This document shows positions 1 through 64,000 of a stretch of 64,000 nucleotides of DNA, piece after piece (within the stretch, counting starts at the first letter, position 1; each line of letters opens with the position of its first letter). Below the pieces are notes generated by a model that did no database searches, was not told where the DNA came from, and worked only from the letters and a program-made list of their open reading frames with translations. Position numbers and translations under genes: made by a program. This stretch comes from a virus, in the IMG/VR virus record IMGVR_UViG_3300043331_001086, positions 4,820 through 68,819 of that record; one strand, written 5' to 3'.

Positions 1-20
1 TTCACGGGGACCTCGGGCTG

Positions 21-230
21 ATGGCCGGAGGGTGCGGATGTGGCGGGGGCGGGGGGCTCACCGTGTCCACGAACGGGGACAGCGTGTCCGTCCAGCGGGC
101 GACCACCGCCGTGCCGGGGATGCCCCGCTACGAGGTGACCGACCCCGACGGGTCGGTGCACGAGTTCGCCACGTACGCCGACGCCCGGGTGCACAAGCAC
201 ACCTCCGGCGGGAAGCTCCGGGCGGTCTGA
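21..230 (+). CDS. small protein with N-terminal GCGC motif
   Basis: MAGGCGCGG...FATYADAR; resembles the next ORF; stop/start coupled (TGATG). Confidence 0.6.
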   Translation: MAGGCGCGGGGGLTVSTNGDSVSVQRATTAVPGMPRYEVTDPDGSVHEFATYADARVHKHTSGGKLRAV

Positions 231-433
231 TGGGCTGCGGGACGTGCGGGTCCGGTCAGCCGGTGGACACGACACCGCTCACGTCCGGGGACATCACCGC
301 CCCTGGGGCCCGGTTCGCGGTCACGACCGTCGAGCGCACCGAGGTGTTCGGGAGCTACGCCGCGGCCCGCGCGTGGCAGGCCGAGCACGGCGGGCACCTC
401 GGCGTGGTCCGGTCCGGTGGGGGTGTAGCGTGA
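230..433 (+). CDS. small protein, paralog of the upstream ORF
   Basis: MGCGTCGS...FGSYAAAR; ATG overlaps the upstream TGA. Confidence 0.6.
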   Translation: MGCGTCGSGQPVDTTPLTSGDITAPGARFAVTTVERTEVFGSYAAARAWQAEHGGHLGVVRSGGGVA

Positions 434-545
434 CCGGCGTCGACGGGGGTATGGCCCCCAGGCCCCCTGACCCCCGTATCGACAGTCCGACGGTCGCCGA
501 GACCCCTCCTGGCGGCCGTCGGCGCGTTCAACGAGAGGAGCCGTG

Positions 546-785
546 ATGGAGTTCGTGCTCAAGCGCGACGTACAGGCCGCGGCAGGCGGGCAGATGGTCA
601 CCGTGCCAGCGGGGTCGTCCCTGGCGGACATCTCCGCTGAGGTGCGCGACCAGCTGGCCCCCGACCACTTCGCCGCGAGCGACGGGTCGGACACCGTGCC
701 CCCGGACTGGCGGCCCCCCGAGGCCGCGGAACGGGACCAGGCCCAGATCGACGGCCTGGTCGACCTCGGTGTGCGGGAGGCGTGA
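546..785 (+). CDS. hypothetical virion-associated protein
   Basis: GAGAGGAG RBS before ATG; first gene of the structural block. Confidence 0.65.
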   Translation: MEFVLKRDVQAAAGGQMVTVPAGSSLADISAEVRDQLAPDHFAASDGSDTVPPDWRPPEAAERDQAQIDGLVDLGVREA

Positions 786-788
786 CCG

Positions 789-1208
789 ATGCCCTACGTC
801 GACTCGATCGAACAGGCCCTGCTCGACCATTTCTTCAACGACCCCGCGTACACTCCGGAGACGGCCGGGTCGCTGGACCTCGCGCTGTCGACCACCACGC
901 CGACGGACTCGGGCTCGAACTTCACCGAGCCGTCCGGCAACGGGTACGCCCGGGTCGACATCCCGATCGCGAGCATGGGCGCCGCGGCCGGGACCGCGCC
1001 GGCCGAGAAGTCCAACAGTGCGGCGCTCACGTTCCCCACCGCGTCCGGGTCGTGGGGGACCGTCACCCACTACGGGGTGATGAACTCGGGCGGCACGGTG
1101 CTCGCCTGGGCGGCGCTGGACACAGCGAAGGCCATCGGCAACGGGGACACCGCCTCGTTCGCGATCGGGGCCCTCGACTTCCGTCTCGGGAAGGGCACGC
1201 CCGGCTGA
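789..1208 (+). CDS. putative fibre/decoration structural protein
   Basis: EPSGNGYARV...LTFPTASGSWGTVTHYG motif typical of small phage fibre-associated proteins. Confidence 0.7.
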   Translation: MPYVDSIEQALLDHFFNDPAYTPETAGSLDLALSTTTPTDSGSNFTEPSGNGYARVDIPIASMGAAAGTAPAEKSNSAALTFPTASGSWGTVTHYGVMNSGGTVLAWAALDTAKAIGNGDTASFAIGALDFRLGKGTPG

Positions 1209-1223
1209 CCGGGGTGACCCCCC

Positions 1224-3446
1224 GTGGCGTTCCCCAGCCTCGTCGCTGAGGCGTCGTCCAAGACAGACACAGCGGGCACGTCGCACACCGTCGACATCCC
1301 CACCGGGTCGAACGGCCTGCTCGTCATGGCGTTCGGCACCCCGGGCAACTCGGCCCTGTCCGGCAACGACCTCGCGCTCTGGCGGCTCATCGGGACCGTG
1401 CAGGACTCGAACCCCGACGAGCGCCTCGCCGTGTACGCCCGGTCGGGGGCCGGGGTGTCCGGCACGATCACCGTCACCACCGCGGCGTCGGTCCGGTCGG
1501 CCCACCAGGTGTGGCGGTTCTCCGGCGCGACGATGCCCGAGCTCGTCGCGTTCGCGTCCGCCGCCGACGTGATCGACCCGCCCAACCTCGACCCGGCCGG
1601 GTTCGGGGCCGAGGACTTCGTGTGGCTCGCGCTCACGTGCCACACGAACGACGGCGCGGTCACCGACATCACCGGGTTCCCGTCCGGGTACACCGGCACC
1701 GGCGAGATCTCCACGGCGGGCACCGCGGCGGACGGGGTGGGGCTCGGGTGGGCCCGCCGGGACCTCAACGCGTCGGCCGAGAATCCGGGCGCGTTCACCG
1801 CGACACCGGGCGGGTCGCGGGCCACGGCCGTGACCCTCGCGATCCCACCCGCGGTCGCGGCGGCCCAGGTGACCCGCCTCGCAACCGGCGGCCGGGGCGC
1901 GGGCACGACCACGACGACGCCCACCTACCCGGCCGGGTCCACCGCGGCGGGGCGCCTCGCCGTCGCGCACCGGTCGATCAAGCCGTCGACCGCGACCGCC
2001 GCGGATGAGACCGGGTGGACGGATCGGCTCAACGTCACCGGCGGCACCGGCGCGTCGGCCGTCGACGCCGGGCAGACCCGGCTCAAGATCGACACCGACG
2101 AACTCGCCGGGGGTGAAGCCAACCCGACCTTCGACCAGGCGTCCACCCCGAACAGCGTGACGTCGGCCATCTGCGTGTTCGAGAAGGCCCCCTCGAGCGC
2201 GACGTGGGACATCGCCGTCACGAACGGCGACGACGCCACCCACGGGACCGGACGGTCGGCGACCGGCGGCACCCTCGCCTTGCAACCCGGCGACGTCGTG
2301 CTCGCCGTGTGCGCGTCGGACACCGACTCGGCGACCGCGTTCACGTCCCCGGCGATCACCGCGTCGGGCATCACGTTCGGCCCGACCACCCAGGCCCTTG
2401 CGCCTGGCGGGTCGGGCACCGGGAACGACGTCGGCTCGCATGTGTGGGAGGCCACCGTCATCGCCGGCACGGGCACGGTGGCCCCGTCCCTGTCGCTCAC
2501 CGGCGGCGCGAACAACTGCGGGCAGACCGGGTTCGTCCGGCTCCGGGCCGTCGGCGGCGGGGCCGTGGACCTCGCGGGTTCCAGCAACGCCGTCGCCGCC
2601 CAGGCCGGGAACCTCGCGCTGGCGCTCCCCCTCGGCGGGGCGTCGGGCGCGGTCGCCGCGCAAGCCGGGGGCCTGGCCGTCGCCCGCCCGCTCGCCGGCG
2701 CGAGCTCGGCCGTCGCCCAGCAGGCCGGGGACCTCACCGTCGAGGAGGGGTTCACGACCCTGGCCGGCGCGGTCGAGGCCATCGGCGCCCAGGCCGGGCA
2801 CCTGATCGTCGCCCGTCCCCTGACCGGCGCGTCCGCCGCGGTCGCCGCACAGGTCGGCGCGCTCGCGGTGGCCCGTCCCCTGTCGGGCGCGGCCCTGGCC
2901 GTTGCGGCCCAGGCCGGTCACCTGCGCGTCGCCATCGGCCTGGTCGGCGCGTCGTCGGCTGTCGTCGCGATGGCCGGGGACCTGTCCCTCGAGGGCGCCG
3001 TGGACCTCGAGGGGATCGTGGCTGTCGTCGCTGGTCAGGCGGGCGCGCTCGGCCTGGGCCGGTCCCTCGAGGGGCACGCGGAAGCGGTCGCTGCCATGGC
3101 CGGGGCGCTCACCGTCGACCGCGGGCTCGCGGGTCCGGTGCTCGTGGTCGCCGACCACACCGGCACCCTCACCCGGCAGCTGGGACTCGGCGGCCCTGTG
3201 GCCGCTGTGGCCGCCCTGGCCGGGGTGATGGGTGTCCAGTACCCCCTGACCGGTGCCGTGGCCGTGGTGGCCGACCTGGCCGGTCTGGTGGGCATCCTGC
3301 CCGCCGTCCTGACGGGGGAACACCTCGGCGCGGTGGGGGAGCGCGCCTACCTCGGCTCAAGCAACGGCACCGGGTACCTCGGCCGGGCCGGTGCCGGCAC
3401 CCACCTCGGCGCGGTCACCACGCCACCCCCGATCGGCCCGGACTGA
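1224..3446 (+). CDS. putative fibre protein, Ala/Gly/Thr-rich with ~20-aa C-terminal repeats
   Basis: 740-aa ORF with repeated LAGASxAVAAQAGxLxV units. Confidence 0.65.
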   Translation: MAFPSLVAEASSKTDTAGTSHTVDIPTGSNGLLVMAFGTPGNSALSGNDLALWRLIGTVQDSNPDERLAVYARSGAGVSGTITVTTAASVRSAHQVWRFSGATMPELVAFASAADVIDPPNLDPAGFGAEDFVWLALTCHTNDGAVTDITGFPSGYTGTGEISTAGTAADGVGLGWARRDLNASAENPGAFTATPGGSRATAVTLAIPPAVAAAQVTRLATGGRGAGTTTTTPTYPAGSTAAGRLAVAHRSIKPSTATAADETGWTDRLNVTGGTGASAVDAGQTRLKIDTDELAGGEANPTFDQASTPNSVTSAICVFEKAPSSATWDIAVTNGDDATHGTGRSATGGTLALQPGDVVLAVCASDTDSATAFTSPAITASGITFGPTTQALAPGGSGTGNDVGSHVWEATVIAGTGTVAPSLSLTGGANNCGQTGFVRLRAVGGGAVDLAGSSNAVAAQAGNLALALPLGGASGAVAAQAGGLAVARPLAGASSAVAQQAGDLTVEEGFTTLAGAVEAIGAQAGHLIVARPLTGASAAVAAQVGALAVARPLSGAALAVAAQAGHLRVAIGLVGASSAVVAMAGDLSLEGAVDLEGIVAVVAGQAGALGLGRSLEGHAEAVAAMAGALTVDRGLAGPVLVVADHTGTLTRQLGLGGPVAAVAALAGVMGVQYPLTGAVAVVADLAGLVGILPAVLTGEHLGAVGERAYLGSSNGTGYLGRAGAGTHLGAVTTPPPIGPD

Positions 3447-3462
3447 GGAGTACGATCCCGCC

Positions 3463-5136
3463 ATGCATCTCCCGGTGACGGTCATCCCCAGGGATGCGCT
3501 CCGGCTCGTGGTCACCCAGGGGGCGGAACTCCCGAACCGCACGCTCACCTGGCTGAACCCGGCCACCGGCGCACCGATCCCCTTCGCCAGCGACCCGCAC
3601 ACCTTCGAGCTCCGTGTTGCCGCGGGGGACACGATGTTCGTCAAGACCGGCGGGATCGTCGGTGTCGACGGCGACCCGAACGTGATGATCAGCTTCGCGG
3701 CCGACGAGTTGCTGATGCTCGCGCCCGCCCACTACCCGGCCCAGCTGTGGGCCCGGCAACAGTCGACGGGTCTCGACCAGGACCCCATCAACATCCGGCT
3801 CGTGGTCGAGCACGGCATCTCGTCCGAGGACATGGTGCCGTTCCCCGCCGCCGCGCCGGCCGAGGCGTTCAACGTCCTGGCCCCCGGGATGGTGGCCCGC
3901 ACCCGGGCCCTGCTCGCCGAGGCCGCGACCCGGCGGGTGTTCGTGCAGGCGTGGGGCGGATCGGTCACCCAGGGCGACCCCGGCGCCTCGGATCCGCTCA
4001 CGACCGCGTGGCCGTGGATCCTCGCCGCGGCCCTGCGCGACCGGTACGGCAACGGGGGGAGCGGCTACTGGAACGTCGGCTACGCGGCCCGCACCGGCAG
4101 CTGGGTGATCCAGGGCTGGCCCGGGTTCGGGGCCGGGGAGTGGCGCGCCACCGCCGCGGCCACGATCACGTGGGCCGACGTCGTGGGCACCACCGTGCGG
4201 ATCTACCACCGGAACGTCGGCGTCACCGGCAGCTTCCGGTGGCGGATCGACGGCGGCTCGTTCACGGTCGTGACCCCACCGACCGGGTTCGGACTCGAGC
4301 CCGGCACCGTCGAGGTGACCGGGCTGGCCGACGGACCTCACACCGTCGAGGTGGAGTGGGTGTCCGGGACCGTCGGGATCAACGGGGTCGAGGGCCGGCG
4401 CGCCACCGGCGTGATCATGCAGGTCTGCGCGGTTGGCGGCCGGGGGTTCACCGACTACGACCGGAAGGCCGTCCGCCGGGCCGCGATCGGCATCACCAAC
4501 GCGTCGCAGACCATCACGTCCACCGCGCCCGGCCACTTCACGAGCTCGGACGTCGGCCGGTTCCTGCACACCTTCGCCGGGGGCGCCGGGATCCCGACGG
4601 ACGCGTCGATCACCGCCGTGGCGTCGGCGACGTCCGCGACCATCTCCGCGCCGGCGACCGCGACCGGCACCCGCACTGTCGACTTCTGCATCGGGCGCCC
4701 GTCCGACGAGGGCTGGCCGTCCATCACTCGCGGCAACGTGTTCGCCCCGGGCCTGCTCGACACCGGTACCCCCGGGGCCGATCTGATGATCTGCGAGTTC
4801 GGGATCAACGACGGCGGCGGCGGGGACACGACCCTCGACCGGGCCGGGCGCGGGATCGACAAGGTGCTCGGCTCGGCCGCTGGACCTCGCGAGGTGGTCG
4901 TGATGGGCGGGCATCACGGCCTGTTCTCAGACCAGTCCGGGCCCTACATCATGCGCGGGCTCGGGCAGGCCGTGGCCGCCGCGTGCTCGGGTGCGTACGT
5001 CGACATCTGGGGGCGGGGCCGCCGGTCCTTCACGTTCTGGAACGACGCGGGCCACTTCTTTGACCCGGTGCACCCCTCGGACTCGGGGCACGCCATCATG
5101 GCCGAGGCCCTCATCGACCTGCTGGTCGGAGCCTGA
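3463..5136 (+). CDS. structural protein with SGNH/GDSL hydrolase domain
   Basis: GGSVTQG, GIND and DPVHP blocks; GAGGAG upstream of ATG 3463. Confidence 0.7.
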   Translation: MHLPVTVIPRDALRLVVTQGAELPNRTLTWLNPATGAPIPFASDPHTFELRVAAGDTMFVKTGGIVGVDGDPNVMISFAADELLMLAPAHYPAQLWARQQSTGLDQDPINIRLVVEHGISSEDMVPFPAAAPAEAFNVLAPGMVARTRALLAEAATRRVFVQAWGGSVTQGDPGASDPLTTAWPWILAAALRDRYGNGGSGYWNVGYAARTGSWVIQGWPGFGAGEWRATAAATITWADVVGTTVRIYHRNVGVTGSFRWRIDGGSFTVVTPPTGFGLEPGTVEVTGLADGPHTVEVEWVSGTVGINGVEGRRATGVIMQVCAVGGRGFTDYDRKAVRRAAIGITNASQTITSTAPGHFTSSDVGRFLHTFAGGAGIPTDASITAVASATSATISAPATATGTRTVDFCIGRPSDEGWPSITRGNVFAPGLLDTGTPGADLMICEFGINDGGGGDTTLDRAGRGIDKVLGSAAGPREVVVMGGHHGLFSDQSGPYIMRGLGQAVAAACSGAYVDIWGRGRRSFTFWNDAGHFFDPVHPSDSGHAIMAEALIDLLVGA

Positions 5137-5340
5137 ACAGGCGCAGCGCCCGGAACCCTCGAGCGCGGCACCGCGGGCAGTGCCCCTTGCCCCGCCGCCC
5201 ACACGCCGGGCACGTCGCCGGCACCGCCCTGCGCACCGGCCCCAGAGCGCGCCCGTCTGACGTCCAGCACCACCGGCACCCCGACAGGCCGTGAGCACAC
5301 CGGACCCCGGGCACGACACGAGGCTACCCGGCCAGGGTGC

Positions 5341-5370
5341 TTGACAGCCGGTCGCGCTCGTGGCGAGACT
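5341..5370 (+). promoter_or_regulatory. possible sigma-A-like promoter for the capsid operon
   Basis: TTGACA-N18-GAGACT in the intergenic gap upstream of the capsid gene. Confidence 0.4.
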
Positions 5371-5495
5371 CTCCCCCGAGACACCACCCGCGTCGGGAGC
5401 CTGGCCTAGCCGCCCCGCCGAGGGCCCGCTCGATCTGGTCGAGCCGTTCGGATGGCACGCGCCACGCGTGCCGGACCTGAAACGAGGACCAGACG

Positions 5496-7436
5496 ATGCG
5501 CGAGACCTTCACCCTGGCGACCGACAGCACGCACGGCATGGTGTGGCTCCACACCTCCGGTCGCCGCTACCCGGTCATCACCGGTGGCGACGGCGAGCAG
5601 ACCGAGGGCGAGCCGTTCCAGATCCCCGAGGATCTGACGACACTGGACGACGCCGACCTGGCGGCCATCACCGAGCGGGCACAGGCCGCGCTCGACGTGC
5701 TGGTCGAGAACGCCGAGGCGGGCCGGGCCGAGGGCCAGCTGCCATCCCAGGACGACGTGCAGACGGCCCGGGACCTGGCCGGCGCGATCAACGACCTCAA
5801 GGCCGAGCGGGAGAGCCGCGACAACGCCGCGGCAGAGCGGGATCGAGAGTTCCAGGAGGCCGTCGCCTCGGCCCGTCCCACCGCGTCCGACACCGGTGAC
5901 GGTGGCGACGACGGCGGTGAGGGGACCGACGGGGGCGACGGCGAGGGCGCTGGGGAGGGCGGCGGTGACACCGGTGACGACGGCGCCGGTGAGGACGGCG
6001 GGGCCGGTCAGGAGGCGAGCGAGGGGGAGCTCGTGAACGCCGCCGCTGGCCGGTCCCGTGGTCCGCTGCGTGTCGCGGTCACCCCGCGCCGGCCCACGCT
6101 CAACCCGTCGCTGCGGGACATCGGGCGCAACGCCCCGGACCCCGGCGTCGAGGACCGGCGCCCGAACGTGGTGATCACCGCCGCGGCGGACGTGCCCCAC
6201 TTCGCGAACGGGGAGACGATCGCCACGCTCGAGGACCTGGCGAAGGCCGCGACGGCGAAGGCCAACAGCCTCGGCGTCGGCAACGGCAACCCGCACTTCG
6301 TCCCGCTGGCGAAGATCAAGCGGGCGTTCCCGACGGTGTTCGACGCGGACCAGATGACCCCGCAGCAGGTGCGGGGCGCGTGGGACGACATGGTGGAGCC
6401 CTGGCTCAAGGCCGCCGGGGGCATGGAGGCCCTCGTCGCCGCTGGTGGCTGGTGCGCCCCGTCGGAGATCCGCTACGAGTTCTTCAACATCACCGACGTG
6501 GCGGGCATGGTCGACCTGCCCACCTTCGGCGTGAACCGCGGCGGGCTCAAGTGGCCCCAGTCGCTGAGCCTGTTCGACATCTTCGCCGCCGCCGGTGGCG
6601 CGGCGTCGGGCCTGGCGACGAACGCCACGATGCCGTGGGAGTGGACCGAGACCGACGACATCGCGGCGTCGACCGGCTCCCCGCAGAAGGCCTGCCTGCG
6701 TCCCGCGTGCCCCAGCTTCGATGAGGCCCGGCTCCGGGTGTTCGGCCTGTGCGTCACGGCCGGCAACCTCACCGAGGACGCGTTCCCGGAGCTCATCCAG
6801 GACTTCATTGCGAAGGTGGTCGTCGCCCACGCCCGGGTGATCAACCGGCGTCTGCTGCTGCAGATGGCCGCCGCGTCCACCGCCACGACCCCGACCGTCT
6901 CCGGTGAGACCGCGGTCACCGCGGCCATGGGCGGCCTCGAGCTCAACGCCATCGACTACCGGGAGAAGCACGGGATGGCCCCCGAGGCCGTCCTCGAGGT
7001 GGTCCTCCCGTCGTGGATCCGGGGCGTGTGGCGCTCGGACCTCGCGAAGCGCAACGGCGAGGCGAACCTCGAGGTGGCCGACGCGCAGCTGATGGACATG
7101 CTCGACGTCCGTCGCCTGCGCGGCCAGTTCGTGCAGGACTGGCAGACCCGCCTCGCCACCGGCATCGCGCCCGTGGGCGGCGGCATCCCGACGAACTGGC
7201 CGACGACCGTCCAGGCGATGATGTACGCGCCGGCGACGTTCGGTCGGGGCAACGGGATGACCCTCGACCTCGGCGTGGTCCGCGACTCGGTGCTCAACCG
7301 GTCGAACGACCACACGGCCGCATGGTCGGAGGAGGCCACGATGCTGGCGAAGTTCGGCCACGAGTCCCGGCTCATCACGCTCAACTCGGTCGCCGGTGGT
7401 GCCACCGGTGCCCAGGCCGCCCACACCGGCGCCTGA
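5496..7436 (+). CDS. major capsid (hexamer) protein with N-terminal scaffold-like region
   Basis: ALVAAGGWCAPSE and LDLGVVRDSVLN motifs of actinophage HK97-fold capsids; acidic coiled-coil N-terminus. Confidence 0.9.
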   Translation: MRETFTLATDSTHGMVWLHTSGRRYPVITGGDGEQTEGEPFQIPEDLTTLDDADLAAITERAQAALDVLVENAEAGRAEGQLPSQDDVQTARDLAGAINDLKAERESRDNAAAERDREFQEAVASARPTASDTGDGGDDGGEGTDGGDGEGAGEGGGDTGDDGAGEDGGAGQEASEGELVNAAAGRSRGPLRVAVTPRRPTLNPSLRDIGRNAPDPGVEDRRPNVVITAAADVPHFANGETIATLEDLAKAATAKANSLGVGNGNPHFVPLAKIKRAFPTVFDADQMTPQQVRGAWDDMVEPWLKAAGGMEALVAAGGWCAPSEIRYEFFNITDVAGMVDLPTFGVNRGGLKWPQSLSLFDIFAAAGGAASGLATNATMPWEWTETDDIAASTGSPQKACLRPACPSFDEARLRVFGLCVTAGNLTEDAFPELIQDFIAKVVVAHARVINRRLLLQMAAASTATTPTVSGETAVTAAMGGLELNAIDYREKHGMAPEAVLEVVLPSWIRGVWRSDLAKRNGEANLEVADAQLMDMLDVRRLRGQFVQDWQTRLATGIAPVGGGIPTNWPTTVQAMMYAPATFGRGNGMTLDLGVVRDSVLNRSNDHTAAWSEEATMLAKFGHESRLITLNSVAGGATGAQAAHTGA

Positions 7437-7479
7437 TCCGAGGGCGACGTGAACCCACGACCCACAGGGGAGGTGACCG

Positions 7480-8400
7480 GTGCCCGCTAACACGCCGTTC
7501 GTGGTGGTGGACGGGCCCCGGTTCACGCCCCTGGGGTACGGGCTCCTGGCCGCCGCTCAGGTGGTGGACGACCCGAACCCCCACTGGCAGGTCGGCACGA
7601 AGTTCCAGCCCGACGCCTGCGACGCGGGCAAGGCCGTCACGACGTTCTGCGTCGCGGGGGGCCCGGCCACCGGCACCGGCGAGAAGATCCCGACGGTCAC
7701 CGGCGCCGGGTCCTCGGCGGCTGAGCCGTTCACTGTGTACGCGTTCCACAACTGCTCGCCGGTCGGGTGGGGGGACGACCTCACCGACTACCAGGCTCGG
7801 GCCACCCGGCAGCTGGACCGCGGCGAGGGGCGCGTGGTCGAGCGGATGTTCTGGACGGGGACGCCCGACGTCGGGCCGACGATCTTCCCGCACCTCGCCC
7901 ACGACGCGACGGTCACCGCGACGGCCGACGGCGCCTCGACCGTCACCCTGCAGACCGCCGCGAGCGTGGTCACCGGCGGGACGGCGGTCACCCCGGTCGT
8001 CGCGCTCTCACTCCTCGAGGGGGCCCTCGCCTCGTGCTACGGCGGCGAGGGTGTGATCCACGTCCCGTTCGCCGCGGTCGCGCTCCTCGCCGAGCATGGC
8101 CTGCTCCGCGTCCAGGGACCCCAGCTGCGCACGCTCGGCGGGCACATCGTGGCCGCCCACGCGGCCGGGTCGACACACGGCCCCAACGGGTCACCGGCGT
8201 CGGCCGGGGAGGCCTGGTGGTACGCCACCGGCGCTGTGGTGGCCCGCCGGAGCGCGATCAAGCCGACCGGCGTGCGGTCGGCCCGGGACTTCCTCGGCCG
8301 GCGCGACAACTCGACGGTGTTCGTGGTCGAGCGGACCTTCGTCATCGACTGGGACTGCTGCCACTTCGCCGCCCAGGTGGACATGGCAGGCGGGGCGTGA
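7480..8400 (+). CDS. capsid pentamer/minor capsid protein
   Basis: follows the major capsid gene; YGLL...PFTVYA...GVIH...VERT pattern. Confidence 0.7.
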   Translation: MPANTPFVVVDGPRFTPLGYGLLAAAQVVDDPNPHWQVGTKFQPDACDAGKAVTTFCVAGGPATGTGEKIPTVTGAGSSAAEPFTVYAFHNCSPVGWGDDLTDYQARATRQLDRGEGRVVERMFWTGTPDVGPTIFPHLAHDATVTATADGASTVTLQTAASVVTGGTAVTPVVALSLLEGALASCYGGEGVIHVPFAAVALLAEHGLLRVQGPQLRTLGGHIVAAHAAGSTHGPNGSPASAGEAWWYATGAVVARRSAIKPTGVRSARDFLGRRDNSTVFVVERTFVIDWDCCHFAAQVDMAGGA

Positions 8401-8825
8401 TGATCGGCGACCGCCTACAGGTTGGCGACAACCGCTTCGACTACGTGATCGGCCTGCTGATCGACGGGGGCCTGGTCCCAGACGTGGACTTCATGCCCAC
8501 CGGCGGCAACGAGGTGCTGATCGCCCAGGGGGCCTGGCCCCGCCTCGACGCCGACACCCAGCATGAGATCACCCGGTTCGTGCCGGGCATCAAGATCGTC
8601 CCTGAGCCTCCCGGTGGTGGGGACGACCCCGAGGCCCTGACGGAGCACGGGGGTTCGTCTCCGTCGGGCCGAGGGGACACCGGCGACGTCCCGGTGGCGC
8701 CGCCGCGGTCAGGGGCGGGCTCGGGGCGCGATGCCTGGGCCAGCTACGCCCGCGAGCTCGGCCTTGAGGTGACCCCGGACCTCAACCGTGACGACATCAT
8801 CGCTCTCGTGGAGGAGTCACCATGA
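8400..8825 (+). CDS. hypothetical head-region protein
   Basis: coupled TGATG start; C-terminal PPRSG..GRDAWASYA..RDDIIA helical module. Confidence 0.6.
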   Translation: MIGDRLQVGDNRFDYVIGLLIDGGLVPDVDFMPTGGNEVLIAQGAWPRLDADTQHEITRFVPGIKIVPEPPGGGDDPEALTEHGGSSPSGRGDTGDVPVAPPRSGAGSGRDAWASYARELGLEVTPDLNRDDIIALVEESP

Positions 8826-9475
8826 CCGCTGAGTGCATCGCCCCGATCCAGGGGACCCTGGCCCGGATCATCCGGGAGAACGTCTGCGGGCTGCCGGTCA
8901 CCGGCGCCGGGTCGCTCCTCGTGTTCGAGGGCTTCGTGCAGGTGCAGGTGGAGCCCCAGTACGAGGACGGCACGGTCTACCGGAAGCGCAACGCCCAGGG
9001 CGTGAACTGCGTCAACCGGCGCGGCAACGACCAGTTCGAGCGCGACCAGCTGACCATCGAGTTCTGCGCCATCAACCCCGACGGCGTGGCCATCACGACC
9101 GGCCAGTCGATCATCACGTCGGGCGCGCCGGCGTCGGGCCTGGGGTTCTGGGTGAAGGAAGGGCCCATCTCGGCCCGGTGGTCCCTCGAGGTGTGGCAGG
9201 CCGACTCCGAGACCTGCACCGGTGCCACCCCGCGGTACGCCTACCACGCGTGGCCCCACCTCGCCGCGGGGCGGCTCAACTCCTTCACGATCCAGGACGA
9301 CAACATCGAGTGGTCGATCACGGCGTCGACGGAGAAGGCCAACACGGCGTGGGCGCCTCCACTCCCGTCGCCGATCCCACTGCCGGTCCCGCTCAACGCG
9401 CACCGCGGGTTCTACATCACCCGCGTCACGCCGCCAGCGGTCACGGGACCGGACTGCGGCGCGCAGACCCTGTAG
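8822..9475 (+). CDS. major tail protein
   Basis: CGLPV..GFVQVQVEPQYEDG..RNAQGVNC..SLEVW pattern; position. Confidence 0.8.
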   Translation: MTAECIAPIQGTLARIIRENVCGLPVTGAGSLLVFEGFVQVQVEPQYEDGTVYRKRNAQGVNCVNRRGNDQFERDQLTIEFCAINPDGVAITTGQSIITSGAPASGLGFWVKEGPISARWSLEVWQADSETCTGATPRYAYHAWPHLAAGRLNSFTIQDDNIEWSITASTEKANTAWAPPLPSPIPLPVPLNAHRGFYITRVTPPAVTGPDCGAQTL

Positions 9476-9492
9476 CCATGGCCGCCTGAGCC

Positions 9493-10302
9493 GTGGAACC
9501 GGTCCCCCTCTGCCAGCCCTGGCCCATCTCGGGCTGCGCCACCCTCGAAGGGTTCAACCCGGCCGTCACCGGTGTCGGGATGATGGCCGCCTCCGAGCTC
9601 CTGTGGGCCGCGTCGGGCCGCCAGTTCGGTACCTGCGAGGTGGTCATGCGGCCGTGCTCGCGGTCGTGCATGGACCAGCCCTTCGGCGGGTGGTGGTGGC
9701 GGTCCGAGGGGTTCCACGGCGGCTGGCCGTACGGCCCGGTCCACGGGGGCTGGGTGGCGGCTGTGTGCGGCTCCTGCACCGGGGGGTGTAGTTGTACCTC
9801 CGCGGCCCAGCTGGCCCTCCCTGCGGCCGTACAGGCGGTCTCAGAGGTGACCATCGACGGCGCGGTCCTGCCGCCGTCGGGTTACGCGTTCTACCCGGGG
9901 CCCGGCCTGCCGCGCCTCGTCCGGAGCGACGGGGGTGAGTGGCCGTTCTGCCAGGACTGGGGGGCGTTCGCCGGGGACGGCGTGTTCGAGGTGACGCCCG
10001 TGTTCGGGCAGGCCGTCCCTGCGCTGGGCGCGCTCGCCATGGGCGAGGTGCTTCCCGAGGTGCTCAAGGCCTGCAAGGGCGACGACTGCCGTCTCCCCGC
10101 GGGCACCGTCCGGTCGAAGGTCCGCCAGGGGGTTCAGAAGGTGTTCGTAGACCCCGCGGTCCTCGAGAAGGGCCGGACCGGCCTGCCCCTCACCGACCGG
10201 TTCCTCCACGCGTTCAACCCCGACGGGTTGACCTCGGGCGCCCGGGTGTGGAACCCGGACGAGATCCTCGACGGGGGTCCGTGGCGAGAGGCCCCGACGT
10301 GA
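9493..10302 (+). CDS. head-to-tail adaptor
   Basis: ASELLWAASGRQFGTC..RPC..CRLP..RQGV..TGLPLTDRFL..NP motifs. Confidence 0.8.
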   Translation: MEPVPLCQPWPISGCATLEGFNPAVTGVGMMAASELLWAASGRQFGTCEVVMRPCSRSCMDQPFGGWWWRSEGFHGGWPYGPVHGGWVAAVCGSCTGGCSCTSAAQLALPAAVQAVSEVTIDGAVLPPSGYAFYPGPGLPRLVRSDGGEWPFCQDWGAFAGDGVFEVTPVFGQAVPALGALAMGEVLPEVLKACKGDDCRLPAGTVRSKVRQGVQKVFVDPAVLEKGRTGLPLTDRFLHAFNPDGLTSGARVWNPDEILDGGPWREAPT

Positions 10303-10805
10303 TCCAGGCGTCGGCGCTGACCGCGCTCAAGTTCGGGATCCTCGACGCGGTGAGCTACCAGCTGTCCCTGACCCCGGCCGAGGCGCCGGCGCGGGCCGCG
10401 GTGTACCCGGGCGCGGTGGTGCCGTGGGACGACTGCGAGTGTGGGCTCCTGGCCGTCCACCACGCCTCGATCTACCCGTCGAAGTCGTTCCCCGAGGTGG
10501 ACCGGACCGGCCCGTTCAACGGGCGCTGTGAGCCGACCTGGTGGGTCGTGGACATCCGGGTGACCGTGGCCCGCTGTGTGCCCGAGACCGACACCGAGGA
10601 CCCACCCACGGTCGAGGCCGTGAACGACGCCGCGATCATCGCCGACCGGGACGTCGAGGCCATGCTCGCCGGGGTCGAGTGCGCGCTCGCCTCACACACC
10701 CGCCGGGTGGTCGCGGTCGCGCCCGGTGGGCCCGAGGGGCAGTGCGCCGCCCACGAGCTCTCGGTGCTGGTCGGGTTCCCGAACTGCCCGGCGGTGTGTC
10801 CCTGA
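10299..10805 (+). CDS. putative tail terminator/neck protein
   Basis: PWDDCECGLLAV..VARC..GPEGQC; GTGA overlap; synteny. Confidence 0.6.
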   Translation: MIQASALTALKFGILDAVSYQLSLTPAEAPARAAVYPGAVVPWDDCECGLLAVHHASIYPSKSFPEVDRTGPFNGRCEPTWWVVDIRVTVARCVPETDTEDPPTVEAVNDAAIIADRDVEAMLAGVECALASHTRRVVAVAPGGPEGQCAAHELSVLVGFPNCPAVCP

Positions 10806-11167
10806 TGGCCAAGATCAACCGTGGCGAGCGCAACCGGATCGTGCTGTCCCCGACGGGGCCGGTGGCCCGGGACCTCGCGCGGCGCGCCGAGCGGGTCGTG
10901 TCCCGGGCGAAGGTGCTCTGCCCCGTGGACACCGGCCGTCTGCGCGCGTCGATCGTGTCGACCCGCCCCGCGCCGAAAGGCACCGGCCTGTCGGTGAAGA
11001 TCGGCGCCGGCCGGGTGGTCGGCACGAACGTCGAGTACGCGCTCGCCGTGCACGAAGGCGCGGCCGGGCCCGGGGCCCCCCGGTCGTGGCGGATCGCCGC
11101 ATCACGCGGGGGTGGGCCCCCGGCTCGTAGATTCCTCACGAATGCACTCCCCGCGATGCGGGGCTGA
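10805..11167 (+). CDS. HK97 gp10-like neck protein
   Basis: CPVDTGRLRASI..GTNVEYALAVHEG..FL motif. Confidence 0.8.
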   Translation: MAKINRGERNRIVLSPTGPVARDLARRAERVVSRAKVLCPVDTGRLRASIVSTRPAPKGTGLSVKIGAGRVVGTNVEYALAVHEGAAGPGAPRSWRIAASRGGGPPARRFLTNALPAMRG

Positions 11168-11181
11168 CACCGGGAGACGAC

Positions 11182-11679
11182 ATGGACATCGAGATCAAGG
11201 ACCACTCAGACCTCAAGAGCGACAAGCGGGTACGGATCCCGCTCAACGGCGAGACCTACTACGCCCGGGCCTACGTCCCGGCCGAGGTGACCCTCGCCGC
11301 GGTCGGCGCGAACTCCGACCCGGCGGCGATGAGCGCGCTGGTCGAGGCCGTCGAGGCCAACCGCGAAGGCAAGGACGTCAGCCAGGAGGTGCTGATCGAA
11401 GCGGCGAAGGCCGGGAACACGGCGACGAACCGGGCCGTCATGTTCATGCAGGCCGCGCTCGAGCCCGAGTCCGCGGCCCGGTGGGCACAGGCCATGGCGT
11501 CGTCCGGGCCCGAGTGCATCACCCTCGCTCAGGTGATGGCCGTGTACCGGGACCTGATCGCGGCGTACTCGTCCCAGGACGGTGGTGAGCCCCGCCCTAC
11601 TACGCCGCGGTCATCCTCGTCGGGTGGGCGCGGCGGTCGTGGGCGCGCTTCGACGGCTGGTGCGCGTCGAAAGGGGTAG
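11182..11679 (+). CDS. tail assembly chaperone
   Basis: upstream of tape measure; RPT motif followed by an S/G-rich tail. Confidence 0.75.
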   Translation: MDIEIKDHSDLKSDKRVRIPLNGETYYARAYVPAEVTLAAVGANSDPAAMSALVEAVEANREGKDVSQEVLIEAAKAGNTATNRAVMFMQAALEPESAARWAQAMASSGPECITLAQVMAVYRDLIAAYSSQDGGEPRPTTPRSSSSGGRGGRGRASTAGARRKG

Positions 11680-11936
11680 ACCCGTGCGCCCTGCCCTTCG
11701 GTCGCTTCCTCAACCTGGTCTGGTACTGGGCCACCGCGGGCGCGACCGAGGAGCAGCTAGCCGAGCTCGAAGCCGCTCTCGTGGAACCCGAACCGGTCCC
11801 GGAGCGCGACCCCGAGCTCGACAACGTGGTGGCGCTCGCGCCGGCCGGGGTCCGGCCACCGTCGTGGTGGAAGGGTGACCGGGCGGCGTTCGCCAGCAAC
11901 GTGAAGGCACAGGAGCAGATGTCGAAGCTGCCGTAG
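11598..11936 (+). CDS. tail assembly chaperone, -1 frameshift extension
   Basis: open -1 frame reading YAAVILVGW..FDGWCASKGVDP..RFLNLVWYW..PSWW to TAG 11936. Confidence 0.65.
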   Translation, partial: YYAAVILVGWARRSWARFDGWCASKGVDPCALPFGRFLNLVWYWATAGATEEQLAELEAALVEPEPVPERDPELDNVVALAPAGVRPPSWWKGDRAAFASNVKAQEQMSKLP

Positions 11937-11954
11937 ACCGGGGGAGGTGAGACC

Positions 11955-14900
11955 GTGGCAGGGCCCATCGAGGAAGCGTTCGTAGAGATCACGTCGCGGT
12001 CCACCTCCCTCGACCGCGACCTCGAACGCATCGAGGGTTCCCTCGAAGGCATCGAGGACCAGGCCGAGGAAGTCGGCGAGGGCATCGAGGACGCGTTCTC
12101 CGAGGCCGGTGAGGCCGTCGAGCGGGCGATGGTCGAGGCGGCCCGCCAGGTGGCCCGCACGTTCGAGGAGACCGACGGGGACGCCGAGGCCGCGGCCGAG
12201 GGGATCGAACGGGCCTTCGAGGAAGCGGCCCGGCAGGTCGACCAGGCCCTGGCCGACATCGGCGGGGCCGAGGCGTTCGCCGGCATCGAGGACGGCGCGC
12301 AGCGGGTCGGGGAGACCATCGAGCGGGCGTTCACCGAGGCCCGTCGTGCCGCGGACCGTCAGCTGGACCAGATCGGTGGCGCGGGCGGGTTCGCGGCGCT
12401 GGGCGCGTCGGCCGAGTCCGCCGGTGAGGCCGTCGAGCGGGCGTTCTTCGAGGCGTCCCAGGGGGCCCAGGAGGACCTGCGGGACATCGGCGGCGCGGAC
12501 ACCTTCGCCCCCGTCGTCGTCGGCGCCGAGGCCGCCGCGGAGTCCGTGGAGCGGTCGTTCCGCGACTCCTCCAACGACTCGATCCGGGCCATCGGGCGGA
12601 TCGGCGCGACCGGGGCCGCGTTCTCGCTCGTCGGCACCGGGGCGGCCGGCGCGGCCATCGGGGTCGGGCTCCTCACCGCGGCGACGGTCGGGTTCGGCCT
12701 GTCGTCGGCCGCGACCCTCGAACAGACCCAGATCGGGTTCGAGGCCCTCCTCGGGTCGGCCGAGGAAGCCGACGCGTTCATCCGTGAGATGCAGTCCTTC
12801 GCGGCCAACACCCCGTTCGAGTTCCAGGGGCTTGCCGACAACGCCCGGCGGCTCCTCGCCATCTCCGAGGCCGCGGGATTCGCCCAGGACGACATCATCC
12901 CCCTCCTCACGACGTTCGGGGACCTCACCTCGGTGCTCGGCGCCGGGCAGGAGTCCATCGACTCGGTGATCCGCGCGCTCGGCCAGATCGCGTCGCGGGG
13001 CAAGGTCTCCACCGAGGAGATGTTGCAGCTGGCCGAGGCCCTCCCGGGCTTCTCGCCGTTCCAGGCGATGGCCGACGGGCTCGGGCTCACGACCGCCGAG
13101 TTGCAGGAACAGATCAGCGCCGGGCTCGTGCCCGCCCAGGAAGGCATCGCGGCGCTCATCGCCGGGATGGAGGAGTTCCCCGGCGCGGCGGGTGCCATGG
13201 CCGCCCAGGCACAGACCCTCACCGGGATCTTCTCCACGTTCAAGGACACGATCAGCCTCGCGCTCACCGAGGCGTTCCAGCCCCTGATCCCGACCGTCAA
13301 GGACGCGCTCACCGGGCTGACCCCCGTGATCGGCGAAGCGCTCGGGGTCCTCGCGCCGGCGATGAGCGGCCTGGCCGCGCTGGTCCTCAACTCGCTCACC
13401 CCGATCATCGAGACCCTCGGCCCGGCGTTCGCCGTGTTCCTCGACGGGCTCACCGGCGGGCTTGAGATCCTCGGCCAGTCCGGCGGGCCCGTGCTCGAAG
13501 CGCTCGGGACCATCCTCGAAGAACTGGGCCCCGTGTTCCGCGAACTCGGCTCCGCGCTCGCCCCTGTGGCCGAGCTACTCGGCGCCCTGGTGTCCACCCT
13601 GGTCCCACCCCTCGCGAACCTCCTGGGCGGCCTGGTGCGGGCCGTGACGCCGCTCCTGACGGTCCTGTCCGAGCTCGGCGTGATCTTCCTCGAAACCCTC
13701 GAGCCCGCGCTGAACGACATCGTGCCGATCCTCGAGGACGTCGCCACGCAGTTCCTCGGCGCGTTCGTCACCGCGTTCGAGGCCATCAAGCCGGACATCC
13801 CCGAGCTCGCTGTCGCCTTCGGGGAACTGGCCGTCGCCCTGGCCGGGGTGCTGGTCGCGCTCACCCCCCTCCTGCCCGACTTCACGAAGCTGCTCACCCT
13901 CATCCTGATGGCCGAGGTCGAGCGGTCCATCACGATGATGAATCTGTTCGCCGACGCCATCACCTTCATCACCCCCCTCATCGAGTTCCTCGCCGAGAAG
14001 ATGGCCAGCCTCCACGACGTGATCATGGTCGTCGGGGGGGTGCTGAACTTCCTGTGGAACAGCATCCTCGTGCCCCTCGGCAACTTCCTCGTCGCCTCGT
14101 TCCAGACCGCCGTCGCCGCGGTCGCGGCCGTGTTCAACGGGGTGATCGTCCCGGCCATCAACGCTGTGGTGACCGCGGCCAGCTTCCTGTGGAACAGCAT
14201 CCTCGTGCCGTTCTGGGAGTTCATCCGAGGGCCCCTCACCGTCGCGTTGCAGGTGCTGGCCGTCGTGGTCCTCGGGCCGCTCATCATCACGATCGCCTCG
14301 GTGTCCCGTGCCGCGATGTTCCTGTGGCGCAACGTCCTCGTGCCCCTCGGCAGCTTCGTGGGGGGCGTCCTCGCCGGCGCGTTCCGGATCGTCTCAGGGA
14401 TCGTGTCCGGGGTGTTCCGCGCCGCGATCACCGGGGTCACCACCGCGGCCAGCTTCCTGTGGCGCAACGTCCTCGTGCCCCTCGGGTCGTTCCTGTCGTC
14501 GGCGTTCAACACGGCCGTCGCGGTGGCCCGAGGTGCCATCTCGTCGTTCCGGTCGATCCTGTCGTCGGCGACGTCGACCGTGACGAATCTCCTCACCACC
14601 GCGCTTAGCCCCGTCGTGTCGTTCCTGCGGGCCACGTGGAACGCCGTGTGGAACGCGGCGCGGGGCCCGGTGTCCCTGTTCCGGTCGGTCATCTCCGGGG
14701 CCGTGAGCGGCCTACAGAGCCTGCTGAACATCGCCGGGGACGTCATCTCGAAGATCGCGAGCCTCAAGGACGCGATCAGCAACATCCCCGGCGCCGGGGT
14801 GCTCGGCGACATCACCGGCGCGATCGGTGGCCTGTTCGCGTCGGGCGGCATCTTCGATGAGCCCACCCTCGGCGTGATGGGCGAGGCCGGGCGCGAGGTG

Positions 14901-15194
14901 CTGTTGCCGCTCACGGACCCGAGCCGCACCCTGCGCCTGGCCCGCGAGTCCGGGGCCCTCGACGTCCTCGCCGCGCAGCTGGCCCGCGCCGGCGGGTCGT
15001 CCACCCCCGTCGGCACGACCGGTACCATCCCGGCGGCTGGGACCACGATCATCGTGCAGGAGGGCGCCGTGCAGATCATCCTCCCCCGGGGTGTCACCCG
15101 GGCCGAGGCCGACATGGCGGGCGAAGCCGCCGCGTCGGGGTTCATGCGCACCGTCCAGGAACGGCGCCTCGCCGCGATCGCGGGGACTCGGTAA
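11955..15194 (+). CDS. tape measure protein
   Basis: 1079 aa; FAANTPFEF and ALGQIASRGKV tape-measure domain; FLW repeats; FASGG..GEAGRE C-terminus. Confidence 0.95.
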   Translation: MAGPIEEAFVEITSRSTSLDRDLERIEGSLEGIEDQAEEVGEGIEDAFSEAGEAVERAMVEAARQVARTFEETDGDAEAAAEGIERAFEEAARQVDQALADIGGAEAFAGIEDGAQRVGETIERAFTEARRAADRQLDQIGGAGGFAALGASAESAGEAVERAFFEASQGAQEDLRDIGGADTFAPVVVGAEAAAESVERSFRDSSNDSIRAIGRIGATGAAFSLVGTGAAGAAIGVGLLTAATVGFGLSSAATLEQTQIGFEALLGSAEEADAFIREMQSFAANTPFEFQGLADNARRLLAISEAAGFAQDDIIPLLTTFGDLTSVLGAGQESIDSVIRALGQIASRGKVSTEEMLQLAEALPGFSPFQAMADGLGLTTAELQEQISAGLVPAQEGIAALIAGMEEFPGAAGAMAAQAQTLTGIFSTFKDTISLALTEAFQPLIPTVKDALTGLTPVIGEALGVLAPAMSGLAALVLNSLTPIIETLGPAFAVFLDGLTGGLEILGQSGGPVLEALGTILEELGPVFRELGSALAPVAELLGALVSTLVPPLANLLGGLVRAVTPLLTVLSELGVIFLETLEPALNDIVPILEDVATQFLGAFVTAFEAIKPDIPELAVAFGELAVALAGVLVALTPLLPDFTKLLTLILMAEVERSITMMNLFADAITFITPLIEFLAEKMASLHDVIMVVGGVLNFLWNSILVPLGNFLVASFQTAVAAVAAVFNGVIVPAINAVVTAASFLWNSILVPFWEFIRGPLTVALQVLAVVVLGPLIITIASVSRAAMFLWRNVLVPLGSFVGGVLAGAFRIVSGIVSGVFRAAITGVTTAASFLWRNVLVPLGSFLSSAFNTAVAVARGAISSFRSILSSATSTVTNLLTTALSPVVSFLRATWNAVWNAARGPVSLFRSVISGAVSGLQSLLNIAGDVISKIASLKDAISNIPGAGVLGDITGAIGGLFASGGIFDEPTLGVMGEAGREVLLPLTDPSRTLRLARESGALDVLAAQLARAGGSSTPVGTTGTIPAAGTTIIVQEGAVQIILPRGVTRAEADMAGEAAASGFMRTVQERRLAAIAGTR

Positions 15195-15197
15195 CCC

Positions 15198-18100
15198 GTG
15201 CCCGAGTGGAACCCGTCGGCCCCAAAGGTGGTCGGCCTCGAGTGGCGCGGGCACTACCCGTACGCCGATGTCCAGCTGGGCGGCGGGCAGACCCGGAAGG
15301 GGCAGCGGATCCGGGCCACGGCCACCGAGACGATCGGGGGCCTGCAGCTGGGCATCGCCCCGACCGTGGCCGGGTCGGCGCCGCTGTTCGCGCTGGTCGA
15401 GGTGTACGACGAGGACGACCTCATCGTGCCCCAGGCCGACATCGCCGTCTCGAAGCACGCCCCTAACGCGCATGGGACCGGCACCGGGATCGGGCTGTGG
15501 CGCACCCAGGCCGGGGGGTCCACGAACATTCACCTCTCGATCGATGACGCCGTGGTGTTCCCGCCGATCGGGACCGACTACATCCGGAACCTCAACGCGT
15601 CATCGACCACGCACTTTCACATGGACACCGGGTCGTTCCCGCTCACCCGGCGGGTCGGGCGGCTGCGCCTGCGGATGGTCACGAAGTGCGGGCCCGGCTT
15701 CCGGGACATCTACTTCCGGCTCCTGCACGTCCCGTCCTCAACCCAGTATTTCCCGCCCGGCGACAAGATCAAGACCCACGGGTTCGGGCTCCTCTCCGAG
15801 ATCGACCTCGGCGAGATCAACCCCGTCACGCTCCTGCCGTGGACACCCCTCGACGTCCGAGGGTTCGGCTCGGCGGCAAACGTCTGGCAGGTCCAGATCA
15901 CGGGTGCCGGGTCGGCCGCGAGCCCCCTACAGGTGCTCAGCCTCGAGCTCGAAGTCCAGTACGTCGTCGCCGAGAACCGGCTCGCGGTCGGCACGTGGCG
16001 CCGCCCCCCCATGACGACGACCACCCTGCCGGACCTCATCACGCTCGACGCGCTTGTGCGTCCTGACGGGTCGGGCGGCTGGACGAACGGCTTCTCGAAG
16101 GTCAACGGGGTCGACCACATCTACGTCCCTCGCCGGGCCCATGACCTCATGGTCGGCGGCAACCTCGCGCCCGCCACCGACATCCGCTGGCACTTCGTCG
16201 GCGGCAACGACTCGGCGGGATCCAACCCTCCCCCCGTCCCCGAGATGCGCTCGGCCGACGTCACGATCGCGGCGAACTCCTCGATGGTCGGCGCGGTGAT
16301 GACCGCGACCCCGTTCACCGGTCACCTCGCCGGCACCGTCGTCCCCCTGGTCTCCGGGTCCGGGGCGGCGTCGGTCGACAGCCAGCCGTACATGGCACCC
16401 GGCGAGGCCGGGATGCTCGCGGTCGGGGACGACACGTCGATCCTCACGACGTTCGTCGCGCCGGCCAGCGCCGCGTACCTCGGCATTCGCTTCGTGGTCC
16501 GCCCACCCGCCGACGGCGAGGGCACCCTACGGGTGACCGTCCACTCGTGGAACGGGACGACGCCCGCCCTGGCGAACCCGCAGATCGGTGGCGTGCTCGA
16601 CATCAGCGCCGCGGACCTGCTCGCCACCGCGGCGATGCCCAACATGCCCGCCGGGTACCGGGAGGTGTCCGGGTTCCTCGACCTGGCCGCGTCGCTCACC
16701 GCGACCGGGGACTATTACGTCAAGCTCAACAAGATCGATGGCACCGCGGGCACCACATGGGATCTGCAACCCGTCGACACCGACGAGAACACGTCCCGGT
16801 CGTTCCAGGGGACCGCCGACGGGTTCCTCTACGCGCTCGATGACATCGGCGGCGGATCGATCGCGGCGACGGACCTCAACATCGGGCTCGTGCTCTACCA
16901 GCAGCCCCCGCCCCCCACCGGGCTGGCCGCGTCGGTGGTCACCGACCCTCAAGTGTTCTTCTACGGCGGGTGCGTTGTATCCGGCGCCGGGTGCGACGTC
17001 GAGGCCATCGACGGGATTCACCTCAGCTGGGGGAGTCCGACCACCGGGTACGGCTCTCTGTTCGAGGCGTGGAACGTCCAGCGCCGAGACTTCGGGTCGG
17101 ACCAGTGGTGGCAGATCGGTCACGGCATCAGCGCGGCCAACAAGTTCTTCACGGACTGGGAGCTCACACGCAACCGGCCGGCGAAGTACCGCGTGCGCAC
17201 GGAGCTCACCGACGGGTCGTTCTCGGCGTGGGTGGAGACCGCCCCGGTCGTGCTCGACTCACCCGGCGCTGTGGGGGACGGGGCGTCGACCCCAGATCAT
17301 CCCGACTTCGCTCTCGTGGACCTCGACTTCCGGGCCTACGTCGCCGCCGACGACTGGACCCCGGGTGGGTTCGGATCGATCATCGCGGGTCAGTGGATCG
17401 CGCCATCCCAGCAGCAGTGGTACCTCGGCATCGACACGACCGGGCGGCTGGTGTTCGGCTACTCCACGACCGGCGCGAATACCACCACGCGCACGGCGAC
17501 AGTGGCGACCGGCTTCGCCAACGGGACGCCGCACTGGGTGCGGGTCACCTTCGACGCGAACAACGGTTCGGGCCAGCACGTCGTGACCTTCTACGGCTCC
17601 GACGACGGGGTGACATGGACGACGATCGGGGCCCCGGTCGTCACCGCGGGCACCGTGACGATGTTCAACTCGACGTCGCCGCTACAAGTTGGCCCGCTCC
17701 TCGGCTTCGCCGGTCAGGTCCGGTCCCTTGAGCTCCGGCCCCTCATCGACGGGACGATCGCCACGAACCCGGACTTCACGATCCAGCCCGTCGGCGCGAC
17801 CTCCCTCGTGGACTCCACCGGCAAGACGTGGACCGTCGTCGGCGCCGCTCAGCTGGTCGGCACCGGGGAGGGCATCGCGCAGAGCTACGACGCCGAGGTG
17901 CTGTTCGTGTCGAACGCGCGCCCGGACCTGAACGTCGCCTACACCTACGACCCCGAGGTGCCCGTCGAGTTCCTCGACCACGAGAACGACCATCTGATGG
18001 TCGTGCAGGGGGCCCCGTTCCGGGTGGCGTTCCTCGACCCCCACAACCGGGGCATGGGCATCACCTACCGGATCCGGCCCGTGTTCGGCGAGCCCCCGGT

Positions 18101-18344
18101 GGACGAGATCGGGTTCCCCCTGCCGATCGAGGAGGTGTACGCGCCGCTGGTCAACATCGCCCGGTCACGCGGCGGGCGCACCATCCCCTACGTGTGCGTG
18201 TTGGACTACGAGGGCGGCCGGCGGTTCGGGTACATCCGCCTCGGCAACGGGGCCCGCGACATCCTCGACGTCAACGTGCCCGGCTACGAGCTCAACGTCG
18301 CGGTCACCCCCCTCACCGACCGCCCGGCCGTCGTGGAGTTCTGA
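15198..18344 (+). CDS. minor tail protein with LamG/concanavalin-like region
   Basis: 1048 aa after tape measure; beta-rich, HWVRVTFD..VTFY..DG segment. Confidence 0.75.
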   Translation: MPEWNPSAPKVVGLEWRGHYPYADVQLGGGQTRKGQRIRATATETIGGLQLGIAPTVAGSAPLFALVEVYDEDDLIVPQADIAVSKHAPNAHGTGTGIGLWRTQAGGSTNIHLSIDDAVVFPPIGTDYIRNLNASSTTHFHMDTGSFPLTRRVGRLRLRMVTKCGPGFRDIYFRLLHVPSSTQYFPPGDKIKTHGFGLLSEIDLGEINPVTLLPWTPLDVRGFGSAANVWQVQITGAGSAASPLQVLSLELEVQYVVAENRLAVGTWRRPPMTTTTLPDLITLDALVRPDGSGGWTNGFSKVNGVDHIYVPRRAHDLMVGGNLAPATDIRWHFVGGNDSAGSNPPPVPEMRSADVTIAANSSMVGAVMTATPFTGHLAGTVVPLVSGSGAASVDSQPYMAPGEAGMLAVGDDTSILTTFVAPASAAYLGIRFVVRPPADGEGTLRVTVHSWNGTTPALANPQIGGVLDISAADLLATAAMPNMPAGYREVSGFLDLAASLTATGDYYVKLNKIDGTAGTTWDLQPVDTDENTSRSFQGTADGFLYALDDIGGGSIAATDLNIGLVLYQQPPPPTGLAASVVTDPQVFFYGGCVVSGAGCDVEAIDGIHLSWGSPTTGYGSLFEAWNVQRRDFGSDQWWQIGHGISAANKFFTDWELTRNRPAKYRVRTELTDGSFSAWVETAPVVLDSPGAVGDGASTPDHPDFALVDLDFRAYVAADDWTPGGFGSIIAGQWIAPSQQQWYLGIDTTGRLVFGYSTTGANTTTRTATVATGFANGTPHWVRVTFDANNGSGQHVVTFYGSDDGVTWTTIGAPVVTAGTVTMFNSTSPLQVGPLLGFAGQVRSLELRPLIDGTIATNPDFTIQPVGATSLVDSTGKTWTVVGAAQLVGTGEGIAQSYDAEVLFVSNARPDLNVAYTYDPEVPVEFLDHENDHLMVVQGAPFRVAFLDPHNRGMGITYRIRPVFGEPPVDEIGFPLPIEEVYAPLVNIARSRGGRTIPYVCVLDYEGGRRFGYIRLGNGARDILDVNVPGYELNVAVTPLTDRPAVVEF

Positions 18345-18347
18345 CCG

Positions 18348-19424
18348 ATGGCGTGGCCGCCGTCCACCGACGACCTCCTCGACCTCGTTGCCGCCGACGT
18401 CTACCAGCGCGTCGACACCTACCGGTTCGACCTCACCGACCACGGCGGCGACGTGATCGGCCAGCTGACCCCGGACTTCGAGAGCGCCCCGCGCATGACG
18501 AACGACACGGGCCGGTCGGTGATGCGCACGATCGACAACCTGCAGCTGCCTGCCTCCGAGACCCGTCACATCGACGGGATCAAGGACCGGTGTGTTGTCC
18601 ACATGGTCCTCGAGAACGGTGCCGAGGAGCGGCTCGGCGAGTTCCTGTGGGGGGACGACACCCACCCGGTCCGGGAGTGGGGCCACGAGCATCACAGCGT
18701 CCTCGTGGACCTCCTCCACCCGCTCACCTCGAAGTCCGGTCGGACCTCGGGGAGCAAGGTCGGGCAGAACGTCGTGCAGCGCGCCGTCGACCACGCCCGC
18801 CTGGTCGTGTCCGCCGTGGTGATCGACGCGGTGCCCGACCCGACCACCCTCGTGACACCGCTCGGGTGGACCCCGGACGACACCTACCAGGCCATCATCA
18901 ACGACCACCTCAAGACGGTCGGCTACCTGCCCTGCTACTACGACCGGCACAGCCGCCTGCAGATCCGCCCGGTGCCCGACCCGGCGGTGAGCCAAGCCAC
19001 CCTGTTCTACGGAGACGCTGGCCGGATCGAACGCGACTCGATCACCGAGTCCGACGACAACCTCAAGGCCCCGAACGAGTTCGTCGCTTACGACTCGTCC
19101 GCCCAGGGCACCCCCCGGATCGGCCGGTACCGGATCCCCGCCGACGCCCCCCACTCCGTCGAGAACCGGTCCTACGTGTGGCGGCACGTCGAAGGAATCC
19201 AGGGCCTGGCATCCCAGGCCGCCGCGGACAAGGCCGCCCGCGCCATGGCGACCCTCGACCGCGAATCCACCTACGCGTGGCGCACGTGGACCTCGGCAGC
19301 CGACCCCCGCCACGACACGTTCGACATCATCGACTTCTACGGGGAGAACTACCTCGAGGTGCGCTGGACGCTTGAGCTCGCGCCCGGCGGCCGGATGACA
19401 CACCAGGCGAGGAGGGTCTACTGA
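18348..19424 (+). CDS. minor tail/baseplate hub protein
   Basis: position; G.F...D and DPRHDTFDII patterns. Confidence 0.7.
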   Translation: MAWPPSTDDLLDLVAADVYQRVDTYRFDLTDHGGDVIGQLTPDFESAPRMTNDTGRSVMRTIDNLQLPASETRHIDGIKDRCVVHMVLENGAEERLGEFLWGDDTHPVREWGHEHHSVLVDLLHPLTSKSGRTSGSKVGQNVVQRAVDHARLVVSAVVIDAVPDPTTLVTPLGWTPDDTYQAIINDHLKTVGYLPCYYDRHSRLQIRPVPDPAVSQATLFYGDAGRIERDSITESDDNLKAPNEFVAYDSSAQGTPRIGRYRIPADAPHSVENRSYVWRHVEGIQGLASQAAADKAARAMATLDRESTYAWRTWTSAADPRHDTFDIIDFYGENYLEVRWTLELAPGGRMTHQARRVY

Positions 19425-19425
19425 G

Positions 19426-20187
19426 ATGTCGGTCACCCAGTCCGAGCGCGACACCATGATCCAGGCCGTCATGGGAGAACTGGTCCCGATCCTCGAACGC
19501 GGCATCGGGAGCACCGTCGCCGCCGCCGTCGATCGGGCACCGACATGGGCCGTGGTCCCCGGCAAGATCCACGCCACGAACGGGCCCGTCGCCGAGGTGG
19601 AACCCGACGACACGCCCGGGGAGACGATCGAAGCCATCCGGCTCGATGACTTCCAAGGGGTCTCCGGTGGGGTCATCGGCTCCCGGGTCCGGACGCTGCT
19701 GCTGCGCATCCCACCGTCAGGGATCTACTGCCTCGGCGCGATCCCCGAGGATCGGCCCGAGGTGGACGCCACGAACCCGTCGTTCTTCCGGTCGGTCAGC
19801 GACGACATCCCGCGGGGGGCAGGGGTGCTCACCGACATGACGACCACCGCGGACCTCACCGGCGGGTACCTCTACTCGGTCCACGCCCACGGCGAGGTGG
19901 GCTTCGGGACCGCGAACGTTCCCTACCGCGGGGAGCTCGACCAGGACGGCACCATCATCGGTAGCTTCTGGCGTTTCGCCGATCCGGACATCGCCGGCGC
20001 GAGCAGCAACGAGGGATTCGACTCTCAGGTCCGCTTCGTCGCCGCCGAGGACATCGAGGGGTCGGTGTTCACCGTCGGGTTCGGCGCCGGATCAGGTGGC
20101 ATTCAGCAACTCCTCGGCAGCGCCGGGGCGCCACGCACTCTCTCGGTCACCTGCCTCGGGCCGGCGCGCGGGGTCGCCGCCCCGTGA
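19426..20187 (+). CDS. minor tail protein
   Basis: last gene of the tail block. Confidence 0.6.
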   Translation: MSVTQSERDTMIQAVMGELVPILERGIGSTVAAAVDRAPTWAVVPGKIHATNGPVAEVEPDDTPGETIEAIRLDDFQGVSGGVIGSRVRTLLLRIPPSGIYCLGAIPEDRPEVDATNPSFFRSVSDDIPRGAGVLTDMTTTADLTGGYLYSVHAHGEVGFGTANVPYRGELDQDGTIIGSFWRFADPDIAGASSNEGFDSQVRFVAAEDIEGSVFTVGFGAGSGGIQQLLGSAGAPRTLSVTCLGPARGVAAP

Positions 20188-20212
20188 CCCAGCGCGCAGT
20201 AGCGTTGAGCCG

Positions 20213-21052
20213 ATGACCCTCACCCTCAACGACCTGTCGGTCCCGGCCCCGCCGCCGGGCCCCGCCGACTGGAACGACGAAGGGGTCGCGGTCCACCGAG
20301 GCCTGATCCCTCCCACCGTCATCGACCCCTACCGAGCCGCGTGGAAGGACGCGCACGGGTTCCGTGAAGTGGTGTACCCCCCAGACGCTGTCGGCGTCCC
20401 AGGGAGCCACACAGGCCGACTGGTGGCAACCCAGCCCCACGGGTGGAACTACGCGACGCCGTACCGGGATGTCCCGGAGCTCCTCGACCTCGTGTGTGAC
20501 CCCGCGCTGGCCGAGATCCTCGAGGGGCTCCTCGGTGAACCGGCCGGGGTGCACCTCAACCTGTCGGGGTGGGTGACCACCGAGCGGGACTGGCACCAGG
20601 ACACCTACCTGAACCCGCCCGAGGTGGGTGACGCCTACGCCGCGGTGTGGATCGCGCTCGGCCATGTCACCGTCGAGTCGGGGCCGTTCCAGTACGTGCC
20701 CGGGTCCCACCGCTGGCACACCCTCACCCGGGACCTCATCGCCCGCCACGTCGACACGACCGACCCGAACTGGCCCAAGCACACCGAGACGATCCTCACC
20801 CCGCTGGTCGAGAAGGAGATCGCGGAGCGCGGCGACGAGGTGGTCAGCCACCTGCCCATGTACGGGGACGTGCTCATCTGGCACGGGCGGCTCTACCACC
20901 GCGGGTCGCGGGCCCAGCTGCCCGGCGCGTACCGGCCAGCGCTGATCGCCCACTACTCGGGGATTCACCACCGGCCCGACATGCCCATGGCCGTCCAGCA
21001 CCCGGCGGGCGGCTGGTACTTCCCCATTGACGGCCACCAGCCCGTGCGCTGA
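20213..21052 (+). CDS. PhyH-like 2OG-Fe(II) dioxygenase
   Basis: WHQD (HxD), VWIAL, GPFQYVPGSH, GDVLIWHGRLYHRGS. Confidence 0.85.
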   Translation: MTLTLNDLSVPAPPPGPADWNDEGVAVHRGLIPPTVIDPYRAAWKDAHGFREVVYPPDAVGVPGSHTGRLVATQPHGWNYATPYRDVPELLDLVCDPALAEILEGLLGEPAGVHLNLSGWVTTERDWHQDTYLNPPEVGDAYAAVWIALGHVTVESGPFQYVPGSHRWHTLTRDLIARHVDTTDPNWPKHTETILTPLVEKEIAERGDEVVSHLPMYGDVLIWHGRLYHRGSRAQLPGAYRPALIAHYSGIHHRPDMPMAVQHPAGGWYFPIDGHQPVR

Positions 21053-21315
21053 TGGGGTGGCGCGAGGACCGGGCCCGTCACCTGTCTCCGGTGACGAGGG
21101 ACCCGGACGGGTTCATCCGGGCCAAGGGCGCGACCGTCACCCCAGGGCGTCTGCGCGGGCTCCGGCGCCTGGTGCATGTCCACCGGTGGGACGGGAGCAC
21201 CGGGCCCGTCGACCCCGTGACCCGCGGGCCGGTGGTCGCGCCAGGCCGGTGCATCACGATCGAACGGTGCCGGTGCGGCGCCGAGAAAGAGGAGACCTCA
21301 TGGGTGAGCATGTGA
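21052..21315 (+). CDS. small hypothetical protein (HxH..CRCG)
   Basis: coupled TGATG start within the operon. Confidence 0.5.
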   Translation: MGWREDRARHLSPVTRDPDGFIRAKGATVTPGRLRGLRRLVHVHRWDGSTGPVDPVTRGPVVAPGRCITIERCRCGAEKEETSWVSM

Positions 21316-21881
21316 ACGTCGGCTGTGGACCGCACCGGGCCCCGCCCCCGTGGGTGAACCTCGACGTCCACGAGGGCGACGGGGTGTTCCCCGACGTGCT
21401 GGTCGAGGACGTCAGCCGCCCACTCGCCGCCTACGCCGACGGCACCGTCAGCCGGGTCTACATGGGCCACGTCCTCGAGCACGTGCCCTGGCCCGAGGTG
21501 GGGGCGTTCCTGGCCGACATCGCGCGGGCACTCCACCCGGCCGGGGAACTCTGCGTGGTCGGCCCCGACCTCCTGCGCACGATCGAGGGGTGGCACGGGG
21601 GCACCGAACCGTGGCAGCTGGTCGAGTCGGTGATGGAGTCCCCGTGGCCCTACGCGAACCCGGACCAGGACGGCGAGACGTGGGCGTGCGCGAACGCGTG
21701 GACGAACGCCCGGCACTGGTGGAACTGCTACGAGGCCCGGGTCGTGTGGGCCCTCGAAGCCACCGGGCTGTTCGCCGAGGTGAAGCCCCGCACCCTCGAC
21801 GCCGAGAGCCTCGGCACGTGGCCGGTCGTCGCGTACACGCCATGGCAGTGCGCGGTCACCGGGGTCCGGGCCGATGCGTGA
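21300..21881 (+). CDS. class I SAM-dependent methyltransferase
   Basis: NVGCG..WVNLD..HVLEH..L.P.G.L..VGPD; GAGGAG RBS. Confidence 0.85.
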   Translation: MGEHVNVGCGPHRAPPPWVNLDVHEGDGVFPDVLVEDVSRPLAAYADGTVSRVYMGHVLEHVPWPEVGAFLADIARALHPAGELCVVGPDLLRTIEGWHGGTEPWQLVESVMESPWPYANPDQDGETWACANAWTNARHWWNCYEARVVWALEATGLFAEVKPRTLDAESLGTWPVVAYTPWQCAVTGVRADA

Positions 21882-22284
21882 ACCCCGCTCGGTGCTGACG
21901 ATCGGGACCTTCGACGTCCCCCACCTCGGCCACGCCTACCTGTTCCGGGAGTGCGAGCGGTTCGGGGCCTTGACCGTCGGGCTCAACACCGACGCGTTCG
22001 TAGAGAGCTACAAGGGTCACGCCCCGGTGTTCCCATGGCACGCCCGCCGGGACCTCATTGCCCGCATGGGGTACCCCGTCGTCCCCAATCACACGGCGGG
22101 GCGCGACCTCATCGACCGGATGCGCCCGCACGTCCTCGTGATCGGCTCGGACTGGGCCCGCCGGGACTACTACGCGCAGATCGACGTCGACCAAGACTGG
22201 CTCGATGAGCACCGGATCACGATGGTGTACGTCCCCCGGGTCGAGGGCCTGTCCACCACCGAACTCAAGGCGCGGCTCGGGTGA
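21874..22284 (+). CDS. TagD-like cytidylyltransferase
   Basis: GTFDVPHLGH (HIGH), GSDW, RVEGLSTTELK. Confidence 0.9.
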   Translation: MREPRSVLTIGTFDVPHLGHAYLFRECERFGALTVGLNTDAFVESYKGHAPVFPWHARRDLIARMGYPVVPNHTAGRDLIDRMRPHVLVIGSDWARRDYYAQIDVDQDWLDEHRITMVYVPRVEGLSTTELKARLG

Positions 22285-22805
22285 CCGTCACCGCCGTGGT
22301 CGTCGGTCACGCGGACCCCGCCGGCATGGCCCGCCAGGTCCGGGACATGACGACCCAGACCCGCCCGGCCGACGAGGTGATCGTGCTCGGGTGTTGCTTC
22401 GAGTCCACCGCGTTCCCGGGTGCCGACGCGGCCGTCGTCGCCGCCCACGTTGAGGACTGGGGCCACCGGCTCTGCGACATGGGCATCCGCCTCGCGTCCC
22501 AGCGGTACGTGCTCCTCGCCGCCTCCGACGACCTCTACGCCCCCACGTTCCTCGAGACCATGGCCGGGCGCGAGGCCGACGTGATCTACGGGGACTACTG
22601 GACGCACCTCCTGCCCGGCGTGATCGTGTCGCGGCCCGAGGTGGGCAAGATCACGCGGGGCAGCTTCCTCGTGCGCACCGAGCTCGCGCAGCGGGTCGGG
22701 TACCGGCACCGCGAGTACCACGCCGATGGCCTGTTCGTGGACGACCTCATGGCCGCCGGCGCGGTCGCCGAGCACGTCCCCGGCGTGCTCTACTGGCACC
22801 GATGA
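22281..22805 (+). CDS. GT-A fold (GT2-like) glycosyltransferase
   Basis: TQTRPADEVIV, ASDDLY (DxD-like), ADGLF. Confidence 0.75.
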   Translation: MTVTAVVVGHADPAGMARQVRDMTTQTRPADEVIVLGCCFESTAFPGADAAVVAAHVEDWGHRLCDMGIRLASQRYVLLAASDDLYAPTFLETMAGREADVIYGDYWTHLLPGVIVSRPEVGKITRGSFLVRTELAQRVGYRHREYHADGLFVDDLMAAGAVAEHVPGVLYWHR

Positions 22806-22815
22806 GGAGGGCGGC

Positions 22816-23919
22816 GTGAAGGTCTGGATCTACCCCCTCGACCCGTGGGGGTGCGGGCACTACCGGATGTTCTGGCCGGGGCACGCCGTCGCCGAGGCCG
22901 ACGACCTCGACGTCGACGCGCTGGTGATCACCCCGGACCTCCGGAAGGTGACTCTCAACCTCGGCTTGCAGGGCGAGGTGTCCTCCGAGGAGTTCCCCGC
23001 GGTCGAGGGTGACGTCGTGGTGTTCCAGCGGCCGACCGGCGCGTTCATGCCCCGGGTCGTGCAGCTGCTACAGGCCCGGGGTGTCGCGGTGGTCATCGAC
23101 ATGGACGACGACCTCTCCTGCATTCACCCGCGCAACCCGGCGTTCGCACTCCACCACCCGCGCGACGGCCGGTCCCACCACTCGTGGAAGCACGCCGCGG
23201 AGACGTGCCGGGTCGCCACGCTCGTGACCGTCACCACCCCCGCGCTCGCCCAGCGGTACGGGGCCCATGGCCGGGTGGCCGTGATCCCGAACTTCGTGCC
23301 CCGCAAGTACCTCGACGTCGACCACGAGGACTCGGCGGACATCGGGTGGGGCGGCGCCGTGTTCTCGCACCCCGACGACCTGCAACAGGTCGGCCACGCG
23401 ATCCAGCGCCTGGTCGCCGAGGGGCATGTGTTCCGGACCGTCGGCGAGCCCGACGGGGTAGGGGCCGCGCTCGGTCTCGACCGCGACCCACCGTCGACCG
23501 GCCCCGTGCCCATGGACCAGTACCCGGCGTCGATCGGCACGTTCGGGATCGGCATCGCGCCCCTCGCGGACACCCAGTTCAACCGGGCGAAGTCCCGTCT
23601 CAAGCCCCTCGAATACAGCGCCGTGGGTGTCCCCTGGGTGGGCTCGGACCTGCCCGACTACCGGGCCTACCACACCCAGGGATGCGGCGTGATCGTGCGC
23701 CGTCCCCGCGACTGGGAACGGGTGCTCCGGTCCCTGGCCCGCGACCCTGCCCGCCGGGTCGAGCTCTCCGCGGTGGGGCGCGAGGTGGCCGCCCGGAACA
23801 CCCTCGAGGGGAACGCCTGGCGTTGGGCCGAGGCGTGGACCCGTGCCGCGGACCTCGCGCCGTCGGTCCGCCCGCCGGCACCCACTCGCACCGAGTGGTC
23901 GCTGCCCGGTCTGCGGTGA
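22816..23919 (+). CDS. GT-B fold (GT4-like) glycosyltransferase
   Basis: GCGHYR, DMDDD, IGIAPL..FNRAKS.LK.LEY...G.P. Confidence 0.85.
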   Translation: MKVWIYPLDPWGCGHYRMFWPGHAVAEADDLDVDALVITPDLRKVTLNLGLQGEVSSEEFPAVEGDVVVFQRPTGAFMPRVVQLLQARGVAVVIDMDDDLSCIHPRNPAFALHHPRDGRSHHSWKHAAETCRVATLVTVTTPALAQRYGAHGRVAVIPNFVPRKYLDVDHEDSADIGWGGAVFSHPDDLQQVGHAIQRLVAEGHVFRTVGEPDGVGAALGLDRDPPSTGPVPMDQYPASIGTFGIGIAPLADTQFNRAKSRLKPLEYSAVGVPWVGSDLPDYRAYHTQGCGVIVRRPRDWERVLRSLARDPARRVELSAVGREVAARNTLEGNAWRWAEAWTRAADLAPSVRPPAPTRTEWSLPGLR

Positions 23920-23949
23920 TCCGTCCGCGCGCTGCGTCGAGAGCGTACG

Positions 23950-24243
23950 ATGCGTGCCGTGCCACCCACCGACGACCCCGGATCCCCGTTCGGCCCCACC
24001 GTCACACCCGCCGACGCGGACGCCCTCGACGCGCTCGCCGACGCCGGGATCGGCGAAGGGGACTTCGGCGAGGATCACGCCACCCCCGCAGACCTCCTCG
24101 AACTCCACGAGGTGCTCGAATGGGAGACCGCCGTCGGAGGGGGCATCGCGGTCCCGGCCGACGGCACCCTGTCCCCACCCATCGTGGGTGACGGGACCGG
24201 CGAGGCCCTCCCCCCGGTCGAGGAGGACGACGATGCCTCGTGA
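23950..24243 (+). CDS. acidic hypothetical protein
   Basis: ORF with phage-like codon usage overlapping the endolysin start. Confidence 0.5.
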   Translation: MRAVPPTDDPGSPFGPTVTPADADALDALADAGIGEGDFGEDHATPADLLELHEVLEWETAVGGGIAVPADGTLSPPIVGDGTGEALPPVEEDDDAS

Positions 24244-25036
24244 CCTCGGCGGCGGTGTCCAGCTGATCCTGCGGTCGGAGTGGGGTGCCCGCGCTCCTCG
24301 GAGCCGTACCCCGTTCACTGCCGACCGCGGGTCCACGGCCCACTGGGAAGGGCCCCACATGGGTAGCTTCCCCCACACCAGTTGCGCGTCGAAGGTCCGA
24401 GGCATCCAGAACTTCCACATGGACGGCCAGGGATGGTCGGACATCGCCTACACGGCGCTGGTGTGCCCCCACGGGTTCGTGTTCGAGGGCCGGTGGGTCG
24501 GGATCCGCACCGCGGCCAACGGGACCACCGCCGGCAACGACGGCTGGTACGCGATCTGCTACCTCGGCGGCGAGGGCGACGTGTTCACGTCCGCGGCGAA
24601 GCGGGCGTTCGATGCGGCCTTCGACTACCTCGACGCCAGCGGCGGCGCCGGACCCGACGAGAACTGCCACCGCGACCACAAGCCCACCGCCTGCCCAGGC
24701 GACACGATCTGCGCGTGGGTACGCGCCGGGTCGACGCCACCCGGCTCGCTTCCCCCACCCGTTCCCGAGGAGGACGACATGCCCCGACCCGTGCTCTGCC
24801 GAGACAGCGCGAACAAGCTGTGGCTGCTCGACGGCCAGACCCGGCGCTTCATCCACGACGACGACGTGGACGAGGTGCGCCGGTTCTTCAACCCTCAGCA
24901 GGACTCCGACGGGCGTGCCTTCACGGACCTGCCCGACGGGTTCATCCACAATCACCCCGACATCGGCGTGATCGCGACCACCTCCCTGATCCTCGGGGAG
25001 ACCGCCGAGGACGTCGACACCCTCGTCGGCGAGTAG
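24233..25036 (+). CDS. endolysin, PGRP-like N-acetylmuramoyl-L-alanine amidase
   Basis: RSEWGAR, IQNFHMDGQGWSDIAY, VFEGR, HRD..TACPG. Confidence 0.9.
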   Translation: MPRDLGGGVQLILRSEWGARAPRSRTPFTADRGSTAHWEGPHMGSFPHTSCASKVRGIQNFHMDGQGWSDIAYTALVCPHGFVFEGRWVGIRTAANGTTAGNDGWYAICYLGGEGDVFTSAAKRAFDAAFDYLDASGGAGPDENCHRDHKPTACPGDTICAWVRAGSTPPGSLPPPVPEEDDMPRPVLCRDSANKLWLLDGQTRRFIHDDDVDEVRRFFNPQQDSDGRAFTDLPDGFIHNHPDIGVIATTSLILGETAEDVDTLVGE

Positions 25037-25099
25037 GACCACACCCCCCTCGATCTGTCCGTGGGCGGCCAGGGACGTGAGGCCCAGACCAGGTGAGCC

Positions 25100-25318
25100 G
25101 TGACCCAGGTATCGGAATCGACCCGTTCATCAACGTGGCTGGACGTGGTAACGGTGCTGACGTGCCTCGGCTTGATCGCGTTCGAGGTGGTGGCCCGTAC
25201 TGGTCGGACCTCGGTGCTGTTGGCACTCACCGGGCTGATCCTGTCTCTGGCGACCCGCCGGGTAGACCGGCGGCGCGATCGGGTAGAACGGGAAGCACGC
25301 GACGCGGAGGGCGAGTGA
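25100..25318 (+). CDS. small two-TM membrane protein (lysis region)
   Basis: two hydrophobic stretches and a charged tail. Confidence 0.55.
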   Translation: MTQVSESTRSSTWLDVVTVLTCLGLIAFEVVARTGRTSVLLALTGLILSLATRRVDRRRDRVEREARDAEGE

Positions 25319-25424
25319 ACGTGCTGTCCCTGTGGGTGCTCGAGGAGCACCCTCTCACCACGCTGCTGTTCGTAGTCATGGCCGTGGCCGTCGTCGCCGC
25401 CGAGCTCGCGGGGGTCCGGTGGCG

Positions 25425-25793
25425 GTGAACGACCCGGACGCCGAGGCCGAGGAGCCGCCGGGGTGGGGCCGACGTGTCCTGCGGTCGGTCGGGCGGTTCC
25501 TCGGCCACGGCACCGTCGCCGTGGTGATCGTCGTGGTCGTCGGCGTGGCCGGGTTCTGGCGCATCGAGAACGAGATCCGAGACCGGCAGGCCCAGGACTG
25601 CATTGACGACTGGGCCCGGGTCGACGGTGGCCGCGAGGCCGTGGCCGAGACGATCGAGGTGCTGATCCGGGTGTTCCCGGACGCCGACCCCGAGGTGGTC
25701 GCCCGGGCCCGCCGCGAAGCCGAAGCGGCCGGGCGGGAAATCCCGCTCCCGGCCTGTGACCTCGACGCCGCCCTATCCCGGGACGGCGACTAA
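25425..25793 (+). CDS. membrane protein (lysis region)
   Basis: one TM helix and two Cys; GTGA overlap. Confidence 0.55.
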   Translation: MNDPDAEAEEPPGWGRRVLRSVGRFLGHGTVAVVIVVVVGVAGFWRIENEIRDRQAQDCIDDWARVDGGREAVAETIEVLIRVFPDADPEVVARARREAEAAGREIPLPACDLDAALSRDGD

Positions 25794-25814
25794 CCCACCA
25801 CGGGGAGGACCATC

Positions 25815-26162
25815 GTGGAACCGCTCACCCTTGTCGCCCTGGCGCTGCTGGCCGCGAAGGGCGTCAGCACCGTCAAGTACGCGCTCGCCCGCGACTTCGC
25901 GTCGACCTCGACACAGGTGCTGTCGTGGGCCTTCGGCGTGGCCGTGATCGCGCTCGCCGCCCAGGCCGACATCGCCGCCGGGCTCGACATCGCCGGCACG
26001 CCGCTCGGGCAGCTGGACTTCCCGTCGCAGATCTTCGTCGGCCTGAGCCTCGGCTCGGCGGGGTCGACGGTCGTGGACTTCCGGAAGGCCATCGACCAGT
26101 CCGATTCGGCCCGGGAGCCCGCGCTCGGCGGCGGGCCCGTTCCGCCTGCCCAGGCTGCCTAG
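25815..26162 (+). CDS. putative holin
   Basis: GGAGG RBS; about three hydrophobic segments; downstream of the endolysin. Confidence 0.7.
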   Translation: MEPLTLVALALLAAKGVSTVKYALARDFASTSTQVLSWAFGVAVIALAAQADIAAGLDIAGTPLGQLDFPSQIFVGLSLGSAGSTVVDFRKAIDQSDSAREPALGGGPVPPAQAA

Positions 26163-26224
26163 CGGCTACACTCGACCCCTGCCGCCGTCGTGCGGTGTCC
26201 TCAAGGGGTTGAGGGAGTCATGCG

Positions 26225-26253
26225 AGCACCCCCGGGTTCGTCCCGGGGGTGCT
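26225..26253. terminator. hairpin terminator between convergent operons
   Basis: AGCACCCCCGGG-TTCGT-CCCGGGGGTGCT perfect 12-bp stem. Confidence 0.7.
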
Positions 26254-26259
26254 GCGCGT

Positions 26260-26433
26260 CTACTGGCCTGTCGCTCGCCGTCGTGAGGTGTCGCGGTTGG
26301 GGTGGTGGTGCCGGAACCGTTCGGCGCACTTGTTGCAGAGCCACGACCCGTTGGCCGCGATCCACCTGAGCCGACCTCGACGTCGGCCGTTGCAGTGCTC
26401 GCACCTCGACGGACGCGCCGTCGGGGTGGGCAT
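26260..26433 (-). CDS. 57-aa zinc-finger-like protein
   Basis: read manually: MPTPTARPSRCEHC..WLCNKC..; start coupled to the upstream stop. Confidence 0.55.
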   Translation of the reverse strand: MPTPTARPSRCEHCNGRRRGRLRWIAANGSWLCNKCAERFRHHHPNRDTSRRRATGQ

Positions 26434-27116
26434 CAGCACGCCTGGGTGGTGAGCGCGTGCCGGGCTTCGACGGTCCGGTGGTCCCCGGCGTGGATCCCGT
26501 CGACCAGGAACAGGCCCTGCCCGTCGACGGCTCCCCGCCAGTCGAGGGTGCAGTCCACCCGATCAGCCGGGAGGCCGGTGAGCCAGCTGCGGGCCTGGTC
26601 GACCTCGGCCAGCACGCCGGGGAACGTGACCTCGGCGGGCTGGGTGAAGTGGGGGAGGATCACGATGACGTCGGTGGTGCGGGGGACCGCGGCGATCACC
26701 CACGACCACACCGCCTCATCGGCGCTGTCCCATCCGCCAGTCCACGTGCCGGCGTCGTTCGACCCGAGGGCCAGGGTGATGGACCGGGGTCGGGTCTGCG
26801 CGGCGGTGATCACCTGGGACGCCCAGTGGGACAAGGGCGCGCCGGCGAGGGCGTGCCAGATGTGGCCGTCGCCCTGGGTGAGTCCCGCGGCGACGACCTG
26901 CGCGCCGAGGCTGTCGGCGAACACGTGCCGGTCGGGGGAGGTGGGCACCGCGGTCGTTGTGGTGGTCGGCCGGACCGTGGTGGTCGTCGGCCTGGGGACC
27001 GGGTTGGGGACCGGGGTGGGGCGGCACGCCGCGGCCCCGGTGAACAGGAAGGTGAGCACCAGGCCGAGGGCCAGGGCCACCAGTCGGGTGGGTCTGGGGT
27101 TGGGGTGTGTGGTCAT
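26433..27116 (-). CDS. putative lipoprotein with SGNH hydrolase domain
   Basis: signal peptide ending AAAC, P/T linker, ADSL, GSND, DGIH. Confidence 0.7.
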   Translation of the reverse strand: MTTHPNPRPTRLVALALGLVLTFLFTGAAACRPTPVPNPVPRPTTTTVRPTTTTTAVPTSPDRHVFADSLGAQVVAAGLTQGDGHIWHALAGAPLSHWASQVITAAQTRPRSITLALGSNDAGTWTGGWDSADEAVWSWVIAAVPRTTDVIVILPHFTQPAEVTFPGVLAEVDQARSWLTGLPADRVDCTLDWRGAVDGQGLFLVDGIHAGDHRTVEARHALTTQAC

Positions 27117-27187
27117 GGCGGACCACGATACCAGCGCGCTGGGGTCCCGAGCAGCCACCCGCCCGGGACCCCAGCGTCCCCGGCTGG

Positions 27188-27484
27188 CTAGCCCGCCGAC
27201 GGCGGGGGCGGGTCGAGTACGTACTCGGTCCGCTGGTGCCGGTACTGGCGGCGGCGCCCGATCTGTCGTAGCTGCCAGCGCTGCCCCGCCACGGCCACCG
27301 ACAGGTCGGGCCCGTCGCACTCGAGGGGCTCGACCACGGTGAGCCGGATGTCGGCCAGCCGGTGCCGCAACTCCCGGATGGCGTCGGCGGCGTCGTCGCG
27401 GACCTCGCGCACCGCCTCGTCGGAGTCGACGCCGGTGACCGGGTCGAGACGGGCCAGGATGTCGGCGAGGGTCGCGGCGTCCAT
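27188..27484 (-). CDS. hypothetical protein
   Basis: MDAATLADIL..; start coupled to the recombinase stop. Confidence 0.5.
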   Translation of the reverse strand: MDAATLADILARLDPVTGVDSDEAVREVRDDAADAIRELRHRLADIRLTVVEPLECDGPDLSVAVAGQRWQLRQIGRRRQYRHQRTEYVLDPPPPSAG

Positions 27485-29079
27485 CAGAACGGCTCCTCGC
27501 CGCGATCCTCGAGAACGGGGTTGGGGGGCGGGGCGATGGCGTCGAGGCGGTTCCACGTGAGGAGCATCCGCCGGTAGTCGATCGGTGACCCGGCGAGCAT
27601 CTCGGGATCGACCCCGTGGTCGTCGGTCAGCGCCTTGTTGAGCTTCGAGTGATGGAGGCCCTTCACCTCGTCCGCGATGCGGGCGACGTCGGCCGGGTCG
27701 ATCGACGCGGCCCGGTCCCGGACGGCCTGGCTCATGGCGGTCAGCCGCTCGCCCCAGTCCTCGGGGGCCGGGTCCTCGGGCGTCTCCGGATCGGGGGCCT
27801 GTGTGTCCGCTGGGGGATCGTCGGGGGTGTCGGTACCCTCCACCCCCTCCGCGGGGCTGTCCGGGCCGTGTGGCGGCTCTGGTGCGGTGTCTGTGGCAGT
27901 GGGCGCGGGCCCCTGCGCGCCACGGACCAGCGCGGTGACCGATTCGGCCACCTCCTCGAGCAGCCATGCCCGCTGGGCGTCCAGGTCCACGCCGCTGGCG
28001 CGGGCCTTCGCCTCGAACCCGTTGACCATCGACTTCGCCGTGCGCAGCTGGCGCGGGTTGAGGAGCCGCACCGGGATCGGGTTCCCGTCGCGGGTGAGCG
28101 CGGTCGTCGCCACCCACCGCTCGCGGACCTCGGCGCGCAACCCCTCGGGCAGAGCGTTGAGGCGCACCCACACGTCCCAGAGCTCGTCGGCCGGGGCCGG
28201 CGCGTTCGCGGCCGCCTCGTGCTCGGCGCGCTCGGCCTGCGGGTCGGTCCACCCGGCCGGGAGCGCCACGGTCCCCGGGTCGAGGGGGAGCCCCTCCTCG
28301 TCGGTGACCGCGCCGAGTTCGTCGGGGGAGTAGAGGCCGAGCCCGACCTCGGGGAAGTAGTCATCGACGCAGTACCCGCGAGCCCGCTGCCAGAGCATCC
28401 GGGCCGGGTAGTTCCGATAGTTGTCCTTGCACCCGCACGTGTCGACGGTCCACGACCGGCCGTCACGGCTGGTGCGCGTGACCTTCTTGATGTCGTGCTC
28501 GAACGGGGTGCAAGTGTTGCCGGCGAGACCGGCCAGCTGCGCGTCCTGCCACGAGAAGATCGACGGTGGGCCCAGCTGCTGGCCGTCGGGTCCGTACGGC
28601 ACCGCCCCGGCGGACTCGGGCCCGTTGTCGGGGTGAGGCACGATGTACCCCAGGCCCTTCCGACGGAGCAGGGCGTTGAGGAGCTTCGGCGCCAGGGTCG
28701 GGCGGCCGTCGACCACGTACACCGTGCGCAGCGCGCCGGCCGGGCCGATCCCGAGTTCCCGGGCGGTCATCAGGATGAGGAGGGCGTTGTACGGCTTGCC
28801 GCGCACACCGTCGGGGGCCAGGTCCGACAGGGACAGCATCCGGGCCTGCACGCACAGGTTGAGGAACTCGTCCCGTCCGGCCATGCCCGGGTCGGTGAGC
28901 GCGACCTCGGCGGCGGCTTCGATGGCCCGGGCCGCCGAGTCCCAGCGCTCGACGTCAGCCGGGGCGTCGGGCTGGTCGGGCATCACCTCGGGGGTGATCG
29001 GGTCGTCGTCGGCGGGCGCGGGGGCCGCGTCGGTCGTGGACATGGGGGGCACCTCTCGGGGTTGGGGGTCTGTGGACAT
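27484..29079 (-). CDS. RecT-like single-strand annealing protein
   Basis: GKP..ARELGIGP..ALRTVYVVDGRPTL and YPARML..RA...FPEV..GLY..DEL; acidic EEPF tail; start may be 29043. Confidence 0.8.
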   Translation of the reverse strand: MSTDPQPREVPPMSTTDAAPAPADDDPITPEVMPDQPDAPADVERWDSAARAIEAAAEVALTDPGMAGRDEFLNLCVQARMLSLSDLAPDGVRGKPYNALLILMTARELGIGPAGALRTVYVVDGRPTLAPKLLNALLRRKGLGYIVPHPDNGPESAGAVPYGPDGQQLGPPSIFSWQDAQLAGLAGNTCTPFEHDIKKVTRTSRDGRSWTVDTCGCKDNYRNYPARMLWQRARGYCVDDYFPEVGLGLYSPDELGAVTDEEGLPLDPGTVALPAGWTDPQAERAEHEAAANAPAPADELWDVWVRLNALPEGLRAEVRERWVATTALTRDGNPIPVRLLNPRQLRTAKSMVNGFEAKARASGVDLDAQRAWLLEEVAESVTALVRGAQGPAPTATDTAPEPPHGPDSPAEGVEGTDTPDDPPADTQAPDPETPEDPAPEDWGERLTAMSQAVRDRAASIDPADVARIADEVKGLHHSKLNKALTDDHGVDPEMLAGSPIDYRRMLLTWNRLDAIAPPPNPVLEDRGEEPF

Positions 29080-29100
29080 TGTGCCAGGGGGGTGTGACAG

Positions 29101-29784
29101 CTAGGCCGGGGTGGCCTTGAACACCCGGCGGGTCGCCACCTGCATGACCATCTGCGGGAGCGGGGTCGTGTAGATCTCGCCGGTCTCCGGGTCGGGTTCC
29201 TCGACCGTGGCCTGCACGTATCGCCATCCCTCCTCGGGCGGCAGGGGGACCGCGGCGTCGTCACCGGGGACGGCGGCCGCCTTGATCGCGGCCTTCGGCA
29301 CCTTCCGGACGGTCTCGATCTGCACGAACTCCTCGTGGCCGGTGTCGATGAGCGCGCCCGCCACGGCGTCGGTGTCGTCGGTGAGGAAGATCAACCGGGG
29401 CTGGCCGGGGCGCAACGTCACCTGCCCGGCGGGCAGCTTCCACGTCACCTGCCCGGTCGCGTCGTGGACCTGGCGGGCCCACCCTTCGAGCAGCGCGCCC
29501 ATCCGCTCGCGCTCCCCGTTGATGACCTCGAGCCGCTCGGCGGCCCACGCCTCGACCGCGGCCCGGCGGGCCTTGACCACCGAGTCGACCTCGGCGGCCT
29601 TCCGGTCGAGGCGACCGATGCGGGCGAGGAGACGATCTGCGACCTCGGCGTCGGGGGTGCCGGGCCCGAGCGTGTCGTCGTCGCCGGGGTCCGACAGGCC
29701 GATCAGCCAGTCGTCAAGATCGGTCTCAAGGGCCGGGTCGGTGACATACCCGACGTCCTGGTCGGGGTGGGGAACGACGGCCAT
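29101..29784 (-). CDS. Mu Gam-like host nuclease inhibitor
   Basis: coiled coil followed by TWKLPAGQVTLR and K.AIK; GGAGG RBS. Confidence 0.65.
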   Translation of the reverse strand: MAVVPHPDQDVGYVTDPALETDLDDWLIGLSDPGDDDTLGPGTPDAEVADRLLARIGRLDRKAAEVDSVVKARRAAVEAWAAERLEVINGERERMGALLEGWARQVHDATGQVTWKLPAGQVTLRPGQPRLIFLTDDTDAVAGALIDTGHEEFVQIETVRKVPKAAIKAAAVPGDDAAVPLPPEEGWRYVQATVEEPDPETGEIYTTPLPQMVMQVATRRVFKATPA

Positions 29785-30003
29785 GGGGCACCTCCGGGTG
29801 TCCGGATCGGGGGCCCACCATGTTAGCGCGCTGGGCCACGGTGGGGGTGGGTGTCCGGCTCCGGCCGGCGCGGTACTGTCCCCAACCGCTACCACGCGAA
29901 GCACCCCCCCGGATGGGCCAGGGGGGTGATCGACCAATGGAGGTGCTGTCTCCGTGGAACACTCTACTACCGCCGACCCTGTGACCTGCACCGGTCAACC
30001 GCT

Positions 30004-30783
30004 ATGACCGCCGGGGACGTGCAGCGAGTCCTCGACGGCTACCCCCACGGCGGCACCCGCAAGCTGATCCTCATCGGGATCGCGAATCACGACGGCGAGG
30101 GGGGCAGCTGGCCCGCGATCGAGACGCTCGCCAGCTACGCCGGAGTCACGCGCCGCAACGCCCAGAAGGCCATCCGGGTCCTCGAGGCCGAGGGGGTGCT
30201 GACCGTCGAGGCCAACGGTGGGGGCCACCGGAACACCCGGGCAGACCAGCGGTCGAACCTCTACGTGATCGACTACGACAGCCTCGGGGACGGGGTGTCG
30301 GTAGCGACACCTCGTACCGAACGGGGTGTCGCTGGCGACCCCAACGGGGTGTCGCTGGGGAGCCAACGGGGTGTCGCCACCGACGCGCGAACCCCCCAGA
30401 ACAAGAACAGAACCCCCCTACCCCTCGCGGGCCTGCCACCCATCCCTGACCGCGAGGGGCCAGACGGCGGACCGTACGCGCTGCGGATCATCGCGGAGCA
30501 ACGCTTCGAGAAGTGGTGGGAGGCCTACCCGAAACGCGACGGCAAACGCGTCGGTCGCGGAAAGTCCCACAAGATCTGGATGAGCCTCACGCCCGAGGAC
30601 CACGTGGCCGCGTGGAACGGCGTGCGCAACTACGCCCGGTCCGGGTGGCGGCCGAAGGACCCGGAGCGATGGCTCCGTGACCGATGCTGGGAGGAGTGGC
30701 AGGAGGCCGCGGTCCCGGACGGGCCCACCGGCAACGGCACCCAGGCCGTCGGCTACACCGGGCAGGGGCACTCATGGGCGTGA
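30004..30783 (+). CDS. replication initiator with N-terminal HTH
   Basis: KLILIGIANH..SWPAIETLA HTH; C-terminal FEKWWEAYPKR..P.RWL. Confidence 0.8.
   Translation: MTAGDVQRVLDGYPHGGTRKLILIGIANHDGEGGSWPAIETLASYAGVTRRNAQKAIRVLEAEGVLTVEANGGGHRNTRADQRSNLYVIDYDSLGDGVSVATPRTERGVAGDPNGVSLGSQRGVATDARTPQNKNRTPLPLAGLPPIPDREGPDGGPYALRIIAEQRFEKWWEAYPKRDGKRVGRGKSHKIWMSLTPEDHVAAWNGVRNYARSGWRPKDPERWLRDRCWEEWQEAAVPDGPTGNGTQAVGYTGQGHSWA
30290..30412 (+). repeat. iteron-like repeats, probable replication origin
   Basis: ACGGGGTGTCG at 30290, 30321, 30344 and 30366, followed by AGAACAAGAACAGAA. Confidence 0.7.
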
Positions 30784-32003
30784 AGGACACGCTCCCCGGC
30801 GACGACGCGGTTGAGCTCGCGGTGCTCGGCGACATGTTCAACCTCACCGAGGTGATCCCCGACGTCGCCGCGCTCCTGTCCGGCTCGGACTTCCGGAACC
30901 CGCTCATCGGCGCCGCGTTCGACATCATCGTCGCGGCCCACCGCGAGGGACGGGTGCTGGACGGCCCGATGCTCATGCACGAGCTCGATGCCGTGGGACG
31001 TCCCCCGGGCCCGGGATGGATCGCGGACATGATGTCGTCCGGGTCGGGTGCGTGGGAGGCCCACGCCCGCACCGTGATCGAGTACCGCGTCCGCCGCGAC
31101 GGGCTGGCCATCCTCCATGACGCCACCGTGGCCCTGCGCTCACACGCCGACCCCGAGGGGGTGCTCGGTGACCTCGTGACCCGCGTCGAGCGGATCGACC
31201 ATCCCCTCGGCCGGATTCCCGCCGGATGTCTCACCCTTGAGGACCACCTCGCCCGCGACGAGGAACACCTCGATGAGTGGGTAATCCCCGGGCTCCTGCG
31301 GCGCGGCTGGCGCGTGCTGGTCGTCGCCGGGGAGGGCGGCGGCAAGTCCATGCTCCTGCGCCAGTTCGCGGTGCTCGCCTCCACCGGGATCCACCCCCTC
31401 GGCTACACCCCGATCGGCCACTGCAACCGGGTGCTTCTCGTGGACCTCGAGAATCCGATCGGCGGGATGCGCCGGTCCCTGCGCAACATCCGCGGCGCGG
31501 TCGGCGCCGACTTCGAGCCCGGGAACGTGTTCGTGTGGTCCGAGCCCCGCGGCATCGACATCAACTCACGGCAGGGCCGGCGCGACCTTGAGGCCGCGAT
31601 CCAGAACGCGTCCCCGTCCCTGGTGCTCATCGGCCCGGCCTACAAGCTGTACCGCCGGCACGGCCGCCAGACCGACGAGGAGGCCGTCGCCGACGTGCAG
31701 GCCGTGCTCGATGACCTCCGGATCCGCTACGGGTTCGCGACGATGATCGAGCACCACGCCCCCCACGGCTACGCCGGCACCCGGGACATGCGCCCGGTCG
31801 GCACGTCGCTGTGGCTCCGCTGGCCCGAGCTCGGCTTCGGCCTGGTCCCCGAGAAGAAAGAGCGCCCGTACCCCGTGCTCGTCCAGCGCTGGCGCGCCGA
31901 CCGCGACGCGAACAACTCATGGCCGTCGAAGCTGGACAAGGGGGACCGGTACCCGTGGCTCGGGATCTGGCCCGACGCGTCGTGGTCCCAGGAACAGTTC
32001 TGA
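30774..32003 (+). CDS. DnaB/RepA-like replicative helicase
   Basis: DnaB-like N-terminus, Walker A GEGGGKS, VDLEN, HH and GTS motifs. Confidence 0.85.
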   Translation: MGVKDTLPGDDAVELAVLGDMFNLTEVIPDVAALLSGSDFRNPLIGAAFDIIVAAHREGRVLDGPMLMHELDAVGRPPGPGWIADMMSSGSGAWEAHARTVIEYRVRRDGLAILHDATVALRSHADPEGVLGDLVTRVERIDHPLGRIPAGCLTLEDHLARDEEHLDEWVIPGLLRRGWRVLVVAGEGGGKSMLLRQFAVLASTGIHPLGYTPIGHCNRVLLVDLENPIGGMRRSLRNIRGAVGADFEPGNVFVWSEPRGIDINSRQGRRDLEAAIQNASPSLVLIGPAYKLYRRHGRQTDEEAVADVQAVLDDLRIRYGFATMIEHHAPHGYAGTRDMRPVGTSLWLRWPELGFGLVPEKKERPYPVLVQRWRADRDANNSWPSKLDKGDRYPWLGIWPDASWSQEQF

Positions 32004-32260
32004 TGCCCATGCCCACCGGACCCCGGCTCGTCGTGGAGTGGGCCGACGGCCAGCTGACCCAGCCCCTGCCCCTCCCCGCGGGGATGACCCCCTGCGAGTG
32101 GGTCGCCCGGCTCGGCGAGGTGCTCGGGCCCGACCGCCGGGTCGCGGCCTGGTCCGTGCACCCCGGGAACCCAGCGCGCTAATGTGGGTGGTGGTCGGGG
32201 GGTGACGGGTTGCGGCCGAGCCCCCTGGCCACCTCAACCCCTCGACGCCGTGGAGGCACG

Positions 32261-32500
32261 ATGACCACCCGCACCCGCACGATGCCCGACCCGACGCAAC
32301 GCACCGTCGTGAGCGTGAACCTCGAAGCCCCGATCCACGCCGAGCGCGTGACCCTGGTCGTGCACGAGCGGCCCCTCGACCTCGGCGAGCCCCTCGAGCG
32401 CGTGGAGGTGGCCCTCACGTGGGGCCAGACCCGGGCCCTGTTCCACAACCTCGCGTCGATCCTCACGACCGAAATGTCCGTCCGCGAGGAGGAGGCGTGA
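32261..32500 (+). CDS. hypothetical protein
   Basis: GGAGG RBS downstream of a promoter motif. Confidence 0.55.
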   Translation: MTTRTRTMPDPTQRTVVSVNLEAPIHAERVTLVVHERPLDLGEPLERVEVALTWGQTRALFHNLASILTTEMSVREEEA

Positions 32501-33216
32501 CCGACACCCAGGTCCGGCCCCTCACGAAACACCCGGCGAAGTTCTCCGTCCCCATCCTCGACGTCCTCGACGCGCTGGTCCGCCGTGAGCAGCGCCGCCT
32601 CGGCCGACGGATCACCGTGTTCGACCCCTTCGCCGGGGTCGGCCGGGTCCACCGGCTCAAGGGGCCCCGGGTCGACACGTACGGCATGGAGATCGAGCCC
32701 GAGTGGGCGGCCTGTCACAGCGCCACGACGTGCGGTGACTCCCTCCGGTACATGCACCAGACCACCCAACGCTTCGACGTGGTGGTCACCTCCCCGTGCT
32801 ACGGCAACCGGCTGGCCGACCACCACGACGCCCAGGACGGGTCGACGCGCCGGTCCTACACCCACGACCTCGGCCGGGCACCCACCGAAGGGTCATCGGC
32901 CACGCTCCCGTGGGGCCCCCGGTACTGGGCGTTCCACGCCCACGCCTGGCGCCTCGTGCCCAACATCCTGCGCCCGGCTGACCCCGAGGCCGACGACGAC
33001 GGCGGCCTGTTCATCCTGAACGTCTCGGACTTCGTGAGCCGCAAGCAGCTGGTGCACGCGGCCGAGTGGCACGACGGCGCGTGCTGGGCCGCCGGGTTCG
33101 TCCGGTCCACCCGCGACCGCCGGTCCATCGAGACCCGGCGCCTGCGGGTCGGCCAGAACTACGAGGCCCGCGCCGCCTACGAGACCGTGCTCACCTACCG
33201 AGTGGGGGCCCTGTGA
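32497..33216 (+). CDS. amino (N4-C/N6-A) DNA methyltransferase
   Basis: HPAKF, FDPFAGVG, VTSPCY. Confidence 0.8.
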   Translation: MTDTQVRPLTKHPAKFSVPILDVLDALVRREQRRLGRRITVFDPFAGVGRVHRLKGPRVDTYGMEIEPEWAACHSATTCGDSLRYMHQTTQRFDVVVTSPCYGNRLADHHDAQDGSTRRSYTHDLGRAPTEGSSATLPWGPRYWAFHAHAWRLVPNILRPADPEADDDGGLFILNVSDFVSRKQLVHAAEWHDGACWAAGFVRSTRDRRSIETRRLRVGQNYEARAAYETVLTYRVGAL

Positions 33217-33572
33217 TGGACGAGACCCGCGTCACCAGCCTGGTCCACGACCTCGTGGACAACATGTCGTCGGTGAGCCCCGGCGCCGAGGACTTCCTCG
33301 TAGACACCGAGTGGGCCCTCGCCCTCATCGACGCCGCGCTCAACTCCGACCCCGACCCCGCCGAGGACGACGACCCCCGGTGGACCTCCGGTGAGCACGC
33401 GGTCGTGGCCGTCCACGACCTCGAGCGCGAGCCCGCCGAGGTGGAGTGCCCCGAGTGCGGCGAGACCTACCCGGCCGACGACGGCACCCTCGACCCGACC
33501 AGCCAGCTTGAGGTGTGCGTGCCCTGCGCCGACCGCCTCGGCCTACTCGAAGGGACACCTCCATGCGCCTGA
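33216..33572 (+). CDS. hypothetical protein with CxxC pairs
   Basis: CPEC..CVPC; coupled start. Confidence 0.55.
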   Translation: MDETRVTSLVHDLVDNMSSVSPGAEDFLVDTEWALALIDAALNSDPDPAEDDDPRWTSGEHAVVAVHDLEREPAEVECPECGETYPADDGTLDPTSQLEVCVPCADRLGLLEGTPPCA

Positions 33573-33784
33573 CCATCGGAGCCCCCGGCGGGCTCACCGT
33601 CGGTCTCGATGAGTCCCGCAACGTGGTCATCGTGGAACCCCGCCTCGGGGGGACCGGGGAACACGTGATCACCGTCACCGACGCCGCCGGGCTCGCGCGG
33701 GCCCTCGACCTCGCGCTCGTGCAGCGCGACTACCTCGACACCCTCGACGCCCTCGACCGGGAGACCACCACCCATGCCCCTTGA
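33563..33784 (+). CDS. hypothetical protein
   Basis: overlaps neighbours in the operon. Confidence 0.5.
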   Translation: MRLTIGAPGGLTVGLDESRNVVIVEPRLGGTGEHVITVTDAAGLARALDLALVQRDYLDTLDALDRETTTHAP

Positions 33785-34247
33785 CCTCCACCAGTTCCAG
33801 CAAGAAGTCGGCGCCTGGCAGGCCGCCACGTTCCCCGGCCACAACTCGCCGCTCGTCAAGGCCGGGAAGGTGACCGAGGAAGCCGGGGAGGTGATGGGCG
33901 CGGTCATCAAGTTCCTCGACGGCCGGCGCGGTCTCGTGTCCGTCGCCGAGGAAGGGGCCGACCTCGTGGTCGCGCTCGCCGGCCTGTTCGAGCTCCTCGG
34001 CATCGACCTCGACGTCGCGGTCCACGAGCACTGGGCCACCGTGCGGCTCCGGGACAACGGGACGGCCATGGCCCGGTCCCGGACCATCCCCGTCGATGAC
34101 ACCGCGGGGTGGCTGGACGACCAGATCGTCTACTGGCGCCGCAAGGCCCTCGACACCCGCGACGCCACCGCCCAGGCCGTGTGCTCGGCGCGCGTCGACA
34201 CCCTGCAGACGATCCGGCTGCGGGTCGTCGGGGTCACGCTGCCATGA
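33774..34247 (+). CDS. MazG-like nucleotide pyrophosphohydrolase
   Basis: EEAGEV..EEGAD motif. Confidence 0.8.
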   Translation: MPLDLHQFQQEVGAWQAATFPGHNSPLVKAGKVTEEAGEVMGAVIKFLDGRRGLVSVAEEGADLVVALAGLFELLGIDLDVAVHEHWATVRLRDNGTAMARSRTIPVDDTAGWLDDQIVYWRRKALDTRDATAQAVCSARVDTLQTIRLRVVGVTLP

Positions 34248-34705
34248 GCCGCCTGTCCCGCCGCACCCCGCTGAGCCGCGGCGCGCCCCTGGCACGAGGG
34301 GCGGCCCCGGCCCGCCGGACCCCGCTGGCCCGCACCGGCCGGGTCAAGCCGGTCTCGGACAAGCGCGAACGAGACGCCGTGATCCGCCAGTCGGTCACGA
34401 CCTGGGTGCTCCGACGCGACCGTTCCTGCATCCTGCGGGTCTGGCCCCCCGGGACCGTCGTCCCCCCGTGCATGGGCCCCCTCACCCCCCACCACATTCG
34501 GAAGGCGAGCCAGGGTGGCCCGTGGTCCCTGGCGAACATCATCACCCTCTGCGCCCGGCACAACGACTGGCTCGAAGAGGCCGACGGCGCCCGGTTCGGC
34601 CGCCGGGTCGGGCTCGTCGCCCGCCGGGAGGACGACCTCCCCACGTGCTGGACACGGCTGACCTCGGCCGGGCTCGTGGACTACGGCCCCGAGGAGATCC
34701 CGTGA
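34244..34705 (+). CDS. HNH endonuclease-like protein
   Basis: RRTPL N-terminus, HHIRKASQGG..NIITLCARHN. Confidence 0.75.
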   Translation: MSRLSRRTPLSRGAPLARGAAPARRTPLARTGRVKPVSDKRERDAVIRQSVTTWVLRRDRSCILRVWPPGTVVPPCMGPLTPHHIRKASQGGPWSLANIITLCARHNDWLEEADGARFGRRVGLVARREDDLPTCWTRLTSAGLVDYGPEEIP

Positions 34706-34839
34706 CCCGCGCGCTCGAGGCCGCCGCGTTGGGGGCCCTGGCGCTCCTGGTGGCCGCCGCCATCAACCTGGGGGTCACCGTCACCACCGATCCCGCGCCG
34801 GCCCCCCAGCGGGCCTACGGCGCCGCCCTGCCGTGACCC

Positions 34840-35301
34840 ATGACCCGCGCCAACCCCACGCCCGAGCGCGAATTCCAGCGCACGATCGTGGACCTGCTCG
34901 ACACGTTCGGCTACGCCGTCGACCATACCTACCCGCTCCGCACCCAGCACGGCTGGCGCACCGGATCGACGCTCGTGGGCAAGCCGGACCTCCTCGCGAT
35001 CCGTCCCCCACGGATCCTGGCCATCGAGGTGAAGGGTGAACACACCCGAGTCGAACCGGAGCAGATCGCGTGCCTGAGCCTGTTCGCCGAGGTGCCGTGC
35101 GCCCGGGCGTGGCTCATCCGCCCGTCGGATCCCTGGTCCGACCTCGTGGCGTGGGTGCGCCGCCCGAAGCTGGCACCGGCGACGTTCGGGTTCGACCCGA
35201 TCACGGTGGGGGAGGCCCGCCGGGTGCTGCGCGAGGCCCGGCGCCGCAAGGCCGCCCGCCGGGACGCGCCACTCCCCGGGAAGCGGTCGCGGCGTGGCTG
35301 A
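34840..35301 (+). CDS. VRR-NUC/PD-(D/E)xK nuclease
   Basis: EREFQ..GKPDL..IEVK..EQ..RPSD. Confidence 0.8.
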   Translation: MTRANPTPEREFQRTIVDLLDTFGYAVDHTYPLRTQHGWRTGSTLVGKPDLLAIRPPRILAIEVKGEHTRVEPEQIACLSLFAEVPCARAWLIRPSDPWSDLVAWVRRPKLAPATFGFDPITVGEARRVLREARRRKAARRDAPLPGKRSRRG

Positions 35302-35552
35302 CATGGACCGAGGCCCGGCACGCGGCCCGTGTCACCACGGGCTCCCGGGACCCGCTACGTGCCGCCCTCGCGGCCTGGTGGGCCGAGCAGGGGTTCCCAC
35401 CCCTCGACCGCCTCACCGACGCCCAGGCGCACGCCGTGCTGGACGAGATCGCACGCATCGAGTGGTCCACCCGCCCGTTCACCCCCGACCCCGACCCCAC
35501 CCACTAACCTAAGCGCGCTGGTGTGACCCCCCAGCCCGAGAGAGGAGCCCCC

Positions 35553-35915
35553 ATGGGACTGCAACCGTTCGAGAATCACGACGTCATCTCGTCGGGAGTC
35601 GAGATGCCCGGCGCGTCCGGTGGTCTGAACAAGGCCCTGCGCGTCAGCGAGCTCGAACTCCACCACGGCGACCCGGTGACGCTGGTCCTCGACTGCGTGG
35701 TCAAGAAGGTCCGGTTCGACCCCCTGGGTGACACCGAGGCCCTCGACCGCGTGCACGTCCTCACCGTCGAAAACGCCGTGCCGATCGACCGGAAGGCCGT
35801 CGCCCAGGCTCTGGACAAGCAGCGCGAGTTGCAGGACCAGGCCGCCGGGGTGCACCGCCTCCCGATGGACGACCCCGACGCCCCGGACGACCCGGACGCG
35901 CCCGACCAGGAGTAG
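35553..35915 (+). CDS. hypothetical protein
   Basis: AGGAG RBS; promoter motif upstream. Confidence 0.6.
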   Translation: MGLQPFENHDVISSGVEMPGASGGLNKALRVSELELHHGDPVTLVLDCVVKKVRFDPLGDTEALDRVHVLTVENAVPIDRKAVAQALDKQRELQDQAAGVHRLPMDDPDAPDDPDAPDQE

Positions 35916-35924
35916 CCCGCCACC

Positions 35925-36218
35925 GTGATGACCGAGATCCCAGCCGAACCCCATCCCCTCGCGGACGTCCCCGACGACCAGCTGTGGGCCGACCTCGCCG
36001 AGGTGTGCGCGCGCATCAACGCCCACGACGACGACCTGGCCCGTCGGCTGGACCTCTACGAGGCCCTGCGGGAACGAGGCGTGTTCGTGAAGGACATCGC
36101 CGAGGTGGCCGGGGTCACCCCCAACGCCGTCACGTGGGCGCTCACGAAGGCCGAGCGCGAACGGGCCGGCACATGGACCCGGAGCCCGGCGAAGCGTAAG
36201 CGGAAGCGTGCCGGGTGA
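35925..36218 (+). CDS. HTH DNA-binding protein
   Basis: VKDIAEVAGVTPNAV. Confidence 0.7.
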   Translation: MMTEIPAEPHPLADVPDDQLWADLAEVCARINAHDDDLARRLDLYEALRERGVFVKDIAEVAGVTPNAVTWALTKAERERAGTWTRSPAKRKRKRAG

Positions 36219-36255
36219 CATGGCCCCCTCAACCCCAACAGGAAGGACCAACCCC

Positions 36256-36579
36256 ATGAGCAAGCACACCACCGACGTCGAGGTGTCCGACCGCATAGCG
36301 GTCACCCGCGTCGGCCGCAACGGCTCCGAGTGGGCCCTCTACCCCGGCGCCGCCGGGACCGTCACCGAGGTGCTCCCCGGTGCCCTGATCGTGGCGTGGG
36401 ACGACCCGGCCCTGGCCGCCCACGAGGTGCCGCTGTGTGTCGGGATGGGTGACGCCTGGGCGGTCACCGACCCGGCCGCCCCACGGCCCCCACGCCGCGG
36501 GTTCCTCGACCGGCTCCGGGGGTGGCTCAACCCCCCCGCCGAGGCCCCGTCGATGATCGAGACGGGGCTGACCCAGTGA
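36256..36579 (+). CDS. hypothetical protein
   Basis: GGAAGG RBS preceded by TCAACCCC. Confidence 0.55.
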   Translation: MSKHTTDVEVSDRIAVTRVGRNGSEWALYPGAAGTVTEVLPGALIVAWDDPALAAHEVPLCVGMGDAWAVTDPAAPRPPRRGFLDRLRGWLNPPAEAPSMIETGLTQ

Positions 36580-36694
36580 ACCGGCCCGTCGGCATCGCCC
36601 TCGGACTCGGCGCGCTCCTCGCCGCGGCGGCCGTCGGCGCCGTCGCCGGCGCGACGTACGTCATCGTGCGCGACTCCCTCGAGGGGCGGGGGTG

Positions 36695-38212
36695 ATGGCA
36701 GTGGCCGTCCGCCCCATCCCCACCGCCGGACCACACCGGCCCACCGTCGAGCAGACAGCGGTGATGGACCTGTTCAAGTCCGGCCGGGACATGGTGATCC
36801 AGGCTGGCGCGGGCACCGGCAAGACCACCACCCTCGGGATGCTGGCACGCACGACCTCGCGGCACGGGTGCTACGTCGCGTTCAACAAGAGCGCCGCCCA
36901 GGACGCCGACCGCGCCATGCCGGTCACCGTCCAGTCCTCGACCATGCACTCCCTCGCCTACCGGGCCCTCAACGCCGAGCTCGGCATCTGGCAACGGCTC
37001 AACGACGCGAAGCGGATGCCGTCGGCCCGGCTCGCTAAGCGCCTCGGGATCGGGCCCGTCCACGTGACGATCCCCGGGGCCCCGGTGAAGGTGCTCGCGC
37101 CCGCGCTCCTCGCCGGGCACGTCATGCGCGCCCTGCGCCGGTTCTGCGAGTCCGCCGCCGAGTCACCCGGCCCCGAGCACTTCCCGTACCTCCACGGGAT
37201 CGACGTCCACGACGCCGACGGCGTGCACGGGAACGTGAACAACCGCCAGCTGGCCTACCACCTCCTTGAGCCCCTCACGAAGGCCTGGGACGACGTGCGC
37301 GGCCCGGCGATGCTGGTGCCGTTCGCGCACGAGCACTACCTCAAGATCTGGCAGCTACGGAACCCCCAGCTGCCCGGCGAGTTCGTCCTGTTCGATGAGG
37401 CCCAGGACGCGAACGGCGTGATGCTCGCGGTCCTCGCCGCGCAGACCGGCAAGCAGATGGTCTACGTCGGCGACAGCCAACAGCAGATCTACGAGTGGCG
37501 GGGCGCGATCAACGCCCTCGACCAGTTCGAGGGGGAACAGCGGTGGCTGTCCCAGTCGTTCCGGTTCGGGCCCGCCGCGGCCGAGCTCGCGAACGTGATC
37601 CTCGCCCGCCTCGACTCCCCCCTGCGCCTGCGGGGCACCCCGTCCCTGGCGACCCGCGTCGGCCGGTGCGACCGGCCCCGGGCGGTGCTGTGCCGGTCGA
37701 ACGCCACGGCGGTGAACGTCCTCCTCGGCGTGCAGCGCGAGGGGCGCACCGGCCACCTGGTCGGCGGTGACCGGGAGTTGATCCGGTTCGCGACCGCGGC
37801 CGCGAAGCTGCAAGCCGGCGAGAAGGTGACGCACCCGGACCTCGCGTGCTTCGACTCGTGGCGCGAGGTGCAGGCCTACGTCGACCAGGACCCCGCCGGG
37901 GACGACCTCCGGATGATGGTCAAGCTCCTCGATGACTACGGCGTGCAGATCGTCCTCGACGCGCTCGACGGCGCGATCGGCGAGGACGGCGCGGACGTGA
38001 TCATCTCGACCGCGCACCGGGCGAAGGGGCGGGAGTGGCCGTCGGTCAGCCTGGCGACGGACTTCGACCCCCCACGCGACGGCGACGGGAACCGGCTCTG
38101 GGAGCTACAGGCCCCGGAGTGGCGGCTCCTCTACGTGGCCTGCACCCGGGCCCGGGAGGTGCTCGACATCACCCGGTGCGAGGCCGTGTCCGACCTGGCG
38201 GCGGGCCGATGA
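36695..38212 (+). CDS. UvrD/Rep-like SF1 helicase
   Basis: AGAGTGKT, DEAQD, VGD..QQIY.WRGA, SFRFG, STAHRAKGREW, YVACTRAR. Confidence 0.92.
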   Translation: MAVAVRPIPTAGPHRPTVEQTAVMDLFKSGRDMVIQAGAGTGKTTTLGMLARTTSRHGCYVAFNKSAAQDADRAMPVTVQSSTMHSLAYRALNAELGIWQRLNDAKRMPSARLAKRLGIGPVHVTIPGAPVKVLAPALLAGHVMRALRRFCESAAESPGPEHFPYLHGIDVHDADGVHGNVNNRQLAYHLLEPLTKAWDDVRGPAMLVPFAHEHYLKIWQLRNPQLPGEFVLFDEAQDANGVMLAVLAAQTGKQMVYVGDSQQQIYEWRGAINALDQFEGEQRWLSQSFRFGPAAAELANVILARLDSPLRLRGTPSLATRVGRCDRPRAVLCRSNATAVNVLLGVQREGRTGHLVGGDRELIRFATAAAKLQAGEKVTHPDLACFDSWREVQAYVDQDPAGDDLRMMVKLLDDYGVQIVLDALDGAIGEDGADVIISTAHRAKGREWPSVSLATDFDPPRDGDGNRLWELQAPEWRLLYVACTRAREVLDITRCEAVSDLAAGR

Positions 38213-39708
38213 CCGCCACCGTGACCGACCTGTTCTGCGGGGCCGGTGGGTCGTCGCTGGGTGCCGAGGCCGCGGGCATGGAACTCGTGATGGCGGCGAA
38301 TCACTGGCAGACCGCGATCGACGTCCACCAGGCCCATTTCCCCGAGGCGGGCCACGACTGCGCCGACGTGTCCCAGGCCGACCCGCGCCGCTACCCGGTG
38401 ACCGACATCCTGATCGCCAGCCCCGAGTGCACGAATCACTCACAGGCCCGCGGGGTGTCGCGCCGGGCCCAGCAGCCCTCCCTGTTCGAGGGCCCCGACC
38501 CCGCGGCCGAGCGGTCCCGGGCGACGATGTGGGACATCCCCCGCTTCGCCGAGCAGATCCCCTACACCGCGGTCATCGTGGAGAACGTGGTCGAGGCGAC
38601 CCGGTGGGTCGGGTGGCGCGCCTGGTGCCTCGCCATGGCGGACCTCGGCTACGACCGCCGGGTGCTGTCACACAACTCGATGCACCACGGGGTGCCCCAG
38701 TCCCGGGACCGGATCTACGTCGTGTTCACCCGGCGGGGCCTGGCCCCAGACCTCGACCTCGAGCTCGTGGCCCCGTGCCCGCGGTGTGGCGCGGACCGAC
38801 CGTGCCGCCAGGCATGGAAGCCGGACCGGTGGGTCGGCCGCTACGGCCAGCAGTACCGGTGGGCGTGCACCACCTGTGGGGCCGAGGTGGTCCCCGCCAC
38901 CGAGCCCGCCGCGTCGATCATCGACTGGGACCTCGACTGCCCACGGATCGGCCAGCGCACCCGCCCCCTCGCGCCGGCGACCCGCGCCCGGATCCTCGCC
39001 GGTCTGCAACGCTACGGGTGGGCCCCGGTGATCACCGCCGGGGCGGGGCACGTCTACGAGACGACCCCCGGCAACCGGGCCCGCCCGCTCACCGACCCCC
39101 TCGGCGTCCAGCACGCGACCGCCCACCACGCGCTCGCCTCCCCGCCGGGGTTCCTGTTCCAGACCGCCCACGGGGGCCGGGTGTCCGACCTCGAGCGGCC
39201 CCACCCGACAGTGTGCGCGTCCGACGACCGGCAGGCCCTGGTGATCCCCCTGCGCCGCCACGGTCACGCCCAGGACACCGGCCGCCCGGTGCCGACAGTC
39301 ACCGCGGGCGGGTTCCATCACGGCCTGCTGATGCGCAACAACGTCGGCGGCGCCGAGATGGTCACCCCGGTCACCGAGCCGGCGCGCACCCTCACGAGCA
39401 AGGGCCATCAGTCGTTGCTCGTCCCGTACAACGGGACCGGCCGGGCCATCCCCACCGAGCGGCCCCTCGGCACCCAGCCCTCACGGGATCGGTGGGCCCT
39501 GGTCGATCCCGACCGGGTGGTGGACGAGTGCGGGTTCCGGATGCTCGAACCCCACGAGATCGCGGCGGCCATGGCGTTCCCCGACGGCTACATCCCCGAC
39601 GCGCTCACGAAGCGCGACCGGGTGAAGCTGGCCGGGAACGCCGTCACCCCACCGGTGATGGTGTGGATCGCCGGCCGTGTCCTACAGGCAATGGAGGCAG
39701 CAGCATGA
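38209..39708 (+). CDS. C5 cytosine DNA methyltransferase
   Basis: DLFCGAGG, SPEC, ENV, QSRDR, GNAV. Confidence 0.95.
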   Translation: MTATVTDLFCGAGGSSLGAEAAGMELVMAANHWQTAIDVHQAHFPEAGHDCADVSQADPRRYPVTDILIASPECTNHSQARGVSRRAQQPSLFEGPDPAAERSRATMWDIPRFAEQIPYTAVIVENVVEATRWVGWRAWCLAMADLGYDRRVLSHNSMHHGVPQSRDRIYVVFTRRGLAPDLDLELVAPCPRCGADRPCRQAWKPDRWVGRYGQQYRWACTTCGAEVVPATEPAASIIDWDLDCPRIGQRTRPLAPATRARILAGLQRYGWAPVITAGAGHVYETTPGNRARPLTDPLGVQHATAHHALASPPGFLFQTAHGGRVSDLERPHPTVCASDDRQALVIPLRRHGHAQDTGRPVPTVTAGGFHHGLLMRNNVGGAEMVTPVTEPARTLTSKGHQSLLVPYNGTGRAIPTERPLGTQPSRDRWALVDPDRVVDECGFRMLEPHEIAAAMAFPDGYIPDALTKRDRVKLAGNAVTPPVMVWIAGRVLQAMEAAA

Positions 39709-40025
39709 CCTACCGGACCGGCGACCAGTGGATCGGCCGCATCGCCCGCTCGACCCCGCTCTCGTACGACGGGCTCACCGACCGGGGCGGGACGGTGGTC
39801 ATCACGTCGGACCTGTGGCCGAACATGCCCCTCCCCGGGAGCCGGGTGACAATCACCGTCGATGAGTTGCCCCCACGCTGGCAGACCGACACCGACTCGT
39901 CCGGGGACCTCTACCTGCTCTACGAGGGGACGCGCGTCGCCCAGCTGTATCTACCCCTCAAGGACGACGCCGCCGAGGTGCAGAAAGTGCTCGACGTCCT
40001 GAACGCGAAGGATCCCCGTGACTGA
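39705..40025 (+). CDS. hypothetical protein
   Basis: GGAGG RBS, ATGA overlap. Confidence 0.55.
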   Translation: MTYRTGDQWIGRIARSTPLSYDGLTDRGGTVVITSDLWPNMPLPGSRVTITVDELPPRWQTDTDSSGDLYLLYEGTRVAQLYLPLKDDAAEVQKVLDVLNAKDPRD

Positions 40026-40785
40026 CCTCCGCGACCACCTCGACGTCGCCCGGAAGGTGGTCGTCGGCCACCCCCTCTACGACGACCTCACCGACCTCCA
40101 CGCGCTCCGGATCTTCATGGACCACCACGTCTGGGCGGTCTGGGACTTCATGTCGCTGCTCACCGAGCTACAGCGCCGGGTCACCTGCACCACCGTCCCG
40201 TGGGTGCAACCCGCCGCGCCGGCGACCGCGGTCCGCCTGGTCAACGAGATCGTGCTCGGCGAGGAGTCCGACGACGTGCCCGGCTACGGGATCACCTCGC
40301 ACGTGGACCTCTACCGGGCCGCGATGCACGAGGCCGGCGCGTCGACCACCCCGCTCGACGCGTTCCAGGCTGCCGTACGGGTCGCCACGTTGCGCCCCCT
40401 GCGGCTCGCCGCCCTCGCGGGGGTACTGGGGGCCCCCCTCGGTGCCGAGCGGTTCCTGGCGGCCACCATGGCCGTGGTGCAGGCCGGGACCCTGGCCGAC
40501 ATCGTGGGCGCGTTCGCGTTCGGCCGTGAGCAGCTGATCCCCGACCTGTTCCGCCCCCTCCTCGCGAACCCCGCCGCCCGCCTGTTCGGGGTGTACCTCG
40601 AACGCCACGTCCTCATCGACGCCGAGGAGCACGGCCCCGCGGCCGAGCACCTGGTCGACAGCCTGCTCGCGTCGGCCGACCGTGAGCGTGCCTATCAGGC
40701 CGGGCTCGTGGCCCTCGGGGCCCGGTCCGAGCTCTGGTCCAGCGTGCAGCGCGCGATCCATGACGCCCGCCGGGTGGGTCAGTAG
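40018..40785 (+). CDS. DUF3050-like heme-oxygenase-fold protein
   Basis: FMDHHVWAVWDFMSLL, NEIVLGEESD, SH..LY..AM, FGRE.LIP, YLERH...D.EEHGP. Confidence 0.8.
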   Translation: MTDLRDHLDVARKVVVGHPLYDDLTDLHALRIFMDHHVWAVWDFMSLLTELQRRVTCTTVPWVQPAAPATAVRLVNEIVLGEESDDVPGYGITSHVDLYRAAMHEAGASTTPLDAFQAAVRVATLRPLRLAALAGVLGAPLGAERFLAATMAVVQAGTLADIVGAFAFGREQLIPDLFRPLLANPAARLFGVYLERHVLIDAEEHGPAAEHLVDSLLASADRERAYQAGLVALGARSELWSSVQRAIHDARRVGQ

Positions 40786-40795
40786 CGTTGCGGCG

Positions 40796-41488
40796 ATGAC
40801 CGACACCGACCGGCCCCCGCGGTGGCAGGAGTACCTGTCGCTGGACGAACTCCTCGAACGGCGCGACCCGCGCAACCCGAAGGACCACGCCGACCGCGAC
40901 ATCCGGAAGTCGATGGGCCGGTTCGGGTACACCGAGCCGGTCATGGTCGATGAGCGCACCGGGTTCCTCGTCGCCGGGCACGGCCGGGTCGACAACCTCG
41001 CGGCACGGCGCGCCGCCGGGGAGAACCCACCTGACGGGATCGTGGACCACCCCGAGCGCGGCTGGACGGTCCCCACGAACCGAGGCTGGGCGAGCCGGTC
41101 CGACGAGGAAGCCGCCGCCTACCTGGTGGCCGCGAATCAGCTGACCATCAAGGGCGGCTGGAAACCGGACCCCTTCGCCGCGATCCTCGCCGAGCTCCGG
41201 TCCACCGACACCGGGCTCGAGGGGATCGGCCTGTCACCCACCGAGGCCGCCGACATCCTCGCCGCGTACGGGCCCGTGCCCACGCTGGACGAACTCGCCG
41301 ACCAGATCGGTGACCCCGAGCCGGAGGACTTCTGGCCGGTCCTGCGGCTCAAGGTCTCACCGGAGACGAAGGCCGAGTTCGAGCGGTGGCTCGACACGAC
41401 CGGGCAGGTGACCGCGGGCGACGACGCCGTGATGGCCGGTCTCCTCCGGATCGCGACAGCGGCCCTGGCCGACGCGGAGACCTCGTGA
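40796..41488 (+). CDS. ParB/Srx N-terminal-like protein
   Basis: RNPKDH..SMGRFGYTEPV..LVAGHGR..YLVAANQL. Confidence 0.8.
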   Translation: MTDTDRPPRWQEYLSLDELLERRDPRNPKDHADRDIRKSMGRFGYTEPVMVDERTGFLVAGHGRVDNLAARRAAGENPPDGIVDHPERGWTVPTNRGWASRSDEEAAAYLVAANQLTIKGGWKPDPFAAILAELRSTDTGLEGIGLSPTEAADILAAYGPVPTLDELADQIGDPEPEDFWPVLRLKVSPETKAEFERWLDTTGQVTAGDDAVMAGLLRIATAALADAETS

Positions 41489-42423
41489 CGGCCCCGATCG
41501 CGGTCCTGCTCTCCTACCACTTCTGGCGGGACCTCGACCTCGATGAGGCCCTCGGCCTGTGGCCCGAGCACCCGCTCGTGTTCGCCGACTCGGGCGCGTT
41601 CTCCGCGTCGACCGTCGGCGCCGAGGTGGACGTGCACGCCTACGCCGAGTGGCTCGACCGGTGGCGCCACCACTTCGCCGTCGCCTGCACCCTCGACGTC
41701 ATCGGCGATGAGGTGGCGACCGAGACGAACACCCGGATCCTCGAAGGCCACGGCCATCGGGTGCTCCCGGTGTTCCACACGAACGAGCCCTGGGACTACC
41801 TCGAACGCCTGGTGGCCGAGTACCGGTACGTCGGGGTCGGGGGCATGGTCCCCTACAAGATGCGAGAGAAGGCGCTCCTGCGCTGGCTGGTGCAGTGCTT
41901 CCGGGTCGCCGAGGGGACCGGCACCGTGTTCCACGGGCTCGGGCTCACGAACCCCCGGATGCTGGCCCCCCTGCCCTTCTACTCGGTCGACTCGTCGTCG
42001 TGGTGCGCGGGCCTGATCTACGGCCGGATCCACCTCTACGACGGGCTCACCGGCAAGATCCGCCCGGTGCAGGCCGGGGACCGCGGCGCGCTCCTGCGCG
42101 GCGACGAGCTCCGGGCCGTCGGCCTCGACCCCTACGAGGTGGCGACCCCGTACTACGGCCGCCGGGACCCCGACGGCGAGAAGCCCGCCGAGGTGTACCG
42201 CCGGCAACACACCGAGGAAGGCGCCGCGAACCTCGTGGCCGCCGCGGCCCAGGCCGAGTGGTGGCACGCCCGCCACGCCCCCGTGTCCGTCGACGGGATG
42301 CCCGACGGCCCGGTCACGTTCCTCGTCGCGATCAACCCGATGGACCTCGGCCGGATCCGCCAGCACTTCTACCCGACCACCGACCAGGAGACACCCGCAC
42401 ATGGGACAGCTGCCCCCGCATGA
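41485..42423 (+). CDS. TGT/DpdA-like base-exchange transglycosylase
   Basis: DSGAFS, LDVIGD, PVFH, GGMVP, HGLG, SVDSSSW. Confidence 0.8.
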   Translation: MTAPIAVLLSYHFWRDLDLDEALGLWPEHPLVFADSGAFSASTVGAEVDVHAYAEWLDRWRHHFAVACTLDVIGDEVATETNTRILEGHGHRVLPVFHTNEPWDYLERLVAEYRYVGVGGMVPYKMREKALLRWLVQCFRVAEGTGTVFHGLGLTNPRMLAPLPFYSVDSSSWCAGLIYGRIHLYDGLTGKIRPVQAGDRGALLRGDELRAVGLDPYEVATPYYGRRDPDGEKPAEVYRRQHTEEGAANLVAAAAQAEWWHARHAPVSVDGMPDGPVTFLVAINPMDLGRIRQHFYPTTDQETPAHGTAAPA

Positions 42424-43015
42424 CCTCGACCCCTCGAAGCTCGAAGCCGGCACCCGGCTGATCCTCGAGGGGCTCGGCGTCGACCCCACCACCCACGACG
42501 AGGTGGTCGCGAACACCCCCCGCCGGGTGGCCGACCTCTACACCGAGATGATCAACCCCGCGTGGTGCGACGTGGACGAGGTGTTCAAGACCTTCGAGCC
42601 GCCCGAGGCCTGGCGCACCGGCGACATGGTGATGGTCCACGACGTCCACTACGTGTCGATGTGCGAGCACCACCTCGCCCCCAGCTTCGGCGTCGCGCAC
42701 GTCGCGTACATCCCAGACCTCAAGGTCGTCGGCTACTCGAAGCTCAAGAAGGGGCTCAACTACGTCGCCCGCGGACCCCAGCTGAACGAGCGCATCCTCG
42801 CCGACACCCTCGACATCATCGAGAAGCAGGTCGAGCCGAAGGGGTGCGCGCTCGTGTTGCAGTCGACGCACTGCTGCATCGCGCTCCGCTCCTCGGCGCC
42901 GTCACAAGAGGTGGTGACGGTGCAAGGGTTCCGCGGTGACCTCGCCACCGACCCCTGGCGACGGGAGTTCACCGACACGCTGATCGGTCGGAAGCCCCTG
43001 TTCCTCGGGGCGTGA
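42401..43015 (+). CDS. folE: GTP cyclohydrolase I (divergent)
   Basis: TPRRVA, SMCEHH, AYIP..VVG.SKL, Q.NER, H.C zinc ligands. Confidence 0.9.
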   Translation: MGQLPPHDLDPSKLEAGTRLILEGLGVDPTTHDEVVANTPRRVADLYTEMINPAWCDVDEVFKTFEPPEAWRTGDMVMVHDVHYVSMCEHHLAPSFGVAHVAYIPDLKVVGYSKLKKGLNYVARGPQLNERILADTLDIIEKQVEPKGCALVLQSTHCCIALRSSAPSQEVVTVQGFRGDLATDPWRREFTDTLIGRKPLFLGA

Positions 43016-43170
43016 TGCCACATGGAGCGTCGAGTCAGCGCGCTGGGTAGCTTGCGCCCATTGGGGGCCACAGCGCTCTGTGGGCCGCTGGGGGGTCTCC
43101 CGGGTGTAACGACCCATCGGACACCTCGGGAGCGCATAAGTCCTGCCCAGCCCGGGTGTGGAGGGGGTCT

Positions 43171-43461
43171 GTGATGGTCGGTGGCGGGTTCCTCCGGATC
43201 GGCGACAACGGCCAGGCCCAGCACCCCCACACGCTCGAGGACGCGCTCTGGCTCGCGCTCCGGCAGTGCGCCACCCACTCGGCCGGACCTCTCGCGACCG
43301 TCGCCCGGCTGATCGACGCGACCCACGAGGGGATCCTCGACCCGGCCGAGCTCGCGGCCGCGATCCGGACCCGGCTCGACGCCGCGGACATGCCCGCCGA
43401 CCGTCGCCGGGTGGCCGAGGCGTTCCTCGAAGCCCTGTTCGATGGGACGCTCGCCCGATGA
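43171..43461 (+). CDS. hypothetical helical protein
   Basis: GGAGG RBS; coupled to the LOG gene. Confidence 0.5.
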   Translation: MMVGGGFLRIGDNGQAQHPHTLEDALWLALRQCATHSAGPLATVARLIDATHEGILDPAELAAAIRTRLDAADMPADRRRVAEAFLEALFDGTLAR

Positions 43462-43916
43462 CGACCCGCTTCGGTCCCCTCGTCGCGGTCGTCGGCAAGG
43501 GACGCGACTGCCCGGCCGACGTTGTGAACGCCGCCGCGATCGTCGGCCACGAACTCGGCCGTGCCGGCGTCACCCTCCTCACCGGCGGACTCGGCGGCGT
43601 GATGCTGTCGAGCGCGTGCGCGGCCCACGCCGTCGGCGGCCTGGTCGTCGCGCTCCTGCCGCTCGAGGAGGAATGCCTCCCCCCGGCCAACCTCGTGATC
43701 CGGACGGGCCTGTCCCACACCACCCGGAACGTGATCATGGGCACCGCCTGCGACGCGCTCATCGCGCTCGACGGTGGGCCGGGGACCATGCAAGAGGTGG
43801 CCGTCGCCTCCGAGCGCGGAGTGCCGGCCGTCCAGGTGGACACCGACCGGTGGCCACTCCCCCGCATCAGCTACTCGGAGGTGCAGTCATGGGCGAGCAA
43901 GGTCACGAGCAAGTAG
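43458..43916 (+). CDS. LOG/SLOG family protein
   Basis: TGGLGGVM, RNVIM..CDALIAL.GGPGTMQE. Confidence 0.85.
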   Translation: MTTRFGPLVAVVGKGRDCPADVVNAAAIVGHELGRAGVTLLTGGLGGVMLSSACAAHAVGGLVVALLPLEEECLPPANLVIRTGLSHTTRNVIMGTACDALIALDGGPGTMQEVAVASERGVPAVQVDTDRWPLPRISYSEVQSWASKVTSK

Positions 43917-44440
43917 TCGTCGGCTGGGCCGAGGTGACCGTCCTCGCCAGGGCCGTCGCCGCGACCATCCGCGAGACCACCCGCGACATCGAGGCCGGAC
44001 CCGTCGAGGGGATCTACGGCATCCCCCGCGGTGGGTGTGTCCCGGCCGCGCTCATCGCCGGCATGACCGAGATCCCCCTCGTGGAGGCCCCCGGCCCGAC
44101 GGTGTTCGTGGTCGATGACCTCGTGGACTCGGGCCGCACCGCGAAGGACGTCCTGTCCGGCTACCCACAGGTGGCCGGGTTCCGGGCCCTCTACTGCAAG
44201 TCCTGGTCACCCCCCGATCTCACCGCCGGCGCGGTCGTCACCCCCGGCGACCCGTGGCTCGTGTTCCCGTGGGAGGCCCGGGAAATGGCCGCCCAGGACG
44301 CCGTGGTGCGCCTCATGCAGGCAGGGGGGGTGGACACCACCGACCCCGGCGTGGAGCCCGTAGCGGCCGCCCTGGCCGGTGTCCTGCCCAGCCACGTCGC
44401 ATCCCTGGTCGGGGCGTGGCCCGGGGTCGCGATCCAGTAG
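43889..44440 (+). CDS. purine-type phosphoribosyltransferase
   Basis: GIPRGG, VVDDLVDSGRT, WLVFPWE. Confidence 0.85.
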   Translation: MGEQGHEQVVVGWAEVTVLARAVAATIRETTRDIEAGPVEGIYGIPRGGCVPAALIAGMTEIPLVEAPGPTVFVVDDLVDSGRTAKDVLSGYPQVAGFRALYCKSWSPPDLTAGAVVTPGDPWLVFPWEAREMAAQDAVVRLMQAGGVDTTDPGVEPVAAALAGVLPSHVASLVGAWPGVAIQ

Positions 44441-44488
44441 CTATTGGACGTGCGTCGACCCTGCTAGTCGGCGAACTTCCCGGAACGC

Positions 44489-44517
44489 TTGCCACCCCAG
44501 CACAGCGCGCTTAGGTT
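44489..44517 (+). promoter_or_regulatory. strong sigma-A-like promoter
   Basis: TTGCCA-N17-TAGGTT, with AGCGCGCT in the spacer. Confidence 0.75.
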
Positions 44518-44519
44518 GG

Positions 44520-44925
44520 TCCCCGTTAGGAAGTTCCCCCCCAGGAGTGGGGGAGCGAGGGACACGGTGGTAGGCCCCCACGGGGAGCATGAGCCACCCC
44601 CGACCAGCACCAGGTGAGGGTAGCCTTCGGAGGGGCCCGGTGACCGCCACGGAAGTGGGTAGCGGTGGGCGGGACGAGGGGTCACATCCTCGCGAAACCG
44701 ACCACTTCCGACAGACGCAAGCGAGCAAGCAGCGGTTCTCAACACTCCACCGCACGGGCCCGACCTCACCGTCGGGCCCTGCTCGCGCTCACCACCCCCC
44801 GAGCCTTACCTCGACCAGCCAGGCACCGGGCACCTACCACGCGCAGCGACCGTGGAGCGGCCCACCTGGTGTCCCGAGACGGCCGAGGTTGGGTGGTGGG
44901 CGCGAGCAGGGAGGTTCCCTGTGCA
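44520..44925 (+). ncRNA. candidate structured RNA or long 5' leader
   Basis: no credible CDS; multiple stems including a 21-bp stem (44777-44797 with 44891-44911); cTTCGg and GNRA-like sequences. Confidence 0.45.
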
Positions 44926-44945
44926 TCAACCCCGTGGAGGACACG

Positions 44946-45404
44946 ATGAGCACCACGACGAAGTTCGCGACGATGGACGAGGCCCTCGAGGCCTACAAGG
45001 CTGGCGGCAAGGACCGCGGGCTGGTGATCGAGCAGGCGAAGGCCGAGCACGACGCCGTCAAGAAGGCGAAGGCCAGCAAGAAGCGGGCCCCCGCCACCCC
45101 GGCACTCGAGGCCGTCAACAAGGCCAACGAGCTCGGCCTGAACCGCACGAAGTCCAGCAAGGGCACCGGGTCCGGTGGCCGAGCGGTGCGGTTCTCCGAC
45201 ACCGAGTTGGTCGAGATGGTCAAGTCGGCCGTGCAGGCCGGCGAGGCCAGGACGGCCGGTGGGTGCGTCAAGCACTTCCGGGCCATCGGCAAGGGCTCGA
45301 ACGAGAAGCGGGTCAAGCGTGCCTGGGATGCGGCGATCGCCGCGGGCATGACCGTCCCCGAGAAGCCCAGCCAGTCCACCGAGGACACCCCCTCGGAGTC
45401 GTGA
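44946..45404 (+). CDS. Lys-rich hypothetical protein
   Basis: strong RBS; basic composition suggests nucleic-acid binding. Confidence 0.75.
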   Translation: MSTTTKFATMDEALEAYKAGGKDRGLVIEQAKAEHDAVKKAKASKKRAPATPALEAVNKANELGLNRTKSSKGTGSGGRAVRFSDTELVEMVKSAVQAGEARTAGGCVKHFRAIGKGSNEKRVKRAWDAAIAAGMTVPEKPSQSTEDTPSES

Positions 45405-45519
45405 ACCGCCCGCCCTGCCCCCCTCGGGGGGCGGGGCTCGCGGGGCTCATCCGGTACCGCCGGGTGGTCCCCGCGAGCCTCCGAGGTTCGGAGTGACTCA
45501 ACCCCGTGGAGGGAATGCC

Positions 45520-46497
45520 ATGACTGCTTACTTCGATTGCGGATTCTCAGTGCGTCAGCCCGCGTGGCACGGCGAAGCCACCATCCTTGACGAGTACCCC
45601 GAGACGTGGGACGAGGCCAGGATGGCCGCCGGGCTGATGTGGGAACCGGCCGAGCAGAAGCTGTACGTGCCGGGGCCCGAGGGCACGTTCGTTCCGGTCG
45701 ACGGCTTCAAGGCCATCACCCGGGATGACACGGGCGAGGTGTTGGCCACCACGACCGACACGTTCTCGCTGATCACCCACGCAATGATGGGGGAGATCAT
45801 CGAGGCCGTCATCGGCGAGGCCAACGTCAAGTTCGAGACGGCCGGGTCACTCCGGTCGGGCAAGTCCGTGTGGGCGCTGGTCCGGCTGGACGAGCCCTAC
45901 ACGGTGCCGGGCGACGACAGCCCGATCTACCCGTTCCTCGCACTGCTCAACCCCCACGACGGTACCGGGGCCTGCAAGGCCACCTTCACCGACGTGCGGG
46001 TGATCTGCTGGAACACCTGGCAGGCCGCCGAGCAGCGCGCCGAGCGGGACGGGACGTCGTTCTCGTTCCGACACGTGGGCACCCCGGCCGACCGGATCGC
46101 TGAGGCGAAGGGCGCGCTGGCCCAGCTGCGGGACAACTCCCGGGCCCAGGCCGATACGTTCGCCGCCCTGGCGAAGGTGCCCGTCAACGACGAGCAGGTG
46201 CTCACCTTCACCGAGTTGTTCCTGCCGAGCCCCCGGGACACCGGCGAGCTCTGCTCGGACCGGGTGCAGGCCAACGTGGACCACGCCCGAGGCGTGTTCC
46301 GCCGCCTGTACGACGAGTCGGTGACGACCGAGGGGATCCGGGGCAGCGCCTACGGACTCCTGCAGGCCAGCACCGAGTACCTCGACCACGTGCGCCGGTT
46401 CCAGACCCGTGACACCTACGTCGGCCGGACGGTGCTGCGCGCCGAGCCCCTCAAGGCGAAGGCCCTGGCACTCATCGGTGAGGTGACCGGCAACTGA
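45520..46497 (+). CDS. DUF932 family protein
   Basis: PAWHG, FETAGSL..GK.VW, N.HDG, RVICWNT, RH. Confidence 0.85.
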   Translation: MTAYFDCGFSVRQPAWHGEATILDEYPETWDEARMAAGLMWEPAEQKLYVPGPEGTFVPVDGFKAITRDDTGEVLATTTDTFSLITHAMMGEIIEAVIGEANVKFETAGSLRSGKSVWALVRLDEPYTVPGDDSPIYPFLALLNPHDGTGACKATFTDVRVICWNTWQAAEQRAERDGTSFSFRHVGTPADRIAEAKGALAQLRDNSRAQADTFAALAKVPVNDEQVLTFTELFLPSPRDTGELCSDRVQANVDHARGVFRRLYDESVTTEGIRGSAYGLLQASTEYLDHVRRFQTRDTYVGRTVLRAEPLKAKALALIGEVTGN

Positions 46498-46623
46498 GAT
46501 CCCGCCGAAGCGTCGGGTCCGGGCGAGCCGCCCCTCGTCCGGACCTGGCGTGCGCCTCCCCGACCCCAGGCCGGGTGGGCGCACGCTGGGAGGTTCCCGG
46601 CAGTCAACCCCGTGGAGGGCACC

Positions 46624-46857
46624 ATGCCCGCGAACACCCGCTACGTCCTGCTCAAGCGCCAGTGGCGCGCCGGCCGTTGGGTCACCGAGTACGAGGTGAC
46701 CGACCGGCTCATCGACACGCCCGACTCGGCGCTCGCGTGCTACACCGTCGAGCATCACAGGGGCCGACAGGCTGACGTGGTGGCGACCGTGCTCGAGTGG
46801 GAGGCCCGAGGCCGCCCCCGGGACATGGCCGTCCGACGGCGGTGGCCCGCTGCGTGA
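46624..46857 (+). CDS. hypothetical protein
   Basis: preceded by the start-associated repeat. Confidence 0.6.
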   Translation: MPANTRYVLLKRQWRAGRWVTEYEVTDRLIDTPDSALACYTVEHHRGRQADVVATVLEWEARGRPRDMAVRRRWPAA

Positions 46858-47045
46858 TCCCCAGTCAGGGCCCGGCCAGCGTTGCCCGGGCCCTGCACGG
46901 GGGGCTTGACCTGGTGGGGCGCCCGCCGGGTTGAGCCCCCCGTGCAGGGAGACTCCCTGCAACCCGCGCACGACGGTGGGGGGGCCCGGTCTGGCAAGTG
47001 CCGGACCTCCCCACCTCGTGAACATCAACCCCGTGGAGGACAGCC

Positions 47046-47240
47046 ATGCCCCGACCCTTCTCGCCCACGGACCTCGACAGCCCGCTCATCGGGCTGCTCG
47101 ACCAGACCGTCAGCTACAGCGACGACGGCCAGGTCCGAGAGGGCGTGCTCAAGAACGTCCAGCAGGACGGGATGGTGACCATTGCCGACGACGACGGGAT
47201 CGTCGTCGCGGTGGTCCCGGTCGCGAACGTGGTCACATGA
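47046..47240 (+). CDS. hypothetical protein
   Basis: preceded by the start-associated repeat. Confidence 0.6.
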   Translation: MPRPFSPTDLDSPLIGLLDQTVSYSDDGQVREGVLKNVQQDGMVTIADDDGIVVAVVPVANVVT

Positions 47241-47542
47241 CCACGCCCGTGATCGCCGAGTTCACCGACGACCAGCGCCGCACCCTCGGCTACTGGTCCA
47301 ACACCGTCCGACCCCCGCGGTCGGCGCGCCGGCTCGACGCCCGGACGTTCGTGTCCGAGTGCAAGTCCGTCGAGGTGACCCTCCACGAGGGCCACGCCTC
47401 GGACGGGTACAAGTCGGACTTCCGGCGGGTCGTCAAGTGGTGGGTGGTCATCTCGATCACCGATCACGCCACGACCTACCGGCGAGGCCGCCGGTTCTCG
47501 TCCGTGGCGAAGGCCCGCGCGTACTACGGGGAGGTGACATGA
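47237..47542 (+). CDS. hypothetical protein
   Basis: ATGA overlap. Confidence 0.55.
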   Translation: MTTPVIAEFTDDQRRTLGYWSNTVRPPRSARRLDARTFVSECKSVEVTLHEGHASDGYKSDFRRVVKWWVVISITDHATTYRRGRRFSSVAKARAYYGEVT

Positions 47543-47777
47543 CCTGCCCGATCTGTGGCGCCGAGCGGCCCGAGGAGGTGCACCTCGACTGGTGCACCTA
47601 CGACGGCCCCGAGCCCGACGAGGACGACGACTGACGCGTTCGCGGATCGGAGGCGCCGTCCCCCTCCGGCACCTCCGATCCCGCGGTGGCTCGCCCGCCC
47701 GTACAAACTGCCGTGCGGCGGGACGGGCGGGCCACCGCGGGAAGGCCCCGCACTCAACCCCGTGGAAGGACAGACCG

Positions 47778-47960
47778 ATGACCACGAAGGCTCAGGCCCG
47801 CCGGAAGCACCGCCCCACGACGGGCCCGGTCGGCGCCCACACCATCACCCGCGACCGGTACATCGCCGCCGAGCTCCTGCGCGACGCGCAGCACCCCGGC
47901 CGGTACCGCCCCGAGTACGTCGCCGCGCTGCGACGGATCCAGAGTCGGGGCGGGCAGTGA
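47778..47960 (+). CDS. hypothetical protein
   Basis: preceded by the start-associated repeat. Confidence 0.6.
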   Translation: MTTKAQARRKHRPTTGPVGAHTITRDRYIAAELLRDAQHPGRYRPEYVAALRRIQSRGGQ

Positions 47961-48163
47961 GCCTCGCCTCGGACCTCGCGGACGTGCTCGGCGAGGCCGG
48001 ATGCGACGCGTCGACCGTCGACCACCTCGACGGTCGGGCGTGGCACACCGCCCTGCAGCTGGTGCAGGTCCGCCGAGGCCGGCGACCCAGCCATCACTAC
48101 ATCGTGCCGAGCGACTCGACCCAGGCCGCAGCGACCGCGATCTTGCGTCGAGCGCGCCCCTGA
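47957..48163 (+). CDS. hypothetical protein
   Basis: GTGA overlap. Confidence 0.5.
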   Translation: MSLASDLADVLGEAGCDASTVDHLDGRAWHTALQLVQVRRGRRPSHHYIVPSDSTQAAATAILRRARP

Positions 48164-48190
48164 TCGCCCTTCCACGGGGGCGCAACCGTG

Positions 48191-48231
48191 GGAGCCCCCC
48201 AGGTCAGCCGGACAGGCGCCTGGGGGGCTCC
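48191..48231 (+). terminator. hairpin terminator
   Basis: GGAGCCCCCCAGG..CCTGGGGGGCTCC 13-bp stem followed by TGCGCGTC, the same tail as the 26225 hairpin. Confidence 0.65.
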
Positions 48232-48268
48232 TGCGCGTCTCCGGTCGGCCGGGGTACTGTCACACCCC

Positions 48269-48943
48269 ATGGCGAAGCGTTCGGGCCCAGGGCGGCCACC
48301 CAGAGACCCGTACGGGATTGTGGACTACCGCGCCGTCCCCCAGGACGACGGGACCATCGTGCGGGAACCCGTCACCGTGATCGACCGGGTGGAGGAGGCC
48401 CTGCGACAGAACGGGTTCATCCACGACGCGGCTGGTCGGTCGGGGCTCGCCGTCGAGACCCTCCGACAGTGGCGGGCGAAGGGGGTCCGGGCGAACGCCG
48501 ACATCCTCGCCGGGCGCCGCCGGCGCGCCGACCTCGACACCCACGAACGCCGGTGCGCCGAGCTTGCGACCCGCATGGAACGCGCCGAGGCCGACGCCCG
48601 TCTGTCCCTTCTCGCCGTCACCTCGGCCCTGGCCCGCGGCGGACTCGAGGTGGTCCACACCACCGAGAAGCAGAACGCCGGTGGCGACGTCCTCGAGAAG
48701 GTGGTCCGGACCTCGCGGTCGCTGCCCGACAGCCACGCCGCGACGTGGCTCCTCGCCCACCGGTACCCGGCGGACTTCGCTGGCCGGGTCGAGGTGACCG
48801 GGCCCGACCGGGGTCCGATCGAGGTGGCCGTGTCCCCCGTCGATCAGCTGCTCAACGCGATCAACGCGGTCCGCGAACGACGGGACGGCGTGTCCTCGAA
48901 CGGTGACACCCCGGCCCCGGCGGGCAACGGTGCACACGGGTAG
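48269..48943 (+). CDS. putative terminase small subunit
   Basis: GRPP, HTH-like segment, AATWLLAHRYP.DF..RVEVTGPDRGPIEV. Confidence 0.7.
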   Translation: MAKRSGPGRPPRDPYGIVDYRAVPQDDGTIVREPVTVIDRVEEALRQNGFIHDAAGRSGLAVETLRQWRAKGVRANADILAGRRRRADLDTHERRCAELATRMERAEADARLSLLAVTSALARGGLEVVHTTEKQNAGGDVLEKVVRTSRSLPDSHAATWLLAHRYPADFAGRVEVTGPDRGPIEVAVSPVDQLLNAINAVRERRDGVSSNGDTPAPAGNGAHG

Positions 48944-48977
48944 GTCCTCGAAGCGCAAACAGGAACCGGTTACCCTT

Positions 48978-49394
48978 GTGCCCGTGCGCACGATCGCCGT
49001 GACCGATCTTCTCGACCTCAGCTTCCGGCAGGTGGACTACCTGTGCCGGAGCGGCGCGATCGACCCTGAGCTCGTGGGCGGCGGCCAGGGGTGCGGCAGC
49101 CGCCGGGTCTGGCCCCCCGAGGTGGTGGCCCGGCTCGAAGTCGCGCTCGCGCTGTGGCGCGCCTGCCCGACCGTGGACACCGGCCAGCCGGGTGGCCCGG
49201 TCTGGACCAGCCTCGTGCGGGCCGTCATGGACAATCCCGTCGACCCCCCGTGGGCCGGGTGGGTGGTCCTCGATGACCTCGGCCAGGTCCACTACGGGTC
49301 CGACGACGCCGAGCGCGGCCGGATCCTCGGCCGGGTCGACGGCGCGCTCGTGGCCCGCTACGTGCTCCGCTCCCCCACCGCACCAGCGCGCTAA
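48978..49394 (+). CDS. MerR-like HTH protein
   Basis: LSFRQVDYL.R.G.I.P..G.GSRRVW; start uncertain. Confidence 0.65.
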   Translation: MPVRTIAVTDLLDLSFRQVDYLCRSGAIDPELVGGGQGCGSRRVWPPEVVARLEVALALWRACPTVDTGQPGGPVWTSLVRAVMDNPVDPPWAGWVVLDDLGQVHYGSDDAERGRILGRVDGALVARYVLRSPTAPAR

Positions 49395-49433
49395 CATGGT
49401 GGGGCCCCATCGACCCCCTCGGAGGTGCCCGCC

Positions 49434-49691
49434 ATGTCCTACTCACAGACCCTCACCGACGCCGCGCTGATCAACCGGATGCGTCGGCTTGAGGCCTGGT
49501 CTCTCGTGGCCCTGCTCGTGTTCCTGGTCGCGCTGGCCGTCGCCTGGTACGCCTACTCGTTCGGCGCGCTGATCGCCGCGGTCATCGCGCTGGCGGTGCG
49601 CGCCGAGCTCGAACGCCTGGCCCGCGCCGGGCTCGCCGAGGCCCAGTCCCGCGGGCTGGCGCGACTCCTCGCCCGCAAGGCCGACGCGTGA
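49434..49691 (+). CDS. membrane protein
   Basis: two TM segments; GGAGG RBS. Confidence 0.6.
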   Translation: MSYSQTLTDAALINRMRRLEAWSLVALLVFLVALAVAWYAYSFGALIAAVIALAVRAELERLARAGLAEAQSRGLARLLARKADA

Positions 49692-49857
49692 ACGTCATCA
49701 CGAACACGTGGACGCGCAAGCGTCGAGGCGCCACCCGCAAGATCACGGTCACCATCGAGTCGACCGCCGGGTTCGGCGACACCGAGTGGGAGCTCCTGCG
49801 CGCCATCGACGCTCTCGCGAACGTCTACACCGACGCCCCGGCCGAGGCGCCGGAGAC

Positions 49858-50121
49858 ATGAGCCGGGGCCGCCTCCTCGACTGCCCCGTCGAGGGGTGCA
49901 CCCAGCGGTCCCCGGCCCGTGCCCTCCGCCGCCACCAGCGCGCCACCCACATCCGGTGCTCGTGCGGGTGGGTGGGCGTGTCCTTCACCCAGCACCGCGC
50001 CCAGCGCATCCGGTTCCGAGGGGAGTCCGCGCCACCCGGCCGGCGCGACGTCGAGATGGCCGCCGAACGTCTCGCTCATCGCGCCACGGCGCGGATCGTC
50101 ACGCGGGCGAGGACGGCGTGA
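49858..50121 (+). CDS. zinc-finger-like protein
   Basis: CPVEGC..H...H..CSCG..H. Confidence 0.5.
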   Translation: MSRGRLLDCPVEGCTQRSPARALRRHQRATHIRCSCGWVGVSFTQHRAQRIRFRGESAPPGRRDVEMAAERLAHRATARIVTRARTA

Positions 50122-50387
50122 GCACCCGCCGCCTCTACAACCGTAAGACGACCACGTTCGCGTTCCGGCTGTCCCCCGAGGCCCGGTCCCTGCTCGACTA
50201 CCTGGCCGTCGAGGACGGGGTGTCCCCAGCCCACTACATGCGCCAGCTGTTCGAGGACCACCTGCGCAGCAAGGGGTTCACCGTGGACCCCGGCGCCGAG
50301 GGGGTTACCGACCCGTTGCGTGGCACCCCGGCCGGGTGGCGCCGGGACCACACCTCGACCCTCGACCCCCCAGGAGACCCCCGATGA
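50118..50387 (+). CDS. ribbon-helix-helix DNA-binding protein
   Basis: TFAFRLSPEARSLLDYLA..GVS.A.Y.R. Confidence 0.65.
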   Translation: MSTRRLYNRKTTTFAFRLSPEARSLLDYLAVEDGVSPAHYMRQLFEDHLRSKGFTVDPGAEGVTDPLRGTPAGWRRDHTSTLDPPGDPR

Positions 50388-51104
50388 GGTTCACCGTCTG
50401 CGACTCGTGCGGCAAGAAGATCAACGGCCACAGCTACCTGCCCGACGAGACGTGGATCGCGGTCGAGGCCAACGAGGACGCCGACCACGGGCAGCTGTGC
50501 TCGTGGACCTGCCTGGCTACGTGGGCCATGACCCGAGCGATCGAACGTGAAGTCCAGCCCGCCCCCGAGGAGGGATCGTGACGACCTGGTATCGCTCCTG
50601 CCCCTGGGGGGCCGACGTGCCACGGGGGATCGTGCAGGTCGACTACCGGATGTACCGCCGGGGAGGTGAACGCCCGACCTTGCCCGAGGGCATCCTGCGA
50701 CTCGCGCACGCCGAGTATGCGAAGCAACACCCCGGCCAGTCGTTCGAGCGGATCCAGGAGCGCGGCGGCTTCGGGGTCACCGAGGTGGTCGCGCTCCTGG
50801 CCGACGCCGCCGTTCGCGCCGGCGCCCCGGCCACCGAGGTGGACCCGTGGTGACCCACCGCCCCTACCCCCTCGAGCGCGCCGTGAACGGCACGGCGAAG
50901 GCCGCCATCGCCGGCGCGGTGCTCACCGCGGTGGCGGTCGGGTGGGCCGTCGACCAGGCCCCCACCGTCCGGGTCCTCGGCCTGATCGGGGCCCAGCGGC
51001 TACAGCAGCTGTGTGGCCGCCTGGTGACCGGGGCCTACCGGACACCCCCCAACCCCCCGTCAGGCGCCCAGGCGGCCGTACAGCCGCTCTCCTGGGGCCT
51101 GTGA
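50384..51104 (+). other. three small coupled hypothetical ORFs (50384-50581, 50578-50853, 50850-51104)
   Basis: RBS sites and 4-nt overlaps. Confidence 0.5.
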
Positions 51105-51145
51105 CCGTTCCCCCGTCCGCGGTCGGCGCGTAGGACACTGGGACC

Positions 51146-52570
51146 GTGGCCGAGTCGATCTTCGAGCGCCTCGCGTCGCTACCCGACGACGAGCTCAAAG
51201 AGGCGATCGCCGCGCTCGATGAGGCCGAGGTTGCCCGGCTCCTCGTGTCGTGGGAGTTCTGGGCCCGACCCGAGCAGGTGGCCGAGTCCTGGGCGTGGCG
51301 GTTCTGGGCGATCATCACTGGCCGGGGGTGGGGGAAGAACCGGACCGCGGCCGAGTGGGTCCTCGACCGGTGCCAGGCATTCGCCGACGCCGGGGCCCCC
51401 CACCTCATCGGCCTGTTCGGCCGGATCAAGGACGACGTTCACGAACTGCAGCTGGGTGGCGAGTCCGGTCTGATCCGCTGCGCCGAGCGGCGCGGCTGGC
51501 GCGTCGACGCCCCGAGTTCGTCGGACACCTTCCGGGTGTACGTGCCCCTGCCCGACGGGGGCTGGCACGTCTCCGACGGCGAGGTGCACTCCTCGACCGA
51601 CCCGGACTCCTGCCGAGGCCGGAACTTCCACACGGTCTGGGGTGACGAGTTCGCCTCGTGGTCCCACAAGACAGACCTCGAAGGCAACACGACGTGGACG
51701 AACATGGGCTTCGGCCTGCGGTCCCCGTGCCCCCCGGGGATGCACCCCCAGGCCGTCGTGACGACGACCCCGAAGCCGATCCCGGTCGTGAAGGAACTTC
51801 TCGCCGGGAAGTACGGGCCGACGGCCGTCACCCGCGGGTCGCTCCACGACAACGTGGCGAACCTCGACCCGACCTTCGTGAGCGCGATCGTCGGGGCGTT
51901 CGCCGGCACCCGGCTCGAACAGCAGGAGATCCACGGGGAGCTCGTCACCTCAGTCGAGGGGGCCCTGTGGAACATGGACCTCATCGCCCGCTGGCGGGTC
52001 AGCTGGGACCGGGTGCCGGACCTCGGGCACATCTGCATCGGCGTCGACCCGTCCGGTTCCGAGGCCGGCGACGAGTGCGGCATCGTCGCGTCGGGCCGCG
52101 CGATCCAGCGGGACTCGAAGGACCGTCTCCACGGCTACGTGCTCGAGGACGCCTCGGTGCGCAACCGGCCATCGGTGTGGGGGCCCGCGGTCGTCAAGCT
52201 GTACCACGACCTCGCCGAGTTGTTCCCGAACGTCCGCATCGACGTCGTGGCCGAGACGAACTACGGCGGCGCCATGGTGGTCGACACGATCGCCATGCGC
52301 GACCCGAGCATCAACGTCGTCACCGTCACCGCGACCCGGGCGAAGCGGGTCCGCGCCGAGCCCGTCGCGACCCTCTACGACACGGGCCGCTGGCACCACG
52401 TCGGCGTGTTCCCTCAACTCGAGGAGCAGATGTGCTGGTGGACCCCGCTCGAACCGACCTCACCGGACCGGATGGACGCGCTCGCCTGGTCCGCGCACGG
52501 CCTGTTGCCCGAGCTCGCGCAGATGATGTCCGGCTTCTCGCCAGGCTTCTCCGAACGCACTCTGGACTGA
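51146..52570 (+). CDS. terminase large subunit
   Basis: GRGWGKNR Walker A, WGDE Walker B, TTTP, IGVDP RuvC-like domain, SPDRMDAL. Confidence 0.95.
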   Translation: MAESIFERLASLPDDELKEAIAALDEAEVARLLVSWEFWARPEQVAESWAWRFWAIITGRGWGKNRTAAEWVLDRCQAFADAGAPHLIGLFGRIKDDVHELQLGGESGLIRCAERRGWRVDAPSSSDTFRVYVPLPDGGWHVSDGEVHSSTDPDSCRGRNFHTVWGDEFASWSHKTDLEGNTTWTNMGFGLRSPCPPGMHPQAVVTTTPKPIPVVKELLAGKYGPTAVTRGSLHDNVANLDPTFVSAIVGAFAGTRLEQQEIHGELVTSVEGALWNMDLIARWRVSWDRVPDLGHICIGVDPSGSEAGDECGIVASGRAIQRDSKDRLHGYVLEDASVRNRPSVWGPAVVKLYHDLAELFPNVRIDVVAETNYGGAMVVDTIAMRDPSINVVTVTATRAKRVRAEPVATLYDTGRWHHVGVFPQLEEQMCWWTPLEPTSPDRMDALAWSAHGLLPELAQMMSGFSPGFSERTLD

Positions 52571-52640
52571 TCCCGGCGGGCCGGTACCCAGCGCGCTAAC
52601 ATGGCCCTTGCACCCCCGACCTCAACCCCAGGAGGACACG

Positions 52641-53786
52641 ATGCAGGGAGCCACCACCCACCAGGCCACGAACGACCTCGTGACCGCGCTCGCCGACCAG
52701 GCCACCGACCTCGGCTGGACGGCCGACGACGTGGCCGCGCTCAGCCCTGCCGAGTGGGTGTATCTCCGGTCCCACGCCGGGCACGGCTACGGCCCCGAGC
52801 CCAGCCACGAGGTGAAGGGCCAGGTCATCACCGTCCTGCGTGACCGGGCCGCGCACCCCGACCCGTTCGAGGGGCTCAGCTGATGCTGGTCCTCTACGGG
52901 CTCGTGCCCCTCACGGTCATGGCGATCGCTGCCCGGTGGATCGTGCAGGACTGGCGGTCCCGGCGATGACCTTCTACCGGTACCGCGGCGTCCGCCGGTC
53001 CGGGGCCCCCATCGTGGGTCGCACCCCGGATCATCCCACCCGGTTCGTACCCGCCGAGTACGACGCCCGCCGTTGGGAGACCCTCGAGGTGTACGCCGCC
53101 GACGCCGACCCCGACGACGAGGACTTCGAGGTGCTCGGCGCGATCACCCGTGACGACGCCGGCACACCGGTCTGGTGGGTGGACACCCATGGGTGACGTC
53201 GACCTTGTGTGGGACGACGACCTCATCTGGTGCCCGTCCCAGTGCTACGCCCCCGTCGAGTGGCCCGACGGCACCCCAGCGGTGCTCTACCTCCGCTGGC
53301 GCCATGACGACCCGTGGGGCGCGTCCATCGTCACCCTGCCCACCCGCGACACCCGGGTCGCCGACCCGGCGACCACGTGGGATGACGTCGACATCGGCTG
53401 GTGGCGCGACGACCAGCTGGCCGAAGCGAAGGCCGCGTTCGTGGCCGTCTGGGAGGAGAAGCGCAATGCCCAGTGAACGCCGCTGGTCCGTCATCGGCCA
53501 CAGCGACAGCCTCTACGTGTCCCGCCTCGACAACGGTCCCGCCTACCGCGCGTTCGACAGCGACCAGGCCCACGCCCTCGCCGACACTCTCAACCTCGTC
53601 GCCGGGTTGCGCGGTGTCGTTCGCCGGCTGGACGAGGGGTGGCAGATCGTGGAGGACGAGGACGGGCAACCGTGCGGCTGGTACCTCGAATCCGGGATGG
53701 ACGACATCGACATCAGCGGCGACGACACGATGACGCCCGACGAGGTGGCCGCACTCGTGAGCGTCCGGAGGGAGAACGATGGGTGA
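52641..53786 (+). other. small coupled hypothetical ORFs (52641-52883, 52966-53196, 53189-53476, 53466-53786)
   Basis: promoter motif at 52590, RBS sites, overlapping stops and starts. Confidence 0.55.
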
Positions 53787-54801
53787 CCACACCGGCATCG
53801 AGTGGACCGACGCGACGTGGAACCCCGTCGTGGGGTGCGCGCATGTCAGCCCGGGGTGCGACCACTGCTACGCCGCCCGCGAGACCTCGGGGCGTCTCCG
53901 ACACCTCCCGATCTACAGCGGCCTGGCCGAGGGCGGCCGGTTCACCGGCGAGGTGCGCGTCGTCCCCGACCGGCTCGATCAGCCCCTGCGCTGGCGCAAG
54001 CCCCGCCGGGTCTTCGTCAACTCGATGTCGGACCTGTTCCACGCCGGCATCCCCCACAGCTACGTCGCCGACGTGTGGGGCGTGATGCTCCTCGCCCAGC
54101 GGCACACGTTCCAGATCCTGACGAAGCGTCCACAGCTGATGGCCCAGGTGCTCGGCACCCGGACCTTCTACGACCTCGCCGCCGAGTCCGCGAACGAGTG
54201 GCCTGACCGGTTCTACGAGGACGAGCTCGCGCTCAACTTCGGTCTCGACGCCGGGCCGCCCGACATCCCGGGTCAGCCCCTCCCGAACGTGTGGCTCGGC
54301 ACCTCGATCGAGAACGACCGCTACACGTTCCGGGCCGACCACGTGCGCGCCACCCCGGCGGCCGTCCGGTTCCTCAGCCTCGAGCCCCTCCTCGGCCCGC
54401 TCCCGTCCCTCAACCTCGACGGGATCGACTGGGTGATCGTGGGCGGCGAGTCCGGACCCGGCGCCCGGCCGATGCACCCAGGGTGGGCCCGCGACATCCG
54501 CGACCAGTGCATCGCCGCGGGCGTCCCGTTCCTGTTCAAGCAGTGGGGCGCCTGGCAACCCGTCGAGCCGGTGTACGCCGAGGACAGCCACGACGACGTG
54601 CTCATCGACGCGTACGACGTCGACGTGGTGTCCCTCAACCGGCAGGGCGAGATCGAGATGCGCCTGCCGCGGGCCAGTGACCCGTCCGGCCACCAGCCCT
54701 CGCCGTCGTGGGCGTGCGACCCGTGGTGGCTGGCGAACGTCGGCAAGCACGCCGCCGGGCGCGAGCTCGACGGCCGCACCTGGGACGAGTACCCCTCGTG
54801 A
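53779..54801 (+). CDS. phage Gp37/Gp68 (DUF5131) protein
   Basis: IEWTDATWNPVVGC..VSPGCDHCYA, FVNSMSDLFH, WVIVGGESG, FKQWG. Confidence 0.92.
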   Translation: MGDHTGIEWTDATWNPVVGCAHVSPGCDHCYAARETSGRLRHLPIYSGLAEGGRFTGEVRVVPDRLDQPLRWRKPRRVFVNSMSDLFHAGIPHSYVADVWGVMLLAQRHTFQILTKRPQLMAQVLGTRTFYDLAAESANEWPDRFYEDELALNFGLDAGPPDIPGQPLPNVWLGTSIENDRYTFRADHVRATPAAVRFLSLEPLLGPLPSLNLDGIDWVIVGGESGPGARPMHPGWARDIRDQCIAAGVPFLFKQWGAWQPVEPVYAEDSHDDVLIDAYDVDVVSLNRQGEIEMRLPRASDPSGHQPSPSWACDPWWLANVGKHAAGRELDGRTWDEYPS

Positions 54802-55340
54802 CCGACCTCGTGCTCAAGGCCGGGGTGATCCTGCGCGACGCGACCATCTCCGAGGACGGCACCTACCGGTATCGCCTCTACCGCCGCTGGGGTGGCGACG
54901 GGCCCGCGCTCCGGTGGGTGATGCTCAACCCGTCGACGGCCGACGGCGCGGCGGACGACCCCACCATCCGGGCCGTGATGCGCTTCTCGAACCGGGCCGG
55001 GTACTGGGCCGCTGTCGTGTGCAACCTCTACGCCCTGCGGGCCACGGACCCCCGGGACCTCGGCCGTCACGCCGACCCCCTCGGCCCGCGCAATCTCGAC
55101 CACCTGCGCGTGCTGGCCGACGGCGCCCGGTTCTCCCGCACCCCGGTCGTCGTCGCGTGGGGCGCGAACGCTCCTCGAGACTGGGCGGCCGACGTCCTGC
55201 GCAACGAACTCGGCGACGTGGACCTCGTGTGCCTCGGCGTGACCCGCGCCGGCCACCCGCGCCACCCCTGCCGCCTCGCCGCGAACACCCCTCTCGTCCC
55301 CTACCCCCGCAACCGGCTGGCACCCCCGCACCGGGGGTGA
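54798..55340 (+). CDS. DUF1643 family protein
   Basis: YRYRL.RRW, MLNPSTAD..DDPTI, NLYALRATDP, VAWG, PRHP. Confidence 0.88.
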   Translation: MTDLVLKAGVILRDATISEDGTYRYRLYRRWGGDGPALRWVMLNPSTADGAADDPTIRAVMRFSNRAGYWAAVVCNLYALRATDPRDLGRHADPLGPRNLDHLRVLADGARFSRTPVVVAWGANAPRDWAADVLRNELGDVDLVCLGVTRAGHPRHPCRLAANTPLVPYPRNRLAPPHRG

Positions 55341-55353
55341 CAAACTAGATCCC

Positions 55354-55617
55354 ATGACCCGACCCCGTGAGTACCTCACCAGGACACCGGCCCCCGTGAC
55401 CGAGACCCAGGCCCGGCTGATCGCGCTGGCCCGGTCGGTCCACGACCAGCTGATGGCTACCCCGAACACCGACTCCACGTACCTGCGCCTCGTGCGTGAC
55501 CGCCGCGAGGCCGTCATGGCGGCGAAGGCCGCCGGCGCGACTCTGGCCGCGATCGGCGAAGGGCTGGGGATCGCCCGCCAGACCGTCGGCAAGATCGTGA
55601 AGGCGGCCGGGTCGTGA
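55354..55617 (+). CDS. HTH DNA-binding protein
   Basis: ATLAAIGEGLGIARQTV. Confidence 0.7.
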   Translation: MTRPREYLTRTPAPVTETQARLIALARSVHDQLMATPNTDSTYLRLVRDRREAVMAAKAAGATLAAIGEGLGIARQTVGKIVKAAGS

Positions 55618-57914
55618 GCGCGACCACGAAGCCCCTCAACGAGCTACAGATCGGCGACGTCGTGGCCGGGATCGTCCCCGCCGACGACCCCCGCGACCGG
55701 TCGAAGCCGGTCACCTTCACCCGGCCGTTCCGGGTCACGGACCTCACCACCCACAAGGGCCGGACCGTGATGGTGTTCGCCGAGGGGGGCCGGTTCTGGC
55801 CGTGCACCCACCCGGTGCAGCGACTGGCGGTCCTGGCGTGAGCGCGGACGTCACCCGGATGGCCGGGTTCCCGTGGCGGCCCGGGACACCGGTCCAGCGA
55901 GCCGCCAGGGCCCACGCCGCGGCGGTCCGCCGTGTCCACCCGTGCCCGGTGTGCCGGACGCCTGTGGAGGCCGTGGGGGGCCCGGACGTCGACCGCCCCT
56001 ACCTCGTGTGCCCGGGGTGCGGGTGGGACGAGCGTGAGGAGCCGTTCTGATGGGCACCGCCGATCGGATCCTCGACATCATCGACGGGGGTCTACAGACC
56101 TCGACCGAGCACGGCTACACCGACGACGGCTGGCCCGCGTTCCCGGTCGACCAGTCCCGGTGTCCGCGCTGCCAGCGCCACCCGGCCGCCGACGGCGCGG
56201 ACCTCTGCGAGGGGTGCCGTGCGTTCCTGCTCGAGGACACCGACGTCGACCCGGCCCGGTCGTGGGGGATGGCCGACGACGGCGCGCTCGTGGCCCCCGG
56301 TGGGTGGTGCGCGCCCCCATGCGCCCAGTACCACGCGGCGATCGGGGTCGACGGTGCCGTGTACCACCTCGTCGCCGCCCGGTACACCATCTCGGAGGAG
56401 GCCGCCACCCGGGCAGCCGAGACCATGGACCGCATCACCCGGGCCATCATCGAAGCGACCGAGGGAATGTTCGCGGACCTCGGCCCGGCGCTCACCCTCG
56501 CGGCCGAGACGATCGCGGACCTCGGGATCGTGGTCGACACCGAGCCCCCGTCTCCGGTCGAGGTGGCCCGGGAACGGAACCGGGCCGTCGTGGCCGAGCA
56601 CCGCCGCGCTCACCGCCGTACGAACCGTCTACCCCCCAACCCCGGAAGGAACCGCTGATGTGCAAGCGACAGACCGGCCCGATCATCCACCTGTGCCTCG
56701 TGGTCCTCGGCACCCTGCGACGGTGGAGCCGGGCTGATGGGTGACCAGACCACCTGTGGGATCCACGGGCTCGACACGTCCCCTGACGCGGACGGCAACC
56801 GCCGGTGCGTCGAGTGCGACCGCGACGCCCACCGCCGCGCCGCCGGCACCGAGGACAAGTTCCGGGATGCGGTCCTGCGGGTCATCAACCGGAAGCGGCG
56901 CGCGTTCTACGCCGACGCCGTGGCCCGCCGGATCATCGACTCCCATCAGGCCGCCGCCCTGTACGACCTCCACCAGTTGCACGACCAGGACAGCGCCGCG
57001 GCCGACCGTCGGGCGGCCCAGGTGGTCGCCGCGGTCCTCGACCCCGAGGCAGGCGACGATGAGTAGGCCCCGGGTGGACCTCCCCACGATGGAGCCCCTC
57101 ATGCTCCGCGCGGACGGACCCGTCGGGGAGGTGTCGTGGAAGGTGACCCCCGACAACGGGCCCCGCCCAGCTGGCCCGCCGGGCCGGTGCTTCTACTGCG
57201 ACCAGCCCGTCGGCGAGGACCACCTGCCGACGTGCGTGTGCCGCCGCCGGGTCGTGGTCGTGGACTTCACCATCCGCCTCGCCGTCGCGGTCCCGGACGC
57301 GTGGCCCCCGGACCAGATCGAGACCCACTACAACCTCGGCACGTGGTGCGCGGCGAACTTCCCCGAGCAGATCCACGACGTCACCGACGACGGGTGCGTG
57401 TGCCCGAACGCCCAGGTGGTCTACGTGTCGGAGGCCGACGGATCGGTGGCCCAGGGCCGCCACAAGGCCCGGGGGCGGTCCCGTGGGTGACAACTACTGG
57501 CACACCGTCGGGAAGGCCCCAGCGCCGCTGTGGGGGGACACGGGGGACGGTGGGCTCACCATCATCGGGGTGTTCGACCACCTCCCGATCGAGGAGGCCC
57601 GCGCCGCGTACGCCGCGCTCGGCCAGTACGTCGTCGGCCAGAACCGCGAGCTCGAACGGCTCCGGGCCCAGCTGGCTGACCGGGCCCGGGACCTCGGCGC
57701 GTTCACGCAGTCCACCGTCACCCACACGAAGGCCCTCGAGCGCGCGCTCATCGACCTGGCCGCCGCCATCGAGTTCTACTCCGGGCTCGACCCACACCCA
57801 GACGAGGAGATCGACCCGGCCGAGGCCGCCCGTCACATCGCCGCGATTGAACGTGCCGCGCCCCTCGTGCGCCTCATCCCCCGACCCCCAACCCCAGGAG
57901 ACACACCGACATGA
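55614..57914 (+). other. run of small hypothetical ORFs, several Cys-rich (55614-55841, 55838-56050, 56050-56658, 56737-57066, 57059-57490, 57483-57914)
   Basis: coupled overlaps; CxxC pairs in four of them. Confidence 0.55.
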
Positions 57915-58828
57915 CCACCGTCACCGGCCGGACCTACACGGCCACCCGCCCCCGCGGACTCGCGTCGTGGAGCCCCCAGGCCCACACCCTCAACCTGCTC
58001 CGGCAGGTCAACGAGGTGCTCGCCGAGTACGCCGACCACCTCCCGCTCACCGCCCGCCAGATCTTCTACCGGCTGGTCGGCCGGTACGGCTACGACAAGA
58101 CCGAGGCCGCGTACAACCGGCTCCTCGAAGCCCTCAACCGGGCCCGCCGAGCCGGGTACATCCCGTGGGACGCGCTGCGTGACGACGGCACCGTGTCCGC
58201 CGAGCCGAACGCGTGGCGGGACCCGGACCACTTCTGGGCCGCGGTGCGTGGCACCGCCGACCGGTACGTCCATGACCTCCTCGACGGCCAGGCCACGATC
58301 GTGGAGGTGTGGGTCGAGGCCGCCGGCATGGTCCCCCAGATCGCGCGGGTCGCTCACGAGTACGGGATCACCGTGTTCTCGGCCGGGGGGTTCAACTCGG
58401 TGACCGAGAAGCACGACGCCGCGCTGCGGATGGTGCGCCGGTCCCGGGAGGGGCAGGACACCCTCGTACTCCACGTCGGGGACCACGATCCGTCGGGGTG
58501 CGCGATCGTGGACTCGGCCGCCGAGGACATCACGGCGTTCTGCGAGGACTACGGCCAGCCCTTCGCTGTCGAGTTCGAGCGCATCGCGGTGACCCCCACC
58601 CAGATCGAGACGTTCGACCTCGCGACGGCCCCGCAGAAGCGGACCGACCAGCGCGGCGAGCACATGGCTGAGACCGTGCAGGCCGAGGCCCTCGCCCCCG
58701 ACCAGATGGCCGACGCGGTGCGCGCCGCGATCGAGGACGCCATCGACGCCGACGCCATGCTCCACGCCCGGCACCTCGGGCAGACCGAACGCGACGCCAT
58801 CCTCGAGCACCTCGACGGTGTGGCGTGA
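57911..58828 (+). CDS. Topo VI-A/Spo11-like TOPRIM protein
   Basis: LTARQIFYRLV, VEVWVE, GGF.S, GDHDPSG, ERIAVT..QI. Confidence 0.75.
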   Translation: MTTVTGRTYTATRPRGLASWSPQAHTLNLLRQVNEVLAEYADHLPLTARQIFYRLVGRYGYDKTEAAYNRLLEALNRARRAGYIPWDALRDDGTVSAEPNAWRDPDHFWAAVRGTADRYVHDLLDGQATIVEVWVEAAGMVPQIARVAHEYGITVFSAGGFNSVTEKHDAALRMVRRSREGQDTLVLHVGDHDPSGCAIVDSAAEDITAFCEDYGQPFAVEFERIAVTPTQIETFDLATAPQKRTDQRGEHMAETVQAEALAPDQMADAVRAAIEDAIDADAMLHARHLGQTERDAILEHLDGVA

Positions 58829-58860
58829 CTTCTCCCCACCATCAACCCGAAGGAGATCCC

Positions 58861-59247
58861 ATGCACAAGCTGTCATCCCCTGTCGCGCTCCTCGTGGGCG
58901 CGGCCGTCGCGGTGGCCCTCGCCCTGGCGGCGGTCACGTTCGCGACGGTGCCCACCTCGGCCGACGCCGCGCCCGCCACCGTCGCGGTGGCCGAGGGGTC
59001 CGGCAAGCAGGTGGCCGTCGCCGGGTACAACAACGCGCCGGCCAGCCTGATCTGCGCCTACCACGCCGCCAGCTTCGAGCGGTACAGCCCCTACGACCAC
59101 GTGGTCACGACGTGCCGGGACATCAATTTCTTCGGCCACTTCGCCGTCCACATCGTGATCTTCGTGCCCGCCCTCGGCTGTTACATCGAGGACGTGTACG
59201 ACCGCCACAACGGCGCGGTCACCCCGATCAGCTACGGGTGCCTGTGA
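58861..59247 (+). CDS. secreted protein
   Basis: signal peptide ending SADA-AP; four Cys. Confidence 0.65.
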   Translation: MHKLSSPVALLVGAAVAVALALAAVTFATVPTSADAAPATVAVAEGSGKQVAVAGYNNAPASLICAYHAASFERYSPYDHVVTTCRDINFFGHFAVHIVIFVPALGCYIEDVYDRHNGAVTPISYGCL

Positions 59248-59633
59248 TGCGGCGCCTCGTGGTCCTCGTGGCCGCGCTGGCCCTGTGTGCCGGCGTGGCA
59301 TCGGTCGCCGCCGCGCACCCAGCTGACGCCGCGCCGGTCACGACCGCGGACTGGGCCGACGGCGACAACACGTCGTCGGCGTGGAGCATCTGCATGTGGG
59401 TCGGGGCCCGTGACCTCGGCACCCAGCACGTGACCCTCGAGCGCGCCCGCAACATCGACTGGTTCGGGGACGCCTGGGTGGGGTGTGACTATCAGATCCG
59501 GCGACCCGTCGGGAGCTTCATCGACCGGTCCTGCCAGCACGCCCTCGTGGACCGGGACCGGTCCCATCTCCTGTCCGGCACGTACTGGCTCGCTCCGACG
59601 GAGTGGTCGGTCCACAACTCCTGCCGCCACTGA
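59247..59633 (+). CDS. secreted protein
   Basis: MRR plus hydrophobic core, PADA-AP; four Cys in the mature part. Confidence 0.65.
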   Translation: MRRLVVLVAALALCAGVASVAAAHPADAAPVTTADWADGDNTSSAWSICMWVGARDLGTQHVTLERARNIDWFGDAWVGCDYQIRRPVGSFIDRSCQHALVDRDRSHLLSGTYWLAPTEWSVHNSCRH

Positions 59634-59899
59634 TGGGTGCTCCCTCAACCCCCGAGGCCCGCCTGACCGACCTCAAGGCCGCGGGCAACATCCTGGCCGC
59701 GGTGTCCCAGCTGCTCGACCAGGTGGACTGGCACGACGTCGCCCGCCAGTGTGAGCGCGCCGAGTCGGTCCTGCCGATCACCGAGCCGACGGCCTACCGG
59801 GACCACGGCGACACCCTGCGCCGCAACGGGCGGCTGATGCGGGTCACCGCGACCTACGTCGACACGCTCCGGGCCCTGCACGAGGAGGCAGGCGGATGA
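59633..59899 (+). CDS. hypothetical protein
   Basis: coupled TGATG start. Confidence 0.5.
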   Translation: MGAPSTPEARLTDLKAAGNILAAVSQLLDQVDWHDVARQCERAESVLPITEPTAYRDHGDTLRRNGRLMRVTATYVDTLRALHEEAGG

Positions 59900-60396
59900 G
59901 CGCGTCACCGAACTGGGGGATGGTGGGCGTGGCCGTCCCCCTCGTGTTCGCCGCGGTCGTCGCGATCGCGTCGCTCGAACCGTACGAGGAGACCCCGACC
60001 GACGTCGTGTGGGTGACCGTGGACCGGGTGATCGACGGGGACACGATCGTGGTCAACTACCGCGACGGCGGCCAGGACCGGGTGCGGCTCATCGGGGTGG
60101 ACACCCCCGAGGAGGGTGACTGCTGGGCCGACGACGCGACCAGCTGGCTCCGTGACCGGGTGGACGGCCGCCCCGTGGCGCTGGAACCCGAGGGGCCCCG
60201 GTTCACCGAGGACCGGTGGGGTCGGGTGCTCGCGCACGTGTGGCACGCCGATCAGCTGGTCGCGGCCGAGCTCGTGCGCCGCGGGCACGGGGTCGAGTAT
60301 CTCTACGACGTCCCGTCCCGGCACCGGGCCCGGATCCTCGACGCCGAGGACAAGGCCCAGGCCGACCGGATGGGCGTGTGGGGGTGCCCGCGATGA
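59896..60396 (+). CDS. thermonuclease (SNase) with N-terminal anchor
   Basis: VIDGDTI, VRLIGVDTPE, DRWGRVLA, GVW. Confidence 0.9.
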   Translation: MSASPNWGMVGVAVPLVFAAVVAIASLEPYEETPTDVVWVTVDRVIDGDTIVVNYRDGGQDRVRLIGVDTPEEGDCWADDATSWLRDRVDGRPVALEPEGPRFTEDRWGRVLAHVWHADQLVAAELVRRGHGVEYLYDVPSRHRARILDAEDKAQADRMGVWGCPR

Positions 60397-60677
60397 CCAC
60401 CGACACGGCAGTGCTGGCCCGGGCCCGGTCCCTGGCCCCTCTCGTGATCACCGGTGACGGGGACGTCGACCTCGGCGCCGTGGTCCACCTCGTCGCGCTG
60501 CTCACCGACCCGGACTCGGTGATGCCGCTCGACGTCGGCCCGACCTTCATCGGCGCGACCCTCGAACGGTGCATCTGCGGGCGGCACTACGCGTGCCCGG
60601 ACGGCTGGCACCAGCGGGACGACTGGCCGTGCTCGTGCACCCCGGACTGCGCCCTCGAGGAGGGCGACGATGCCTGA
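60393..60677 (+). CDS. Cys-rich hypothetical protein
   Basis: ATGA overlap. Confidence 0.5.
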   Translation: MTTDTAVLARARSLAPLVITGDGDVDLGAVVHLVALLTDPDSVMPLDVGPTFIGATLERCICGRHYACPDGWHQRDDWPCSCTPDCALEEGDDA

Positions 60678-61146
60678 CACCCGGATCGGTCTGGTGGGGT
60701 GCGTGGCAACGAAGCTGGACCGCCGTGCGCCGGCGCGGGACCTCTACACGTCCCCCCTGTTCGTGGGGCGCCGCCGGTGGGTCGAGGCCACCTGTGACCG
60801 CTGGTACATCCTGTCGGCGGCCCACTACCTCGTGCACCCCGACACCGAGCTCGACCCGTACGACGCGACCCTCGGCGCGGTGCCCCGGTATGTCCGGGAG
60901 TCGTGGGCCCGGCAGGTCCTGATCGACCTCATCGGGGTCGAGGGCCCGGACTGGTCGGGGACCATCTTCGAGGTGCACGCGGGCCTGCACTACGTCCAGC
61001 ACGGGCTCGAGGTGGGGCTCGCCCAGCGCGGTGGCCGGGTGGTCCGCCCGGCCGAGGGGCTCGGCCAGGGCCAGCAGCTGGCGCTGTACCGGCACGGGCC
61101 ACCGACGCGACGGCGCCCGCCGGCACCTGCGGGGCCAGACCAGTGA
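60670..61146 (+). CDS. DUF6884-like protein
   Basis: LVGCVATK..ARDLYTSPLF..WYILSA.H.LV..YD..AG..Y..GLGQGQQL. Confidence 0.75.
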   Translation: MPDTRIGLVGCVATKLDRRAPARDLYTSPLFVGRRRWVEATCDRWYILSAAHYLVHPDTELDPYDATLGAVPRYVRESWARQVLIDLIGVEGPDWSGTIFEVHAGLHYVQHGLEVGLAQRGGRVVRPAEGLGQGQQLALYRHGPPTRRRPPAPAGPDQ

Positions 61147-61753
61147 CCATCATCGGCCGCCTCGATGGGACGGTCCGGGTCGTGCTGGACACGGTGACCG
61201 CGACCCCGGAGCTCCGGATGCTGTTGGCCGAGGCGGGCCGCCCGGACCTCGCGGACGCGTTGCAGTACGCCGGTGTGGGGTCGACGGACTCGTTCCTCCT
61301 GTGGGCGGCGGGTGTGGAGCAGCCCCCGCCGCCGGTGGTGTGGAAGGCCGTCGACCTGTTCCGCCTCAAGCGGTTCCCGAACCGGGAGGAGACCCCGTGA
61401 CCCCTGACACTGCGATCGCGGTGGCGGCCCGTGACCTGGCTGCGACCGACGAGATGCTCGAACACCACTCGTCCACCTGTGACACGGATCCGTGCACGAC
61501 CTGTCTGGTCTGGTCTCACCGGGCGGCGGCAGCCTGGGCCCTTCTCCGCGCCCGGATCGCCGAGGCCGACGCCGGACCCCCGTTCACCGAAACCCCCCAC
61601 CGGGACGACACGATCACCGTCGAGGGCGGCTTCGCGGCCCCGTTCACCCCCGATCCAGTGGACGGCGAACCCCTCCCACCCCCCAATGCAAACACCCGCG
61701 GGATCTACCGGCCCGGCTGGGCCCACCAGGTCACAGGACTCCCCAACGGATAG
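61143..61753 (+). other. two small hypothetical ORFs (61143-61400, 61397-61753)
   Basis: GTGA overlaps and RBS. Confidence 0.5.
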
Positions 61754-61919
61754 CCTCCCACCCGCGACAACCTGCTCTGTGGCCGGTGACCCGCCGAGGA
61801 CCACCCCACACCTCCCGGATCACCGGCCACACGTCCCCACACCGGCCCCGCCACGGATACCCGGGCGCGACGGGGGGTAGCGTTGAGGCGGCGCACCAAG
61901 CGCCACCAGGAGGCCCACC

Positions 61920-62210
61920 ATGTCCGACGCCGATGTGACCCCGACCCCGATGACCGACGAGTCCCGCGACGCAGCCCTGGCGAATGCCGGGATCCCGACC
62001 ACTTCCGGTGACGTCGCCGCGGGTGACGCCGCCCTGGCCGAGGTGCCCGAGGCCGCGGCCGACGCGGTGGCGTGGCTCGAGGACGACAGCATCGACCAGG
62101 CCGAGCGGACCCGCCGTGCGGACCTGGCCGAGCAGGCCGAGGACGACCGGCCCGCGTCGGCGCAGCGTTCGTCGGTGCTGGACGCGATCGCCGAGGCCCG
62201 GAAGCCCTGA
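61920..62210 (+). CDS. acidic hypothetical protein
   Basis: AGGAGG RBS; TAGCGT -10-like box at 61878. Confidence 0.65.
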   Translation: MSDADVTPTPMTDESRDAALANAGIPTTSGDVAAGDAALAEVPEAAADAVAWLEDDSIDQAERTRRADLAEQAEDDRPASAQRSSVLDAIAEARKP

Positions 62211-62327
62211 CCCCCCCTGGCGAGAAATCTCAGGGGATGCGCGGGATCCGCGGCATAGGACGACTTACAACGCACCGCCGCCGCCCCAGCTGAACCCCGG
62301 TCCTGCCGCGGGGGGCCCGGCCAGCGT

Positions 62328-62621
62328 ATGATCCCCGCCGTGGTGGTCGCGCTGGTGATGCTGACGAGCTACCGGCTGACCCGGCTCCTGGTCCGTGACG
62401 AGTTCCCCCCGATCGCGGTCCAGCGGGCACGGATCGCCGAACGCTACGGGGACGCCTCGTGGCAGGCCTACCTGTCCCAGTGCTCGTGGTGCGCGGGGGT
62501 GTGGGTCTCGGGGCTCGTGACAGCCGCTGTGTGGCTTGTGGTGGGCCTGCCAGTCCCCGCCCTGGTGTGGTGGGGGTCGGCCGCCGCCGTGGGCCTACTG
62601 GCGTCCTGGGAGGGCAGCTGA
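62328..62621 (+). CDS. DUF1360-like membrane protein
   Basis: YRLTRLLVRDEFPP..CSWCAGVW. Confidence 0.7.
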   Translation: MIPAVVVALVMLTSYRLTRLLVRDEFPPIAVQRARIAERYGDASWQAYLSQCSWCAGVWVSGLVTAAVWLVVGLPVPALVWWGSAAAVGLLASWEGS

Positions 62622-62623
62622 GC

Positions 62624-62824
62624 GTGGGCCCGAATCACGCGTTCCACCTCATCATGTCGATCGCCACGTGCGGGCTCTGGCTCCCGGTGTGGCTGATCGT
62701 CGCGGTGACGGCGCGCCGGCCCCAGCAGACCGTGACCGTCGTCGCCCCGCACCAGCCGCTGGCCCCGCCCTACCAGCCACCCCCGCCCCCTCGGGAGGAG
62801 ACCGATGCGCGTCATCGCCGGTGA
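62624..62824 (+). CDS. small membrane protein
   Basis: NHAFHLIMSIATCGLWLPVW. Confidence 0.6.
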   Translation: MGPNHAFHLIMSIATCGLWLPVWLIVAVTARRPQQTVTVVAPHQPLAPPYQPPPPPREETDARHRR

Positions 62825-63305
62825 GCCGATCACGGGACCGGCCGGCACGGCCACGCCCGTGTTCCCGTTCGTGGTCCACGACCCCGACGGGCCCGACCCC
62901 GAGGACACCGGGTCGGTCGCCACGTGGATCCTCGAGTGCCCCGGGCAGTCCCCGGCCTGGTCCCACTACCAGCTGGCCGTCGTCCATCTCCGGCCCCTGC
63001 CGAACGGACCCGTGGCCCAGCTGCGTGCCCCGGGCATGACCCACGAGATCGTTCTCGCCGCCCTCGACCCGGACCTCCACCCCGACCCCGAGGACGTCGA
63101 GACCTGGGTGCGGCTCTACCCCATCAACATCACCGAGCAGGTCCAGCTACCCGGCGACGACGAGGCCCGTGACCTCCTGGCCGAAGCGGCCCGGCAGGTG
63201 GTCGCCGGGGTCCTGCCCGCCGAACCCCCGCTGTCCGGGCAGGTCGAGCCGTGGCGGTCGTGGGTGACGAACACGGCCCGTGCCCTCGGCGGGGACCGTG
63301 GCTGA
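62805..63305 (+). CDS. hypothetical protein
   Basis: GGAGGAG RBS; PGQSPAWSHY..HLRP..THE..ALDP. Confidence 0.6.
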   Translation: MRVIAGEPITGPAGTATPVFPFVVHDPDGPDPEDTGSVATWILECPGQSPAWSHYQLAVVHLRPLPNGPVAQLRAPGMTHEIVLAALDPDLHPDPEDVETWVRLYPINITEQVQLPGDDEARDLLAEAARQVVAGVLPAEPPLSGQVEPWRSWVTNTARALGGDRG

Positions 63306-64000
63306 CCGGCACACCCCCCCGGCACGTCGCCCGAACGCGCTCACCGCCTCGGCGCGGATCCTGCGCCCGATCCGCGAGGAGGCCCCGCACCCGCAGCCCT
63401 GGCATGAGGAGGCCTGGTCCCTGCGCGACATCGTGGGGGAACTCCGCTTCGCCGAGACCTGGCTCGGCAACAGCTTCTCGCGGGCCCGCCTGTTCGCGGC
63501 CCGCCGCCCCGAGCCCGGCCAGGAACCCCAGCCCGTCGAGACCGGCCCCGCCTATGACCTCGTGGCCCGCCTCGCCGGTGGCGTGGGCGGGCAGTCCAAC
63601 ATCCTCCGGTCGTTCGGCTCGTATCTGATGATCCCCGGGGCCGGGTACCTCGTCGGGGAGGTGCAGCACGGCGCCGAGCGGTTCACCGTCGTGGACGCGA
63701 ACGACATCCGCCTCGGCACCTACACCGACGGCACCCGCGGCTACGAGGTGCGGACCGGGGACCAGGTGGGCGACTGGCGTCACCTCCCCCCGGACTCGAT
63801 CGTCACGAAGGTCATGCGCCAGCATCCCCGCCGCCGCTGGGAACCCGACTCGCCGACCCGGGCCGCGCTCCCCGTGCTGCGCGAGCTCGTGCTCCTCACC
63901 GCGCACGTCGAAGCGACCGCCACGTCGCGGCTCGCCGGCGCGGGCCTACAGGCGTTCCCGTCCGAGATGGAACTCCCCCAGGGGTGGGACAAGTTCATCG
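63298..64000 (+). CDS. portal protein (partial, runs off the window)
   Basis: read manually: ALTASA..AW....VGELRF...W.GNS.SRARLFA..HPRR..EPDSPTRA.LPVLREL..SRLAGAG. Confidence 0.88.
   Translation, partial: MADRHTPPARRPNALTASARILRPIREEAPHPQPWHEEAWSLRDIVGELRFAETWLGNSFSRARLFAARRPEPGQEPQPVETGPAYDLVARLAGGVGGQSNILRSFGSYLMIPGAGYLVGEVQHGAERFTVVDANDIRLGTYTDGTRGYEVRTGDQVGDWRHLPPDSIVTKVMRQHPRRRWEPDSPTRAALPVLRELVLLTAHVEATATSRLAGAGLQAFPSEMELPQGWDKFI

Follow-up and report, generated by a model that had tools for sequence, protein, structure and literature searches.

A 505-nt non-coding gap in a soil phage genome carries a promoter-like site and the first of five hairpin-and-motif modules

The DNA studied here is a window of 64 kb, bases 4820 to 68819 of a 68.8-kb IMG/VR virus record with 72 % GC and an estimated completeness of 95 %; the phage is uncultured, comes from soil and is known through metagenomes. 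Gene calling by third-position GC (GC3) gave 99 genes, and the + strand carries nearly all of them. A gap of 505 nt (44441-44945) separates two sets of functions. On its 5' side lie replication and nucleotide/DNA-modification genes encoding a DnaB-like helicase, a UvrD-like helicase, a C-5 methylase, a DUF3050 protein, GTP cyclohydrolase I and a phosphoribosyltransferase-like protein. The last of these, a GC3 call on the + strand (43889-44440), forms the left edge of the gap with its stop codon TAG (44438-44440); its product matches the PHROG phosphoribosyl transferase (E 2.7e-11) and, weakly and under the cut-off, Pfam Pribosyltran. On the 3' side follow a 152-aa gene without family, a DUF932 gene and several small genes without family, and farther downstream the large terminase at 51146, with a weak match to the terminase small subunit ahead of it at 48320. 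The 152-aa gene (44946-45404, + strand, GC3 0.95), which would be the first gene of the operon proposed below, has no Pfam or PHROG match and no tblastn match among phage records.

Contigs from two soil metagenome runs of different studies, both DNA, cover parts of the gap with 0 differences, so that its sequence is not an artefact of a single assembly, although the window may itself have been assembled from one of these runs. Being identical, these contigs provide no variants for pair tests, and none of the runs containing the stretch is on record as RNA.

The gap lacks the codon-position GC signal of the surrounding genes, and no phase reaches the GC3 of a real gene. The open frame 44589-44945, which is continuous into the next gene, has codon-position GC values of 0.69/0.68/0.72 and is unlike the genes of this phage: the real gene 44946-45401 shows 0.60/0.52/0.95 and all 99 called genes have a GC3 of at least 0.87. 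None of the 27 sliding windows in the gap is coding-like, which makes it the longest non-coding run of the 64-kb window. Open frames of its 5' part found no tblastn match better than E 0.8, and the 271-aa open frame compared with the 222-aa protein of the nearest relative gave E 0.23. The gap is non-coding, as a sequence-only reading of this DNA had held. That reading had also found no likeness to tRNA, tmRNA or RNase P, and here too it was right. The Rfam search it had suggested was run (Rfam 15 covariance models, whole window) and gave 0 matches at gathering score, while in E-value mode the region 44300-48400 gave 5 matches, all with E >= 0.18 and far under gathering; ARAGORN reported 0 tRNA or tmRNA genes. 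A replication origin, a packaging site and a mobile element were dropped as candidates because iterons and an AT-rich stretch are absent.

Near its 5' end the gap contains a promoter-like site on the + strand, TTGCCA-N17-TAGGTT (44489-44517), made up of TTGCCA at 44489-44494, a 17-nt spacer and TAGGTT at 44512-44517. With a -35 hexamer matching TTGACA at 5/6 positions, a spacer of 16-19 nt and a -10 of the form TANNNT, it is the single sigma-70-like site on both strands of the 64 kb. The sequence-only reading had called it the strongest promoter. It is indeed the only match of this quality, but shuffled sequences yield the same number of matches (mean 1.09, with at least one site in 65 of 100 shuffles), and a separate, stricter sigma-70 scan did not list the site at 44489. 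Overlapping the spacer and the -10 hexamer is the box ACAGCGCGCTTA (44502-44513, + strand), a copy of a repeated intergenic box, CCAGCGCGCTWA, which has 9 matches at up to 1 mismatch against 0.31 expected. For seven of the nine the location is a gap or the end of a gene, and in most cases a TANNNT hexamer follows. Outside this record, a search with a 17-nt form of the box returned one match, in an unrelated contig of 62 % GC. Since the promoter match itself is at chance level, its support comes from the overlapped repeated box and from its position, in the longest non-coding gap and in the correct orientation for the downstream gene. Judging from the position of the -10 hexamer, transcription would start near 44524.

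From there to the first hairpin extends a non-coding 5' leader of about 230 nt (44524-44755, + strand), which is G-rich over some 180 nt and C-rich over the final ~55 nt (GC skew +0.10 to +0.17, then -0.33). No repeats or iterons were found in this 5' part. The sequence-only reading had described the region behind the promoter as about 400 nt of structured non-coding sequence. On the + strand the whole gap folds better than shuffled sequence (z -3.36; 0 of 100 shuffles equally stable), as does the presumed transcript 44524-44945 (z -2.68; 1 of 100). In a comparison of 424 equal-size windows of the genome, however, it comes only 36th after MFE has been regressed on GC, and the strongest structure is found just downstream of it, at 45.0-47.3 kb. 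The signal is also confined to the 3' part. The 199 nt from 44750 to 44948 reach z -5.80 with 0 of 200 shuffles equally stable, whereas the 237 nt from 44520 to 44756 give z -0.23, a value matched by 77 of 200 shuffles, and local windows of 120 nt within the leader range from z -0.8 to +0.9. Among all 120-nt windows the only outliers (z -3.9 to -4.6) are those that include the hairpin at 44756-44779. Structure beyond chance is thus limited to the last ~170 nt (44756-44921), and the idea of a single structured RNA of about 400 nt is not supported.

This 3' part consists of three hairpins and a short motif, all on the + strand. Hairpin A (GGGCCCGAC / GTCGGGCCC, 44756-44779) has 9 G-C-rich pairs and a 6-nt loop and is not followed by a U-tract. 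Hairpin B (44777-44911) is closed by a 21-bp base stem, 44777-44797 with 44891-44911, composed of 20 Watson-Crick pairs and one G.U (T.G at 44789). Its 93-nt interior carries the stem on with imperfect pairing (z -2.11; 10 of 200 shuffles; MFE frequency 0.32). Hairpin C, CAGGGA-GGT-TCCCTG (44907-44921), has five bases in common with the 3' arm of B. Behind it stands the start-associated motif TCAACCCCGTGGAGG (44926-44940), which holds the Shine-Dalgarno sequence GGAGG and ends 5 nt before the ATG at 44946. A search for the T-run terminator pattern found 0 sites in 43500-46000 and 0 in 46000-49500; compared with a canonical intrinsic terminator, the GC hairpins are present and no U-tract stands behind any of them.

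Every element listed in the sequence-only reading was found again at or close to the place given there: the promoter hexamers, the 21-bp stem with one G-U, CCTTCGG near 44625 and three pairs of complements, namely CGGAAGTGG (44650-44658) with CCACTTCCG (44702-44710), GTGGTAGGCCCCC (44567-44579) with GGGCACCTACCAC (44828-44840), which are 85 % complementary, and CACCAGGTG (44608-44616) with CACCTGGTG (44863-44871). The pseudoknots that had been deduced from the long-range complements are not supported. Once the 21-bp stem and hairpin A are masked, the gap contains 8 complementary 8-mers and 2 complementary 9-mers, and shuffles of the unmasked gap contain on average 6.4 and 2.3; long-range complements of 8-9 nt are therefore at or near chance for a GC-rich 500-mer. 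Moreover, since the interior of B folds as a stem extension and not as an open loop, pseudoknots become unnecessary. The 5' part and the long stem's interior share 9 complementary 7-mers against 2.35 in shuffles (reached in 7 of 1000), and the duplex energy is reached in 23 of 500, a modest excess from a post hoc comparison made after the pattern had already been noticed. Pairing of an anti-motif at 44575-44585 with the start motif was dropped, as 76 of 500 shuffles reach it. A leader segment that resembles the 3' arm of B (repeat D1) had raised the idea of an antiterminator; by a rough estimate we take this likeness to be about chance.

The arrangement at the 3' end of the gap is not unique. 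Five gaps, before five consecutive + strand genes, contain the same module in the identical order A, B, C and motif. Copy 2 (45405-45519) comprises A at about 45412-45437, B at 45435-45479, C at 45479-45493 and the motif at 45498-45512, and precedes the ATG of the DUF932 gene at 45520. In copy 3 (46498-46623) A lies at about 46512-46547, B at 46548-46586, C at 46586-46600 and the motif at 46604-46618, followed by ATG 46624. Copy 4 (46858-47045) has A at 46859-46902, B at 46891-46949, C at 46944-46960 and the motif at 47025-47039 before ATG 47046, with one extra hairpin between C and the motif. Copy 5 (47635-47777) consists of A at 47644-47681, B at 47679-47742, C at 47737-47751 and a motif at 47754-47768 that carries one mismatch (GGAAG for GGAGG), ahead of ATG 47778. 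In gaps 2-5 hairpin A begins about 7-15 nt past the preceding stop codon; in the first unit, the leader fills the slot that a gene holds in the other four. An insertion as the origin of the 505-nt gap is opposed by the analogous hairpins in the four other gaps.

The 14-nt core of the motif, CAACCCCGTGGAGG, is exact at 44927, 45499, 46605 and 47026 and has one mismatch at 47755. Allowing up to 2 mismatches it has 9 matches against 1.63 expected, a number reached in 0 of 100 shuffles, and the whole record contains no copy of the motif beyond the five. All copies are on the + strand, at 5, 7, 5, 6 and 9 nt from the ATG in copies 1 to 5. The B stems have little sequence in common and are paired in every copy, with arms of 21, 20, 18, 28 and 22 nt (copies 1 to 5) that are 83-95 % complementary; B of copy 1 differs from the others solely by its 93-nt interior, which is 3-20 nt elsewhere. 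Long inverted repeats, defined by 18-nt arms, up to 2 mismatches and a loop of 3-100 nt, number 7 in the window, 3 of them in gaps of the presumed operon; hairpin B of copy 1 is one of the 7. Since the structured 3' part of the first gap is copy 1 of five paralogous cis modules placed before consecutive genes, it is not a stand-alone gene, and the single novel large ncRNA proposed in the sequence-only reading is not supported; the other roles suggested there, an antitermination RNA or a decoy, are conceivable.

Several features favour action of the module as + strand RNA. Besides the repeated A-B-C-motif order and the pairing of divergent stems, hairpin C shows covariation: in the five paralogues 29 of 30 cells are paired (96.7 %), 4 of the 6 pairs have changes on both sides, 0 of 500 shuffles score as high and slid controls are far lower. 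The 15-mers were picked for their folding, so that covariation drawn from five paralogues lends support but falls short of proof. Of the mismatches in the B stems, 9 read as G.U on the + strand and 2 as A.C, among them all 4 in the 28-nt arms of copy 4, which are G.U; counting the A stems as well weakens this to 9:4 (p 0.27). The fold z is more negative on the + than on the - strand in 5 of 5 gaps (-3.1 to -6.8 against -2.2 to -3.7), with values of -3.64 and -2.21 for copy 2, -3.11 and -2.23 for copy 3, -6.77 and -3.65 for copy 4 and -4.83 and -3.29 for copy 5, although the fold itself is more stable on the + strand in only 3 of 5.

Neither a CCAGCGCGCTWA-type box nor a sigma-70-like site is present in gaps 2-5, so that the five genes would most simply share the promoter at 44489. 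The simplest reading of this stretch would be a single transcription unit that begins at about 44524 and extends to a strong hairpin around 48190, beyond which candidate start signals next appear near 48255 and 49383.

Homologues of the gap were sought, as the sequence-only reading had proposed, in phage, viral, metagenome and genome sets; the collection was made and contains no homologous gap. A blastn search with 44300-45100 against 50,697 phage records gave no match, and 185,579 species genomes contained no homologous contig. The DUF932 protein has its best identities with one IMG/VR contig (62 %), metagenome contigs (53 %) and isolate phages (38 %), and neither the flanks of these relatives nor their whole records hold anything resembling the gap. 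Terminase relatives are 31-33 % identical at best, and isolate phages are all distant. The 15-nt motif occurs in viral contigs as 90 single matches, with no multi-copy record, which we take as chance.

Short start-associated sequences (SAS) are known from Cluster K mycobacteriophages, where 11-19 copies are spread over half a genome and their function is unexplained (PMC3203893). As in that system, the motif described here is short and asymmetric, contains a Shine-Dalgarno sequence, keeps one orientation a few nt before the ATGs of non-structural genes, has conserved positions beyond those that pair with rRNA, and is accompanied in some copies by inverted repeats just upstream. The positional definition of SAS (asymmetric, with a Shine-Dalgarno core, 3-7 nt before a mostly ATG start) describes 5 of 5 copies, the distances here being 5-9 nt. 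However, the sequence is different, and the 5 copies all lie within a run of 3.4 kb. The 13-bp SAS consensus, GGGATAGGAGCCC (PMC3203893, PMC12699233), occurs in the window at up to 2 mismatches 2 times against 2.31 expected, and neither match is at one of the five motif sites. The extended SAS of Cluster K consists of imperfect 17-bp inverted repeats of fixed sequence whose departures do not support RNA pairing, and its authors, who saw little support for such pairing, favoured protein-DNA binding (PMC3203893). In contrast, the upstream repeats of the present module have arms of 18-28 nt that diverge in sequence yet remain paired, and hairpin C has compensating changes. To judge from these comparisons, the motif is not a member of the Cluster K SAS, though similar in behaviour.

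A different parallel is offered by the early region of coliphage T7, in which one or more host-type promoters are followed by a leader of about 400 nt and a polycistronic RNA with a long irregular RNase III hairpin before each gene. The layout of the soil phage is alike in placing a long hairpin ahead of each gene, the first one within the leader, and cleavage at these hairpins is a prediction. The two are unlike in sequence, to which there is no relation, and in host phylum, and we know of no conserved start-associated motif in T7. An RNase III-type site calls for about two helical turns of double-stranded stem, and 18-28 bp suffice for a double-strand-specific RNase; the B arms, at 18-28 nt, have this length, and there is no promoter-like site between the genes.

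The explanation that we favour, with middling confidence, is that the gap would combine a control region and a 5' leader with the first of the intercistronic modules of an early operon spanning about 3.7 kb (44.5-48.2 kb). A host-type promoter, TTGCCA-N17-TAGGTT, overlapping a recurring intergenic box, would fire near 44524 and produce an RNA whose initial ~230 nt have no special fold. The RNA would then form the first of five modules, each consisting of A, B with its 18-28-nt arms, C and the 15-nt motif UCAACCCCGUGGAGG, which would carry the ribosome-binding site 5-9 nt before the AUG. The U-less hairpins A and B might damp transcription and bring about partial attenuation; alternatively, they could be double-strand processing or 3'-end stabilising sites that resolve the transcript into single messages. 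Hairpin C and the motif would provide a common translation-start context, probably read by one factor. Terminator stems are usually shorter than 18-28 bp. Against this reading, a survey has proposed clusters of hairpins near stop codons as U-tract-free terminators of high-GC bacteria (PMC8355165), and the modules of gaps 2-5, with 2-3 adjacent GC hairpins within 80 nt of a stop and without U-tracts, are like them; the cluster in gap 1 differs from those described there in that it follows no gene. In favour of the operon reading, mycobacterial RNA polymerase did not terminate in vitro at U-tract-free hairpins (PMC3993855). It also agrees with the nearest relative (DUF932 protein 62 % identical), in which the same genes are preceded by repeated control cassettes of another sequence; phages of this group thus seem prone to carry such cassettes, whose nature differs.

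The leading alternative, possible if on the unlikely side, shifts the weight from the messages to the leader. By analogy with L5, the closest precedent for the leader, it would see the product of the gap as a discrete, stable early non-coding RNA of about 260-390 nt, most transcripts being ended or trimmed at A and B and a minority reading into the genes; it overlaps the operon reading, and the difference is which product matters. In the mycobacteriophages L5, D29 and StarStuff a non-coding region of about 500 bp behind the early lytic promoter Pleft gives rise to an abundant stable RNA, established through RNA-seq and Northern blots; about 90 % of the transcripts stop short of the first genes, and processing yields species of 100-400 nt (PMC5712189). 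The present layout, that of an actinobacterial phage with a non-coding stretch of about 500 nt between a putative early promoter and early genes, is the same as far as sequence can tell, it constitutes the longest non-coding run of the window, and hairpin A here follows 230 nt of non-coding RNA as if these replaced a gene. However, the 237 nt of the 5' part have no fold beyond chance, neither A nor B is followed by a U-tract, and complementarity between the leader and the start motif is what 76 of 500 shuffles reach. There is also no similarity to any phage record, Cluster A included, and the 3' part belongs to a repeated module, a feature not known for L5.

Distinctly unlikely is a second alternative, in which the modules would act as DNA, each comprising a terminator (A and B) and a gene-specific phage-type promoter made up of the 3' arm of B, GAGGTT in C and the motif, so that there would be five separate transcription units and the stem in gap 1 would merely end the leader transcript. 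This idea draws on the nearest relative, an IMG/VR contig with the same neighbourhood of a small gene followed by a DUF932 gene (62 % identical), where each gene has in front of it a hairpin together with a control element of 70-90 nt that is repeated. The repeat of this relative, unlike the present module in sequence, holds TTGCAC-N17-TAACGT within an inverted repeat in at least 4 copies and looks like a DNA-level promoter with an operator and not like three hairpins. In the soil phage itself, three of the five C hairpins keep GAGGTT, which is similar to the -10 hexamer TAGGTT at 44512, and the 3' arms of B have GGGTGG in common; its distance to hairpin C varies (17-21 nt, by eye), which neither fits nor fully excludes a promoter at the DNA level. 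However, the compensating changes in the flanks of C indicate pairing rather than protein contacts with fixed bases, the conserved blocks are spaced unevenly, with differences of up to 4 nt, gaps 2-5 contain no sigma-70-like pair of hexamers, and the motif stands at a ribosome-binding distance of 5-9 nt that varies in the manner of Shine-Dalgarno spacing.

It is very unlikely that the 5' part is functionless, a spacer or the remnant of a lost gene, with the promoter and the module alone of importance. Such a view would account for its lack of repeats, iterons and structure beyond chance, and for the modules of gaps 2-5 directly following a gene. Its frames, however, show no sign of similarity to a protein. 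Phage genomes are compact, and this is the longest non-coding run of the window. Contigs of two soil runs, made in separate studies, also match the stretch without a difference, one of the runs being perhaps the source sample. Most unlikely of all is a cis-acting RNA for processive antitermination that would let the polymerase pass the hairpins, since, although a single promoter is followed by five hairpin clusters to be passed for gene expression and the first of these is preceded by the leader, the latter folds no better than chance and matches no Rfam family, the E. coli boxA consensus (PMC13753749) at up to 3 mismatches has 8 matches in the window and 0 in 44441-44945 (an actinobacterial consensus may differ), and U-tract-free hairpins may need no antitermination (PMC3993855).

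Coming back to the early operon as the preferred reading, a bolder version, which must be considered rather doubtful, would have both products matter: the five modules would form a phage-specific post-transcriptional regulon and the released leader of about 260-390 nt would accumulate early as a stable RNA and have its own role. In that event, one phage or host factor would read hairpin C and UCAACCCCGUGGAGG and set the processing and translation of five early cistrons, and the leader RNA might, for instance, titrate that factor. The system would then correspond, at the level of RNA, to the Cluster K start-associated sequences.

A long GC-rich gap full of complements thus turns out to owe most of them to chance, the real signal being one long stem and one hairpin, and what has been found is a module variant beside the known SAS-like motifs, not a new large RNA class. 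Start-associated motifs of actinobacterial phages have been known since 2011. The combination found here, a different motif with covarying hairpins, points to action on RNA, and the five copies may offer a compact system for testing how such motifs work.

In the window, the CCAGCGCGCTWA box has nine matches at one mismatch or fewer, compared with 0.31 expected, and seven of the nine fall within gaps or at the ends of genes: 29823-29834 (-), 32171-32182 (+), 35510-35521 (-), 43035-43046 (-), 44502-44513 (+), 49383-49394 (+) and 52588-52599 (+). Since the box is often extended to the longer form CCAGCGCGCTAACATGGTGGG and is flanked by CCCACC...GGTGGG, it looks, on sequence grounds, like a palindromic operator spanning a TAACAT that resembles a -10. 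A short leader, continuing as far as GGAGGTGCC ahead of the start codon, is also common to the copies at 29823 (-) and 49383 (+).

A second repeated promoter-like element, recognized by eye, reads ...CCGG.TC.GGCCGG..GGTACTGTC; TACTGT may serve as its -10. The copy at 29872-29880 lies ahead of the rightward gene at 30004. That at 48252-48260 immediately follows the strong hairpin closing the five-module run and lies ahead of the gene at 48320. The nearest relative, an IMG/VR contig, carries at least four copies of a 70-90-nt element, all on the same strand (L006, a locus of this relative, 3095-3185 and 3915-4003; G001:C1 9859-9930, 10663-10753, 19129-19191 and 58581-58621). This element consists of TTGCAC-N17-TAACGT within the inverted repeat GTTACCGCG...CGCGGTAAC, followed by a conserved leader (ATCACC..ACCCCGACACAC.GGAG) that bears a faint likeness to the 15-nt start-associated motif of the phage studied here.

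Within the studied gap, the G-rich part of the leader (44666-44690, +) contains GGG-N7-GGG-N1-GGG-N4-GGGG, a canonical G-quadruplex pattern of a kind that is common in 72 % GC DNA. Further downstream, a 26-codon frame (44869-44949, +) begins at a GTG within hairpin B, 11 nt behind a GGAG in which part of the motif recurs (CCGTGGAG, repeat D6), and terminates in an ATGA overlapping the start of the gene at 44946. A role as a coupling upstream ORF is possible, but the frame's third-position GC (GC3) is unlike that of coding sequence, and chance often produces ATGA overlaps.

An uncalled 31-codon ORF at 47539-47634 (+) has a CxxC...C pattern and a GC3 of about 97 % by hand count, and an ATGA joins its start to the stop of the gene before it. 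It probably represents a genuine small gene for a zinc-ribbon protein, and it shifts the left edge of gap 5 to 47635. The caller's "gaps" at 35302-35552 and 61401-61919 both contain windows with coding-like GC3 and are probably missed genes. Each encodes a common stretch, seen by eye as ...RPFTPDP... and ...PPFTETP..., and the two are possibly paralogues.

Inverted repeats of 22-30 nt (I4, I20), nested one in another, occupy 30286-30395 (+), within the HTH_36 (helix-turn-helix) gene 30004-30783, which adjoins a DnaB-like helicase gene. The region is a candidate origin of replication within an initiator gene, and can be likened to phage lambda, whose origin is located inside the initiator gene. 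On its upstream side, the studied gap is adjoined by a run of plus-strand genes (38209-44440) encoding a C-5 cytosine methylase, a DUF3050 protein, GTP cyclohydrolase I, a DprA-like protein and a phosphoribosyltransferase-like protein, a content which suggests modification of the phage DNA or of nucleotides.

Follow-up and report, generated by a model that had tools for sequence, protein, structure and literature searches.

The DNA analysed here, which we call the window, is a 64,000-nt stretch of a 68,819-base record from a nearly complete uncultured phage of actinobacterial type, found in soil and with a GC content of 72%. Structural genes (capsid, adaptor, tape-measure, tail) occupy window positions 1-26162, and an array of five units lies at 44.4-47.8 kb: gene A; a DUF932 gene; gene C; genes D-E-F; and gene G (Table 1). 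Among the proteins of the array, which an earlier note on this DNA read as a possible early host-takeover or anti-defence set, a family could be assigned with Pfam or PHROGs to the DUF932 protein only, and no phage homologue of gene A was found. Just 5' of the array, an RHH-like protein is encoded at 43156-43461, as judged from a weak match (E 4e-4) below the Pfam cut-off. Profile searches, in which 43 ORFs were compared with Pfam and 10 of these plus 8 others (4 large ORFs included) were scanned with PHROGs, detected no integrase among the ORFs tested. Rfam gave no matches at the gathering threshold over the whole window, and at E ≤ 1 a single sub-threshold match (E 0.18) in 44300-48400, to the model of a vertebrate lncRNA. 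The five gaps are non-coding; in the one before gene A (44589-44945) GC content by codon position is 0.69/0.68/0.72 versus 0.59/0.52/0.95 in gene A.

Table 1. Features of the array and of two related sites elsewhere in the window.
Feature	Position	Strand	Remarks
Sixth, degenerate copy	32172..32263	+	promoter-like repeat; 14-bp hairpin 32190-32233 abutting TCAACCCC; 6-nt insertion; CCGTGGAGG; ATG 32261
Candidate array promoter	44503..44518	+	variant of CAGCGCGCTAACATGG, 12/16 bases; putative promoter role
Copy 1 hairpin 1	44756..44779	+	9 bp
Copy 1 hairpin 2	44781..44907	+	long, branched; base helix 21 nt, 95% complementary; 3' arm homologous to copy 3
Copy 1 mini-hairpin	44907..44921	+	CAGGGA-GGT-TCCCTG
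Copy 1 15-mer	44926..44948	+	with 5-nt spacer and ATG of gene A
Gene A	44946-45404	+	152 aa, no family; stop codon 45402-45404
Copy 2 hairpin 1	45412..45437	+	11 bp; 7 nt past stop codon
Copy 2 hairpin 2	45438..45476	+	8+9 bp
Copy 2 mini-hairpin	45479..45493	+	CTCCGA-GGT-TCGGAG; 3 inner pairs swapped relative to copy 1
Copy 2 15-mer	45498..45522	+	with 7-nt spacer and ATG of DUF932 gene
DUF932 gene	45520-46497	+	start ATG 45520
Copy 3 hairpin 1	46512..46549	+	16 bp
Copy 3 hairpin 2	46550..46584	+	
Copy 3 mini-hairpin	46585..46601	+	7 bp, one U-G pair included
Copy 3 15-mer	46604..46626	+	with ATG of gene C
Gene C	46624-46857	+	77 aa
Copy 4 hairpin 1	46866..46895	+	
Copy 4 hairpin 2	46897..46943	+	22 bp, 3-nt loop
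Copy 4 mini-hairpin	46944..46965	+	loop GAC; runs into first CAACCC (46960)
Copy 4 extra hairpin 3	46969..47020	+	between first CAACCC and full 15-mer
Copy 4 15-mer	47025..47048	+	with ATG of gene D
Gene D	47046-47240	+	ATG 47046
Genes E, F	47237-47542, 47539-47634	+	follow gene D; stop/start codons overlap
Copy 5 hairpin 1	47647..47678	+	
Copy 5 hairpin 2	47679..47742	+	about 24 bp
Copy 5 mini-hairpin	47737..47751	+	GCGGG-AAGGC-CCCGC; weak, overlaps hairpin 2
Copy 5 15-mer	47754..47780	+	one mismatch (GGAAGG); with ATG of gene G
Gene G	47778-47960	+	ATG 47778
Hairpin-less copy	52589..52643	+	promoter-like repeat, then TCAACCCCAGGAGG, ATG 52641

The 15-mer TCAACCCCGTGGAGG occurs in four exact copies and one with a single mismatch, all on the + strand and all 5' of an ATG. 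Its 14-mer CAACCCCGTGGAGG is exact at 44927, 45499, 46605 and 47026, carries the mismatch at 47755, is directly preceded by T in 5/5 copies and ends 5, 7, 5, 6 and 9 nt before the respective ATG. When up to two mismatches were allowed, the window held nine matches against 1.63 ± 1.23 expected, a number reached in 0 of 100 shuffles; over the whole record the motif was present in five forward and no reverse copies, and the motif read backwards gave none on either strand. Within the 15-mer, GGAGG is the usual Shine-Dalgarno (SD) core, and the ten bases 5' of this core are invariant in all five copies. In the pairing ensembles of these copies the CAACCCC tract was mostly unpaired (mean P 0.64-0.84).

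The earlier note on this DNA had described five copies. All five are real, but the family is larger: the looser arrangement CAACCC(C)+SD+ATG was found at seven more sites, six on the + strand (32235, 36230, 52623, 56637, 57889, 58843) and one on the - strand (29064), the latter preceding a - strand gene and thus matching its orientation. This phage-wide start motif, of which the 15-mer forms the strict core, had been overlooked in the note, as had the promoter-like repeat 5' of the array. None of the 12 sites lies among the structural genes, and all are at starts of non-structural genes. The start codon is ATG at 12/12 of them versus 40/80 other + strand starts (GC3 heuristic calls). CAACCCC itself stood just 5' of a start in 12 of its 25 occurrences by reading (11/21 on the + strand, 1/4 on the - strand), those at 36230 and 36249 (+) both preceding one start. 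Among the other viral contigs listed, the 14-mer was found at at least 118 loci, each time as a single copy in unrelated context and never as a repeated start motif.

The three-hairpin architecture that had been proposed to precede the motif held up as well: in 5/5 gaps a hairpin 1, a long hairpin 2 and a mini-hairpin precede the 15-mer, and the reported mini-hairpins were all recovered (44907-44921, 45479-45493, 46586-46600, 46945-46959 and 47737-47751). Relative to dinucleotide shuffles, fold z was -6.01 for 44750-44950 and -3.72, -3.51, -6.95 and -5.33 for gaps 2 to 5. The energy density of the five gaps was -0.58 to -0.69 kcal/nt versus -0.36 to -0.58 in nine further gaps between genes of this phage. 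Hairpin 1 begins 7-14 nt past the stop codon and is directly followed by hairpin 2, which is long in copies 1, 4 and 5 (21-24 bp) but shorter and interrupted in copies 2 and 3 (14-17 bp); neither hairpin has a sequence common to all copies, and no U-tract lies 3' of the hairpins. The extra hairpin noted in the fourth copy is likewise real and is flanked by a duplicated CAACCC (46960, 47026). The mini-hairpin of copy 5, a 5-nt loop on a stem of just 5 bp, is in competition with the 3' arm of hairpin 2, and in the predicted fold of copy 2 a CCUCCG:SD pairing is preferred over the mini-hairpin. Such competing anti-SD pairing was seen in copy 2 only, the SD partners being mostly local and inconsistent, and the general conformational translation switch that had been suggested is not supported.

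Covariation of the mini-hairpin was assessed on a set of five to six paralogous copies, of which copies 1, 3 and 4 are of common descent. In this set 78.6% of cells pair and 3/7 pairs are altered on both sides. The covariation score was 0.438 versus 0.149 ± 0.076 for shuffles, 0 of 500 of which reached it, and slid controls gave at most 0.152; RNAalifold predicted the mini-hairpin independently. The bases of hairpin 2 are homologous between copies 1 and 3, which share 25 nt at 88% identity outside the motif; their 13 aligned pairs include two double changes, two G-C/G-U exchanges and one break. The compensatory changes claimed earlier are present both in the mini-hairpin and at the base of hairpin 2. 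A DNA contig from a soil run (n=1, depth 2.8) carries a variant of copy 5 hairpin 2 in which the two stem substitutions each replace a G-C by a G-U pair on the + strand, the remaining changes falling in the apical loop or deleting the bulged A.

The layout recurs in the closest relative, L124, whose DUF932 protein is 62% identical. There the DUF932 gene is followed by an 11-bp hairpin 1, a hairpin 2 of about 24 bp, a mini-hairpin, CAACCC, SD and ATG (z -5.88), an orthologous junction in which the hairpin sequence is unrelated. Two or more strong hairpins follow the DUF932 gene in at least 5 of the 14 relatives' loci with downstream sequence (L124, L132, L135, L136 and L138, by reading; a fifteenth locus had no such sequence), and likewise in the cultured Microbacterium phage Margaery. 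At the corresponding junctions relatives carry hairpin(s) together with a sigma-70-like promoter. The covariation score, the RNAalifold prediction, the compensated hairpin-2 pairs of copies 1 and 3 and the L124 layout point to a shared fold beyond that expected by chance from GC-rich DNA, as the earlier note had anticipated, and support the view that the hairpins are a selected structure.

Within 43500-49000 we found no sigma-70-like sites and no terminator-like sites (GC-rich hairpin plus U-tract), and the gaps, when read for TTGNNN-17-TANNNT, contained none. A repeat, CAGCGCGCTAACATGG, is exact at 29818(-), 49384(+) and 52589(+) and has two mismatches at 32172(+), that is four occurrences versus 0.40 expected. 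Two motif copies, those at 32172 and 52589, lie 3' of this promoter-like repeat. No transcript ends were seen, the sole truly fitting piece from an RNA library being a 268-nt contig that falls within the DUF932 gene and is possibly DNA.

Start-associated sequences (SAS) have been described in Cluster K mycobacteriophages (Pope 2011, PMC3203893) and in Cluster EF Microbacterium phages (PMC7302621), and their function is still poorly understood in the literature. As portrayed there, SAS resemble the present motif in being short and asymmetric, in holding an SD core with conservation beyond that core, and in standing a few bases 5' of the start codon in gene orientation, as do 5/5 strict copies here and the copy at 29064 (-). 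They share with it a number of about a dozen copies, restriction to non-structural genes (here 0/12 in 1-26162), a strong ATG preference and an inverted repeat directly 5' in a subset of copies. The sequences, in contrast, are unrelated (TCAACCCCGTGGAGG here, GGGATAGGAGCCC in Cluster K, GGGAAAGGACCCC in Cluster EF), and the motif matches neither SAS consensus. The ESAS (PMC3203893) is a 17-bp inverted repeat of conserved sequence with a SigA-like promoter inside, and its departures do not support RNA pairing. Here, the pairing is kept and the sequence is not, the hairpins form stacks of two or three, and there is no recognisable promoter; with hairpin sequences that vary between copies and no promoter-like sites in 43500-49000, the array hairpins are not ESAS.

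Closer to the gene arrangement are the promoter-early stem-loop (PeSL) cassettes of the T4-type phages RB49 and phi1 (PMC2839356). These place a GC-rich stem-loop with G-T pairs plus an SD between stop codon and ATG and flank small ORFans in a variable region, as is the case here, and their repeated identity could drive cassette shuffling. [quoted passage not shown] GC-rich stem-loops that lack a U-tract are also known between early genes of a high-GC actinophage, Streptomyces phage phiC31, where rho-independent terminators without poly-U tails were reported (Ingham, Hunter and Smith 1995, cited in PMC3993855 and PMC8355165), a comparison that extends to the title of that report alone. The hairpins here differ in being stacked and in preceding genes without promoters, which full termination would therefore silence; nor, given the missing U-tract and the lack of terminator-like sites in 43500-49000, are they canonical intrinsic terminators.

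Phage T7 carries RNase III processing sites between its early genes, and these sites have characteristic internal loops. The array resembles this arrangement in its long intercistronic hairpins, with a hairpin 2 of 21-24 bp in copies 1, 4 and 5, if its genes are indeed carried on a polycistronic early transcript; by analogy, cleavage would leave the upstream mRNA with a 3' hairpin and the downstream mRNA with a free RBS. It differs in that the stems are near-perfect and in the shorter, interrupted hairpin 2 of copies 2 and 3. An integron cassette array does not fit: by reading, GTTRRRY-like strings, as in attC sites, occur in two hairpins only and without the matching inverse core (RYYYAAC), and no integrase was present among the tested ORFs.

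On balance, and with moderate confidence, we favour a reading in which an SAS-like start motif is combined with intercistronic hairpins that lack a U-tract and serve in the attenuation, processing or stabilisation of a polycistronic mRNA. In a first layer, translation would be initiated at a motif specific to this phage, represented in its strict form by TCAACCCCGTGGAGG, in which an unpaired CA/C-rich tract (CAACCCC) is fused to the SD core a few bases 5' of ATG. It would mark those non-structural genes with which a new translation unit opens and act like an SAS, as an RBS whose conservation may reach well past the needs of SD pairing, presumably conferring initiation that is strong or dependent on a factor reading the motif. 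In a second layer, the five units, having no promoters of their own, would most likely share one transcript that starts at the promoter-like repeat near 44503 or further upstream. On such an RNA, hairpins 1 and 2 may cause partial termination without a U-tract and/or be targets of double-strand-specific cleavage, and may also stabilise the upstream cistron as barriers at its 3' side; the mini-hairpin, a stem-loop at the 5' side of the downstream segment, would protect that segment and hold the start motif single-stranded. Among the points that count against this reading, hairpins without a U-tract are reported, in the title and abstract listing of PMC3993855, to give no termination with mycobacterial RNA polymerase in vitro, and the candidate promoter at 44503 is only a 12/16 variant of the repeat.

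A possible but rather unlikely alternative is that the junctions, with 15-46 nt of identity each plus hairpins, are mainly homologous-exchange sites that shuffle small ORFan cassettes, like the PeSL elements of T4-type phages, effects on expression being secondary. When 14 window proteins (42401-49691) were compared by tblastn with the loci of seven relatives, homologues were found only for the DUF932 protein and two post-array genes, which are common to L124; genes A, C, D, E, F and G had none in these loci, and in L124 the array slot is filled by two different small genes. This lends some support to the cassette idea of the earlier note, whose three mechanisms the present data do not separate. 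Shuffling would also fit the identity that copies 1 and 3 share beyond the motif and the double CAACCC around the extra hairpin of gap 4, which resembles a junction scar. PeSL mini-circles, too, arise by exchange between SD and -10 regions (PMC2839356), but PeSLs are defined by the strong sigma-70 promoter that we did not find. Identity suffices for exchange, so that the compensated stems and the L124 fold of unrelated sequence are left unexplained; moreover, no contig was seen that joins two motifs with a cassette deleted, the one listed joint having 39 foreign letters and a 28-nt side.

We consider it unlikely that the repeats are protein sites on DNA, with the 15-mer acting like a stoperator of Cluster A mycobacteriophages or the mini-hairpin as an ESAS-like operator, and that the array is under transcriptional control by a phage regulator bound there. 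In favour, the motif is asymmetric, lies between genes and has a single orientation, the mini-hairpin is a 15-bp palindrome, and the RHH-like gene, itself a weak match, lies just 5' of the array. For the ESAS, DNA binding was favoured by Pope 2011 (PMC3203893), yet the variation seen there is the opposite of that seen here: a shared operator should keep its half-sites, and CAGGGA, CTCCGA and GCGGG differ with pairing kept. The summed fold energies of the strands are nearly equal (-479.7 kcal/mol for + and -468.8 for -), and for copies 1 and 5 the - strand gives the slightly more stable fold, so a DNA-level role is possible. Fold z was better on the + strand in 5/5 segments, modest evidence that the structure is carried by sense-strand RNA. 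The G-U pairs that had been taken as a sign of RNA-level selection proved a weak one, at 24/272 on the + strand versus 18/267 on the - strand. Furthermore, the motif always comes with an SD, 5-9 nt before an ATG and on the strand of its gene (29064 on -), and the long hairpins 1 and 2 share no sequence at all.

The virion RNA polymerase of phage N4 uses hairpin promoters. That the mini-hairpins and the conserved bases downstream are likewise read by a phage-specific polymerase or factor, each unit being transcribed separately, appears very improbable. The mini-hairpin has a suitable geometry (a stem of 5-7 bp with a 3-nt loop), the upstream hairpins 1 and 2 would in that case be genuine terminators, and relatives carry a promoter at exactly this position. 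Against this, neither an RNA polymerase nor a sigma factor turned up among the 43 ORFs tested against Pfam, the biggest ORFs encode the tape-measure protein (1079 aa) and a tail-region protein (1048 aa), the mini-hairpin sequence is unconserved in copies 2 and 5 and in L124, and two motif copies (32172, 52589) lie downstream of the ordinary promoter-like repeat.

Chance folding of GC-rich intergenic DNA, with the 15-mer merely a recent duplication, is hardly credible: at 72% GC the 3' end of a hairpin of at least 6 bp falls in 8.5% of 7-nt windows across the window, and copies 1, 3 and 4 do share descent, but this explanation is contradicted by z of -3.5 to -7.0 against dinucleotide shuffles, by gaps that fold more densely than the nine others of the same phage, by covarying mini-hairpin pairs, by the like layout of L124 without sequence similarity, and by a 15-mer that is identical while its flanks have wholly diverged.

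In each of the five intergenic leaders at about 44757, 45410, 46517, 46866 and 47644 (copies 1 to 5, in gaps 1 to 5), folding gave three hairpins (hairpin 1, the longer hairpin 2 and a mini-hairpin) in the places that an earlier note on this DNA had assigned to them. Hairpin 1 comprises 9-16 bp and begins 7-14 nt past the upstream stop codon, and a U-tract is absent after all hairpins. Relative to dinucleotide shuffles, the folds of copies 1 to 5 had z values of -6.01, -3.72, -3.51, -6.95 and -5.33, and their energy per nucleotide (-0.58 to -0.69 kcal) was compared with that of nine other gaps of the same phage (-0.36 to -0.58 kcal). The genes of the non-structural arm mostly overlap or abut, with the exception of 44441-48268, where the gaps measure 505, 115, 126, 188, 143 and 308 nt. 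Gap 1 is truly non-coding; a reading frame through it (ATG at 44589, in frame with gene A) was rejected because its GC3 is 0.72 there versus 0.95 in the gene. Strong structure also extends over the initial 316 nt of this 505-nt non-coding gap (z -3.43 for the whole gap); no Rfam family matched the stretch, which may represent a small RNA or a long structured leader. Additional hairpins of high stability lie between gene G and the terS-like gene, in a 308-nt gap that lacks a start motif; among them is a stem of ~20 bp near 48186-48236.

When 60-nt flanks were added, hairpins 1 and 2 were retained in all five gaps, and the mini-hairpin was present in the minimum-energy or centroid fold of four of the five. 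In copy 2 with flanks, pairing of CCUCCG with the SD replaced the mini-hairpin, which did form with 45 nt of upstream sequence alone. Several minimum-energy folds of the bare gaps had a cloverleaf or a long-range closing helix from post-stop sequence to the SD, of a kind suited to translation coupling; these helices disappeared or altered with flanks of 30-60 nt and were dropped. A translation switch, as a general mechanism that sequesters the SD, was not supported: the probability that the SD is unpaired ranged from 0.23 to 0.74 with inconsistent partners, and a competing anti-SD pairing was found only in copy 2.

Features of the window, with coordinates, strand and remarks
Feature	Position	Strand	Remark
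Virion genes	1 to ~26,160	+	major head protein, head-tail adaptor, tape-measure protein; family scans
Convergent gap	26163-26432		between virion genes and minus-strand block
Short block	26433-29784	-	Gam-like and RecT-like genes; family scans
Looser start-motif site	29064	-	precedes RecT-like gene
Promoter-like repeat	29818-29833	-	CAGCGCGCTAACATGG, exact
Non-structural arm	29851 to end	+	DnaB-like helicase, UvrD-like helicase, C5 cytosine methylase, queuine-tRNA-ribosyltransferase-like gene, GTP cyclohydrolase I, terminase large subunit
Promoter-like repeat	32172-32187	+	2 mismatches
Looser start-motif site	32235	+	TCAACCCC, 6-nt insertion, CCGTGGAGG
Looser start-motif sites	36230, 56637, 57889, 58843	+	CAACCC, SD and start
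Putative nucleotide-modification gene set	40018-44440		directly upstream of array
Structured stretch before copy 1	44441-44756		
Promoter-like repeat, variant	44503-44518		12/16 bases
Start motif, copy 1	44927	+	exact; 5 nt to ATG
Gene A	44946-45404	+	no family
Start motif, copy 2	45499	+	exact; 7 nt to ATG
DUF932 gene	45520-46497	+	Pfam E 7e-45
Start motif, copy 3	46605	+	exact; 5 nt to ATG
Gene C	46624-46857	+	after copy 3
Start motif, copy 4	47026	+	exact; 6 nt to ATG
Gene D	47046-47240	+	then genes E and F with overlapping stop/start codons
Start motif, copy 5	47755	+	1 mismatch; 9 nt to ATG
Gene G	47778-47960	+	after copy 5
Gap after gene G	47961-48268		
terS-like gene	48269-48943		weak
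Promoter-like repeat	49384-49399	+	exact
Terminase large subunit	51146-52570		
Promoter-like repeat	52589-52604	+	exact
Looser start-motif site	52623	+	TCAACCCCAGGAGG

The shared architecture is real, and its structure is under selection. The earlier note had argued for RNA-level selection from compensatory changes, and that argument is sound. Selection is indicated by four lines of evidence: covariation of the mini-hairpin, hairpin 2 of copies 1 and 3, the layout of the closest relative and, as a hint, a natural variant. In a MAFFT alignment of six mini-hairpins (five from the window and one from a relative), 78.6% of cells were paired and double-sided changes occurred at three of the seven pairs (6 cells). 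The covariation score was 0.438 versus 0.149 ± 0.076 in column shuffles, none of 500 of which reached it, and slid controls stayed at or below 0.152; RNAalifold recovered the helix unprompted. Copy 2 keeps the closing pairs and GGT loop of copy 1 with the three inner pairs swapped, while copy 3 has a U-G pair in place of an A-U pair of copy 1. This covariation amounts to few events, because copies 1, 3 and 4 share descent. Copies 1 and 3 are 88% identical over 25 nt, a stretch made up of the mini-hairpin and the 3' arm of hairpin 2. The 13 aligned pairs at the base of their hairpin 2, read by eye, include two double changes (A-U to C-G and G-C to A-U), two G-C/G-U switches and one broken pair.

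The closest relative (locus L124), whose DUF932 protein is 62% identical and is the best DUF932 match, has an 11-bp hairpin, a ~24-bp hairpin and a 4-bp mini-hairpin directly after its DUF932 gene, followed by one base, CAACCC, an SD and ATG (z -5.88). Read side by side, this junction and gap 3 of the window had no similarity beyond the start motif. No close relatives for phylogenetic covariation were found, so that the covariation rests on paralogues and one orthologous junction. Hairpin 2 of copy 5 (47679-47742) occurs in variant form on one soil-metagenome contig, where both stem substitutions (C to T at 47698 and 47732) turn a G-C into a G-U pair on the + strand; the apical loop of the variant differs by a further three substitutions and a 3-nt insertion, and the bulged A at 47723 is missing. 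A single contig of depth 2.8 gives only a hint that the natural variant may behave like an RNA stem.

Evidence that the + strand carries the structure is modest. The z value was better on the + than on the - strand in all five segments compared (-3.72/-2.03, -3.51/-2.29, -5.03/-1.70, -5.33/-3.13 and, for the junction of the closest relative, -5.88/-3.57). Raw energies were nearly equal (-479.7 on the + versus -468.8 kcal/mol on the - strand), and G-U pairs made up 24 of 272 versus 18 of 267 pairs; they are therefore a weak sign of RNA-level selection, for which they had been cited. In contrast to the five gaps of the array, the convergent gap between the virion genes and the minus-strand block was clearly asymmetric, folding at -153.4 kcal/mol on the + versus -128.5 kcal/mol on the - strand, with 15 versus 1 G-U pairs.

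All five leaders end in the 14-mer CAACCCCGTGGAGG, which includes the SD. A T directly precedes it in every copy, which bears out the 15-nt length originally given for the motif. At up to two mismatches the 14-mer had nine matches in the window versus 1.63 ± 1.23 expected, and none of 100 shuffles reached nine; the entire record holds five forward and no reverse copies, and a backwards-read control gave no matches. Among the matches listed in other viruses (at least 118 viral contigs) it was never repeated, being always a single copy in unrelated contexts, such as coding or tRNA-like sequence. A longer pattern of the 14-mer and half of the mini-hairpin had no matches in other viruses.

A search for CAACCC, an SD and a start codon revealed seven sites besides the strict copies. 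None of the 12 start-motif sites lies in structural genes, and all 12 are on ATG, versus 40 of 80 other heuristically called starts. As read from the occurrence list, CAACCCC stands just upstream of a start in 11 of 21 cases on the + strand, two of which (36230 and 36249) share one start, and in one of four on the - strand. In the five copies this tract was predicted to be mostly single-stranded (0.64-0.84). One relative (L131) has its own version, in which ACCCCGAGGAGC is followed by one variable base, CACC and the start codon in all but one of the five listed copies (that one differs after GGAG); it precedes five genes (four ATG, one GTG), in one case just past a 10-bp hairpin. Similar C-rich-plus-SD strings occur in L124, L135 and Microbacterium phage Margaery.

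These sites resemble the start-associated sequences (SAS) of Cluster K phages. According to the sections of Pope et al. (2011, PMC3203893) that describe it, SAS is a 13-bp asymmetric motif in 11-19 copies, always oriented the same way, 3-7 bp ahead of start codons, and confined to the non-structural half of the genome; 80 of 93 sites are on ATG, an inverted repeat precedes half of the sites, and the function is unknown. A second motif of SAS type is described for Cluster EF Microbacterium phages in part of PMC7302621. The role of SAS is "not known" in the relevant passage of a 2024 paper and needs experimental verification according to that of a 2025 paper. The CAACCC-SD motif of the window has the placement traits that define SAS but is unrelated in sequence to both the Cluster K and the Cluster EF motifs, and is therefore an analogue of SAS and not a member by sequence. 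The 15-mer is part of a larger start-motif family, and the observation as a whole is best filed as an SAS analogue combined with stacked intercistronic hairpins.

The 16-mer CAGCGCGCTAACATGG has four matches versus 0.40 expected, and the variant lies 440 nt ahead of gene A. It contains a TANNNT hexamer and each copy points toward the genes behind it, so that it probably represents the phage's own type of promoter or operator. Downstream of the repeat at 32172 stands a 14-bp hairpin directly adjoining TCAACCCC, so that a hairpin beside a start motif would also stand at the 5' end of a would-be primary transcript. A scan of 43500-49000 revealed no sigma-70-like promoter, and scanning and reading gave no promoter-like string in gaps 2-5. 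In relatives, a hairpin and a sigma-70-like promoter precede DUF932 (L124, L125), two tandem hairpins and a promoter follow it (L132, L136), or, in Margaery, two strong hairpins at the DUF932 junction are followed by an RBS only. The L124 locus also has at least three copies (3087-3184, 3848-4003 and 6547-7017 of that locus) of a promoter-like repeat of its own, which sits inside an inverted repeat (CCGTTACCGCG ... CGCGGTAACG), a layout resembling ESAS, the inverted-repeat elements upstream of SAS, and PeSL, the promoter-early stem-loop cassettes of T4-type phages. No RNA polymerase or sigma factor was found among 43 ORFs compared with Pfam; PHROGs scans covered ten of these and eight others (four large). 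One metatranscriptome run contained an identical 268-nt piece within the DUF932 gene, which may be DNA carry-over; its other listed pieces were 35-nt partial matches with five differences, and none of those listed fell on the hairpin gaps.

From the anatomy of the array, units A to G would most likely be read as one transcript. Hairpins 1 and 2 would then not be full terminators, because the downstream genes need read-through. They would instead act in at least one of three ways: by attenuation, so that expression is graded from unit to unit, as substrates for double-strand-specific cleavage, or as barriers at the 3' end of each upstream cistron, which they would stabilise. The mini-hairpin would shield the downstream segment on its 5' side and leave the CA/C-rich start motif accessible to the ribosome or to a factor. 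Two published reports pull opposite ways: U-less terminators were reported for the early region of phiC31 (Ingham 1995), and mycobacterial RNA polymerase was reported to need a U-tract (PMC3993855). It is conceivable, though rather unlikely, that all of the following holds together: that the three-hairpin module serves an uncultured actinophage lineage as an RNA punctuation mark, conserved in structure and free in sequence, at which double-strand- or end-dependent RNases of the host cut the early polycistronic transcript; that each ORFan cassette is thereby released as a separate mRNA bearing a mini-hairpin at its 5' end and a protective pair of hairpins at its 3' end; that a dedicated factor of phage or host recognises the invariant CAACCCC-SD motif and ranks the mRNAs for translation; and that the modules are also portable linkers that move ORFans between phages with expression signals intact.

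The strongest rival, drawn by analogy with PeSL (PMC2839356), is that the modules would be mainly recombination linkers. Different ORFans indeed fill the slot from DUF932 to the terS-like gene here and in L124, and gap 4 has a duplicated CAACCC flanking an extra hairpin. However, exchange would not need compensated stems, no promoter was found, unlike in PeSL, and no exchange products were seen; a linker role and an RNA-level role are in any case compatible. A joint in one DNA run omitting 45343-47873 had 39 foreign letters and a 28-nt side, and was taken to be chimeric or to stem from another organism. No match to gene A or to the terS-like gene was found in viral contigs and none to the DUF932 protein in genome contigs, and cultured phages reached at most 38% identity. 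DNA-level operators, hairpin promoters and chance are less likely readings, as are integron attC sites, which were set aside together with an N4-type hairpin promoter and iterons or an origin.

SAS has been known since 2011 without a demonstrated function, and the phage of the window adds a third, unrelated motif under the same placement rules, which argues for SAS as a general strategy among actinobacterial phages rather than one cluster's quirk. Here the start motif is coupled to hairpins conserved in pairing and not in sequence, the opposite of ESAS, and this points to an RNA-level mechanism of SAS-type elements. Stacked U-less hairpins between promoterless genes also bear on the old dispute over what such structures do to transcripts in high-GC bacteria: termination, attenuation or no more than stabilisation. 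Should the modules mark cassette boundaries as well, they would help to explain the exchange of ORFans in highly mosaic genomes.

The viral record comprises 68,819 bases, of which the window takes up 4820-68819, and is 95% complete (CheckV), and the GC content of the window is 70-75% along its entire length; no tRNA genes were found and no Rfam families matched in the window. The gene layout was derived from a GC3-based gene call and family scans, with heuristic starts outside the hairpin array. The genes directly upstream of the array (DUF3050, queuine tRNA-ribosyltransferase-like, GTP cyclohydrolase I, SLOG-family and phosphoribosyltransferase-like) form a set typical of 7-deazaguanine or queuosine-type nucleotide modification. 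The genes for the terminase large subunit and the weak terS-like protein lie in the middle of the right arm, distant from the capsid genes at the left end, and the linear record is probably permuted relative to the packaged genome. In the first 4.8 kb of the record, outside the window (locus L147), a 773-aa ORF (1377-3698 of that locus) with a domain of the 2'-5' RNA ligase (2H phosphoesterase) superfamily adjoins an AAA ATPase with a DUF5925 domain, and the two possibly have RNA-repair or RNA-processing functions.
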